Assembly: GCF_963676685.1 (NCBI RefSeq)
Contig: NC_092347.1
Coordinates: forward strand, 90,148,001 to 90,212,000
Direction: 5' to 3'
Origin: Mytilus edulis
Taxonomy: Eukaryota
Length of the DNA: 64,000 nucleotides
Part shown: one piece after another, positions 1 to 64,000 of the stretch
Layout of the letters: every line of letters starts with the position of its first letter
Numbering within the stretch: position 1 is the stretch's first letter
The notes under the pieces: model-generated
Seen by the model: the letters and a program-made list of their open reading frames with translations, nothing else
Told to the model about the DNA's origin: nothing
Database searches by the model: none
Position numbers and translations under genes: made by a program

Positions 1-79
1 GTTTGCCTTGTTCTTATCATTAATTGTATTTAAACTGAGGTAAGAGAAATCCTAGTGTATTTGTTTCGTGTTGATTTCA

Positions 80-676
80 TTTTTAGCTCACCTGGTCCTT
101 GGCGTCCGTTGCCGTCCGTCGTCGGTCAACTTTTACAAAAATCTTCTCCTCTGAAACTACTCGGCCAAATTAAACCAAACCTGGCCTGAATCATCCTTAG
201 GGTATCTATTTTATAAAATGTATCCGATGACGCGGTTCGTCATTCTGAAACGTAAGCCTTATAGGATAAACATGTTCATAAAGTGTTCTTGGGTTGTTGT
301 CCTTGACTTGTAATTTAGTTATTATCCTGAATATTGTAATATAAAAGTTGTTCAGCAAAATTAAAATCTACAAATAAGGCAACATAATCAAAATTGTCAA
401 TTGACCCCACAAAGAGGTTTTGCCCTTTAAAGTCATTGTTTTACAATTTTTGTAAATTTTTACAAAATATTTTCCTCTGAAACTACTGTGCCAAGTTCAT
501 TATAGATAGAAATAATTGTAAACAGTTATAATGTTCAGTAAAGTAAGATCTACAAACACATCACCATCACCAAATCAGAGTTCTGTCATGAATTCTATTT
601 TATCTATAATGTATGTCATTTGTTTGATATGCACATAGACCCAGGTGAGCGACACAGGCTCTTCAAAGCCTCTAGC
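80..676 (+). mobile_element. Helentron-associated (HINE-like) non-autonomous element
   Basis: T-run then AGCTCACCTGG at the 5' end, GTCC/GTCG microsatellite at ~103-125, inverted subterminal CCAGGTGAGC at 641-650 followed by a short 3' hairpin (AGGCT..AGCCT) and T-run. This is the typical HINE layout. Confidence 0.6.
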
Positions 677-803
677 TTTTCCTTCAAATAATCGAAAACA
701 ACATTGTTGTATTTTTTTCTTTGTTGAGTAAATGTGGTGGCCAAACTCAATATTTTATGAAAACGCTTTAAATCATATTTATTCGTGTCTTAATCATCTT
801 TAC

Positions 804-961
804 CCTGCAGCTTGTTAAGTGATCTTCACAGTAACCTTCGGTATTAGCACACGCAGGATTGCTCCGTTTGTTTCTAGTCGGAACTTTAAGGAATGAGTAT
901 GCCTGACTTCGTTGTATTTTCCACGGTACTTCTACCGCTGCGTGGTTCGTGTTGGAAAATT
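804..961 (-). CDS. Exon 2 of a putative secreted Cys-containing precursor (gene continues off the left edge)
   Basis: Acceptor TTTATAG at 963-962, open frame (E)FSNTNHAAVEVPWKIQRSQAYSFLKVPTRNKRSNPACANTEGYCEDHLTSCR, donor GTAAAG at 803. Phase matches the exon at 1406-1367. RNKR is a furin-type site. Confidence 0.5.
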
Positions 962-1068
962 CTATAAAGGTAAATTCATCGTAAGCAAAATAGATATTGA
1001 AGATAAAAGATCGCCTATGTTATAAATATTTAGATATTATATTTTATAATAATTAAACTGAAATCTAT

Positions 1069-1099
<31 letters not shown>

Positions 1100-1366
1100 A
1101 TAAAGATCAAGGTCAATATACCACCAATGGCATCTCATATAACTACAAGTTTTAACATACCAAATTTGCTGCTTGCCGAAGTAAGGTGTTGCCTCTTAAT
1201 TGTTCTTCAAAATACAAAACAAAAAGTATTTTAATAACTTTATATATTTAATAAACCTTGCAATATAGTTAATCGAGCACTGCATAAAAATAATTGACAA
1301 ACTTTCAGTTCATGGAAAAAAAACTTCTATAGTCCTGATATTATTGTATATATTAAAAACACTTAC

Positions 1367-1406
1367 CTATTAGGGTCAAGATAAACGCGTAATGAGAAGG
1401 AAACAT
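1367..1406 (-). CDS. First coding exon of the putative secreted precursor (MFPSHYAFILTLI)
   Basis: Acceptor ATTTTTGTCTTTCACAG at 1415-1414, ATG 7 nt into the exon, hydrophobic YAFILTLI, perfect donor G|GTAAGT at 1366, phase 1. Confidence 0.5.
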
Positions 1407-2801
1407 CGTGTCACTGTGAAAGACAAAAATAACCAGGAATAAAATAAATTAGGAACAAAATGCTAATTGAATGGTTATTCTAAGATAAAAATTATCCAAC
1501 GAACACCATCTACATATGCCAAACAAAGTGAAATTGAATGACTTATGTATTGTTTAATACATTTTCCGAAAATATTTTGTTCAACAAATATAACTTTATT
1601 ACTAAATAAGTTTAAAAGTTATTACATTTTATCTTTATGTAATTTGTGATATTGTTAAAAGGTTTGCAAAAAGGCGTGCAAAAGCAGCGTATTTTTGATA
1701 CCCGGGCACGTCCACTTGTATTTTTGTCCTTCTGATGAGTCAAGCCTTTTTTTACTGATTTTTATAGTTCGTTCTTATGTTGTACTGTTATACAAATGTC
1801 CCAGGTTATGAGGAGGGTTGTCGCGCTGACATGTTAAACCTCGCCACATTATGTATGTACGTTTGTTTATAATGTGTTAAATATTTGTTTTTCGTTCATT
1901 TTTGTACATAAATTAGGCCATTAGTTTTCTCGTTTGAAGTGTTTTACATTGTCATTTCGGGGCCTTTTAAAACTGACTATGCGGTATTGAATTTGCTCAT
2001 TATTGAAGGCCGTACGGTGACCTATAGAGGTTAATGTCATTTTGGTCTTTTGTGGAGAGTTGTATCATTGGCAATCATACCACATCGTCTTTTTTTTATA
2101 TATATATACACCTATTTGTTTTTGACGCTATTTTGTCCTCAAAGATGTAATTGCAATTAGAAAGAAATTTTTTTTTTAAATAAAAAAAATCGAATGTGTT
2201 TATTGTCATACAAGTGAGAGGTTTATATGTATGCATCTGACTTTTATTATTATGCAAAAGAAAGAAAAAAAAGTCGTTTAAATAACAATTGAAAGTAATA
2301 GCAGGCTAGATATCTTTAACACCAGGTTTTATCCATCCTTTTCTGCATAAGGAAATGTATGTTCGAAGTCACGAATACGACAGGTTTTTTTTTCCATTCG
2401 ATTGATGTGTTTGATCTTTTGGTTTTGCCATTTTAGAAAGAACTTTCCGTCTTGAATATTGTTTCTTTCAGTTCGTTTTTTTTGTTGTTGTTATTTTGAC
2501 TTCTTTTTATACTAAGGCAGAAGAAATTGTTGAAAATGTAGAATTTTTCAAAATTGATCAAGCTTAAGATCAATTACAATTTTGCAATTTCTTTTGTAAG
2601 GTATACCTCGTCAATAGTTGTCAAAGGATTTCTATAATTTAGAGAATGAACAGATCTAAAGCCTCGGTCATACCTTACCGGATAGCACGAACGGACGCCT
2701 AATGGATGATATAAAAATTGTCCGTTGACAAAATTTGTATCCGTTTGGAGTCCGTTGATGTACTGACCGGATAAAACGTACGTGTAACGAATGCATAACT
2801 A

Positions 2802-4812
2802 GTATATCAAGTCAACAGAAACTATATTCTTAGATATTTACGAACAACAGTTACTATCTAATATCTTTTTTGTAACAGGTGTTGTCCCAGATGGTTGGCT
2901 GATTGGAAATATTAAACCGTTTTTCAAAAACAAAGGTGACAAAATGGACCCAAAAATTATAGACCAATCACAATTCTAAGCTGCCTTGGGAAACTAATTA
3001 CTGCATTGAGTGAGTGATTAACTAAGTTCTCAGACGAATTTCTTATCTTGAACGAAAATCAATGTGGATTTCGTAAGGGCTATTCAACAACCGATAATTT
3101 GTTTATAATTTTTAACATTTTTTAAATTCTAAAAAACAAAAACAAAAAAATTGATTTTGAAAAAGCTTTCGACAAAGTTTGGTGGGATGGACTATGGTAC
3201 AAGTTGCTAGTACAATGTAACGGTAACATATATAATATAATTGTTTTAAAATATGTATAACGGTACAAAGTCTTGTATTTCTTATAATGATTGTAAGTCA
3301 GAATTTTTCCCATGAAGTAACGGGGTACGCCAAAGGGAAAACTTGTCCCCATTTCTTTCCGCCTTATTCATGAACGACCTCGGGTCATATTTATCAAACT
3401 GTAACTTAGATGGTCTTAAAACTAAAACTAACGAAATTGAAATCAAACTAAATACATATTTGAAATTATTTGTAATTGTATATGCTGATGATACTGTGCT
3501 AATGGCAGAATCAGCTGCAGATCTCCAAAGGTAACTTGACTCATTTCAAGATTATTGTACTTTATGGAAACTGAAAGTAAATGCTGATAAAAGTAAAATC
3601 ATGGTTTTTTCTAAAGGAACACTTCCAAGAAACCTAAATATAAACGGAACAGAATTAGAAATAGTGAATAGTTTTAATTATCTAGGGATAGACTTAGCTA
3701 GAAGTGGGAATTTTAAGAAAGCGAAACAGTCCATAGCTAATAAACCTACGAAGGCTTTCTACGAGGTTCTAAAATTATGCAGAAACCACGGCCGGACTTT
3801 CAATCAAAACGCAACTAGAATTATTAGATAAAATGATAAAGCCTATTATATTGTATGGGTGCGAAGTTTGGGGTTTTAGCAATAACGAAATAATCTAAAA
3901 AAGTCCACCAAAAATTTTGCAAATTGCTTTTACATTTAAAATCTTCTGCACCATCGTATATGGTATATGGCAAACTTGGAAGATATCCTCTGATAATTGA
4001 CATAAAAAATAGAATGATATCATTCTGGGGTAAAATTCTTTCTTGAAAGGAGTCAAAATTGTTAAAAATTGTCTATAACTTATGTTTTCAATTGTCATTT
4101 GTAAATGGAGAAAAAAAAATTATGGTTAGATAACATAAAATATATTATATTTTGAATGAATGTGGCTTAACATATATTTGGAATTCACAAACTTTTATTA
4201 ACTTGAGTTGGCTACGTCTTACAGTTTGTAGAAACCTTAAAGATCAATTTGAACAGAATTGGCACTTACTGTTAGAAGAATCACCAAAAGCTGTAAATTA
4301 CAAAGTATTTAAAGATAATTTTAGTTCTGAAGCTTATTTAGATATTTTAGATAACAAAAATCTTGTAGAATTTTGTAGATTTAGAACGACGAATCATAAA
4401 TTACCCATTGAAGCTGGTAGATGGTTAAACACCAGCAGACAAAATAGAAACTGTGCTCTGTGTAAAAACAATGAACTCGGGGATGAATTTCACTTTATTT
4501 TGGAATGCCGATTTTTTTAACAGGAGAGGAAAAATTACATAGAAAAGTATAGCTATTCAAAAGCAAATATTTTAAAGTATAAATTATTAATGTCATAAAA
4601 AATGGTACAGTTGAATAACCTCTTCAAATTTATCAAAACTTTAAATAAATCTGTGTGAACTCCAGGCTTTATCTAGTATGACGCCACCCCTTTTAATTAT
4701 TTTGTAACAATTCTTGTATTAATTGAATATTGTATATATTGTAAATATTGTACATATGTATTTTTCTATACCTTGTCAAAATGATGGTTTATTGAGAATA
4801 AAGATATATATA
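2802..4812 (+). mobile_element. Degenerate 5'-truncated non-LTR retrotransposon (RT plus C-terminal CCHC; RTE-X/CR1-like), copy 1
   Basis: Fragments encode NENQCGFR, FEKAFDKV, QGENLSPFL, YADDTVL and the C-terminal CxxC...DEFHFILEC zinc knuckle. Multiple stops and frameshifts. Ends in AATAAA plus (TA)n. Confidence 0.85.
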
Positions 4813-4819
4813 ACATATG

Positions 4820-5203
4820 TAGGACTCTAAAGTGCGATGGTACTCTAAAATGCGATGGTCACGCTAAAGTGCGATGATTTACGCTAAAGTACTATGATGG
4901 TGTCTCACGCTAAAGTGCGATGTTCTACGCTAAAAGAGGGTACGATGGTGTATCACACTAAAGTGCGATGGTTGTTTGTTCGCTAAAGTAGAATGGTGTA
5001 TCACGCTAAAGTGCGATGGTTTTTTGTTCGCTAAAGTACAATGGTGCATCACGCTAAAGTGCGATGGGTCAAAGGGTAAGATTCGAAGTATTAAAACTTA
5101 GAGGTTTAAAAGATCTTTTTGCAAAAGCTATCTATATTTTCGCGGACCATCGCATTTAAGCGTAAGAGAGCATCGCACTTAAGCGTAGCCCATCGCACTT
5201 TAT
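4820..5203. repeat. Array of short ACGCTAAAGTGCGATGG repeats with an inverted block (DNA-transposon-like subterminal repeats)
   Basis: More than ten direct copies at 4825-5068 and inverted CATCGCACTT copies at 5146-5202. A second copy of the array lies at 12260-12482. Confidence 0.65.
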
Positions 5204-5559
5204 ACCCCAGTCCCACTAGGCCACGATTGAGCTTTATGTACGGGGCGCCGAATGGGACTCTTGTGATTTTGTACTCGAAATTCAATTTTGTACGGACAAA
5301 AGTGAGTTTTGTTCAACAAAAATGAGTTCAGTTTAACAAAATTTGTAGCATACTACAAATTTAAAATTTTGTCATACAAAATTATCTTTCAGTGGACAAA
5401 AGTTACTTTTGTAATGACACAATTCATTTTTGTAACACAGACTTTACTTTTGTGACTTAATTTGAAAATTGGGCGACAAAATTCAATTTTGACTCACAAA
5501 AGTCAATTTTGTATGCAAATTTGTTTAGTTTGGATACTGTGAACTAATTTGCATACAAA

Positions 5560-5650
5560 ATCGACTTTTGTGAGACAAAATTGACTTTTGTGAGACAAAA
5601 TTGACTTTTTTGAGACAAAATTGACATTTGTGAGACAAAATTGACATTTA
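5560..5650. repeat. 20-bp tandem repeat TTGACTTTTGTGAGACAAAA
   Basis: About 4.5 near-identical units, with degenerate related units in 5270-5540. Confidence 0.75.
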
Positions 5651-7639
5651 CCTGTGCACTTTATTGTGGGATCTCGTGTCATCATGATAAGAAGTTTTAT
5701 TGAGTGAAACAACTGCTTACGGAATAACACATGATGTGCAGTTAGCCAATCAGAATAACGTATTGTAATGAAACATACATCTAATGTAATTATTTGCACA
5801 TGTATATAAACAGTATAAACTGAAATCGAAATAACTGTAATTCCGAAATTTTGCGCAATTCAAAATGAATTGGTTGGTGCAAGCAGAAATTTCTATATCT
5901 TCAGTATAATATATATAATATATATATATTATACTTTGCTAATTATTTTATTTTTGAAGTGGCGGTAAAGCCGTAATTTTCAATCAGCGGATCTATATTT
6001 TTCCCTGCCGCTTTTTCATGCTGGAAGCTTGTAATACACAATGTTCCATTCAATTCAAATTAACTGAAAAGCAACGTGTATTCATTTCTTTTAAATTTTC
6101 GTTCATTTTGAAAGACAGTTTTACTTCGGAGTTCCCGTTTGTTCATCCGGGAGACCCCATCACCTTTAGTCATTACGATTCTCGTTCAAGTTTATTGTCA
6201 CTTTCTCTTGCTTACCCGTCTGAAGTAATTTCCGACATTATATTATACAAATTTCATGTCACACAGAAAGCAATTAAACTCTTTTGCTTTTCAATGTTCT
6301 TTTTTACTATAAATTATTTGTTTTAAAATAGCACTAGTACTTTCATTTTCAAATTCTATTTATAGACCATATCGCGGACGTGAAAGAAAGCACTGTAAAG
6401 AAAGATTTATGTTTACATTTATATGAGAAAATGGTTATATAACAGTTATAACAGGAATATCAAATTAAAAAATATTAGTATTAACCTCTTTTTTTGTGTC
6501 GAGGATTGAATACGTCCTAGCCGTTTTCACTCACGTTGACAGTTGTTTTGGGAAAATGTATTTCTTTGAATGCAAATGAATGAATGTCCGTGACAAAGTT
6601 TGCTTTGGCATTTTAATAAATAAAATGACAATATATAGTGTATAAGCTTTTAATTTGTTATTGTGGGAGTTGACGTGTTTAATGCATGCACGTGTTTATG
6701 ATATTCTTATCAATATATACTACATTTCGCTTTCACGTCATATCAACATTCCTGATTTTTTAAGTCTCTGATCTTTGCCGATTACCGGCGTATAGTAAGT
6801 TCATGTATGGACAGTTACCCCAAGGTATAAACAAAACAGTTCCGAGATCCATTCTTTGTACTTTGAACAGTTTTGTAGAAACATAATTTATATGCAAGCT
6901 TTAAGTTGGTCAGCTAGTGTTAGTAAAGGACAGTAAACCAAACTCAGTCGCTCTTCGGTCATCACGACATGCCAATTTTTTTTATTTTCATGGGAGGAAA
7001 GCACTGTTTAAATGTTACAAGATATTTCATTTTTCATTCTTCAATTTTAGCTATATTTTGATGAGATGCATTCAATACTCTGCCACCAAATTGACCATTA
7101 TTCCGACGAAGCGGAATATATTCCGACATCTTGAAAATATTTTTTCTGGTGTACGGGAGATAACTCCCATAGCAACAAACGCCGATTTTCCCGTTTTCCG
7201 CTAGAGGCGTTCATTTACGTACCTCTCATATTAAAGCTGGACGTTGTATTGACACCTGGTGGTTTTTTTTGTTCAAGACTTTATGTTGCACTTAAGATTT
7301 CTTTTTGATTAGTTTGTTGGTCTAATGATTCATTGACTTGTACACCACATTTTGTTTAAAATGTATTAAAAAATAAAAAATAAAAAAAGTCCCCAGGAGA
7401 AGATTTGATTGTAAATGAGTATATCAAGTCAACAGAAACTATATTCTTAGATATTTACGAACAACTATTTAATATATTTGTTGTAACAGGTGTTGTCCCA
7501 GATGGTTGGCTGATTGGAAATATTAAACCTGTTTTCAAAAACAAAGGTGACAAAATGGACCCAAAAATTATAGACCAATCACAATTCTAAGCTGCCTTGG
7601 GAAACTAATTACTGTAATTTTGAGTGAGCGATTAACTTA

Positions 7640-9200
7640 GGCCGTGTTCACACCAAACGTCGTGTAGAGTAAACATGTTTACAATTAGTTTAGTGTAGTG
7701 TACACTGGTTTCACATTACATTTGTTCACATCTATACACCTTGTTTAGCTACCTGTACATAAGATTTGTTCCCACTTGTAAACAATATGTCATTTAAATG
7801 TTCATTACGTAGAACTGAATTCAAAAATTTTGGACAATTTTTCTAGCGGTAAGGGAACAACCATTTGACTTCAAAAGGGGGGTGGGGTGGGAATGGAAAT
7901 ATTCCGATCCCCAATTTGATAAAAAAAAAATGGTCATACAGATGATAAAAAAAATATTCTGAATCAAGTTTCCCCATACATTATAGTGTTAAATATTGAA
8001 AAAAAAAAAATTTGATCACCAGCATCGAAAAAAAAGAAATAAAAACGTACGCGCGAAAAAACAATCTGACTCGGATAAAAAAAAATAACCCTCCCCCTTT
8101 TTTAAGTTAAGGGGTTGCTACTTTATATAAGCGATTTTTATAATTTGCTGTAGTTTGAATATACTAGAGATGTCTCGATTACGCATTAGAAAACGTTAGC
8201 TGCAGAAGCGTGCTTACAGCCGAAAAAAAGGATTGAAATTTGAGATATTACATTTTTATCTTTTCTGTTTGTTTCAAATGGTATTTCTTCTCCAATGAGT
8301 ATTTGGTAAAAGAATAGGGTAACATTTTTTTATTTATTTTAAGTGTTATTAAACGGATCTGATCGAGATACTAGACAAACATATCATTTACCCCACACTT
8401 TTTTTAGTCATGCATTTATGCGTGAATCGTTGTTTGAGTAAAGACCAGTGGCGAATATTTCTGTGTACGTCAAGTCGATTCGGGAAGAACTTTTCAAATG
8501 AATTAGGCAGCAACTATTTACTTCATTTTTTGGGGAGGGGGAGTTGGGGGGGGGGGGGGGGGGGTAGAGGGGCGTTGGCTATTGATTTTTTTTTCAGGAC
8601 AAATTTTGGTGACAAGTCGAAATCAATTTTAGCATTATATATAGTGGCAGCTGAGGTTGAAGCAAACAAATTTTTTTTTCAGGGCCAAATACTGGAAACA
8701 TTTTTTGTTTCAAAACAAAATTCATAGCTCACCACCCCACCCCTTGCCTTTATGTTTTATACTCAATTATAATAGCCCCCCCCCCCCCCCCCCCCCCCGA
8801 AAATCAATTGGTTGCTGCCTTATGGGTTCGGCAATGATGCTGCTTTGAGTCTTGATCAGGGGTTATAAAGTACGTGAATTTTTTTTTACCAAAACAAATC
8901 TGTAAAATTTAGACAACAATTTCTGTACAGAACTATACTTATTATTATCAAAAATATCAATTTTACTCAAAAATAGTGTCCTCCTTAAATATATACACGG
9001 TAAAACTAATGTCCTAAATGCCTAGTTTTGTGTACACTTAACCTACACAAGCCCCACATTGACTATCGACTGTGTGTAGATAAAACATGATTTAAACTAC
9101 ATGTAAACATTGAGTTTTATCAATGGGAACGCAATTTTGTTTAGTTTACGTGTGAGTTACACTTACACAACACCGAATTTAGGTCAATGTGAACACGGCC
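7640..9200. mobile_element. PIF/Harbinger-like non-autonomous DNA transposon
   Basis: 13-bp perfect TIRs GGCCGTGTTCACA / TGTGAACACGGCC flanked by TTA (7637-7639) and TAA (9201-9203). The empty site TTAAC-TAA-GTTCTC is visible in LINE copy 1 at ~3017-3031. Confidence 0.8.
8506..8819. mobile_element. Nested Harbinger-like MITE
   Basis: TIRs GGCAGCAAC / GTTGCTGCC with TTA on both sides and subterminal poly-G/poly-C runs. A related, more degenerate MITE lies at ~7853-8122. Confidence 0.65.
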
Positions 9201-10636
9201 TAAGTTCTCAGACGAATTTCTTATCTTGAACGAAAATCAATGTGGATTTCGTAAGGGCTATTCAACAACCGATAATTTGTTTATAATTTTTAACTTTTTT
9301 GAAATTCTAAAAAACAAAAACAAAAAAATGTTTTGCGCTTTTATTGATTTTGAAAAAGCTTTCGACAAAGTTTGGCGGGATGGGCTATGGTACAAGTTGC
9401 TAGTAACGGTAACATGTATAATATAATTGTAAATATGTATAACGGTACAAAGTCTTGTATTTCTTATAATGATTGTAAGTCAGAATTTTTCCCGTGTAGT
9501 AACGGGGTACGCCAAGGGGAAAACTTGTCCCCATTTCTTTTCGCCTTATTTATGAACGACCTCGAGTCATATTTATCAAACTGTAACTTAGATGGTCTTC
9601 AAACGAAAACTAACGAAATTGAAAACAAACTTAATACATATTTGAAATTATTTGTAATTTTATATGCTGATGATACTGTGCTAATGGCAGAATCAGCGGC
9701 AGATCTCCAAAGGTAACTTGACTCATTTCAAGATTATTGTACTTTATGGAAACTGAAATTAAATGCTGATAAAAGTAAAATCATGGTTTTTTTCTAAAGG
9801 AACACTTCCAAGAAACCTAAATATGAACGGAACAGAATTAGAAATAGTGAATAGTTTTAATTATCTAGGGATAGACTTAGCTAGAAGTGGGAATTTAAAG
9901 AAAACGAAACAGTCCAGAGCAGAAACCACGGACTTTCAATCAAAACGCAACTAGAATTATTAGATAAAATGATAAAGCCTATTATATTATATGGGTGCGA
10001 AGTATGGGGTTTTAGCAATAACGAAATAATCTAAAAAGTCCACCAAAAATTTTGCAAATTGCTTTTACATTTAAAATCTTCTACACCATCGTATATGGTA
10101 TATGGCAAACTTGGAAGATATCCTCTGATAATTGACATAAAAAATAGAATGATATCATTCTGGGGTAAAATTCTTTCTGGAAAGGAGTCAAAATTGTTAA
10201 AAATTGTCTATAACTTATGTTTTCAATTGTCATTTGTAAATGGAGAAAAAAAATTATGGTTAGATAACATAAAAAATATTTTGAATGAATGTGGCTTAAC
10301 ATATATTTGGAATTCACAAACTTTTATTAACTTGAGTTGGCTACGTCTTACAGTTTGTAGAAACCTTAAAGATCAATTTGAACAGAATTGGCACTTACTG
10401 TTAGAAGAATCACCAAAAGCTGTAAATTACAAAGTATTTAAAGATAATTTTAGTTCTGAAGCTTATTTAGATATTTTAGATAACAAAAATCTTGTAGAAT
10501 TTTGTAGATTTAGAACGACGAATCATAAATTACCCATTGAAGCTGTTAGATGGTTAAACACCAGCAGACAAAATAGAAACTGTGCTCTGTGTAAAAACAA
10601 TGAACTCGGGGATGAATTTCACTTTATTTTGGAATG

Positions 10637-11936
10637 TGTTATGAAAGGATTTAGGACACTTTTAGAAATAATTAGAAATTGAAATAAAGTAGAGCTTTTT
10701 AAAACAAAAATTATATATTTCTAATTTACTAAGTCAGTTAAAAGTAAAAAGAGAATATGAATGTCAAATGATTTGTTGATATAGGAAAATAAAGTAAGAA
10801 GAAAACACATAAAGAAGGTAGCGAATAACAAGCATTATCTTAGATGCATGATAAGCAAAAATAGTACAAATCAAGAACCTCATTAAGTATTTGGCACGCG
10901 TTGAGAAGGTTGCTAGGTCGACGGACAGATGTATGTCGAATTGATATTACATCCAAGGTTATAACCATATTCACAGAATGTGTAGATACTACAGCATCAT
11001 GAATATTCAGTAATACATTTAGGCACACGAGATAGTTATTAATAACCAATCAAAAAGTTTAGATACGAAGATTGACGTACACAAGATATTAATTAAAATT
11101 TAACATCTTTAATTATCAATTATTATAAAGATCAGAAATTGAAATTCTTCCAAAAATATTATTTTATCTAATTTGAGAAATAAAAGTCCAAATGTTTTTC
11201 AAAAACAAATAAATACATTTTGCATATTATGAAGCAATAAATGTTTTGGCAACACTTTCCATCGTTTGCAAAAGGAAGCTCAATCTTGTCTGGGGAACAA
11301 GAATGTCGGGTAATGAGTAGTGACTATAAAAGCAAACGTAAGTCTACTGCCCGTACATTACATTACATTACAATCCTTGTTCCAACCAGCAAATTGAGTT
11401 GTCTTATTTATTTCATTAAAAAGGTAAGTTATATAATGTTAATTAAAGTAATTTAATAAAATAAATTAATTGCAAATTAATAGGAAATAATTCAATAAAT
11501 ATAATAAGTTTAATTCGAGCAATATTTGAAATTGAAATATATATTTGTTATTGTCAAATGATAACCTTGTTGTTAATCTGTATGATTTATGCACTGTAAT
11601 ATTTTACGATCAAAAAGAAAAGAAACATTACATTACATTACAATCCTTGTTCCAACCAGCAAATTGAGTTGTCTTATTTATTTCATTAAAAAGGGTAAGA
11701 AGGCGCGAGTCCCACTCTCGCTGCCAAGCCAGTCCACAACAACGACATGTAGTCCCCAGATGTCCAAACATCCTTCTACCGACAAGAACTGTAGAAGAAC
11801 TGAGAAAACAAGAAGAGACAAATCAACACCATGTTGTTCAATTTAGAAACCACCGAAGACAATTCAAATACAAACATCAACAAGAGATACCATGTTCAGA
11901 CCAACAACAGATGACAGCAAAAACAACTTCACAACA
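10637..11936 (+). mobile_element. Solo LTR (1300 bp; 4-bp TSD, Ty3/Gypsy-like)
   Basis: Begins TGTTATGA, ends TCACAACA, flanked by an AATG duplication (10633-10636, 11937-11940). The empty site GGAATGCC is seen in LINE copy 1 at ~4502. TATAAAAG at ~11326. Confidence 0.8.
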
Positions 11937-12545
11937 AATGCCAATTTTTATAACAGGAGAGGAAAAATTACATAGAAAAGTATAGCTATTCAAAAGCAAA
12001 TATTTTAAAGTATAATTTATTATTGTCATAAAAAAAGAAGGTACAGTTGATTAACCTCTTCAAATTTATTAAAACTATAAATAAATCTGTGTGAACTCCA
12101 GGCTTTATCTAGTATGACGCCACCCCTTTTAATTATTTTGTAACATGTCTTGTATTAATTGAATATTGTATAATATATTGTAAATATTGTACATACGTAT
12201 TTTTCTATACCTTGTCAAAATGATGGTTTATTGAGAATAAAGATATATATAACATATGTAGGACTCTAAAGTGCGATGGTACTCTAAAATGCGATGGTCA
12301 CGCCAAAGTGCGATGATCTACGCTAAAGTGCGATGTTCTACGCTAAAAGAGGGTACGATGGTGTATCACACTAAAGTGCGATGGTTGTTTGTTCGCTAAA
12401 GTAGAATGGTGTATCACGCTAAAGTGCGATGGTTTTTTGTTCGCTAAAGTACAATGGTGTATCACGCTAAAGTGCGATGGACCAAAGGGTAAGATTAGAA
12501 GTATTAAAACAAAGAGGTTTAAAAGATCGTTTTGCAAAAGCTATT

Positions 12546-12755
12546 ACCCCAGTCCCACCAGGCCACGATCGCACTACGATCTGTGAAAAAATGCAAATTT
12601 TGATGATCGTAGTGCGATCGTGTAGATCGCAGTAAGGTCGTATGACGGTCGTGGTGAGGTCTTCAAGATCGTGAAGAGCGTGGCCAACTTTGAACATGTT
12701 CAAAACAATCGTGGTGCGGTCGTGGCGAAATCAGGTCGTAGTAGAAGCGTAGTGA
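12546..12755. mobile_element. Truncated end of a DNA transposon (Harbinger-like MITE)
   Basis: Starts ACCCCAGTCCCAC after TTA, has dense CACGAT/ATCGTG subterminal motifs and the palindrome TTGAACATGTTCAA. The same start is at ~5203. Confidence 0.4.
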
Positions 12756-14459
12756 TTTTTTACTCTTTTACTTAAAAAAAAAAAAAAAAAAAAAGAAAGA
12801 AAGAAAGAACAACCAGTTGAGAAAAGTTTGAATTGACCCATGATAAGAAAGATAATTTAAACGTTTAAATACAAAATATATCAAAATAAAACTAATAACT
12901 GACCTTCTACCTAACTAGGGATTGCCTCTTCTAGTAACTATAGGACGCCTCAAGTCAGGCAAAATATTATGAAATTTATCTTATATAGATTGAAGACACA
13001 CAGATGTAAAATGCAATGCTTCCTTATTTTGAATTCTTATAACGGGAATTTCTAATTCGTCATTGATAATTTTAGTGGATTTTCCAAATTTCAAATCAAT
13101 TTAGTCAGTGCAAATCCAACGATAATCCTTATCACCCACTTGTGTACATGGATGTTTTGTAAACGACCAAGGCATTTAACTCTGATTTTTAACAGAAAAG
13201 TAAAAAATCGAATGAATGTTTACGTTTTATAAGAAGTTATCAATATTTTATATCCAATAACAGATTTGACATCAGATAGACGTCTTCATTTTATTTCATA
13301 TTTTATAAAAATTGCTATTCATAGGTTTTGCAAAGACGAGTCAAAACATTTCCTTAATTAATAAAATATGCAGTTGTGTCCTTGACAATTACACCATATC
13401 TTCTTATTGTTATAATTACTGCAGAGTTTGTTACTCGACCTCAGAGGATCCAGTAGAATGGGACCCCGTGTCTGTAGTGCATACCCTTATATTTTAAAAA
13501 TTGCGTTTTTATGAGTGAGCTGTCTACATATTCCATTGTCATTTGGTCTCTAGCGAAGCGTTGTCTCATTAGCAATAATATAATTATACCTCATCATCTC
13601 ATTATTATATGTACATGTGATAAGATTATTTTTATTCTTTGTGATTCGAAATTGTTCGTGCTCTTTCTGAAAATCGAAAATGACAGAATTTTGTAAATGA
13701 CACCATTTGTCACTTTTAAAGAGTGTTTTACTTCACCTGCATTGTTGCCCGTTAGTAATAAATGATTCCCTGTAAATTATTCTCACTTTTTTAATTAACG
13801 TCCTTATTTTTTGTTGTTGTCTTACTTCAATGATTTGTAGCACTTATTAAAATGTTATTGAAACAAACTAAACAACAACAACAAAAAATAGTCGAAGGTT
13901 GAACCCTGTAGATAAATTTTGTTAATAAATGGCTTTTTAAATGACTTTTAATGCACAGTTTACATTTGTCATGTTTGGTCTTTTTATAGCTGACTATGCG
14001 GTATGGGCTTTGCTCATTGTTGAAAGCCGTACAGTGACCTATAGCTGTTAATTTCTGTGTCATTTGGTCTCTTGTGGAGATTTGTCTCATTAGCAATCAT
14101 ACCACATCTTCTTTTTATATTATGTTTATGTACCAAGAGAGCAATCTTATAAGTATGTTTGCTGTATGTTAATGTTTTTTTTTTTTTTTTTTTAAATGTA
14201 TAATTGTTGTTTCTGTTATTTAAACTTATAAAACGTTTGATTGGGAACATGTATATATTACACTACAATCACTAAAAACCATATGATGACCTCAAGCTAT
14301 CTTGGTTAACTTTTATACTTAGTATTTATCTAACGATATATTTAACGTTTATTCTTTTTTTCTATTTCATATGTATTTTTCAGCTATTTTTAAGTTTTAA
14401 ATTGGTTGTGATATACATTTAGCATCTTTCAAAAACGAAATCGATAGAAGTTTTATAAT

Positions 14460-15512
14460 TTATTCATGATTACTGTTATAATCAATTTTCAAGCCATCCC
14501 ATGTTATGCCATTTTCTCTTTGCTTGAATAAAATTGTCATTGGAAACAAGAAATTCAGTGCCCAGAAATCTCCAAATACAGAGCGGTAGTTCTGGTTTAA
14601 ACTGTTCTTCGATTTAACTTTTATTTTCTTTACAAATTCAAACATTGTCATATTTCTGGCTACGAACATTGTTTGTCCACTAAAATATATCATTCCAAAA
14701 ATGGCACACATCAACTCAAGATATAAATGTAAAATCAGCAACACTATATGAAAACTCATATTCTCTGTTCCAGATACCCACCGATAAAATGCAACAACAG
14801 GAATAAAATCCGTCCATGAGTATGGCGAATAAAACTCCTTCAAATATTCTACAGTGAAATAAAAACCCAAAGAACCAACCCAAATTGAATAAAATGCCCA
14901 CACATAAAAATAACGTTGATTTCTGAAACCGATACATGTTCCAGCAAAGTAACAATGGTGGTCACGTTTTAAGATGCATGTTTTACAAATGTCACAGTGG
15001 TGTGTTCTAGGTGGTATATCTATTTTACACTTTTCACAAAACGTAAAAGGTAGTTCTCCATTGTCGTGTTGAATATTCATAACTTCTGTCGCATGTCCAT
15101 TGGATAAAGTACTTTCGGAAGCATACGATTCGAAGTATTCCGGTGGATTTTCCCACCTTTCTTTCATGTGAACTGTCGGACTGTCACGAGTCTTTTGAAA
15201 GTCAGTACTATACAATACTGTGCAAAAATAGTTAATTAACCATTCCAGGCACAGAAAAACTGCTAGTACTTTCATCCAATACCGAGTCCATCCATCTTCA
15301 AAAAGTCCAGGCAGAATATAAACCAAGAAAACGTACAACTGTGTCGTTGACTGAAACGTAAACAAAATACGGCAAAATTGTTTGAAGGCTTTGGTACTCT
15401 CTGAACTTTTCTGGCGACGACTTTTAACTTTTTCCATGAAGGACAGTTCTCTGTACGGTTTGTCCGCAAGTTCTTCTTCTGGTTTAGACATATTTATTCT
15501 TACTGTTGCCAT
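14460..15512 (-). CDS. DHHC-type palmitoyltransferase (ZDHHC22/24-like), single coding exon, 350 aa
   Basis: Cys-rich domain CEKC...PPRTHHCDICKTCILKRDHHCYFAGTCIGFRNQRYF, several TM segments, C-terminal N-x-x-x-V-F-G motif. Acceptor TTTTTTCCAG 11 nt upstream of the ATG (15525-15524) indicates a 5'UTR intron. Confidence 0.93.
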   Translation of the reverse strand: MATVRINMSKPEEELADKPYRELSFMEKVKSRRQKSSESTKAFKQFCRILFTFQSTTQLYVFLVYILPGLFEDGWTRYWMKVLAVFLCLEWLINYFCTVLYSTDFQKTRDSPTVHMKERWENPPEYFESYASESTLSNGHATEVMNIQHDNGELPFTFCEKCKIDIPPRTHHCDICKTCILKRDHHCYFAGTCIGFRNQRYFYVWAFYSIWVGSLGFYFTVEYLKEFYSPYSWTDFIPVVAFYRWVSGTENMSFHIVLLILHLYLELMCAIFGMIYFSGQTMFVARNMTMFEFVKKIKVKSKNSLNQNYRSVFGDFWALNFLFPMTILFKQRENGITWDGLKIDYNSNHE

Positions 15513-16309
15513 TTTTCACTGGTCTGGAAAAAAACATATAAATTTAATGAAATGATAATTTTACTGAACTCGTTGCTTAGAACGATAACGAAACTTTTTT
15601 TACAGAAATGATACGTTTATATTATAGGTGTATGTTTAGTCTCAATCACGTGATACAGAAATGATACGTTTATAATATGGTTGTATGTTCAGTCTCAATC
15701 ACGTGACATGTGTCTGTTATATATACTAAAACGTTAGTGCCTACGATTATGTTTTAAATTGTTTTCTTTGTCAAATATAACTTTGCCATTGAATAATTTT
15801 GACAGTTATTATTATATAGCTCTTCAACTGTTTCGGTTCTTACACATTCTTGTCATTCAAATATTCGACATTAAGCGTTACTGATCATCTATATCAAGAA
15901 AAGCGCTTCGAAGGAAGGACATTTATAAAGTGTTGTTTCTAGTTTTTTATATCATGACGACGGTTTTGTTGATATGTTCGATTTTGATACAGATGTGTTT
16001 CAATCCCATTTTTCTGTAAACCCCTCTTTTATCATTTTATGTATGAAAAACTTAAATTAAAAAATAATATTTACAGTATCAGTAACTTTACTGCACCAGA
16101 TGTCATTTCGACAATTTATGTTTTTGTAGTCCCAAGATGTATGATATATTAAACAAAATACTATATACGCTTGAAAAGTTATAAAATAAAAAATGACCAA
16201 ACCTGGAAGCGGAACCAGGTTTATGCATGAGGCAGAAACATTTCTTATATTACAATGATTACCATATATAACAGTAAATGTCAATAAATTTTATCCGTTT
16301 AATTTATAG

Positions 16310-18243
16310 AAAGTACATCAGTACTCAGTCGGGTATTTGGCTTGCGATAACCACAGGAACTGACAGTCCTAGCAGGAACTGACAATACCTTAGTACTCAG
16401 TCGGGTAGTTGGCTTGAGATAACCGCAGGAACTGACAAACCTCGCAGAAACTGACAATACCTTAGTACTCAGTCGGGTACTTGGCTTGAGATAACCACAG
16501 GAACTGACAGTCATCGCAGGAAATGACAATACCTTAGAACACAGTCGGTTAATAGACAGGAACTGACAATACCTTAGTACTCAGCCGGATATTTGGCTTC
16601 AGATAACCACAGGAACTTACAGTCCACGCAGAAACTGACAATACATTAGTACTCAGTCGGGTATTTGGTTTGAGATAACCAGAGGAACTGACAGTCCTCG
16701 CAGGAAATGACAATACCTTAGAACACAGTCGGGTAATAGGCAGGAACTGACAATACCTTAGTACTCAGTCGGGTATTTGGCTTGATGTAACTGAAGGAAC
16801 TGACAGTCCTCACAGGAACTGACAATACATTAACACAAAGTCGGGTATTTGGCAGGAACTGACAATACCTTAGTACTCAGTCGAGTAGTTGGCTTGAGAT
16901 AACCGCAGGAACTGACAATACTTTAGTACTCTGTCGAGTCTTTGGCTTGAGATAACCGCAGGAACTGACAATACCTTAGTACTCAGTCGGGTAGTTGGCT
17001 TGAGAAAACCACAAGAACTGACAGTCCTCGCAGGAACTGACAATATCTCAGTACTCAGTCGGGTAGTTGGCTTGAGATAACCACAGGAACTGACAACATC
17101 TTAGTACTCAGTCGGGTAGTTGGCTCGAGATAACCGCAGGAACTGACAATACCTTAGTACTCAGTCGGGTATTTGGCCTGCGATAATCACAGGAACTGAT
17201 AGTCCTCGCAGGAACTGACAATATCTTAGTACTTAGTCGGGTAGTTGGCTTGAGATAACCGCAGGAACTGACAGTCCACGCAGAAACTGACAATGCCTTA
17301 GTACTCAGTCGGGTATTTGGCTTGAGATAAGCACAGGAACTGACAGTCCACGCAGAAACTGACAATACCTTAGAACACAGTCGGGTAATAGGCAGGAACT
17401 GACAATACCTTAGTACTCAGTCGGGTATTTGGCTTGATGTAACTGAAGGAACTGACAGTCCTCACAGGAACTGACAATACATTAGAACAACGTCGGGTAC
17501 TTGGCAGGAACTGACAATACCTTAGTACTCAGTCGAGTAGTTGGCTTGAGATAACCGCAGGAACTGACAATATCTTAGTACTCAGTCGGGTAGTTGGCTT
17601 GAGATAACCACAGGAACTGACAGTCCTCGCAGGAACTGACAATATCTAAGTACTCAGTCGGGTAGTTGGCTTGAGATAACCACAGGAACTGACAGTCCTC
17701 GCAGGAACTGACAATACCTTAGTACTCAGTCGGGTCGTTGGCTCGAGATAACCGCAGGAACTGACAGTCCTCACAGAAACTGACAATACCTTAGTACTCA
17801 GTCGAGTATTTGGCTTGTGATAACCGCAGGAACTGACAATACCTTAGTACTCAGTCGGGTAGTTGGCTCGAGATAACCACAGGAACTGACAGTCCTCGTA
17901 GGAACTGACAATATCTTAGAACTCAGTCGGGTAGTTGGCTTGAGATAACCACAGGAACTGACAGTCCTCGCAGGAACTGACAATACCTTAGTACTCAGTC
18001 GGGTAGTTGGCTCGAGATAACCGCAGAAACTGACAGTCATCACAGGAACTGACAAAACCTTAGTACTCAGTCGGGTAGTTGGCTCGAGATAACCGCAGGA
18101 ACTGGCAATACCTTAGTACTCAGTCGGGTATTTGGCTTCAGTTAACCGCAGGAACTAACAGTCCTCGCAAGAACTGACAATAGTTACCTTAGTACTCAGT
18201 CGGGTATTTGGCTGGCTTGAGATAACCGCAGGAACTGACAGTC
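16310..18243. repeat. Minisatellite, 72-bp unit with 51- and 39-bp variants
   Basis: Unit about CAATACCTTAGTACTCAGTCGGGTAGTTGGCTTGAGATAACCACAGGAACTGACAGTCCTCGCAGGAACTGA, with an internal 21-bp subrepeat. Accounts for ORFs 16299, 17108 and 17798. Confidence 0.92.
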
Positions 18244-18409
18244 CATCTGCAGATATTAAACTAATTAAATACATTCTCATAAATATATTTATTCCGTTTG
18301 GGTTTTTTTTCTGTAATTTCTTATTTCAGTTTTAATAGATAAAGAAGAAATATGACATATAGATTCAAAACAAAAAATCTATACAAGCCCATTACAAACC
18401 CAATAAGTA

Positions 18410-19340
18410 AAGTAGGTCTGTGTACTTGTTTTTAAATCGATTTTTTTTTCTTAACCTAGGATTTCTCCATATTTTTCTATGAATGAACTTTATCTTATAC
18501 TTAATAGAAAAATGAAATAAAAATATGGGGTCACCGTTTATTTACGCTCACAATCTGCCTCCGAAAGAAGCATACATTTTTGTAAAGGTACTTTTTTTCT
18601 GTTGAACTAATAGGAGAAATAGAGGTATCATCAAAATAAAAAAAAGAACTAAATTACAGAAATCGCTCAAATTTTCAACAGTTTAGTTTAAGTACAGCTT
18701 ATTTGAAAATAATAATAAAAAACATATAGGTCACCGATAAGTTAAAAAAAGATATTTCAATGTTAATGCCAAAAAGTTGCATTTTTGCACAAAAGGGAGA
18801 TAATTTGGAGCTTTTTCAATGATATATACATTTTAAACGTAATCTGGGGCCAAAAAGAATTGATTTTTTTGAATGATTTGTGTACCATATGATAAAGTTA
18901 CAACTAAAAAAGTAATAAATAAAATTTGTAATAAAAAAAATGTTTAATCTCTGTTTGAAATTTGTATACCCTCAAGTCTCCTTAAGGATGTTTTCGCTAC
19001 TCTGTTTCAAAATAACAAGCTTTTGAAGACTGTTATACATTGATAGTATATTGATAAAAAAATATATGCTAAAAAGTAGAAAAATCGAAGAGCCTGTATG
19101 CTTGTTTTTGAGATATAAGTTATTGAAAATTTGTTTTTTTACCATTTTTTTTTTGTCCAAATCCCTGTTACAACAACAGCATGGTACTTTTATAATAAGA
19201 CTGGCTCAGTTCAAGCTATAAATGAAATAGACATTTTGTATTGTAAAGTGGTATGTACTTCTACTGGACAATCTTCAAGTTTTCATTTTTGCATTTTTGC
19301 GAAAACGGTCGTTATTTCAGATTTCGCAAGTATATCTACA
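18410..19340. mobile_element. Two adjacent TTAA-associated (Kolobok-like) non-autonomous elements
   Basis: One end reads ...CCCTCAAGTCTCC-TTAA and the next begins GGATGTTTTCGCT at the shared TTAA (~18982-18985). The other ends are degenerate. Confidence 0.35.
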
Positions 19341-20028
19341 TTTTGTAGCTATATATGATAATAATAGTAAAACAAAACATTTTAAGGATAGAGGTTCTCA
19401 AATGAATGTATTGAATACATTGTGTCAGGTTCACACTTAAAATTTACGAAGTCGTCTTATAAATAACTGTTAGAGGTAAAAGGTGTGTATTATTTAAATG
19501 GATCGAAAGAAATAGACCAAAAAGTTTATCAAAAGAAAGGTTGACAAACCTTTTTATCTGATTAGTGTGTGGGTTATACAAGATCAACACTAATTTTCTG
19601 TGTTATTGTGCACATTTTTAATTATAATTTTCAATTTGGAACAATAAATGTTTCTGCACCAGATGCGAATTTCTCTAATTTTTGTGCTATTTTACGTCTA
19701 CAGGGTGCTTGCTGTCTTTATACACCAAACTATGCTTTTTATATATTTTATAGTTCGATTTCTGACATAATATAAAAGTTTGATAGGCAAACTGTATATC
19801 ATTAAAAAGTGGGCAAATTGATGAATGATATAACAGTACGAGAAAACTATTTGCATTGAATCATTGAAAAGGGTCTAACATATCTATCAGTTGATTGTTA
19901 CATTTCAATGATGATCATCGAATGCAAGACAGGATATATAAATGCGATAGCCCTGACATAAATGTAATACTATTAAAGTCGTGTATCATTAACGGGTATA
20001 TTTAGTTCAACACTTTTGATAGAAGAAG

Positions 20029-20182
20029 CAGTGGCGGATCCAGAAGTTTTCATAAGTGGGGGCCCACTGACTGCCTAAGAGGGGGCCCGCTCCAGTCACG
20101 CTCCATGATTCCCTATATAAGTAACCAATGTTTTTCCAAAAAGGGGGACCGGGCCCCCTGCCCACCCCTAAATCCGCCTCTG
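20029..20182. mobile_element. hAT-like MITE
   Basis: TIRs CAGTGGCGGAT / ATCCGCCTCTG, GC-rich interior, partial flanking duplication AGAAG. Confidence 0.6.
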
Positions 20183-23100
20183 AGAAGTGCCATAATTGTA
20201 TGGTTTAGTATTCATGAATAGAGCAAAAGAAGGCCCTCATTTTAGTCAGGTTAACTTACAGATAACATTCCACTGAAGTTAAAAATAGATCTAGGCATAA
20301 AACATGAAAGAGCAGGTCTTACAAGGAAGAAAAACGTTGTCATCTTCGATCGTAATATTGCTATTTAATCTGAATGTATAATTAAGTATGGGGTAATACA
20401 CGGAACACTAAATAACTTACTTTATTTGGCACGATGATTTCAATCCGAGGAAGAGTTGAATTTCTGAAGGTGATCAAAAAGAGAAACCATCAAATGTATA
20501 CTATTTGTTTATCTAGCAACACACCTTAACAACCAGGGGCCTGTTATTCAATTTATCGTAAATTTAATGCAAGTAGTATTGCTAATCATCAGTAATACAA
20601 GCTTTGCTTTTTAATTTTTTTTGCTGTACAATTTTTAATCATTATATTAAGCTAAACGACAAGTTGAACAACGGACCACAGGTAAATTTCTTTTTTTGTT
20701 CATTGTTAGTATAATAAAATACATTAAACAAAAATATCGACACAACTGTCATGCGCATTTGTAAATATCTACATTTTTCAGGTCATTAACCTACCCTTTA
20801 AAAATCCAAATATGTAAATATGAATAAAAAAATAATACAAAACTTAAAGTAAGGTGATGAAATGGAAAATATATTAACGCCACCGAAAAAAAGGAACAGA
20901 GTGTCATCCGATAAATAATACTTTTTATTGCTGAATCGTAAAAAATATTGTGACAGCAAGACCACTTTTAGAAGTGGAAAATTACAATTTTAACTTGGAT
21001 TATTTTTTTTTAAAGGTGAGGTGCATTCCCGGCAGGGGGAGGGGCAAGCGACTGTGATATTTTTTTTAAAGTTTCAATTTGTCTGGTACAATTTTCAAGT
21101 TAATATGAGGCAAAAAATGCAATAAAATGTAAAAAATTACTATTGAAGACAATTACTCCAACAACAAGTCGACTGAAGATTTCGGCCATTATAACTTGTA
21201 TTGCTGATCATTTGTACTATTTAAAGTTTCTATTTCTCTATTACAGTTTTCAAGGCAAAAATGAAAAGAAAATGTGAAAAATCGTCAACGAAGGACTATA
21301 ACTTCAATAAGGAGTCGACTGAAGATTTCAGCTATGTTGACGTATTTGTTGATCCTGTCAAGCTGATCATTTTTGCTTTTAAATGATTCCATCTGTCTAG
21401 TTTAGTTTATATGATATTAGGCAATAGCACCAACACATTGTAATCAAAATACTGAAGTACTGAACATCGGATGACCGCAGGTTCTTGTAGATACTCACAA
21501 GCTCTTGAAAGTGAGGTTAATGTACAGATATATTTTTTTCTGAGACAAGTTCGTGCATGGAAGATAAATAAATGACAGGGAAATCAACCTCATCATAATA
21601 ACTATTATAACGTACTGATACAAATCAGTATACTCTGGTTTGTTGTTATAAAATACTATATTAATATTTGTATATTACAGCTACGTGTATATATAATTTT
21701 CATCCTTGTCTTGTTGATCATTATTGCTATTGTCTGTCTATCATAATTTTCGAGATAATACGCAACATTTTTAAAATGGTAAAATTTGTTATTCAATGAC
21801 AATAAGTCCGTAATAAGTCGTCTGATAATTTAAAAGTATAGAAAGAGCTCATCATTTTTGCACCTGTCAGATTTTCTCTATTTTTAGCGGTTTGCAAAGT
21901 AATAGGCAAAACTTGCATTTTACCCCATATGATTTTTTAGCCATGTCGGAAATCTTGGTAGGCTATGACACAGGACACATTTTTTTTTTAAACTAGATAC
22001 CCCAATGATGACTTTGACCAAGTTTGGTTAATTTTGGCTTAGCTGTTACTGTTTGAGATGAGAAAGTTTTTGTAAAAATTAGCAGACGATGACGGACGAA
22101 GGACGCCAAGTGAAGAGCAAGGTGAGCTACAAAAAAAAAAGCTGAATTCAGATTCTCGTAAATTGTTTTTCATTTACATTTCGGGGCCTTTTATAGCTGA
22201 ATATGTGGTATCGGTTTTGCTCACTGTTGAAAGCCGTTCGGTGACTTGTAGTTGTTAATTTCGGTGTCATCTGGTCTCTTGAGGTAAGTTGTTTCATTTG
22301 CAATTATACCACATATTCTTATAATTATATAATCGTGATGATTTATGATATATATACGTAATCTCCCTTTGTGTATCGGATGTCCTAAACAGAAACGTCT
22401 ATTCCGACCAAACCGTCATGAAACCAGAATGATTCGAACTGTTCAGGTCTATGAGCTAGCTCTCAAAACTGCTTGTATTCTTTGCTATGGTCAATTTTGT
22501 TATTGTATTTTTTGTATCATGTTTGTTAATTGTTAAAATATATTTGAGTTTATATTTTCTGTTTTATTATAGAATTAAGTGCTGGATATTTTTTAGTTGT
22601 CTGTAAATGTAATTTTTTCTGTCTATTGATAGGGAGGAAAACGGGAAGGACTGAAATCTCAAAACATTATCAAACCCCGCCACATATTCATGTACATGTC
22701 CATAATCCGGAGCCTCGTCAGATGTTGTCTCATGTCATACTTTATTAGTATTGTTGTTTTGGAAAATTTGTTGTTCATTGCAGATCTCTAAAGTTTCTGC
22801 TTCATATACATACACTTGTTTTAGACTCGGTGCGATAGCATGGCTTATTATATACACACACGTTTGTTGTGATGACTTTAATATGTTATCTGTCAGCTGT
22901 CTTATAATTTGTTTATGATATCTTACATATCCCCTGTATTCATACATATATAGAAATATTTAAAATTTAAAGAGTTCATTTCGTCTACTCTATGCACGCA
23001 CGAACTTATATTCCACCCCACTTCGGGCTACGAAATTACCGTGATGTTTTCGCCATCTGAGTTACAATTATAAAACCTCTTAACAGTTATTGTATGACTA

Positions 23101-23209
23101 ATGTAGAAGCTGAAAGTGTTTTTTCCTAAATTATTTAATTAAACGATTTTTCTCCAATAGAAGTATGTCTTCTCAAAAACATACTGAATCATATTTTAAC
23201 AGGAACTCC

Positions 23210-23857
23210 TTAAACTATTGATGGTGGCGGTCGGGCAGGAGTAGTTGGTGCTGGTGATGGTGTGGCAGGACTACTCGGGCCTGGTGATGGTGGTTGTGTG
23301 GCAGGACTACTCGGCCCTGGTGATGGTGGTTGTGTGGCAGGACTACTCGGGCCTGGTGACGGTGGTTGTGTGGCAGGACTACTCGGGCCTGGTGATGGTG
23401 TTTGTGTGGCAGGACTACTCGGGCCTGGTGATGGTGTTTGTGTGGCAGGACTACTCGTTGGGACTTCTGGTGGTGGTGGGGCAGGAGAACTCGTTGGTAT
23501 AGATGGTAAAGGTGGTGTTGTACCCTGAGGTGGTTCACCAGATGAACATGTGAGCGTTGTACAAGTGAACGTTGGGACGCTGTTAGTATTATATTTGAAA
23601 ATGAATGTCATGGTATATTGCTGAACGGCCATTTCTTCTGTATTAATAGCATACACATCTTTAATTGGTTTTGGACCACGTCCTCGGCCGCCTCCTTGTT
23701 TTCCTTTACGACCACCTCGTTTTCCTTTACGGCCACCTTTTTTACCGCCCTTCTTTCCTCCTCTCATTTTCTTATTGCCCATTTCAATGGTACTGCCAAG
23801 TTCTTCAATTCTGTTATTTCCACGACGTCGTGCTAATACACTGAATGGTTCTTCCAT
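23210..23857 (-). CDS. Coding exon 2 of a 407-aa secreted low-complexity protein (Gly/Lys/Arg-rich insert, Pro/Ser/Thr tail)
   Basis: Acceptor TTTCTTTTTATATCAATATAG directly before codon 1 (23859-23858), phase 0, joins GFE|MEEPF. 12-aa repeats (T/P)PSPGPSSPATQ, stop TAA at 23212-23210. Confidence 0.85.
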   Translation of the reverse strand: MEEPFSVLARRRGNNRIEELGSTIEMGNKKMRGGKKGGKKGGRKGKRGGRKGKQGGGRGRGPKPIKDVYAINTEEMAVQQYTMTFIFKYNTNSVPTFTCTTLTCSSGEPPQGTTPPLPSIPTSSPAPPPPEVPTSSPATQTPSPGPSSPATQTPSPGPSSPATQPPSPGPSSPATQPPSPGPSSPATQPPSPGPSSPATPSPAPTTPARPPPSIV

Positions 23858-24746
23858 CTATATTGATATAAAAAGAAATGAAATTAATACTCCGACGACA
23901 ACGAACATATTTACACCTCTGGACAGTCGTTGACAAGTTTAATAAGAGGGGTTTGATTGGCTTAACCAGCTGAGAACTTAAAGCTGAGCTATAAATAGAA
24001 ATATTATGAATGCAGGCCTAGTAACATGCAGTACGGATACCTTAATAGTAATTAGATATAGACTATCAACAATTAGATGATAAATTAAAATTCAATATTT
24101 TCCGACGCCAATAGATGAAAAGGGTTACCACCTTCATAATGTACACATGCCTACCTATATGACGATATAATTCATTTTTGGGGGCCTTTATCTTGCTCTT
24201 CGGTGTGAGTCTAGGCTTCGAGTTGAAAAACGTACTTTGACCTACATGTGTTTAATGGATTACTTTTACAAAGTGTGATATTGATCATAATGGACAGTTG
24301 TCTCATTAGCACTCATACCAGTTTTTCTTATATCTATTTATTTTAGGGGATATGCAAATGTAACGCACTTTCTTAGTCTTTTTGTTTTTAGTATACGAAA
24401 AATCATTCTCATGTAAATACAGGAATTGAGTATTAAGTCAGTTGAACTGAAAAATTCCCCAAAATATTTAATGATAAAAAAAAATCGCATTATAGAAAGA
24501 AGGAAGTCCATAGACGAAGGGAACACTATCTAAGAAACCAGAAGGCAAAAAAGAAATAAAGACGAAAATAACATGTCAGTAAACAAAAAAAGCACGATAC
24601 AGATTAATGAAATAAGGAAACTTATGTGAGTTTCAACATAAAAACTTTCGTTTTTTTATTTTTTTTAACCCAATCGTTTCTTTACTATTCAAGTTTTCAT
24701 TTCATGCATTAATACTTTCTTTTTTTAAAGTGATAAAAATTTATAC

Positions 24747-25322
24747 CTCGAAACCCCATATTGTTTCAGAAAAGCTAATTTTAGCGATGAAATCTCCCTC
24801 TCCTGTTGTTGTGGACACATCAAATACACAAGTTTCTTCTTTCTCAGCAGTTTCTTCTTCATCAGGGCAATCTTCATCGAATTCAACATCTTCATCAAAT
24901 TCAACGTCTTCATCAAATTCAAAATCTTTGTCGAATTTATCAAATCCGAAATCTTTATCCTCTTTATCAAATTCAAAATCTTTATTTTCTTTATCAAATC
25001 CAAAATCTTTATCGTCTTTATCAAATTCAAAATCTTTATTTTCTTTATCAAATCCAAAATCTTTATCGTTTTTATCAAATCCAAATTTTTTGCCAAAACG
25101 ATGTTTAGAAAATTTCGTTTTATCAACAAGGTTATCATCAACGTCATCAATGGAGCTTAAATCAGACTGACTCAAATCTAGACCATCAACATCATCAAAA
25201 ATGTCGGGAAGGTCGTCTAGTTCTTTACTATCTCTACCATTTTGGTCATCTGTGTTTAGTGGGTTATTAGGTTTGCAATGGCACCCAAGTGCAATAAGCA
25301 CTACAATCAATATTATTCGCAT
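24747..25322 (-). CDS. Coding exon 1 of the 407-aa secreted protein (signal peptide plus Asp-rich KDF(G/E)FDK repeats)
   Basis: Signal-like MRIILIVVLIALGCHC, acceptor TTTTTCAG 1 nt before the ATG (25325-25324), donor GAG|GTATAA at 24746 in phase 0 with exon 2. Confidence 0.85.
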
Positions 25323-25732
25323 TCTGAAAAAGATGAGGTATGTGTTTGCATTTCAAGGAAATATAAAACTAGTCTGATGATTTTTTTTCCAATACTCTTC
25401 AACGTTAAACGTTTCATTTCTGTTTATTCAAAACCATTAATTCAATATCAACATAAGAAGATGTGGTAGGATTGTAAGTGAGATAACGTTCTACCAGAGA
25501 CCAAATGACGTAATTGTTAACAACTATAAGTCCCAATGCGGCCTTCGACAAAGAGTAAAACCCATATGGTATATAAAGCAAGCTGTTAAAAGGTCCTGAC
25601 ATTATAGAGTTGACTTAGTGTAAAAATTCGTTACAAAATACGTTGCGTCAACTAAATAAATGTCATTCCTTTTTACAAGGATAACCTCAAGGGAATCTTT
25701 AGTAGAGCTATTAATGAGAATTTCTGGACTAA

Positions 25733-26245
25733 TTTTTATGCCCCACCTACGATAGTAGAGGGGCATTATGTTTTATGGTCTGTGCGTCCGTTCGTCCGTC
25801 TGTTCGTTCGTTTGTCGGTCTGTTCGTTCGTCCGTCCGTTCGTTCGTCCGTCTGTTCGTTCGTCGGTCTGTCCCGCTTCAGGTTAAAGTTTTTGGTCAAG
25901 GTAGTTTTTGATGAAGCTAAAGTCCAATCAACTTGAAAATTAGTACATATGTTCCTTATGATATGGTCTTTCTAATTTTAAAGACAAATTAAACTTTTGA
26001 CCCCAATTTCACGGTTCACTGAACATAGAAAAAGAAGTGCGAGTTTCAGGTTAAAGTTTTTGGTCAAGGTAGTTTTTGATGAAGTTGTAGTCCAATCAAC
26101 TTGAAACTCAGTACAAATGTTCCCTATGATATGATCTTTCTAATTTTTATGCCTAATCATATTTTTTACTCATTTTCACGGTCCATTGAACATGGAAAAT
26201 GATAGTGCGAGTGGGGCATCCGTGTACTTTGGACACATTCTTGTT
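25733..26245 (+). mobile_element. HINE/Helentron-like non-autonomous element in the 5'UTR intron
   Basis: T-run, subterminal IRs ATGCCCCAC / GTGGGGCAT, (GTCC/GTTC)n microsatellite, two ~169-bp core repeats (from 25877 and 26046), 3' hairpin GTGTAC..GGACAC. Confidence 0.8.
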
Positions 26246-27250
26246 GGTTATTAAAACACGTTTATAACAGACAAAAACTTTCGCTTGTTCGATCACATCC
26301 AGATATGCATATTTAAGTCTAAGATAAGGGTCACCTTATTTTAATACACTTTAACGGACGAAAGATCACTCGCGATCTTAACATTTAATAATTTTGATTA
26401 AAATGTATATATCAAGGTCATTTTTCATTGGTATAGATTTTTATCACATGATACATCACTTGAATGCGATACTCCATCTGTCTTCTTGAACTCAAACTTA
26501 AACAGAACAAAACTCAAACCTAAATAAGACGAAATTCAAAACTAAATAGAAAGAAAATCAAACCTAAACAGGACGAAACTCAGACCTGAAAATGAATATC
26601 CTGCGCTTTAAAGAGCTGGAAATAAATAATCTTGCACACAAGATAGGATGAAAATGAATAGTCTTCGACACAAAATATAGGAAACAATTGAGTACAAAAG
26701 TGAAAACAGAATCCCTAGAATATCATAAAAATAAAACGTACAAGTCTCTAGTGGAGAGTTTTCTCATTGGCATTTATTCACATCTTCTTTGTTATATTGA
26801 AATATAAATTATACATGTACTTCTTTTTCATCTTTTGTTTATCGTCTTTTTTTTAATTTCTAGAAATATGAAAGATATGTTAAAAAAACAAAAATTGTCT
26901 TTCGCCTTGTTAAAAAATCGAGGAAAATTGATTTATAAGACTTTTAAAAAATGTAGATGTCATGAATGCTAGATACTGTATTTGCAAAAAAATGCAAAAA
27001 AAAAATACTGTGAAAATAGCATCAGGTGAAAAAAATATATACTTCACTATATATTATTTAGATTTAAAATCCTTTGGATATTTCAGAACTTAACGTTTAT
27101 CAATGATTACAACGATGTATATATATATATAAGAACAGTGATGTTCTGTGCTTTATTTTACAATGCTAGTCCAAACTACATTTTTGTCATGATATTTAAA
27201 TGAAATAGTGGATATTGATATAAAAATAAAGAATATGTCTATTTACTTAC

Positions 27251-27296
27251 CTCTGTTTTGTATATGACTGAAACACTCGTACTTAGTCGTTAAATA
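27251..27296 (-). promoter_or_regulatory. Candidate core promoter and non-coding first exon of the secreted protein gene
   Basis: On minus: TATTTAA (27296-27290), initiator-like TCAGTC ~27 nt downstream (A at 27269), then donor GAG|GTAAGT at 27250. Confidence 0.45.
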
Positions 27297-28043
27297 ACTA
27301 GGTATTATATCACTCATATACGTTAATAAGGTCCTGTTGTAAATCTTGAGAATAACTTATTTAATTTTTAATATAAGTTAATAGTTCAATTATTTTTAAA
27401 CATCTTTATGTAATTTTGAATCCGTGATTGGTTTTAATATGTCTTTTGATCCGTTGAACGGACGGAAGCGCTCTATACATGTCCATTTGATATTGGATGT
27501 GTCCTGAATGAGATTTAAGTCATGTATAAATAGTTTTGTATTAGTTGTCATAATAATCAAACTTTTAGGCTCGTTTATCATTACATTGAAATCAAATAAA
27601 TCGAATTGATATCAAGCGATATCCAAATCTGACTCGCTATGAAACCTATTGTGATAGCCCAAGAATGATAGATCCCAAGATGGAGACAGAAAGGGAGGTC
27701 TTGTTTTCTGTCTTAGTCATTATGTAAAGACCTAATCCTGATAGACCTCCTACAACAGGACCTTCCGATTGGATATAAATATATGATGTGGTATGATTGC
27801 CAATGAGACAGCTCTCCACTAGAAGCCAAATGACAGTCACACAGAAATTAACCACTATAGGTCACCATATGGCCTCAACAATAAATCCAAACTGCTATGT
27901 AGTCAGCTATAAGAGGCCCCAAAATGACTTAATTGTAAAAGAAGAAAAACAAGAATAATTAAACTGTCAATTGTTCTTGAACAATTGAGAGGTCTTTCCT
28001 TTTTTAATGTAAAATACATGTTCCAACAGACGTAGAATGTATT

Positions 28044-28911
28044 GAAAAGGTCAAGGTCAACCTTAAAAAGCTCGAAAACACACTAAAAATCCTTTAAATA
28101 AGGTTAAAAACACTAAATTCGCTATCTGGGACATGACCTTGACCTTTGACCTTTTGACCTTTGTCAAGGTCATTGGTCCCCAATGCCATTACTGAAGACT
28201 CCAAGGGTCTAGGACCTTTGGTTATATAGTAAAAGCTGATTTTGTCTTTTCAAAAACCTAAAACAGGGGTTATGCCCCTTATAGAAAGGTCAAATCTCTT
28301 TGGTCAAAATGTAACAAAGTTGCGCCATAATGACCCAAACATTTTCCACCATTTAAAACTTCTGTAAGTATAATGGTTTCTGAGATTATCCCATAACAAG
28401 GTGTTAGGTCAAAGGTCAAGGTCAACATACAAATTTGACCTTGAGGTATTTTTTAAAGATACATGAAATGATGATGATTGGTGAAGATCCTATGTGTCTA
28501 CGACTTACGGTTTCTGAGTTTTGGTGGCCAACCGACACCGGTTAATTTTCATAGGGGCATAACCCTACCAATGAGTCGTTGAATCTTTTCGATCCAAATG
28601 TAACGAAGAACCGGGGTCTGGTCCTGAACAAATTTCACCCTTCATTTTTTTTCTACCTATTACGGTTACGGTGTTGGAACGATAACAAGGTTTTTGGGTT
28701 TCGGAGGGATTACTCCGAACCGACAAAATATTTCGACTCACAGGGTGAGTTCCAGATAGGTATTCATGACACCGATACAAAGTGTGAACATGAAAGCGAC
28801 ACGTCTTACGGTTACGGAGGGAAATTTTGTCAAAGTTTGGCGGAACAAGAAGAATAATAATCAGAAGAAATACAGTAAGGTCTTTCCCTTTAGTAAAAGG
28901 AAAGACCTTAA
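28044..28911. mobile_element. Helentron/HINE-like interspersed element
   Basis: Recurring AAGGTCAAGGTCA / TGACCTTGACCTT motifs, terminal (GAA)/(TAA) microsatellite and hairpin TAAGGTCTTTCC..GGAAAGACCTTA. Confidence 0.5.
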
Positions 28912-29481
28912 CTAATGACCTAATTTATGTACAAAATAATGAACAAAAAAACGAACATTTTTAAATACACAGCAACAAACGACAACCATTGAATTACAAG
29001 CTCCTGACTTGAGACAGGCACATACAGAATGTGGCATTGTTAAACTCGTTTGAAGGCGCCCCATAACCTAGGACGGTGTAACAGTGCAACAAACACACTA
29101 TTAAAATCAATTGAAAAAGGCTTAACTGATCAGATGGATACATCTAACTAAATAACAGTATACGTGGACGGGTACTTGTACGTCAACACAAGAGAAAGAC
29201 AAGTTACGTACAGATCTACCTAACCATGTATATATCGATACAGAATCAAATGTACAATACCGGTGTACACTGTCAATAAAAAGACATTTTAGGGTTTTAC
29301 AGTTCATACTTTTCAGGTTTTATTTAGTCCGATATCCGCAGTTAACAATATTTACACGATATTTACGTTTTAACGAATATTCGTCTATCCATCGATAACT
29401 GATCAGTGTATGTCGAAAAGTTTTAGGTTAAAACTATCTACTAATAATAGATAAGACCTTCCTTATTTGAGATCATCTACA

Positions 29482-29664
29482 ATGTGGACGTATAGTTTAG
29501 TTATAGTGCTTAACATCCAGATTTATTCTTGTAAACCAAGTTACAGAGATTACATTCCGAATGGATATATTGTTCCAAATCCTTGTTTTTCACCTGGAGT
29601 ATGGGATGCAGTCGGACATTACAACCCTGTACATCATACATTGATCAAGAATCAGTTTGGTGTA
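29482..29664 (+). CDS. Temptin-like secreted protein A, exon 1
   Basis: MWTYSLVIVLNIQIYSC signal-like start, then KPSYRDYIPNGYIVPNPC..W.AVGH.N......NQFG matching the temptin domain N-half. Donor GTGAGT at 29665, phase 0. Confidence 0.85.
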
Positions 29665-30586
29665 GTGAGTTTTTCAGAGAATTTATTATTATTTTGAGAA
29701 ATGTATTCCAATGTATTATACGTTAGAAACAGTTGTTTGGAAGGGTTGGTAAGCCATATCGACAAATGACTATGGGGGAAATATGAATTCTTTAGTGCCT
29801 TTGAAATCTGATCATTTACCACTTCCCAATATTTATTCCATGTAACAATGGTTTGGCAGAAACAATATAATGGTTATAAGGATCAACGGATATATTTGAT
29901 GTTCAGTAGTTGTCGTTTGTTGATGTGGTTCATTAGTGTTTCTCGTCTTTCATATATATTAGACCGTGGGTTTTCTCGTTCAAACAGTTGAATGGGGTTT
30001 TCTGTTTAAACATACGAATGGTTTTATACTAGTCATTTGTTGTGAAGGGGGAGGGGGGTCTTTTATAGCTTTCTGTTCAGTGTGAGCCATGGCTCCATGT
30101 TGAAGACCGTACTTTGACCTATTATGGTTTACTTTTACAAATTGTGACTGGGATTGAGAGTTGTCTCATGGGCACTTATACCAAATCTTCTTACATTTAT
30201 ATTTTATGAGTTTTTTTAACCCTTTGTACAGAGATTGTGGAATGCTTACCTCTCTATATAGATCTTTTCCATCCGTTCAATATGTTTTAACACCCTTATC
30301 ATTATTGATTTATTAACTTCTCCCTGCCGTGCTTTACTTGTTTTAAAAGACGGATATTACTTCCGACAAATGAGAAATCTTCTAGTTTAAACTGATGTTG
30401 ATACCTGGACCAATCGCTACAAATGGATAATTCGTTCTGGCTCCCGCACGAAATATCATATGCTCCTCTTGAACTGCTTCATTAATATATTAATATACAC
30501 CTTTTAGTAAACCGATTTGAAAAAAAGAACAGAACCAAACCGGTATCTAGATCAAGCTATATTGATGTCTCACGTCTAATCCATTA

Positions 30587-30834
30587 TGGGGCATCTGTTG
30601 CCGAGAGGTCTTTAATTCGGCATTCAACACTGTGGTTGCGAGTTCGATTCCCAAACGGGGCAGGTGCACTAGACTTCAATCTTTATCGACTAGGATTGTC
30701 CGTGGTTCTCTCCGGGCACTCCGGCTTTCTCCATCTATAAAAACTGACCGCCACGAAATATCACAGTAGTGTTAAACACCAATCAATCAATCAATCAATT
30801 AATTAATCAATCAATTAATTAATCAATCAATTAA
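30587..30834 (+). mobile_element. tRNA-derived SINE with V-like central domain
   Basis: A-box-like TTGCCGAGAGG, B-box GAGTTCGATTCC, core TCTCCGGGCACTCCGGCTTTCTCCA, (CAAT)n tail, 12-bp TSD TCTAATCC(A/C)TTA. Confidence 0.75.
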
Positions 30835-30861
30835 TCTAATCCCTTAAAGTTTTTTTTATAG

Positions 30862-31009
30862 GATTATGGGAGTGAAGCAAGATGGTCACACGGTCTTTGT
30901 CGTATGGATTCAGATCGAGACAATAAAACAAACGGAGAGGAACTAGGTGATCCTAATTGTGATTGGTTTACAGGAGAAATTCCTACTGTTAAACCTATAG
31001 GGCATCCGG
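30862..31009 (+). CDS. Temptin-like secreted protein A, exon 2
   Basis: Acceptor TTTTTTTATAG. Encodes DYGSEARWSHGLCRMDSDRDNKTNGEELGDPNCDWFTGEIPTVKPIGHP with the hallmark LC.MDSD.D..TNGEELGDP.C.W. Donor G|GTAAGT, phase 1. Confidence 0.88.
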
Positions 31010-31839
31010 GTAAGTAGATAATCATTTAAAACGTAAACTACACATACATTTTGACCTTAGTTCGTCCCCGAGAGTTTCACCATCCTAGAAGTCGGCACTT
31101 ATGTGTTTGCATGAGTTATTATTGGTATGGTCATAATTATGAATTTACTGTTTACAAACAAAGTGAATTTTTCGAAATATTAAGGGTTTAATACTCCAAA
31201 AAACATTTGGAATACCTGAGCTGTATTGAAAAAAACTGGTGGTGTTCTACTGTTTAAGGATGTTTGCTTGACATGTTTTGAAATTTTTGTCAGATTTTCG
31301 AAATCCTCTGGTTTTATCGATGTAAATGCCTTAAAAAAAATTGCCCATGAACCCCCATTTTTCTTTTTATAAATCTTTTAAATGTATAATTATAAGCCAT
31401 TTTATAAAAGTTTAATAAAATCTTATTTATTTTTTAATAGTTTTTGAGAACTTTAACTGGTCAATGATAAAGCTAAGAAAAGTCAAGAGAGAATATTTTC
31501 CCGCCAAAACTTCAATGGCTAATATCTCGAAAACAAGCACATTGACCCCTATATTATTTTTGCTTTTTTGATTCCTTAATTAATACCCTATCAATATATA
31601 CTAGTTTTAGGGATGTTTTATTATATATTCAATATGATTGAAACTTAATGAAGCTAAACACATATGAGCGAAGTTAAATGGCGTTTCTTAAAGTTGCTGT
31701 TGTTGATCGGTCATTTGCTGCAATTTATTAACCAAGTAGATTTCAGATTTTCGTACTATCTGAAGTATTATAAATTGATAACAATGTACTATTATTTTAC
31801 GGTCCAATGAGAACTTTTGAACGCATATCCTGATGAGAA

Positions 31840-32160
31840 CATCCCGCTAACATGTTTAACCCCGCCACATTATTTATGTATGTGCCTGTCCCAAGTCAGG
31901 AGCCTGTAATTCAGTGGTTGTCGTTTGTTTATGTGTTACATATTTGTTTTTCGTTCATTTTTTTACATAAATAATGCCGTTAGTTTTCTCGTTTGAATTG
32001 TTTTACATTTTCTTATTGGGGCCTATTATAGCTGACTATGCGGTATGGGCTTTGCTTATTGTTGAAGGCCGTACGGTTGCCTATAGTTGTTAATGTCTGT
32101 GTCATTTTGGTCTTTTGTGGATAGTTGTCTCATTGGCAATCATACCACATCTTCTTTTTT
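31840..32160 (+). repeat. High-copy interspersed repeat (SINE-like; representative copy)
   Basis: Ends ...GTTGTCTCATTGGCAATCATACCACATCTTCTTTTT. Related copies at ~1700-2095, 13955-14115, 22160-22320, 24175-24330, 25450-25600(-), 27780-27925(-), 29900-30195, 45645-45843 and 47090-47545. Confidence 0.75.
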
Positions 32161-32252
32161 ATAGTTATCTCATCTCAATGCCACATTATACGAACACAAT
32201 TTGCATATTATACAATTTCTGTCCTTGTCACTAACAATATTTTTTCTTGTAG

Positions 32253-32344
32253 GTATTTGTGAACCGGTTGGAAGTCCTTGGTGTATAAGGGAGCAGGGAT
32301 TCACATGCAATGACTTGGAGAACAGTGCCAATCTTAAGCCTTAA
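32253..32344 (+). CDS. Temptin-like secreted protein A, exon 3 (140 aa total)
   Basis: Acceptor TTTTTTCTTGTAG, (G)ICEPVGSPWCIREQGFTCNDLENSANLKP-stop, completes the HPGICEP motif. Confidence 0.85.
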
Positions 32345-33681
32345 AAATGATTATTGATCAAACAAATTTGTTTTTCGTGATATTAAATTCAAGATATTGA
32401 ATGATAAATGTATGACGTCTTATTGATGTGCAACAAATACGCATGAACATCAGCCAGTTCAAACAATAACCAAAGAAAAAATGATATTTGATTTATTTTG
32501 TATAATTTTTAGCGAAGCTTGGCTGCAGAAGAAACAGGGAAATGATTAAAAAAAATATGTAATAAAGCACAAAATAGATAATATGAAAAGGAGACTTTAA
32601 CACACTGGAATAAATTGATAATTTTTTTTCTTAATCAGTGAAATCAAGATTATATCGGCCATAGTTTCTTTAGATCCCGCAAAGTTCTAGTAAGCGGATT
32701 AATTCTCGAAATTTGAATTGAGGAAATGCTTTTATTACAGTGTTAATGGGGTAGCTTGTCTATGCTATAAATAAGTAAACAACAAAATGAGGAAAACTGA
32801 ATATGGTGAAGTGATAAAACATTTAGAATCTGGAAAGATATGATTGTGTTCTAGAATACAGACATGTAACCGTGTGCACTTTTATTTTATAACGGAAGAG
32901 GTAGTATTGAATGAACTTAAACGGAAATGCTTTAAACGCGTGTAAAATAGAACAATTCATAAGGAGATGAATACTGGGGGTTGTCTTTGGTATAAGCGAT
33001 TAGATGACAAAAGTATACAGTTACAAAAGTTAAGAATTTGTAGAAATATAGATATGGTCTAGAAAACAGACAGAAACCTATGTATATCGCAACAGAACAT
33101 ACACTAGTACTTCAAGATTATCTGTTACAGTATTGCTATGTACAATCTCGACAAATGAAGGTTAGATTATTCAACTTTTATTAAAAAGAATAATTGGCCT
33201 AAAAAGCAATATTATTGTATAGCAATATAATATTTCCCACAAAAGGTAACCAAAAGTTAGCGTGCAATAAATTCTAATATTGCACTAGTGCAATAAATCT
33301 TCAAAATCCAAGACGTCATCAACGACAAAATCTTAGTTTAAACCAATTTTTACTTTTAAATATTATATTGCTATACAATAAAAGGGTTATTTGCATGAAT
33401 ATTGGGAAATATTGTTCCTCGTAGAACATATATTGCACTCGCAAGCTCGTGCAATATAAAATTCTACTCGGGACAATATTCCCCAATTTTCATGCAATAA
33501 CTCTATATTATTATATCCAATAAAATTGAGTGGTTGATAAATTTAAAATCTAGGCTTGGGTTTTTCCCAAAAAAAATCCCTTTCCTTCGATAACTGATCA
33601 ATGCATGTCAAAAGATAAAGACATACGTAAGAACCGTCTAGGTACGATAGATAAGGCCTTTCTACTTACAGACAATATACA

Positions 33682-33864
33682 ATGTGGACGTGCGTTATAG
33701 TTATACTGGTTACTATCCAGATTTATTCATGTAAACCAAGTTACAGGGATTACATTCCAAATGGATACAATGTTCCTAATCCGTGTGTATCCCCCGGAGT
33801 GTGGAACGCAGTTGGACACTACAACCCACTGCATCATACACTTATCAAAAATAAGTTTGGTCGG
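33682..33864 (+). CDS. Temptin-like secreted protein B, exon 1
   Basis: Paralog of 29482-29664 with the same length and a GTGAGT donor at 33865. Confidence 0.85.
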
Positions 33865-34191
33865 GTGAGTTTTTCAATCTTAAATTAGAAATTAGTAAAA
33901 CTGTTTTTCTTCCATAGCATTACTTTTTCCCATTATTGGTGATTTTGTTTGAAAGGTAAAATGTTTAATCCACCATTTTCTGAATAAGAAAATGCCTGTA
34001 CCAAGTCAAGTATATGACAGTTGTTGTCTATTCGTTTGGTGTGCTTGAGCTTTTGATTTTGCCCATTTGGTTATAGTCTTTCCGTTTTGAATATTCCTCG
34101 GAGTTCAGTATTTTTGTGTTTTCACTTTTTATACATTTACTAGAGTATAACGTTTTACTTGAATTTAATGTAAATGGAAATTATTGCTTAA

Positions 34192-34453
34192 GGAAGCTGG
34201 CTTGTCATGTTTTGGATTTTTTGACAGATTTTCGGAATCCTCTGGTTTTATCCATTTGAAAGTCTGGAAAAAATTTGCCCGATGACCCCCATTTTTCTTT
34301 TTATAAATCTTTTACATGTATAATGATAAGCAATATGTAAAAGTCTTATAAATTTTTTTTATAAAAATTCTTTGGGTTCCTTTATTAACCCCCTATCTAT
34401 ATAAACTAGTGTTTTAAAAAGTTAATTACTTTAAAACTGAGAAGCGAACTTCC
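34192..34453. mobile_element. TTAA-flanked Kolobok-like MITE
   Basis: TTAA-GGAAGCTGGCTT ... AAGCGAACTTCC-TTAA. A related truncated copy starts at ~31255. Confidence 0.65.
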
Positions 34454-35589
34454 TTAAAGCCGTTTAACAATGGCAAAACATATGTTTACATTAGTTATCA
34501 TTGAATGGATTTGGGAAAATAACCAAATGAAATTGTATGTATCAAAGCAATTTGCATAAACGTAGAGAAATGTCAATGTTTACAAATAAGGTTTTCAGAT
34601 GTATTCTTATATACATTTAACTGTGACAACATGATATGCTAGGACCAATCACACAATTAAGCGAAAAGTAATTTATTGCTCAATTTTATGACAGATTGCC
34701 ATAGATAACGAGCTAAAAAAACTAATATTGTCCTTTTGATTTTTTTGGGTGGGTTTGATGTTCCTGTTGAAAGTTTTATTCAGAAAAGATATACGTAGGC
34801 ATGATATGTTTTTAATGGTTTTCAATGTAAGCGATTATCTTGAATACAGATAGATTTGGCAGTGTCTGCTTGTAATTAAAGACAATCTAGTTTTGTATTT
34901 AAATGTATGTAACATAATTCAACTGATGACGTGACTAGGTTAAGCGAGGTTTTATTTCTTTTAAGATAAATAGAAATCACAGAAAATGAAATATGAGGTC
35001 TTTTTCTGTCCCTTTAAGTCCCTAAGCTTCGGACGCGCTAAATTTAAAAACGTGTTGTTTGCTTATAAAATTATCCCTCGGATCATTATTTGTATACCTC
35101 GGTTATTGACTGCTATAACACCTTAGAAAATTTTGCCGGACATGTTTGAAGAAAAACACATCTGATGTCGAATTTGAGAACATACTTTTTTCTTTAGTAT
35201 GCTTGATTGATTGTTTATCGTATCTGATCAAACATGTTCACACAGCGAAGTAAAATATCGGATATTTTCGCTATTTTATGCATTTTATGCATTTTTTCTT
35301 TGATCTTTTTTGTGACAATTTTTCATATCATGCTACTTGCTTGAGATCGAAAATTATCGCTAGAAACTAAGGAGCCACGTGGCGTTGTTAATGAAATTGA
35401 CAATTTCGATATAGGTAAAACAGCGATAAACAGATTATCATTTGTCATCTCAACTCGATTGCTTTTATAGCTCTCGCCGTGCAACGTACAAACTATCAGA
35501 AACAATACACGTGTCACGCCCAAGCTGAATTAAAAGCCGTACCATCACTATTATAGACAGCATTGTGGTTGGTTAAGGGCTATAACTAA

Positions 35590-38455
35590 AGAATAAACAA
35601 CACGAACCCCACCAAAAACTAGGGGTGATCTCAGGTGCTCCGCAAGGGTAACAGATCCTGCTCCACATGTAGCACCCGTCGTGTTGCTTATGTTATAACA
35701 AATCCGGTTAATAGTCTCATTCGGTAGTTCACATTCACAAAATGGAAGGGGATTGTAGTTACGACGTAAGGAACATATCCGAAACAGTCAAACTAATAGA
35801 TTGAAAATAAACTTACAACGCCATGGCTAAAAAATAGAAAGACATACAGACAAATTATAATACACAAGACATAAAATAGAAAACTAAAGACTAAGCAGCA
35901 CGAACCCCCACAAAAAAGGCAGATCCTTCACCACATATGGCACCTGTCGTATTACTTATGTTATTACAAATCCGGTAAATAGTCCAATTCGGTAGGTCAC
36001 ATTCGTGAATAGGGTAGGGTATATTTGTTACGACGTAAGGAACATTTCCGATATCATCTGTGAAACGGTTATTCCATAGTGGTCAACCAACTCGTGATGG
36101 CGTCCGTAAAATTTACGAAATGATGATTTCAACTTCACCATTTGGAACTCTTGATTTAATAGCTTCCTTGTGAGCAACAACCCTCTATCAAGAAAAATCA
36201 TGATAGGAAATGCAAGCACGGGAATATCGTATCAATTGGGAGATATATACACTGTATGCAGGTGCTGCTGGATTGTTACTACTTAGAAATGGAAAGTTCA
36301 CATTTGGAAAGCTGAAATCATCTCTTTTGTCGTAAAGTTTTGTTTTCAAACGACCCTCATTGTCAATTTCTAGATATGAGTCAAGATATGAGACCGACTT
36401 AACTGTATCTGTTGTATCCTTTATCTCTAGCCCAATGGGATAGATGCATTCGACATAGTCACAAAATTTTGAATTATTCAGTGAAAGAACATAATCTATA
36501 TAGCGGAAAGTAGAGATAAAGGATATGGCTAACTTCTTATCTTTCTTCCTAAGAAGTTCCTGTATGAAGTCAGCCTCATAATAATAAAGAAACAAGTCGA
36601 CAAGAAGAGGGGCAAAATTGAAATGCCGATAGTCTGTTGAGTAACACGTCCTCCGAACGTAACAAATATGTTGTCAATCAGGAAATCAAGCATCTTGATA
36701 ATGTCAGTTTCAGAAAAATTTTTGTTTGAGTGATCCTTTACAAAGTAGGATTTATCCCTTCCCAAGACAAGATACTTGTATCTTAGTTGGCCATTCCTTT
36801 TTATGAAACAAAGCAATACCAACTCTTTCAATTTATCTTTTAGTTTGGAATGAGGAATACTTGAATAAAATGTAGAAAAGTCAAATGTTTTAATACTATT
36901 ACAGGATGAAAGAGCGTTAGATTGTATGTACTCTAAAAGATCATTGGAATTTTTAATTATCCACATCCGATTCACGCCACACTAGAATAGGCAGTTTCAC
37001 AATAACTTTGAAGTCCGTCTTAGATTGCTGATAAAATAGATGTTAATAATTTAGAAAGAGGTTTCGTGGAGCACTTGGAAGACCCAGCAATATTCCTTTG
37101 TTTGTAAGGACACTTATACAGTTAAGGTATTCAATACAGTGATTGGAAATCCATTTCATCATTATTAGTTGAAATTCCAAAGAAACATAAAACAGATCCA
37201 TGATTTTCCAGGATTTCCTCTTTGGTAAGTGTTGTGAGGATATATGTTGGGTTTCCAAGTAAAGTGTCAATACCTAATTCGTTTATCAAGCAGTAAATGT
37301 AATGAGTTTTACACACAAAAACGATGTTATTTGGGGCTTTATCTGCGGGGACAACAACATATTTGTCATGACGGTAGGATAAGTGTTTTGAAACATTAGG
37401 GTCTTTAAAGATTGACGTAGCATGGGCATTGATAGACGCATTCAGTTTATAACACTTCCGTACGAAATGTGTTATTGAGAGGTCCAAAATATCGTGAGCC
37501 GAAATCCATCAATTGAAAATACAACTTTAATTTTTTTATGGATTCAGTCAAGGATTATGTCAGACAGCGAGAGGGAAGACAAAGACAAAGACACTCTTTC
37601 CGAATGAATTAAGACAGTGAGGTCGTTGATACAAATCAGAATAAAGAAACTGGTAAGAACGTGGCCAGCCGGATTATATGTAAATTGGGAACTAGCACAA
37701 GTGCAATCAGCAGGTTTAGACTTGAAGTCGTCAAGACTGAGATCATACAAAACGTGCTTGTAATTGAAAATTTTAGTTGCAATAGGTTTGGTATAGGTAA
37801 AAGAAATGTTTGGTACAGAGTGGTCTTTGAAATAAGGAGGTATTTTCGATTGAACTTATTTATGATGAAGGATGTTGCCTAAGTTGGCGCCATCGAGACT
37901 TTTGTTGGCAAAGGAAAGATTAAGAAAAGATCCTTTCTCGTTTTCATCTTTTCCAATTTCCAATGCGGACTAGCTTGAAAAGTCTGTGACTTGCAATGTC
38001 CGAAATTATAGCTGTAAGTTTGTATTGGTTTGCATGAGGGTTTGTAACATTGGTTTCCAAACATTGGTTTCCAAACATAAATTGAACAGAGAATGAAGTT
38101 TTGAACGGGGTAATTATGAATAAGGCTTCGTGCGAATGTGATGAATACCTTACGGTTTTTGTATAAATGGCAGCAAGTCATTAATAGAGACATCATGCAG
38201 AGTACGTGATGTATAATGGCGATGACCATGATATGACTGCGTCTACGTCGAGGAGTAGAGTTGAAAATATTCATCACATTCACCGAGCTACACGATGGAC
38301 TAGATAGAACCTATACCATCAATTTTGTCATTGCAACCATATGGTGTTGCAGTTCCCAATTGTCTAACCCAGTAGTCCTCTTTTTGTCTACGGAGAGGCG
38401 TTGCAAGATAAGGATGGTTAGAACTATGGTATATTTTTTCGCTAATGCGTACTGT
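35590..38455 (-). mobile_element. Penelope-like retroelement (Naiad-type: GIY-YIG upstream of RT), degenerate, in temptin B intron 1
   Basis: RT motifs YWI..LHK, TFDFSTFY, FRYIDYV, YDKRDDFSF, YISQLIRYSRAC. Upstream remnant EKIY...RRQKEDYWVRQLGTATPYGCND is the C-terminal half of a GIY-YIG domain. Partly duplicated 3'UTR at 35590-36020. Confidence 0.8.
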
Positions 38456-38459
38456 TATA

Positions 38460-39410
38460 GAATAAAGGCAACAGTAGTATACCGCTGTTCAAAACTCATA
38501 AATCCATGGACAAAAAACAAAATCGGGGTAACAAACCAAAACCGAGCGAAACACATTAAATATAAGAGGAGAACAACGACACAACATCGAAACGCAACAC
38601 ACACAGAAACAGACCAATCATCAGACAAAACACCACGAGAATAACAAATGTAACATGAAAACCAAATACATGAATTTGGGATAGACAAGTACCGTGCCAC
38701 GTCTTATCTCAATATCTCAAAAATAAGAGAAAACACAAACGACTCAACGTTAAAATGCAACACAAAGAGAAACGAACAATATATAACAATGACCATCTTC
38801 CTGACTTGGTACAGGACACTTTTAAAGGGGAATAAAAGTGGTGGGTTGAACCTGGTTTTAAGGCATGCCAAACCTCGCACTTTAATGGCAAAGTTAAATA
38901 TAACATTGAAATGACAACATAATATTACAGGACTACAATACAAATAAATAGGAGAACATATTAGACACAGAAAAACATGATTAATAGATAACAAAAAGCA
39001 TCAGGTTTAAAATTCAATACGCCAAAAACGCGCCTTGCCCACACAAGACTCACCAGTGACGCCCAGATATAAAAGATCGAAAGTGAAAAAAGTACAAAGT
39101 TGTACAGCACTGAAGATCAAAAGTTGAAAAGGTTTCGCAAAATACGGCATTGTTTTTATGCCCGGGATAAGAACATTCTTATTATATAGAACAATTCATG
39201 CTATTGCAAACAGTAAATTTTATCAAATGAATATGAAAGAGATATACACAAAGAAACTAAAGTATTAACTAATTACAGAAAACTAAACCTGAATACATAA
39301 CGCCTATATATAAAAGATCGAACGTGAAAAAGGTACAAAGTTGTACAGCACTGAAGATAAAAAGTTGAAAAGGTTTTGACAAATACGGCATTGTTTTTAT
39401 GCACGGGATA
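38460..39410 (-). mobile_element. PLE-associated terminal cassette with degenerate hammerhead motif
   Basis: Reverse complement of 52490-53224. Ends GAACAGCGGTATACTACTGTTGCCTTTATT. Hammerhead-like GGCGTCACTGGTGAGTCTTGTGTGGGC...GGCGTA at ~39017-39065. Confidence 0.6.
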
Positions 39411-40912
39411 AGATAGAAACGATGGAATGATCGGGCTGATTGAAATGCTGGTGAAGAATGTCGTTAGCATTGAGGTTAATGTCTGATCTATGACCGCACA
39501 TACGTTTGTTTAGCCTTTCTTTCGTTTCACCGACGTATACCAATCCTCAAAGTTTGCACTCTAATCCGTAGACGACATTAATCGATTTACAATTCAGAAC
39601 ATCGTAACTTCTGGTAAAATATAACTTCTTAGTTAAATTGCTAGTGAATTCAGCATCTTGATATAAGAAATGTGTATTTTTTAATACAATTTAAACAAGC
39701 ACTGTAGCTGTGAGAATTGCCCGGCTTAACATTACCTTTACTGTACTGGACCAAAGTTTTAACTTAATCTATAACTTGTCATGGTGTCAATTATATAACA
39801 AATATCAAGTACGACCAAAAAATCTGAGGAAAACTGATTATTTGAGTGAATATTCTAATTCCAATTACCATTGTCTGCAATACATCATTAGACCGGACCA
39901 AAATTCGAAATAAATCCGTAACTGATCTTGATAAAATATATACCAATCATCAAATCAATATCTGTAAGCATGACCAAATGAAATATGGAAAATTCTTGGA
40001 ATAATTGTTTGTGAGTAAGTTTGATCTATACATATCCGCCTCAGTCATATTGTTTGTTCAGCTGTTTGATGTAAATTGCTCATTAATATCAGTATATAAG
40101 GCTCATTTAACCTCAAACATCTTGAGGGTAACTGTTGTAGACTTTTTCATTAGAATTCTAAAATAAAAAAGAAGTACCTTTTTATACAAATTCAATGAAT
40201 TAAACCAGGAAATCTGCAAACAAGATTTTGATTATTTCAGTGTTCAAATCACTAATCAGTTCAATGATGATACAAAATCCCTAAAATTTACGGATTTAAC
40301 AATTCCCTGATTTTACAAATTCACCATAACACGGCAATGTTAAAACTGCAAATGTTGTGCTGATATTTAGAGTACTTATGAATATAATATGTTTTCAGCA
40401 GTTATCACCTTCACTGGTCATCAAATGGATAAATATGTCGTAGAGTTGTCACTTGTTAAGACTTACTTAAATTATTACAGTGACTGCATCTAACGATCCT
40501 TTACGATAAACAATTAAGCTAATCTGCAATCAAATCCATCTTCATGACTTGTATATCATTCAGTGTTACAAGTGTAGATTCTTCTGACAAGGAAAGGCCA
40601 CTGAAAGCTGAATTTTTAGTTCAGTTAAGATGGCCGTGTGGAAATAGCGTGAAGTCGAATCATGGCGAGTGAAGAACAAAAATTTGCAAGACGTAGTTTA
40701 AATGACAATGAGTCAACTGATCACAATAACAGCTATAGGTCGACACAGAGAAGCTATAAAAGGCCCCAAAATAACTAGTGTAAATCAATTCAACGACAAA
40801 ACTAACTGGTGGCGTTTTTCAACTTGTTTGAATGCACTAACCCTCTCTTAACTTGAGATAGTGGTGTAACAGAACAATATAAGAAAATATACAATTTTTA
40901 TTTTATTTTTAG

Positions 40913-41063
40913 GATTTTACGAGTGCTTCAAATTTTTGGAGCATACAACTTTGTCGTATGGATTCAGATCGAGACAATAAAACAAACGGAGAGGAACTAG
41001 GAGATCCTAATTGTGTATGGTTTGAAGGACAAACCCCATCTCACACACCTATGAGCCATCCTG
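40913..41063 (+). CDS. Temptin-like secreted protein B, exon 2
   Basis: Acceptor TTTTATTTTTAG, DFTSASNFWSIQLCRMDSDRDNKTNGEELGDPNCVWFEGQTPSHTPMSHP, donor G|GTAAGC, phase 1. Confidence 0.88.
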
Positions 41064-41214
41064 GTAAGCATACACATGGAAACATAAACGTATCAATAAC
41101 ATACGTAAATGGACTAATAACGATCTTATTTTTGATAATAAATTATTAATGTTTTGCTATTTCATATTATAGAAATATTAATTGCTTAAACACTAATACA
41201 TCGAGTTGATTCAT

Positions 41215-41560
41215 ACGAATGCCGTTTTATATGTGTATGGACGATTTCACAATGAAATCTATGACAAACGGGACGATTTCAACTACCCAATTGATCTATT
41301 TTCAATTTTCAATTTCTCAGCAGTTACATCTGGTATCTTTCGTCCTCTTTTTCATACCCTCTGCCCCATCGTATGGTGTTAACATATCTTAGTTGATACG
41401 TTATTCTCGTGCATGCTCATAATGTACGGAATCCATATACAGGATTGTGCTCATTATGTAGAAACTGCTCCAAAAAATTATAAGGGGGAAAGATTAAAAA
41501 TGACAATCCGTAAATGTCATGAACACCATCACGAATTGATTGATGTAAGCGATGTGTCCG
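41215..41560 (+). mobile_element. PLE RT 3' fragment
   Basis: Encodes YDKRDDFNYP and YGVNISxLIRYSRAC remnants, similar to 51680-51965. Confidence 0.7.
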
Positions 41561-41568
41561 TGTCTTAA

Positions 41569-41966
41569 GGATGTACTTAGGTGAGGTTTTGAATTTGTGT
41601 CAAATGTTCGAACTCCTTGGTGTTTTTCCATACAATACAATGTAAAATATTTTGCCCCATAACACCCATTTATTTTTTCATAGAAAACTTAATAGCTCAC
41701 GAATGGTCATTTACCAAAATTTTAAAAGATTCTTGATTTTCTTTCTTTTGTTTTGAGATCCAAATAATACCAATGTGAACATAAGGTTAAAGTCCGAGTC
41801 AGCCTTTTCCCGCCATATTTTAAACCTCAAATATCTCGAAAAGGAGGTCCATGACCTATCAAATTTTTAGCTTATCTTTATCCTTGATTGATGCTCTACC
41901 AGCTTATAGTATCAATTTTAATTTCTTAATTTCTTAAATTTTACCTAACCTCACTTAAGTACATCC
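41569..41966. mobile_element. TTAA-flanked Kolobok-like MITE
   Basis: ~20-bp TIRs GGATGTACTTAGGTGAGGTT / AACCTCACTTAAGTACATCC, flanked by TTAA and TTAC. Confidence 0.75.
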
Positions 41967-44647
41967 TTACATAACTAAGTATAAATAAAGAAGATGTGGT
42001 ATGATTGCCGGTGAGACAACTCTCCACAAGAGATCAAAGTGACACACAACAACTATTTAGATATGATGTTGTATTATGTGATTCTAATCGTATATAATTA
42101 AATGTCTTATCGTTTGTACATGAACATGTTGTAGTTGTACATTTTTTTATTTTCTATTCTTATGTAAAAAAAAAACTGAAAGATCAATCACCCAGTTCAT
42201 TTATAAGATTTTAGTTGAAATCAACTATATGAACACGATTAATTTTTAAATGAGAAGAAATACCGACATAGCTAGATGAGACAATTATTTATCTTATTTC
42301 TAACATAATTTTATATCAGTATTCTTGAATTTTTTAATTTTTTTTTACATTAAATGACATAGTTACATTTGTCCAAACCTGATCCTGAACTGTGGCAAAT
42401 ATTAAGAAATTTATATGTGACATCACTTTTGTAGCATTGATCTAGTCGTGTGAAAGACAGTTCGTAGTTCTGTTGTGCTGTCCTATGTTGTTTTACGTTT
42501 GGGTTTTTTTCTGTGGTTAGCATGTCGAAAGTACTATTTTTATTGTATATTTGTGTATATCTCTGTCTTGAATGTTCTTGTTATAGTTCGTTTCCCAGTG
42601 ATAATGTTGGCTTTTTTTCAAAACTACCTCTGCCCCTTTTAATTGGGAAAATTTGCGTCATTTTTATCAAATTGGGAAATTTATAATAAACCATGATTAT
42701 GACTGGAACTTCAATTTACAGCCCTTTCCTCAAGAAGTTAACCCTCATTTTAAATAAGACCCCTTTTTGTCAGTGAAGATACTTTTAATAAAAATAGACC
42801 ATCAAATCTGCACATATAGTCATTTTAGGCATGAAGAATGATTAAACGATTGTTTTTCAGTTTGTATTCATGCACAATTACTACTGAGACTGCACTGTTT
42901 GGGAAAAAAGTTGTCTTTTTGGAAAAATTTTAAGCCTATTTTTTTTTCAAATTGGGAATTTTCTCCAGGGGAAAAAGCCATTATTCTCCAGTAATTTGAG
43001 GCAACAATATCACTGTTTCCGTGTATGTTGCATTGTCGTTTGGTTTTTTTTTTTTTTTTTTTTTGTTCACTTTTATAGTTGATGTGTTTCCCTCGGTTTT
43101 AGTTTGTAACCCGGATTTGTTTTTTTTTCTCTACCGATTTATGACTTTAAAACAGCGATATACTACTGTTGCCTCTATTTACATTGATATTCCACAAAGA
43201 TTGTGCTTTCTGTCACCTTTATGTCGTGTCTTATTCGTCATAAAAATCAACTTTGTCTGACGTGTCCATTTCATGGGCATTCAATCTTCAACAGTTACAT
43301 GCGTAAAATAATGTCTAAACAGTCATACCAAATGAAATTACAAATAATGTTATATTCCCCGTTTCAATTCTCAATTCTATAATTCAAAATTTTAAAGATA
43401 TTTTGGTAGAATACAAGTCAAGATTTATCAAGTTTGATTCCTCCGCGACACCCTCACCCTTGACTCTCCTTTTTTTTAGATACACCAAAGGAACAATACT
43501 ATTAATGAAGACCCTTCCAATTGTCATGTGTAGCCCTTTAACGGAGATGATAAATAGTTCATGCGTACACTATTATATCAGAGTATAACATGGCATGTAT
43601 TATCAGCCAAAGCTTCAATATCAAACAAAGAGCAGAAGGCTAGAGAGTGATGATAGCACATCTGATATGAAAATTGACATGTTTTGACCTTTTTATCATA
43701 TGTTTCAACAATGACGAAAACTAACAGTTTAATATAGTGATCTTTTAATGTGGTATTCAATCAGAAGCTCAACACATTTTACCATATACTTCAGCAGAAA
43801 GTATATATACCAAAGCTTTTTTTATAAAACTTTCGAAATATAATTTCCATTACATAATATTTTTTCCTGTTGGCTAATATTTTTTTCTATAGTACTTTGT
43901 TACGCTTTTTACTGCTAACATACCATTAAGGCTTATTTTCCAGAATTTGCCGGTTGACCTCGTTTCAGAATCTACTGAATTCTGATTTGTAGTCTTACAA
44001 GTGTACAACAAAACGTTGTGATTGGTTAACAACGACACAAACAATAAAAATTGAACCAATGACATACCATCGTTTTCATTTTGGTGTAGGAACAACAAGA
44101 TTACCCAAGGTCTTTTATATTCGTAAAAGGCTAGATGCCATTCGATAACGTTACGGAATGGCATGCAATTATAGCCAGAAGCAGTTGATAAAGGTTTTTT
44201 GCTCTAAGTATATGATAAGCATGTGTATCATGCATGATGTTTACATTATGCAAAGTTTCAGTCAAACCTTTTCGGGCGTATTGAATGAAACAAATAAAGA
44301 TAAGTCTGTTGTGTGAACTAATGTATTATGGTTTTTCGTCATCTTAGACGCAAATATTCATAACACATCACTCAAGTTTTCAGCACTCTTTTTGTATCAT
44401 TAAAAAGTACATTATAGGGATAATGATCATAGGTGCCCTTAAAAGAAATACACGAGACGAACGCTATTTTTTTATTGTTGTTTTGCTGATATTGAAACAA
44501 TTTCCAGAAAAAATAAATGATGAACAGATAGTTTTTCAGAATGGCAATAGTGTAACATGCGCTTAATTCCGTGTGATAAATTAATCAGAAGTGTCCATAA
44601 TATTAAATTGTTCATGTGAGCTATCATGTTATTTTCTTATTTTGTAG

Positions 44648-44739
44648 GTATTTGTGAACCGGTTGGCCATCCCGAGTGCCTGAGACAACAAGGTTTTACC
44701 TGCGATCAAATGGAAAACAGCCCTCATCTTAAACCATAA
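44648..44739 (+). CDS. Temptin-like secreted protein B, exon 3 (141 aa total)
   Basis: Acceptor TTATTTTGTAG, (G)ICEPVGHPECLRQQGFTCDQMENSPHLKP-stop, AATAAA at 44790-44795. Confidence 0.85.
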
Positions 44740-45049
44740 CACTTATGTTGTCTACTACAAATTCATCGATGTCTTATTCCTGTTTTTCAAATAAAGATCA
44801 AGAGTCATAATAATATTAAAAAGTTTCCAAAATCCCATCCCTTTTAAACATATTTGAAAATTATCATTATTTTCTTTATAAATGAAAACAGTCTGTTAAA
44901 CATTCCATATTGCAGTCCTAATTATGAAATCGCTCAAATTATAATGGCATATTATTATTCTAAACTGTTTCCCAAAATTGATCGACCTGAAGATCATAAA
45001 AACATTTTATTAAAATCAAGTATGTCAATAAAGGTTTTGATTTTGTAAA

Positions 45050-46820
45050 TATTGTCGGTATTTTTAACGATCATTCTGTTAAAGAACAAATTTTGGGATA
45101 TTTTGATAATTGAGCTCCCTCTTATTTGTTATGTTTACAGGAAATCTACCCGGAAATATTGGTTTATTAATAGCCAAGTGTGTAAAGATGTAACTATCAG
45201 TGACAATACACATACGTCATGTAATTTTGCATTATTTCCAAATACATTTTTAGCCCAATTTCCCATGGAATAACAGGAGATCTTAACGTCGTTCGCGACC
45301 GAGAGTTAAGATCATTCCTCAGTAAATTACTTAAATATAGTCCCCGGTCAATCATTAATTTGATTGAGTGTCGTAATATTATCCATGACTTACTCAGTAC
45401 TTACTGTATGAAATGAACAAAACTAGAAAAAGATGACATGAAATCTTTGGACACTAATGAACATAGTTAATTTACGTATACAACATTTTACTCTAGACAA
45501 GGAATTTGTTTTGTCCCGGTTGATGAAGCTGCTAATGATATCATTAATGTTTGACAAAAAATTAACATTGACGTTCTGCAAAAGGAAACAACGAATTCTT
45601 TAATATTCCAACTGACTCCATATTAAGTAACAAACATTAAATTATTAGATATAGACCGTTGGATTTCCCGTTTGAATGGTTTTACACTAGTAATTTTGGG
45701 GCCCTTTATAGCTTTTTGTTTGGGGTGAGCCAAGGCTCCGTGTTGAAGGCCGTACATTGACCTATAATGGTTTACTTTTATAAATTGTTATTTGGATGGA
45801 GAGTTGTCTCATTGGCACTCATACCACATCTTCCTATATCTATTAACTTTTAGCTACTTCTTTACAAGCAAAACCAAATACAATGAAAGTCCCAACTATG
45901 TACTGGCTTTCGAATCTACACAAAACTTTAACACCTTACAAATATAGATTTATTTCGTCTTCAAGCCAATGTTCCACTACTAACTTATCTATTATATTTA
46001 CTAGTACACTTGGTCCGATCAAAAACCTGATAATAAATTGTTCAAATAAGGCCATTGGAAATAGTGGAATTAATTACTTTTGGAAGTACTTGATAAACTG
46101 CATGCATATATTGGTGATTTTGAATCTGTTCAAAGTTTTGACTTGTCTACCTTATATAACGCTTTGTCTCATATTCTTCCTAAGAAAACATTCACACATC
46201 TAATTAAAAGGCCATTTAAAAAGTTAGAATGCGTATACATATGTTCAAACTCTTTGATGCCAATTGGACATGCTTTAATACTTTATATACACTTGATTTT
46301 TTACTAGATAACATTTTTATTCGCTTTGGAGATTCAATTTAACGTCAAGTTATCGGAATTCTATTGGACACTTATTGCGGACCTGATTTTGTATTGTATT
46401 GAGTTACAATTTATGACTTAAAAAGGCAAAGACCAATCTTATACAAAAATTTAACAATACAGGTAGATATTTGAATGCTATATTGAATCTAAATAATGAC
46501 AAATTCAGTATGTATACCAAAGAAAGTATCTTGTTGAACTAGCTTTAAACAAAGTTAATACCAACAATGACCACCGTCCTTTCCTCGATCTTGATATCTG
46601 TATCATTCACGGGAAGCTTAATGCAAAAATGTATGATAAAAGAGATGATTTTTTATTTCCTATCGTAACTCATCCATTTTTAGATGGTGACGTTCCATTT
46701 TTACAATCTTATGGTGTTTATATATCTCGACTTGTACGATTCGCTCGTGTATGTAACAACGTATTAGATTTTAGAAAGAAATTATGTATAACTGAAAAAA
46801 TATTTCACCTTGACTTTTCA
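45050..46820 (+). mobile_element. Degenerate Penelope-like element RT region (second subfamily)
   Basis: PLICYVY, TGDLNVV, MYWLSNLHK..PYKYRFI, SFDLSTLY, YDKRDDF, YISRLVRFARVC fragments. Interrupted by a SINE-like repeat at 45645-45843. Confidence 0.75.
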
Positions 46821-47704
46821 AATCAAAATAGTTAAAAAGTCAAACCAGTAACAAAGTTGAAGAACATTTTAAATAAGTTGTGCCAAATTCGGCTTAGGTA
46901 GTCTTTTCCTCGGATAAGAAAATCCTTAGTTCGAATCAAAATAGTTATTGGGGACCCAAAATTCCTACTAAGATGTGCCAAATATGGTTTAGATTATCTT
47001 TTTCTACGTTGGCTATAGGTATAGAGGGGGTTGAAATCTCAAAAAACATGTTATACCCCGCAGTATGTTTGCTTAATATGACGTTTATTATGGATGTACA
47101 AGTACCCGGCCACTTCCACTTGTATTTTTGTCCATCTGATGAGTTGAGCCTTTTTCAACTGTTTTTTTTTTTATAGTTCGTTCTTATGTTGTACAGTTAT
47201 ACCACTGTCCCAGGTTAGGGGGGTTGGGATCCCGCTAACATGTTTAACTCCGCCACATTATTTATGTAAGTGCCTGTCCCAAGTCAGGAGCCTGTAATTC
47301 AGTGGTTGCCGTTTGTTTATGTGTTACATATTTGTTTTTCGTTCATTTATTTATACAAATAAACCGTTAGTTTTCTCGTTTGAATTGTTTTACATTGTCA
47401 TAATGGGGGGCTTTTAAAGCTGACTATGCGGTATGCGCTTTGTTCATTGTTGAAGGCCGTACGGTGACCTATAGTTGTTTATGTCTGTGTCATTTTGGTC
47501 TCTTGTGGACAGTTGTCTCATTAGCATTCATATCACATCTTCTATTATATATATATATGGGTTTAGGGGCAGCTAAAGGACGCCTCCGGGTGCAAGAGTT
47601 TCTAGCTACATTGAAGACCCATTGGTGACATGCGGCTGTTGTCTGCTCTTAATAAAATTCATAATAGTCTGCTCTTAATAAAATTTATAATAATCCTGCA
47701 CAGG

Positions 47705-48350
47705 TAAAAAACTAAGGATGTTCTTGTCTCAGGAATAGATTACCTTAGCCGTATTTGGCACAACTATTTTGGAATTTTTGGTCCTCAATGCTCTTTAACT
47801 TTGTATTAGTTTGGCTTTTTAAACTATTTTGACCCGATCGTCACTGATGAGTCTTATGTAGACGAAATGCGCGTCTGACGTATTAAATTATAATCCTGGT
47901 ACCTTTGATAACTATTTACACCACTGGGTCGATGCCACTGCTGGTGAACGTTTCGTCCCCGACGGTATAATCAGCCCAGTAGTCAGCACTTCGGTGTTGA
48001 CAAGAATATCAATTATATGGTCATTTTTATCAATTTCCTGTTATAAAACTTTGATGTTTTTCGAAAAACTAAGACTTTTTCTTATCCCAGGAATAGATTA
48101 CCATAGCCGTATTTGGCACAACTTTTCGAGAAATTTTGGTCCTCAATGCTCTACAACTTTGTTTTTGTTTGGCTTATTAAACTATTTTGATCTGAGCGTC
48201 ACTGATCGAGTCTTGTTTAGTCGAAACGCGCGTCTGGCGTATTAAATTATAATCCTGATACCTTTGATTACTATTTACACCACTGGGTCGATGCCACTGC
48301 TGGTGAACGTTTCGTCCCCGAGGGTATCACCAGCCCAGTAGTCAGCACTT
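47705..48350 (+). mobile_element. Tandem ~359-bp hammerhead-containing repeat (non-LTR retrozyme-like), ~1.8 units
   Basis: Direct repeat with period 359 (TATTAAATTA at 47881 and 48240). Each unit carries a hammerhead core. An inverted fragment of the same unit abuts at ~48365-48420. Confidence 0.75.
47836..47886 (+). ncRNA. Type I minimal hammerhead ribozyme motif
   Basis: CUGAUGA (47844-47850), stem II GUCU/AGAC, GAAA (47864-47867), short stem III and a GUA triplet ending 47882. The second unit at 48202 has an insertion in the CUGAUGA box. Confidence 0.7.
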
Positions 48351-48499
48351 CAAGAATATCAATTAAAAACAGTTATAAAAGCAAAACAAGTACAAAGGTG
48401 AAGAGCATTGAGGAACTAAACTAATAGTTACTTGTAATATATACTACTCAACTGAATAGCAATAGGCGATTACAACTACGATTCTTACTGTCCTCACTT

Positions 48500-48910
48500 G
48501 AAGCCAACATTTTTATAATCTTATCCAAAATATTTCACAAGTGATTCTCATCTCCCAATTCCAAGCAGTGTTATCATCAATGATGAAAGTGGTCACTCTA
48601 ATGCGATCTACCTTAAAGTGACCAGGGGATCTCAGATGTGGTTTTCATTCGCTGTCACAACGGTAACCGTTCAAATGTTTGAGAAAAGACTATTATGCCT
48701 CATCGACATACTGTTTGCCACATGTATACTGTAAGAAATGCACAATTCTCGTTGTTTGGCAAGTAACAATGCAAATCATGCTGTATTTTGTACCAGTGAA
48801 GTGACTGGCGTCTGGGTCTTCAAAAATGTCATGAAATTCAGGCTTTGTCTGAACACTTAGAAGAGCCCACTGACGAAGAGACTGGTTTGGAGGATAAATC
48901 GGCTCCACCA
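48500..48910 (-). mobile_element. Degenerate GIY-YIG endonuclease fragment (Penelope-like)
   Basis: TGTKY..I.TCQTTRIVHFLQYTCGKQYVDE followed, through stops, by HF and R..CEIFWIRL. Confidence 0.5.
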
Positions 48911-50864
48911 GTAAGTCTTTAAGGATATATACGTCGCACGTCTTGATAGTAGTTAACAGTCATTCTAAAAGAGTTGTCAGGACGTTCTGAAAAATTAAAC
49001 TGTACGCAATAGATAAATAACATTTACGTCTAGAAAGTGTACCACACAACCAAAAACAATGTTAATTAAGAAAACAATGAAACAAAAAAAATAAAAAGCG
49101 CAATAAATATTTTGGATGAGAAATATCTCTCCACCATTATAAACAACCTGGAGTAAAATGAAGGCACTAGCTATACTAGTTTTTAAATATATAAAATTCA
49201 GAATGGAAATGGAGAATATGTCAAAGAGACAACAACCTGAACAAAAAGACAACAACCGAAGGTCAATAATGAGTCTTAAACGCAGCGAAAAAATCACGCA
49301 CCCGGAGATGGTCCTCAGCTGGCCTCTACACACTGGACACTTTTAATTTGCAAAACACTCATTTGCAAATCCTAAGACTAAATAAAACTGTGTACTAGTT
49401 CAGTGAAAAAAGACTTCACACTTAACTCAAAAACATATCAATGAACTAAAATTTAAAAAAAACATACAAGACTAACAAAACAAAGAGGCTCCTGACATGG
49501 GACAGGCGCAAAAGAAACACATAGCAATACACACAGTAAAACTCAGTTTAAAAGAAGTCCGATTCTTTCTTTAAATTGTTACTAAATGGTATTATGGGCG
49601 TTCCATTCAATCACCGCATTGCTCTTTTGGTGATTAATCTGGGAAAAGTTAAGTGGCAACACAGCAAGAAAATTTCGAACAATAATTAACGTGTTAAATA
49701 CACAGATGTAACGTAATCGACATCTAACTACGTTTTTACCGAGAAAACGTTGCTAGGAACAGTTTAGAGTTTGCCAAGGATTCCGTGCGATTGCAACGGT
49801 TTTTAATGTGACTTATAGATGTAGCGCAATGCAAATGACAATGTCTTTGCTTAACCACTTTCCAAGTTATTGTCGGGTCATGAATTTATACCTTATATAC
49901 TTCTTTTTCATTGAAGACACGTGTTTTAATGGAAATCTGATTCAAAAGAACTTCTTAATTGAAATTCAAAACTGTCAGACCTCAGGGGATACGTACCATT
50001 CGTAATCAACGGACAAAAATACCACACTCTAATGAAAATTAAAAAACGGAAAGTCCATTATCAAATGTCAAAATTTAAAAGCTTACACGCAGAACATTGC
50101 AATTATTTTACAGTCGATACTCCACCATCTGTATATTTATTTTTGATAGGCAGACATAATTTATTAACTTGTATAAATATCAATAAGTAAATTACATATT
50201 ATTCACTCCGAACGTGACTGACCTTTTTTCTGGCATTGAGTGAACATGTATCATAACAGTTTTTGTCACCATTCAATTTGGCTATTCCCTTTCCTTCGAC
50301 ATCTGCATTGAAAATATTGATGTTCCCTCAACATGTAAAACACCGAAGTTTAGATATCATTCATATGACAATTTCATAATAGGACACCCCACTATCAATT
50401 GCGAATTGAATTAAAAGGCCAAATGACAGTCAAAGCATCATGCCTCTTTGAACAACTAGTCAAACTGATCAGTTTCTTAATTTGTTTTCGTACTAGTTTG
50501 TATTACTCGCAACTGAGCTTTAAGCAAACAATTATAAAAACAAAATGATACTAGGAAAATGAAATAAACACAGTTTTACCACTGGGATACATACAATAGA
50601 TAAACAAATTGCTTTACCACCTTAACTAATGTAAAACTTTATACTGATTGAATTGATATTTATTCGCAGTACACACTATCCTTTCAATTCCTATTATACA
50701 TATTAATGAGAACTTAAACTGTTAGATCTCTACAGACATATTAACTATTAATAAACTCAGTCTGGTAGACTTTCAGGCGCATGGTCCAATATCAAAAGTC
50801 AATTAGGGAAAAAAAATTAAAACGGATTTTACCTGCCATTTCTATACACATGTTTATCAATCAG
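48757..50864. repeat. Left arm of a long inverted duplication
   Basis: Reverse complement of 55762-58153, e.g. TCTGGTAGACTTTCAGG (50761) versus CCTGAAAGTCTACCAGA (55853). The arm resumes at 53225-53246 after the PLE insertion. Confidence 0.85.
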
Positions 50865-53224
50865 AAAACGAAGAAAACTTACCTTCATAATACTGGATAC
50901 TAAATTACATAAACTCCATATAAAGAACGATACATAGCTGGGTCTTCAAAATGTTCTACTAAACATCTTTCTAAAGTACTGACTACTATTCTTTCTACAG
51001 TTAAAGATGGGCTTCAAAAATATTGTGATGAGATATATTCTACTACTGGTGTTAACTAGATGTGGATTCTCAAAAATTCGAAAGATCTACTGCTTAATCT
51101 TCGATCACAATTTTTGCAATTTTGCAGCAACATAAAAACTTTTGATTTTTCTACGCTATACACTACTATTCCCCATGCCCAGTTGAAAGATAGACTTCCC
51201 CATCTCATAAAACAGAGCTTTTTCTTTTCTATAAAAATGGGAATCGAAGATACAAATTTCTTGTTTTGGGTTACAATAATTCATATTTTGTGAAGAATCA
51301 CACTGAATCTTCCAGAAAATATACTGAAGATGATATTATCAAAACGCTGGACTTTTTTTTATCGACAATATATTTGTTGAGTTTGGAGGACAGTCGGTAT
51401 TTGAATGGGTACTAATTGTGCACCCCTGCTGGGCGATTTGTTTTTGTGCTCGTATGAAGAAGAATTCATTCAGAACCTTCTAAAGGACAAAAAGAAAAAG
51501 CACCTTGCGAAATTCTTTAATTTTACTTTCCGATATATTGATGATGTTCTATCATTGAATAACCCATATTTCAGCCAATAATTACATCTCATATATCCCA
51601 GTGAACTTGAAATTAAGGATACTACTGATACTAGTAGGACTGCTTCATACCTTGATCTTTTCCTCAATATTGACGCAGATGGACGACTTCACACGAAAAC
51701 CTATGACAAACGGGACGATTTCAACTTCCCAATTATCAATTTCCCATTTCTCAGCAGTAACATACCCTCTGCCCCTTCGTTTGGTGTTTACATATCACAA
51801 TTGATACGTTATTCTCGTGCTTGTTCACATCATACGGACTTAATATACATGAGTGTGCTCCTTACGCAGAAACTGCTTCAACAAAGTTATGAGGAGGACA
51901 GATTAAAATTGACACTCCGTAAATTTTACGGACACCATCACGAATTGGTGGATCCATACGATGTGTCTTTGACCAAACTAGCTAAGGACATTTTTACCAC
52001 ATGGTAGATTGTGGTTTGTCATTACGTCGTCTTATCTTTTAATTACCAAACGTGACTTATTCCCGATTGTGACTGTTTTGCTGAGTGTGCATTCGCATTA
52101 CTATAAGACGTGTTACGGTACTTATCTATCCCAAATGCATGTATTTAGTTTAAATGTTTAATGTTATATTTGTAATTCTCATCGGATTTTGTCAAATGTG
52201 TTGACGTCTTTTCTATTATATTCATGTGTTATGGTAAAGAAAATTCATCACCGCCTTCATTTATTAGATTTGATTTTGTTCAACGTAATCTGTACGATGT
52301 TTTACGTTTGAAGTCAGATTCAAAACAAACCAAACACAGCTATATAATATAGTTAATTGCTATCTTAGTTTGCTATTAATAAGTATTGAAATGTGCATTG
52401 TTATTAAGTATTTAGTTCAAATATAATCTTAAATCAATCCTAATTCTATCTTATTAATTTTTTTTTGTGTTGCATTTGGTGGGTTATGTAATGTCTTTCG
52501 GTTCTTTCCTGTAATTAGTTAATGCTTCAGTTTTATCATGTATATCTTTTGTATAGTCATTTTAGAATATTTACTGTTTGCAAAAGTATAAGTTATTTTA
52601 AATAATAGGGATGTTCTGGTACCTAACAGAAAATCCTGGCCGTTTTTGGCACAACTTTTTTGAACTTTTGGTCCTCGATGCTGTTCAACTTTGTACTTGT
52701 TTCGGCTTTCAAACTTTGTATCTGGGCGTTACTAGTGAGTCTTGTGTGATAAAAAGTGCACTTCTGGCGTATTAAAATTTTAAACTTGTTGCCTTTTGTT
52801 TGTTATTATTCGTGTGTTTCTTTGTCAACCCACCATTTTTTCCTTTAAAAATTTCCTGCACCAAGTCAGGAATATGACCATTGTTATATTATAGTTCGTT
52901 TCTGTGTGTGTTACATTTTAACGTTGTGTTTCCGTTGTGTCGTTTGTTTTCTCTTATTTTTTAGTGTGAATTCACATTACTATAAGACGTGTCACGGTAC
53001 TTATCTATCCCAAATTCATGTATTTGTTTTTGATGTTATATTTGTTATTCTCATAAGATTTTGTCTAATGCTTACTCCGTGTCTATGTGTGTTACATTTT
53101 AATGTTGTGTCGTTGTTCTCTTATATTCAATGCGTTTCCCTCAGTTTTAGTTTGTTACCCCCATTTTGTTTTTTGTCCATGGATTTACGAGTTTTGAACA
53201 GCGGTATACTACTGTTTCCTTTAT
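50865..53224 (+). mobile_element. 5'-truncated Penelope-like element with a 3' hammerhead cassette, single insertion
   Basis: RT motifs (KLHKTPYKERYIAGS, TFDFSTLY, MGTNCAP, FRYIDDV, YDKRDDF), stop at 52007, internal direct repeat (52083-52200 vs 52962-53070), degenerate hammerhead at ~52725-52772, flanked by TCAG/TCAG. Confidence 0.82.
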
Positions 53225-54244
53225 TCAGTATATATTATTCAACCAAATTTTGATTCATCAAACCACAGCTTGTTAAAATATAATTATAGGATATAGAACT
53301 TCTAATCATAAGACAGTGAATGTTACTGTTTGATATAATTTTTTAATTTGTTAATGATTAAAATTTTAAATTAACACTAAAAATGTACATGTCGTAGCGT
53401 GAGGAACTCAGTTAAGCCTAACTTTTAAACCAATTTGTTCTATATGTCATTGTGACATTTGACTGCGTTTATGCGCTTTTAAAATCTTCAATAATTACAC
53501 AAGAAGTGTTCATCGTTACAAGAACAAATCCGGTGATAAGTTGTAGTTATAGATCCAATCAAAATTCAAAAGTTGACGATAATATGGCTACGAAAAGTAT
53601 AATAAACTCTGGTACAGATATTCCATAGCATTCAACACAATTATTATGCGACCTTGACGAACACAATTGTAATTGGTATATGGTGAAGAGTGGGAAAGTT
53701 CAGGCAAAGTTAAGGCAATCGTTCTATTTAATTCCATGTTTATTTTTTGCTAATGTATCTGCTGTTTGTTAATAAATACTTCTATTGTTGGAATCAATTA
53801 ATTAACTCTATAATGAATAGATTGCCAATTCAAATAACAAAAAACTATAACAATCATTGTGTAGTAATGGGATAAATTTTGTGGTCCATTTTGGTTATCT
53901 GTTCAATGACATTTAATTGAAAACGAAAGAACAGTTACACTACTGTATTGACTCATTGCAAAATAATAAAAATATAATCGGAATCATGTAAATAGTGAAC
54001 CAATGAATATTAGATTAGAATGTGCTTTGAGTCTTTAAACTTCATACTTTATTTAACAAATGGTTGTATGACAAAGTTGATGCCCATGGCGTACATGTAT
54101 TGGCTTGTGTTATAGTAATATAATGCATTATTGAATAGCAGCGGTTTTATTGAAACCTTGACAGTCGTAACAAGAATAATAACGTAAATTCAGTGCTATA
54201 AAATCCACAAAGATACCAAAGGAATATTTAAAACTTGTATATGT

Positions 54245-55569
54245 CGAAAATAACCTGACAAGGCAATGGCTAAAACAGAAGACAAACGGACAAACATTAG
54301 AAACAACACATTGAAAAAATTACCTGACAAGACAATCGCTAAAACAGAAGACAAACGGACAAACATTAGAAACAAAACATTGAAAAAATAACCTGACAAG
54401 GCAATGGCTAAAACAGAAGACAAACGGACAAACATTAGAAACAAAAACATTGAAAAAATAACATGACAAGGCAATGGCTAATACAGAAGACAAACGGATA
54501 AACATTAGAATCAAAACATTGAAAAAATAACCTGACAAGTCAAAGCTCAAACAGAAGACAAACGGACAAACATTAGAAACAAAATATAGAAAAGATAAAC
54601 TGACAAGGCAATGGCTAAAACAGAAGACAAACGGACAAACATTAGAAACAAAACATTGAAAAAATAACCTGACAAGGCAATGGCTGAAACAGAAGACAAA
54701 CGGACAAACATTAGAAACAAAACATTGAAAAAATAACCTGACAAGGCAATGACTGAAACAGAAGACAAACGGACAAACATTAGAAACAAAACATTAAAAA
54801 AAAAATCTGACAAGGCAATGGCTAAAACAGAAGACAAAAGGACAAACATTAGAAACAAAACATTGAAAAAATAACCTGACAAGTCAATGGCTAAAACAGA
54901 AGACAAACGGACAAACATTAGAAACAAAACATTGAAAAAATAAACTGACAAGGCAATGGCTGAAACAGAAGACAAACGGACAAACAATAAAAACAAAACA
55001 ATGAAAAAATAACCTGACAAGGCAATGGCTAAAACAGATGACAAACGGACAAACAATAGAAACAAAACATTGAAAAATTAACCTGACAAGGCAATGGCTA
55101 AAACAAAAGACAAACGGACAAACATTAGAAACACAGCATTGAAAAAATAACCTGACAAGGCCATGGCTTAAACAGAAGACAAACGGACAAACATTAGAAT
55201 CAAAACATTGAAAAATTAACCTGACAAGGCAATGGCTAAAACAGAAAACAAACGGACAAACATTAGAAACACAACATTGAAAAAATAACCTGACAAGGCA
55301 ATGGCCAAAACAGAAGACAAACGGACAAACATTAGAAACAAAATATACTAAAAATAAACTGACAAGGCAATGGCTAAAACAGAAGACAAACGGAGAAACA
55401 ATAGAAACAAAACATTGAAAAAATAAACTGACAAGGCAATGGCTAAAACAGAAGACAAACGGACAAACATTAGAAACAAAATATAGAAAAAATAACCTGA
55501 CAAGGTAATGGCTAAAACAGAAGACAAACGGACAAACATTAGAAACAAAACATTGAAAAAATAACCTGA
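54245..55569. repeat. 69-bp minisatellite, ~19 units
   Basis: Unit AAATAACCTGACAAGGCAATGGCTAAAACAGAAGACAAACGGACAAACATTAGAAACAAAACATTGAAA. Accounts for ORFs 54196-55719. Confidence 0.93.
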
Positions 55570-55739
55570 GATCCCTCCCCCATCCCCCATAGCCATAATT
55601 TCGTCATCTTTTGCATTTTGATTTGATCTTTTACTGCAACCTATCAACGGAATTGTTCTTGTAATGACGAACACTTCTTGGGTAATTAATGAAACTTTTA
55701 AAAGTTCATCAACACACAACTACACGTAAATTGTTAATG

Positions 55740-58153
55740 TCAATTGATTGAATAATAAATACTGATTGTTAAACATGTATATTGCAATGGCAAGTAAAAT
55801 CCGTTTCAAAAAAAATTCTTTTCCTAATTGAATACTGATATTGGACCGTGCACCTGAAAGTCTACCAGACTGAGTTTATTGATAGTTAATATTTCTCTAG
55901 AGATCTAACAGTTTAAGTTCTCATTAATATGTATAATAGGAATTGAAAGGATAGTGTGTACTACGAATAAATATCAATTCAATCAGTATAAAGTTTTACA
56001 TTAGTTAAGGTAGTAAAACAATTTGTTTATCTATTGGATTTATCCCAGTGGTAAAACTGTGTTTATTTCATTTTCCTAGTATCATTTTGTTTTTATAATT
56101 GTTTGCTTAAAGCTCAGTTGCGAGTAATACAAACTAGTACGAAAACAAATTAAGAAACTGATCAGTTTGACTAGTTGTTCAAAGAAGCATGATGCTTTGA
56201 CAGTCTATATGGCCTTTTAATTCGATTCGCAATTGATAGTGGGGTGTCTTATTATGAAATTGTCATATGAATGATATCTAAGCTTCGGTGTTTTACATGT
56301 TGAAGGAACACTAATATTTTCAGTGCAGATGTCTAAGGCAAGGGAATAGCCAAATTGAATGGTGACAAAAACTGTTATGATACATGCTCACTCATTGCCA
56401 GAGAAAAAGTCAGACACATTCGGTGTGAATAATATGTAATTTACTTATTGCTATTTATACAAGTTTGCATAATAAATTATGTCTGCCTTTCAAAACAAAA
56501 GAATACAGATGATGAATTATCGACTGTAAAATTATTGCGATGTTCTGCGTGTAAGCTTTTAAATTTTGACATTTGATAATGCACTTTCCGTTTTTAATTT
56601 TCATTAGAGTGGGGTATTTTTTTCCGTTGATTACAAAAGGTAAGTATCCCCTGAGGACTATGTACCTCAGAAACTAACAAAACCTTTATATAGAATAATT
56701 AAGAAGCCAGGGATATAGTTACGATACTGTTGTCATGTCATTAAAGATTGTTAATATTGATTCACTTATAGGGTCTTTGCATCGGAACTAAACACCTTTA
56801 TTTAAAAACCAGTTGTTGGCATGACACCGGTTATGTTCTTCTCATATATTTCAAGACGGTATGATACTAAACCGCTTACTTTTATATGATGACGACATAA
56901 TCTTTCAATCAGTTTAATTGAAGTCTGGAGCTGGCATGCTGGTTAACTGCTAGTAGTCTGTTGTTATTTATGTATTATTGTCATTTTGTTTATTTTCTTT
57001 GGTTACATCTTTTGACATCAGACTCGGACTTCTCTTGAACTGAATTTTAATGTGCGTAATGTTATGCGTTTACTTTTCTACATTGGCTAGAGGTATAGGT
57101 GGAGCGTTGAGATCTCATAAACATGTTTAACCACGCCGCACGTTTGCGCCTGTCACAAGTCAGGAGCCTCTAGCCTCTGTTAGTCTTGTATTATTTTTAA
57201 TTTAAGTTTCTTGTGTATAATTTGGAGTTTAGTATGGCGTTCATTCTCACTGAACTAGTATATATTTGTTTAGGGGCCAGCTGAAGGACGCCTCCTGGTG
57301 CGGGAATTTCTTGCTGCATTGAAGACCAGTTATTGACCTTCTGCTGTTGTCTGTTCTATGGTCGGGTTGTTTTCTCTTAGACACATTCCCCATTTCCATT
57401 CTCCATTTTATGACAGTTTTGAATTTCAATTAAGGTATTAATTCATGGCCGAAACCCCTACAAGACCTGAAAAAGACGTTTGCGAAATCATGGTCATTTG
57501 CATTGCTTTTCATCTAAAAGTCACATTTAAAACCGTTGCAATCATACAAAACTCACGGCAAATACGAAGCTGTTCTTAGCAACGTTTTCTCTAGAAAAAA
57601 GTAGCTAGATGTTGATTACGGTACATCTTTGTATTGAACACGTTAATTTTTGTTCGAAACTTTCTTGCCGTGTTGTCACTTAACATTTCCCAGATTTATC
57701 ACCAAAAGAGGAATTCGGTGATGGAATGGAACGCCCGTTATACCATTTAGTAACTCTTAAAAGAAACAAATCTGACTTTTTTTAAAACTGAGTTTTACTT
57801 TGCGTATTGTTATGTGTTTCTTATTTCTGCATTTGCTAGAGATTAAGGGGAGGGTTGAGATATCACAAAACAGTTTTAACTTCGCCGCATTTTTTTAGCC
57901 TGTCCAATGTCAGGGGTCTCTGGCCTTTGTTAGTCTTGTATGTTTTTTGAATTTTAGTTTATTGATATGTTTGTGAGTTAAATGTGAAGCCCATTTTCAC
58001 TGAACTAGCTGATTTTCCTGTGAACCAGTCTCTTCTTTAGCGGGCTCTTCTATGTGTTTAAACAAAGCCTGACTCCTAAGTAATTAATAAAGACCAAGAC
58101 GCCAGTCACTACACTGGTACAAAATACAGCATGATTTGCATTGTTACTTGTCA
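55740..58153. repeat. Right arm of the long inverted duplication
   Basis: Reverse complement of 48757-50864 plus 53225-53246. Interrupted by an unrelated interspersed repeat at ~56657-57410. Confidence 0.85.
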
Positions 58154-60397
58154 AGATGGTCCAAATATTATTACACATTATGACACTACCCCACCAACAT
58201 AAAAGTATTCAGGAATAAAAAGTTAAAAAAGAAAAAGAAAAAGAAAGTTTTTAAGACTTTTAATCAACATCTATGTTCACAGTTTTCTTTGCAAATATAA
58301 ATGTGGTGTTTAAATATTTCAAAAGAGACAATGGCCAGAGCTCAACATAATGTTGATGAGTTTATCTCAAAATACCTGTCTATAGATGAGTCAATCTATG
58401 CTTAGAGAACCTCGCAGGTAGTGTAATAAAGATTGGTTTTACTCAATTAATCTGTATTATTTCTCTCTACAAGGATTGAATTTTTTTGTGATCATAATAT
58501 TATTGTTGTTTTTTATCTTATTTTTGTTGAACACTATAGTCTGTATTCTGTTGATATTCTCCGAACCTACACAAATTGCACTCTAATTAGTGCTGGGGGA
58601 AGTCATTAACTAACAGCGAATATTGCCGTTTCTTGTGTGTTGAAGTCGTCATTGCAACTTTCGAATAGGAACAAAAATTAAAGCACTATCCTTTTCTTTA
58701 TTCATTTATCAATTTGTGAGTGTATGATATTTTATTGTTCTGAATTTGTAAATCAAAAATTTTATTTCCTTTTAATATTTTCTTATACTATATAAAACTA
58801 TGACATTTGAAACATAATCTTAATGACTGTCCTATTTTAATTCACACCTATTGATAAAAAAAAAAACCTTTATAATTAAGGTGCATTCGAAGTGCTTATC
58901 TGGATTTACTTTCATTAGGAATACTCAAAACAAAACAAAATAAAAGCTGGGGTGTACAGATAGTTGAAGCACTATAAGGTTAAACAGAATAGATAACCAA
59001 AACTATCTACAGTCTAATTTGGATTATAGAAATGTAGAAACATTATGTCTTTTTCATTTTATGTATCAACTGAAAATGTAAGTTATTAATCATATCATTT
59101 CTAAAGTACAAGTCTCGTACATATATTTGATACAACAGACTGATGGTCAGGTGCTATGGATCTAACACATACCTACATTTGAATTATTAGAAGCGTTTTC
59201 CATATCATTCCATGTGTCAAACTGCCAATCAATCCCACACAGAAATGAATTCAGTAAAGAAAATGATCAATATTTTTTTTATTTTCGTACGCATTTTGTT
59301 CATTTGGAAATACAAGAAAACAAGGTCTAGATCTTTACCAGAATGTGCAAATTTAAAGAGTTATAGGTAATTCACGTGTAAGAACTTCCATTTCAATATA
59401 AAAAATGACATGTTTTATCTTGTTTATGGTTGTAATTTACAAAAAAAAAGAAATCTTTTGTTTGATTAAATTTTCCTCAACTTTGCCACATAAGGGGAAG
59501 CAACTCAAATGCCAGGGCAGATAATTCAGATAAAGTTATTTTTACAATAGAATGTGTTAGGAATTTACCTATTTCATAATGTAGCAAGAAAACGGGTCCG
59601 CTGACCCCATTTTTTCTTTTTCTTAACTGAAAGCATACTATTAAAGCTATCGTCTCATATGTTATCTCTAAATTCTATGGTATAGTTTACATTTTATTGC
59701 AGAAAATTGGGTTTTCCATGCATAATCTTTACAAAAATCTGTCAATTTTGAACACCTTGTAGCGTGAAAATAAGCACTGTGACCCATTCTTTTTATTATA
59801 ACTTTTTTAATAGCATGATTTAAACTACATTTTGGCAAATTATTAAAAAAATCTATAGATTATAATTTAGACACCCCATCTACCTTTAATGCGGTTATAA
59901 TATCATTTCAGGTGCACTAAATGTGCAGGACATACCTATGTTTTCGGTACACCAGAGTTCCCTTCCTGATAAGTTACCCGGAATTATTGTAACCACTCCT
60001 ATAAACTTTATGTTTCTTTAAGTCAATATTCCATATTAGTGCGAAAAGAGTCCTTTTGTTTGATATTTGCAAACTTTAAACATATTCATCCTACCTTTTC
60101 ACTTGATTTAACAAAAAATTCTCCGTGCGAGTGTTTGACTATTGTGCTAAACAGGAGGAATTATAAGAATTCGTGTGTTAGTTGGTAATTTTAACACGTC
60201 GTTTTGAAATATTTACTAGGATTATAAACACAAATGATTTATTAAATTTCATATTTGTCTATGTAAAGAAAACCTGACTGAAAATAAGAATAGATTTTAT
60301 AAAAGACAAAAACAATTCAGCACAACTCTTGTACATGTTTCATTCACTTACCATCTTAGTAATATACTAAATTTCCATGAAATGAAGGTTTCCAAAA

Positions 60398-61408
60398 TTA
60401 AAACCCATGTCTTAATGATTGTATATTCAAATGTTGCAATACGTAAACATTTCTCTTCTTTTTACAAAATGATCCAAAGCAACAAAGTTTTATATTGCAA
60501 GAATTTTTACATGGTGGCTTGTTTAAAAAATAATATAAGTATGGATTTATAGTTGAATTCATATATCCAAGCCACGTTATCACTAACACGGTAGGTTTTT
60601 CTGCTTTATAATTCATCAATGTGTCTACTATGGTCAACACGAAAAATGGCAGCCAACAGAGAAAGAAGCAACTTAACATAATTGCAATGGTTCGGGCCAC
60701 TTTAACTTCTCTTTTCATTAATATTTCGTTTTGTTGTAAAATGCACTTACTTAGTTTGCACAAATTCCTTCGATTTGCTCGAACATTGCGTAAAATTTTC
60801 AGATTGCAAACCAACATGAAAGCAGATGGTATATAAAACACTGTAACCCCACATATAACTGCATAGTAAATATTGACTATAAATGAACATGTGTTTGAAC
60901 ATTGTTTTGTTTCTTGTATTCCAATATTATGCACCTCTCCAAAGATCAAACCAAATGAAATAACGACTGGAAGCAGCCAGCATATAATAAGCAAAGTTAT
61001 CACAGAACGATTACACATTAAATTGTGATATCTAAATGGTAAACAAATAGCTATGTATCTGTCAACGGTCATACACATAAGATGGAATATAGATGTACTT
61101 GTAAACATGACATCTAAACTAAACGATAACAAGCACACAGATTTTAAGGTAAGCCATGACATATTTCCGAACTGTTGTAAAATGGAAAATGACATCACAA
61201 ATATCGCAACAGCTATGTCTGTAACTGCCAATGAAACGACGAAGACATTGGCCTTTTGTCTAAATTTATGACGTTTTAGTACAGTAAAGATAACTAGAAT
61301 ATTTCCCGCAATAGTTATACAAGGAAAACAAGAAAGAAATATAATCAACACTATGTCTTCTGTAACTAATTTGTCAATTGTGGTATTTGAGCAAGTTACG
61401 TTGTTCAT
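60398..61408 (-). CDS. Class A aminergic GPCR (trace-amine/5-HT4/octopamine-beta-like), single coding exon, 336 aa
   Basis: GNxLV (TM1), SLAVTD (TM2), Asp in SLDVMF (TM3, D3.32), VDRY, FYIP (TM5), CWLPFF (TM6), WLGYMNSTINPYLY (TM7), N-terminal N-glycosylation sequons. 5'UTR acceptor TTTTCTAG at ~61449. Confidence 0.93.
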   Translation of the reverse strand: MNNVTCSNTTIDKLVTEDIVLIIFLSCFPCITIAGNILVIFTVLKRHKFRQKANVFVVSLAVTDIAVAIFVMSFSILQQFGNMSWLTLKSVCLLSFSLDVMFTSTSIFHLMCMTVDRYIAICLPFRYHNLMCNRSVITLLIICWLLPVVISFGLIFGEVHNIGIQETKQCSNTCSFIVNIYYAVICGVTVFYIPSAFMLVCNLKILRNVRANRRNLCKLSKCILQQNEILMKREVKVARTIAIMLSCFFLCWLPFFVLTIVDTLMNYKAEKPTVLVITWLGYMNSTINPYLYYFLNKPPCKNSCNIKLCCFGSFCKKKRNVYVLQHLNIQSLRHGF

Positions 61409-62687
61409 ATCTTGTTCTTCAAATACTGTGTTTGTTTATACTAGGATCCTAGAAAATAAAACATAAACATTGGTTTAAAATACTTTACACATACATTTTT
61501 TTCGAAACATATAAAAATTGTGATTTAATTGGATGCCATCAAAATTGAATCATATTTATTCAAATTAGTTTGTCTTTGTAAAGTACGAGTTTTACGTTTT
61601 CATCCTAGTGAAATTAAATATCTTTTTTCCAATTCTCTATATGAAAATATTTATTTCATTCACAGTTTCAATTACAGTTCACCTCTGGCGAGACATTATT
61701 ATGAATGTAACTGATTTCCTTAAAATGTAATCACCTGATGCACTGTGTCGACCATAGTCGTCCTCTAAAACGTTATGAAGATATTCGCACGTTAGCATCT
61801 TTTCTATATCAATAATCCATGCATTGCAACACTTGATAAATACATTTCCAAAGGATTAGAGATTTGTTTATTTGAAGTAATTGTATCCTGTTAAACTTGT
61901 GACATGTGTCCAGGGTCTGAAGTTTTACTGTTGTATGTGTGAAAAATGACGCATTGATTCTAGTGGGGCAAATAACGTTGTTTATCAATTAAAGTTTTTT
62001 CAATCATATATAAATCTGTTGATATCCTCCAAACAGATAATACATGATTAGAGACAGACGCTTTGCATAACAAATACATACATCCAATCCATTTCTATAT
62101 CACTTTGATATGAAATATTCTATTTATATGCGAGAAATATAAATCAATTCGACGTGACACTGTAAGAAAACTGGATGTTATAAGTTTGATAACATCATGG
62201 GTTATACAGTGATGCAAACTACTACAGATATGACGTATATAATCCTGTATTATTATGATGTGGGTGCTTTTGGCTTGGTTACTATGCAAAACTGAAAAAC
62301 ATGTTAAACTAAAAATCGGGAATTACATTTTTAATATTTTGTTGAATTATAATGTTTTTTGTCATCCGTCTGCAATCATATCATTTAGGTTTTCTCTAAT
62401 TGAACGAAACAAAGAAACACAATCTTTATATACAAATTCAAAAGAATATAGATTTGTTGAGAAATAAAAATATATAATGCACGAGATTTTATTGTAACAA
62501 GACTGATCCCTGTAAAAAGCTTACTCCTTTTTAGAAATGTCATTCACTCTTAAATTAAAATCTTAATCAATATCTCACCATGTCTTGTCACATAGTATGT
62601 AATGTGTACAAATTATATATGGGCCATTTGAATGTAAAGTTCGTTTCACTATTATAAGATAAATGGGTTACCTTTTTCAAATGTTGC

Positions 62688-63008
62688 AAATAGTTATCAA
62701 AGGTACCAGAATTATAATTTGATACGCCAGACACGCGTTTCGTCTACATAAGACTCATCAGTGACGCTCAGATCAAAATAGTTGTAAAGCCAAACAAGTA
62801 CAAAGTTGAAGAGCATTAAGGACCTGAAATTCCAAAACGTTGTGCCAAATACGGCTAGGGTAATCTATTCCTGGAAGAAGAAAAGGCTTAGTTTTTCGAA
62901 AAATATAAAGTTTTGTCAACAGGAGATCTATTAAAATGACATATAATTGATATTCATGTCAGCACTGAAGTGCTGACTACTGGGCTGGTGTTACCCTCGG
63001 GGACGAAA
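62688..63008 (-). mobile_element. Retrozyme-like monomer (same family as 47705-48350)
   Basis: Reverse complement aligns across nearly the whole ~359-bp unit. Confidence 0.75.
62719..62770 (-). ncRNA. Type I minimal hammerhead ribozyme, intact core
   Basis: Minus strand reads UGAGCGUCA-CUGAUGA-GUCUUAUGUAGAC-GAAA-CGCGUGUCUGGCG-UA. Stem II is 4 bp, stem III is A-U/C-G/G-C/C-G, and the GUA triplet ends at 62723. Confidence 0.78.
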
Positions 63009-63489
63009 ACAGATGTTGGAATCATATGTCTGCCAATGGTAATGTAAATAAGGAATTGTTGATGGTACAACTTTGCGATATTTTTAATTAGATTTTTTAA
63101 ATTCTGGCCTTCCACTTGTTTTATTCAAACTCTACTGGTGTGTAGACGAAATGCAACTTTGACAATCGCTAGTATATGCTTTTTATCTATTTTGTGTATT
63201 TGCATAATGACCTTCATTAACCTTTCGATATCTGATATGTCTTGATTCATTTGAAAGGAATTCGTAAGTCTTTTTGTATTTTATGGATTGGCTGTACTAA
63301 TGAAATATGTGTTATGTTATTGCTCTTGCGAAGATCTTTTACTCGGGTTATTAGTACTATATATAGAGAATAGAATAATCATCCATTTGTAAACTAATTA
63401 ATTGCGTTTTGATTTGGTAAATTTTGGACGCGTCAGAAATTGCATGGTTGTGATGCGTGGATAAATGGAGACGCTTATGTGTTCCAAGG

Positions 63490-63855
63490 CGATGCATTTT
63501 CATAAGGTTTTAAAAACAATGTGATAAGGATTTTTTTCTTAAATATTGGATAACATAGACATTGTGCTCATGCGTTGAAACGACGCAACATACAATGTAG
63601 TTTTATGCTGAACAAAAATCACACGGTGGCTAATTACAAATTAATTATAAATAGGAACCAATTGTATAATTCATATATGCATTCGATAAGATTACCATAA
63701 CAGTCTTATCTTCTGTTGCATGATTTTCAATGTGTCTACTATGTTGAAAATGATTGCAAGACATAATTAACTTAACGTGGTGGCACTGAGACTTCTCTTT
63801 TCGTCAATGTTTTGTCTTGTTAGTGTTGAATACTTTAGTATGCACATATTCTTTT
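63490..63855 (-). pseudogene. Decayed tandem paralog of the aminergic GPCR (3' part, ICL3 to C-tail)
   Basis: Collinear matches to 60375-60770: ACACGGTGGCT/ACATGGTGGCT, AATTCATATAT, CAATGTGTCTACTATG, ACTTCTCTTTTC, TTAGTATGCACATATTC. Indels and loss of CWLPFF. Confidence 0.6.
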
Positions 63856-64000
63856 CATTTCGTTAAAAGATTAGACGGTATGCAAAAAGTACAATAACAA
63901 AAATAACAAACTCCGAAGATAATTCAAAACGGGAAGTTATAAGCTCAAATACATCAAACGAATTGATAACAACTGTAATATTCCTGTTTTGGTACAAGCA

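What the first reader, a model, noticed from the sequence alone, without database searches (positions are those of the whole stretch)
23210..25322. Uncharacterised secreted block-polyampholyte protein (candidate biomaterial or biomineral protein)
Seen: splicing two ORFs gives 407 aa: signal peptide; Asp-rich region; 9-aa repeats alternating KDFGFDKEN and KDFEFDKDD; acidic EFDEDV repeats; a Cys-bounded segment containing RGGKKGGKKGGRKGKRGGRKGK; 12-aa PSPGPSSPATQ repeats. Known: mollusc shell-matrix and byssal proteins are often secreted repetitive low-complexity proteins, and alternating Phe/charged peptides (FKFE type) self-assemble into beta-sheet fibres. Inference: segregated acidic and basic blocks could drive self-coacervation, Ca2+ binding or fibril formation. 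I do not recognise the protein.
Basis: partly seen in the sequence, partly recalled or inferred. Interest (0 to 1): 0.7.

Follow-up and report, generated by a model that had tools for sequence, protein, structure and literature searches.

The report
Unlisted mussel charge-block secreted protein
This is a real, spliced, single-copy mussel gene for a likely secreted protein made of long acidic repeats, a short strongly basic loop and a proline-rich tail, with no relative in the databases searched; it likely helps organise a calcium-rich outer matrix such as shell rather than the byssal glue, and its core may be a worn-down cellulose-binding domain.

Summary
The 889-nt GT–AG intron (24747/23857) is spliced out in contigs of 3 of 4 runs laid, giving a 407-aa protein. 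A neighbouring gene places the window in Mytilus. The gene is single-copy in G000 and has no hit in Pfam, three word-based protein searches, a full HMMER scan of 1.84 billion proteins, the ESM Atlas or the paper searches. The mature chain is mainly a polyanion (net −27, pI 4.5) with one +15 loop, and it has only 3 Tyr and 2 His. The three runs that express it show no reads on the mfp-3 byssal gene tested, so a byssal role is unlikely. New lead: residues 164–296 align along nearly a whole bacterial CBM2 (cellulose-binding) profile (0 of 3000 shuffles, 1 of 94 real decoy domains reach the score). The three surface Trp are lost and the basic loop is inserted. Standard HMMER, hhalign and AlphaFold did not confirm this, so it is about even odds. 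Best reading: an acidic matrix protein that likely works like pearl-oyster Pif80 (calcium- and charge-driven condensation) without belonging to that family. Tissue and function are untested.

The parts
27251..27269 (-). Candidate short 5' untranslated exon (predicted only): TATTTAA about 27 nt upstream, TCAGT initiator-like start, GAG|GTAAGT donor
   Evidence: Sequence read; too short to be seen in contigs; the initiator/TATA reading is recalled knowledge. A splice acceptor (TTTTCAG) lies directly before the ATG.
24747..25323 (-). Coding exon 1 (ATG at 25322; residues 1-192)
   Evidence: contigs of X1, X2, X5 cover parts of it (24747-25309 in pieces)
25275..25322 (-). Likely signal peptide, residues 1-16 (Cys14, Cys16)
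   Evidence: Hydrophobicity; cleavage site inferred
25122..25271 (-). Asp-rich block, residues 18-67, net -15
   Evidence: 4 listed amino-acid changes among alleles (residues 20, 39, 65 plus silent ones)
25083..25121 (-). Short basic linker (net +6) holding an RFGKK motif at residues 75-79
   Evidence: K78 is N in run X1
24905..25085 (-). 9-aa Phe-x-Phe acidic repeats, alternating G and E forms (18-aa higher period), about 6.7 copies, net -10
   Evidence: TRF; a 72-nt in-frame net deletion in run X5
24870..24928 (-). 6-aa EFDEDV repeats, about 3.3 copies, followed by Cys152 and an acidic spacer
   Evidence: TRF; 18-nt deletion in run X2
24747..24833 (-). First part of the putative beta core (residues 164-192; Cys165; the only Trp, W189)
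23858..24746 (-). 889-nt GT-AG intron, phase 0
   Evidence: Joint in 3 of 4 runs laid
23771..23857 (-). Second part of the putative core (residues 193-221)
   Evidence: alignment
23672..23770 (-). Gly/Lys/Arg loop, residues 222-254, net +15, no acidic residue
   Evidence: 24-nt in-frame insertion (one extra unit) in runs X1 and X2
23546..23671 (-). Third part of the putative core (residues 255-296; Cys291, Cys296); low-confidence beta hairpin
   Evidence: AlphaFold pLDDT about 55
23210..23545 (-). Pro/Ser/Thr linker and 12-aa repeats (5.9 copies), uncharged, then stop; likely O-glycosylated (inference)
   Evidence: TRF
22870..23209 (-). 3' untranslated region, with ATTAAA at 22877-22882
   Evidence: The X1 contig ends at 22870 with 18 unaligned letters; ATTAAA

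Best explanation
The gene is spliced and expressed, and it likely encodes a secreted acidic matrix protein that would gather calcium and condense with itself or partners in a mineralising outer matrix such as shell. SHOWN: splicing, single copy, block layout, net charge -27, in-frame variation of repeat number among alleles, and expression in runs that lack mfp-3. INFERRED: (1) the Asp/Glu blocks bind Ca2+; (2) the Phe-x-Phe 9-mers act as weak hydrophobic stickers; (3) residues 164-296 fold as a small disulfide-held beta sandwich, at about even odds a degenerate CBM2 without its surface Trp; (4) the +15 loop projects from that core and pairs with acidic blocks of neighbouring molecules or with anionic polysaccharide; (5) the Pro/Ser/Thr tail is a glycosylated spacer. 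Because the chain is strongly net negative, condensation would need Ca2+, as for Pif80, rather than self-neutralisation alone.
For: Splice joint and polyadenylation-like 3' end. Charge blockiness above 500 of 500 shuffles. Mature pI 4.49 is in the range of acidic larval shell proteins with pI under 4.5 and no database match (PMC6231486, passages). Pif80, a charged repetitive region with an acidic cluster, forms Ca2+-induced coacervates (PMC5540247, passages), and Pif/BMSP proteins carry low-complexity inserts inside a split beta domain (PMC11291548, section 13 and passages). All 8 listed amino-acid changes among alleles fall outside the putative core. CBM2 alignment covers columns 5-96 of 98; score 61 is reached by 0 of 3000 shuffles, 7 of 1000 local shuffles and 1 of 94 real C1q/LamG decoys.
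Against: No tissue evidence at all: run labels are coded, and no marker for mantle or larva was tested. None of the motifs is in the readable supplements of five shell papers (the only hit was ribosomal protein S3a); most are small, and a sixth was unreadable. Coding SNPs do not show purifying selection overall (5 silent, 8 changing; p 0.13-0.44). Only 40 of 241 difference rows were shown, and two X5 differences in 24747-24903 were not visible. The CBM2 link fails standard tests: no Pfam hit, hhalign probability under 1%, HMMER whole-core 54-242 of 1000 shuffles, z only 2.2-2.5 against the mussel's own CBM2-like domains, about the same as against an unrelated C1q profile (z 1.95), and z 1.8 under the strictest gap setting. 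The family was picked by eye before testing.
Confidence: 0.45

Rival explanations
1. A secreted mucus, gut or surface-coat glycoprotein, possibly descended from the CBM2-plus-linker front half of a mussel GH9 cellulase gene, that binds particles or polysaccharide through charge and is not involved in mineral.
For: The layout core + Pro/Ser/Thr tail resembles the mussel's CBM2-like + linker + GH9 genes L019 and L020. The mucin-like tail. The CBM2 alignment. The last 10-16 residues of exon 1 match the exon ends of 14 mussel CBM2-like domains best of about 395 registers, at a phase-0 intron.
Against: No GH9 remnant found in the window. The intron-anchored register differs by 13 residues from the best full-length alignment, so the two arguments cannot both be right as they stand. 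The long acidic repeats are not explained.
Confidence: 0.25
2. A component of an egg coat, larval cuticle or other non-mineral extracellular coat that assembles by charge pairing.
For: Restricted expression (present in X1, X2, X5; absent in 1,315 million letters of X21), and fast change in low-complexity parts. A stage-limited gene would also be easy for annotation to miss (inference).
Against: No direct evidence; tissue unknown.
Confidence: 0.14
3. A precursor cut at basic sites into peptides, including an amidated Arg-Phe-ending peptide at residues 75-79.
For: An RFGKK motif and several KK/KR/RR sites; reading Gly-Lys-Lys as an amidation signal is recalled knowledge.
Against: Only one such site. 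It looks like a worn first copy of the 9-mer. Run X1 has Asn at residue 78, which removes the dibasic pair. The 9-mers are not flanked by dibasic sites, and there is no R-x-K/R-R furin site.
Confidence: 0.06
4. A byssal (adhesive thread or plaque) protein.
For: Secreted, repetitive, mussel; Gly/Lys-rich loop.
Against: Zero depth on both mfp-3 exons (L011:89-157 and 1501-1641) in X1, X2 and X5 (one of several paralogs, 82% likeness). A review states that all MFPs have isoelectric points above 8 and that no polyanionic plaque protein is known (PMC9999432, passages). Only 3 Tyr and 2 His.
Confidence: 0.05

Closest known systems
Pif80 (pearl oyster) and BMSP100 (Mytilus), Pif/BMSP family (PMC5540247, PMC11291548)
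   Same: Secreted, highly charged, repetitive, with an acidic cluster; low-complexity charged insert inside a beta domain; GGK also occurs in the Pif80 peptides (abstract start of PMC4971512). This is what it likely works like.
   Different: No VWA or CBM14 domain, no laminin-G signal (z -0.5), acidic and basic residues in separate blocks rather than DDRK units, Phe-rich 9-mers, mucin-like tail.
Orphan acidic shell-matrix proteins of bivalve larvae (PMC6231486)
   Same: Secreted, pI near or under 4.5, Asp/Glu-rich, no database similarity.
   Different: Those were found in shell by proteomics; this one has not been.
CBM2 cellulose-binding module (Pfam PF00553; PDB 1EXG) and the CBM2-like domains of mussel GH9 cellulases
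   Same: About 100-residue Cys-bounded core; the protein's only Trp, Pro196, Gly213-Ser214, Asn220 and the final Phe/Pro columns fall on conserved CBM2 columns; followed by a Pro/Ser/Thr linker.
   Different: The three other conserved Trp columns read Thr173, Gly205 and Met223; an insert of about 40 residues; no catalytic domain; below every standard threshold.
Mussel foot proteins (mfp-1 to -7, preCols)
   Same: Secreted repetitive mussel proteins.
   Different: Acidic not basic, Tyr-poor, not co-expressed with the mfp-3 gene tested.

Membership tests
Pif/BMSP | VWA domain(s) | tested here: not met
   No Pfam family at E<=1 for either exon; no unassigned region long enough
Pif/BMSP | Chitin-binding CBM14 domain | tested here: not met
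   only four Cys in the mature chain
Pif/BMSP | Partial laminin-G domain around a low-complexity insert | tested here: not met
   Core against a profile of 17 mussel LamG domains: 255 of 400 shuffles score as high; these were general LamG domains, not Pif/BMSP ones
Acidic shell-matrix proteins (functional class) | Secreted, low pI, Asp/Glu-rich | tested here: met
   pI 4.49, D+E 18.7% of the mature chain; signal peptide by hydrophobicity only
Acidic shell-matrix proteins (functional class) | Mantle or shell-field expression | not testable with these tools
Acidic shell-matrix proteins (functional class) | Present in shell extracts | tested here: inconclusive
   No motif hit in supplements of five shell papers; small or other-species files; one unreadable
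CBM2 (PF00553) | Pfam score above cut-off | tested here: not met
   halves scanned separately; true mussel half-domains did score (E 1.6e-4 and 0.028)
CBM2 (PF00553) | Full-length match to the CBM2 column pattern | tested here: inconclusive
   Positive in the custom test; weak
CBM2 (PF00553) | Three surface aromatic residues for crystalline cellulose | tested here: not met
   Thr173, Gly205, Met223 at the three Trp columns; need for three aromatics from PMC9100146 passage; which columns are the surface ones is recalled
CBM2 (PF00553) | Beta-sandwich fold | tested here: inconclusive
   Halves fold at mean pLDDT 49 and 41; the spliced domain was not folded
Mussel foot proteins | Basic pI and Tyr/Dopa content | tested here: not met
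Mussel foot proteins | Expression with foot-gland genes | tested here: not met
   0 of 3 expressing runs cover the mfp-3 gene tested

The most novel reading that the evidence does not exclude
A mussel took the cellulose-binding module of a digestive cellulase gene, dropped the enzyme and the sugar-binding tryptophans, grew a polycationic loop out of the old binding face and a calcium-binding Phe/acid repeat array in front, and so built a one-chain, charge-switched scaffold for shell or larval-shell mineralisation: a route from digestive enzyme to biomineral protein that the paper searches here did not find described.
Probability: 0.2. Interest if true: 0.68.

Novelty: new variant of a known kind. 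Interest (0 to 1): 0.42.

Why it matters
It is an expressed Mytilus gene that seems missing from the protein collections searched, although those hold its neighbour from four Mytilus species, so proteomic searches of shell would probably have missed it. Its blocks are cleanly separated and vary naturally in copy number, which makes it an easy test case for calcium- and charge-driven condensation in biomineral matrices. If the CBM2 origin holds, it shows how an 'orphan' matrix protein arises from an old enzyme module. Orphan secreted repeat proteins are common in molluscs, so without tissue or function data the interest is moderate.

Tried and rejected
Homolog searches, all empty: the search for homologous proteins with exon 1 'longer', exon 2 residues 1-110 'longer' and 'near'; 'shorter' was not searched. 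phmmer over 1.84 billion representatives, 0 hits at E<=0.001. ESM Atlas twice. PDB sequences, only chance hits. Phage tblastn. Exact look-up of exon 2. Own-genome searches found only the gene itself; 7 weak extra places were low-complexity or chance. The GD_N family did not ring anywhere, including controls, so that search says nothing. The run finder listed no holder on record as RNA (8); the RNA evidence comes from the lay-up. Six motif strings gave 0 papers. Topic searches showed no paper on this protein in their listings. The foot-gland transcriptome paper I wanted was not held, and a guessed id was another paper, so byssal catalogues were not checked directly. AlphaFold of the two halves was low confidence, so no fold search was run; a beta-roll idea for the 9-mers got no support. 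The two exon pieces as two chains gave 'no answer', which is no evidence either way. The intron-position argument for CBM2 origin was not accepted because it conflicts with the best full alignment. A GH9 remnant was not found.

Full report
Observation. Joined at 24747/23857 they give 407 residues, with a canonical donor and acceptor in phase 0. Contigs of three runs (X1, X2, X5; two organism labels, three studies) carry exactly this joint and have no depth in the intron bin next to exon 2. A fourth run, X21 (raw reads, about 6% read), has no reads on the exons, so expression is restricted. The stretch is held by 20 listed runs under three organism labels. The neighbouring DHHC gene clusters with M. 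californianus, M. galloprovincialis, M. edulis and M. trossulus proteins, so the window is Mytilus.

Anatomy (unless noted). Residues 1-16 are hydrophobic and likely a signal peptide. Then come an Asp-rich block (net -15), a short basic linker (+6), about 6.7 nine-residue Phe-x-Phe acidic repeats with an 18-residue higher period (-10), EFDEDV repeats (-12), an acidic spacer, and a segment from Cys165 to Cys296. That segment has ordinary composition on both sides of a 33-residue Gly/Lys/Arg loop (+15). An uncharged Pro/Ser/Thr tail with 5.9 twelve-residue repeats ends the chain. The mature chain has 46 basic and 73 acidic residues and a pI of 4.49. Its charge is more blocky than 500 of 500 shuffles. 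It is a polyanion with one cationic patch.

Variation. Three indels among the runs are all in frame and all inside repeats: +24 nt in the loop (X1, X2), -18 nt in EFDEDV (X2), net -72 nt in the 9-mers (X5). Slippage of codon-sized units would give this anyway, so it is weak evidence of selection. Of 13 listed coding SNPs, 5 are silent and 8 change a residue, which is not significantly constrained (p 0.13, or 0.44 counting transitions only). All 8 lie outside the putative core. The tool showed only 40 of 241 rows, and two X5 differences in 24747-24903 were among those hidden.

Relatives. None was found. The gene is single-copy in the own-genome searches (these score only best candidates). Pfam, three word searches, full phmmer of 1.84 billion representatives (28), the ESM Atlas (14, 35) and PDB sequences gave nothing. 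The same collection holds the neighbour gene, so the protein appears unannotated there. Six motif strings occur in no paper of the held library and not in the readable supplements of PMC5854119, PMC4517812, PMC7747718, PMC10639161 or PMC6641155 (I saw only these search results, and the one hit was ribosomal S3a). Supplements of PMC8194122 could not be read. Subscription papers and bioRxiv supplements on Mytilus shell, larval shell and foot glands were out of reach and could hold it.

Byssus test. I located the mfp-3 cluster and laid the same four runs on its best gene. X1, X2 and X5 have zero depth on both exons; X21 has a trace on one. This is one paralog at 82% likeness, and contigs can drop short transcripts. 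A review states that all mussel foot proteins have isoelectric points above 8 and that no polyanionic plaque protein is known (PMC9999432, passages). With 3 Tyr and 2 His, a byssal role is unlikely.

The core. By eye (recall) residues 164-296 looked like a CBM2 beta sandwich. I gathered 120 actinobacterial loci with a motif scan, dropped 2 with unusable sequence and reduced 118 to 36 at under 60% identity; 6 of 6 checked are Pfam CBM_2. I also gathered 13 mussel CBM2-like exon pairs, two of them in front of GH9 exons. Results against: HMMER put the whole core within shuffle range (54-242 of 1000) and only the last 46 residues near significance (7-100 of 1000, by profile); hhalign gave under 1%; against the mussel profile z was 2.2-2.5, close to z 1.95 against an unrelated C1q profile, and 3 of 60 C1q decoys scored as high. 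Results for: with an aligner allowing one long insertion, the core covers columns 5-96 of 98 of the bacterial profile with score 61. That is reached by 0 of 3000 shuffles, 7 of 1000 local shuffles and 1 of 94 real decoys, and it exceeds 2 of the 13 true mussel domains (range 38-124). It held at z 4.4-5.3 in three gap settings and fell to 2.6 and 1.8 in two others. In that alignment the protein's only Trp (189), Pro196, Gly213-Ser214 and Asn220 sit on conserved columns, while the three other Trp columns read Thr173, Gly205 and Met223, the last two next to basic residues. Three surface aromatics are needed to bind crystalline cellulose (PMC9100146, passage), so normal CBM2 binding would be lost. 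Separately, the end of exon 1 matches the exon ends of mussel CBM2-like genes at a phase-0 intron (rank 1 in 5 of 9 window lengths, ranks 2-3 in the rest), but in a register 13 residues away from the best full alignment, so I do not count it. AlphaFold on the halves was uninformative. I put CBM2 origin at about 0.5 and do not file the protein as a CBM2 member.

How it likely works. Acidic shell proteins bind calcium, and orphan ones with pI under 4.5 occur in larval shells (PMC6231486, passages). Recombinant Pif80, charged and repetitive with an acidic cluster, forms Ca2+-induced, salt-sensitive coacervates that hold amorphous CaCO3 (PMC5540247, passages). Pif/BMSP proteins carry charged low-complexity inserts inside a split laminin-G domain (PMC11291548, section 13 and passages). 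By analogy I infer Ca2+ capture by the acidic blocks, weak Phe stickers, a basic loop held out by a compact core to bridge polyanions, and a glycosylated spacer tail. It is not a Pif/BMSP member (no VWA, no CBM14, no laminin-G signal). Confidence 0.45, mainly because tissue is unknown. A mucus or gut role (0.25) and a coat role (0.14) remain open.

Verdict. A real, apparently unlisted gene of a familiar broad kind (secreted low-complexity mollusc matrix proteins), with an unusual block order and a testable lead on its origin. Earlier notes of this scan describe other orphan repeat proteins in the same genome (unchecked), which tempers the surprise. Interest 0.42.

Noticed in passing
window 14460-15515 (-): Single-ORF ZDHHC22-like palmitoyltransferase (PF01529), in the protein collection with Mytilus orthologs.
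   Followed up: yes
window 60398-61435 (-): Single-ORF rhodopsin-family GPCR (PF00001, E 2e-51); the exact sequence tried was not in the collection.
   Followed up: partly
window 16320-18244: GC-rich compound tandem array built from 72-, 53- and 40-nt units; longest stop-free frame 104 codons, so probably non-coding.
   Followed up: partly
window 54247-55569: 69-nt satellite, 19 copies, 92% match, giving long open frames on the minus strand.
   Followed up: no
window 25733-26245: Highly repeated element (168-nt dimer plus CGTT-type microsatellite) upstream of the gene, very deep in all RNA runs and strand-biased in X21.
   Followed up: no
window 4134-4520, 9354-10682, 36188-37508, 45847-46835, 51582-52007: Broken frames that look like reverse-transcriptase retroelement fragments by eye (recall); three were scanned and had no Pfam hit at E<=0.001.
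   Followed up: partly
G000 C2, C3, C11, C13 (L019, L020, L141-L163, L194-L209): At least 13 mussel CBM2-like domains share a phase-0 intron at the same place, and the two that Pfam found score below its cut-off. A divergent group (L149, L151, L152) has lost the first Trp, and one C11 copy (L197) has a stop codon.
   Followed up: partly
G000:C5:15.98-16.16 Mb (L011-L018): Tandem cluster of mfp-3-like genes, 17 exon matches.
   Followed up: partly
G000:C1:89.46-89.95 Mb (L218, L221-L223, L226, L231-L233): Several single open frames of 2,600-3,000 codons carrying repeated laminin-G-like domains.
   Followed up: no
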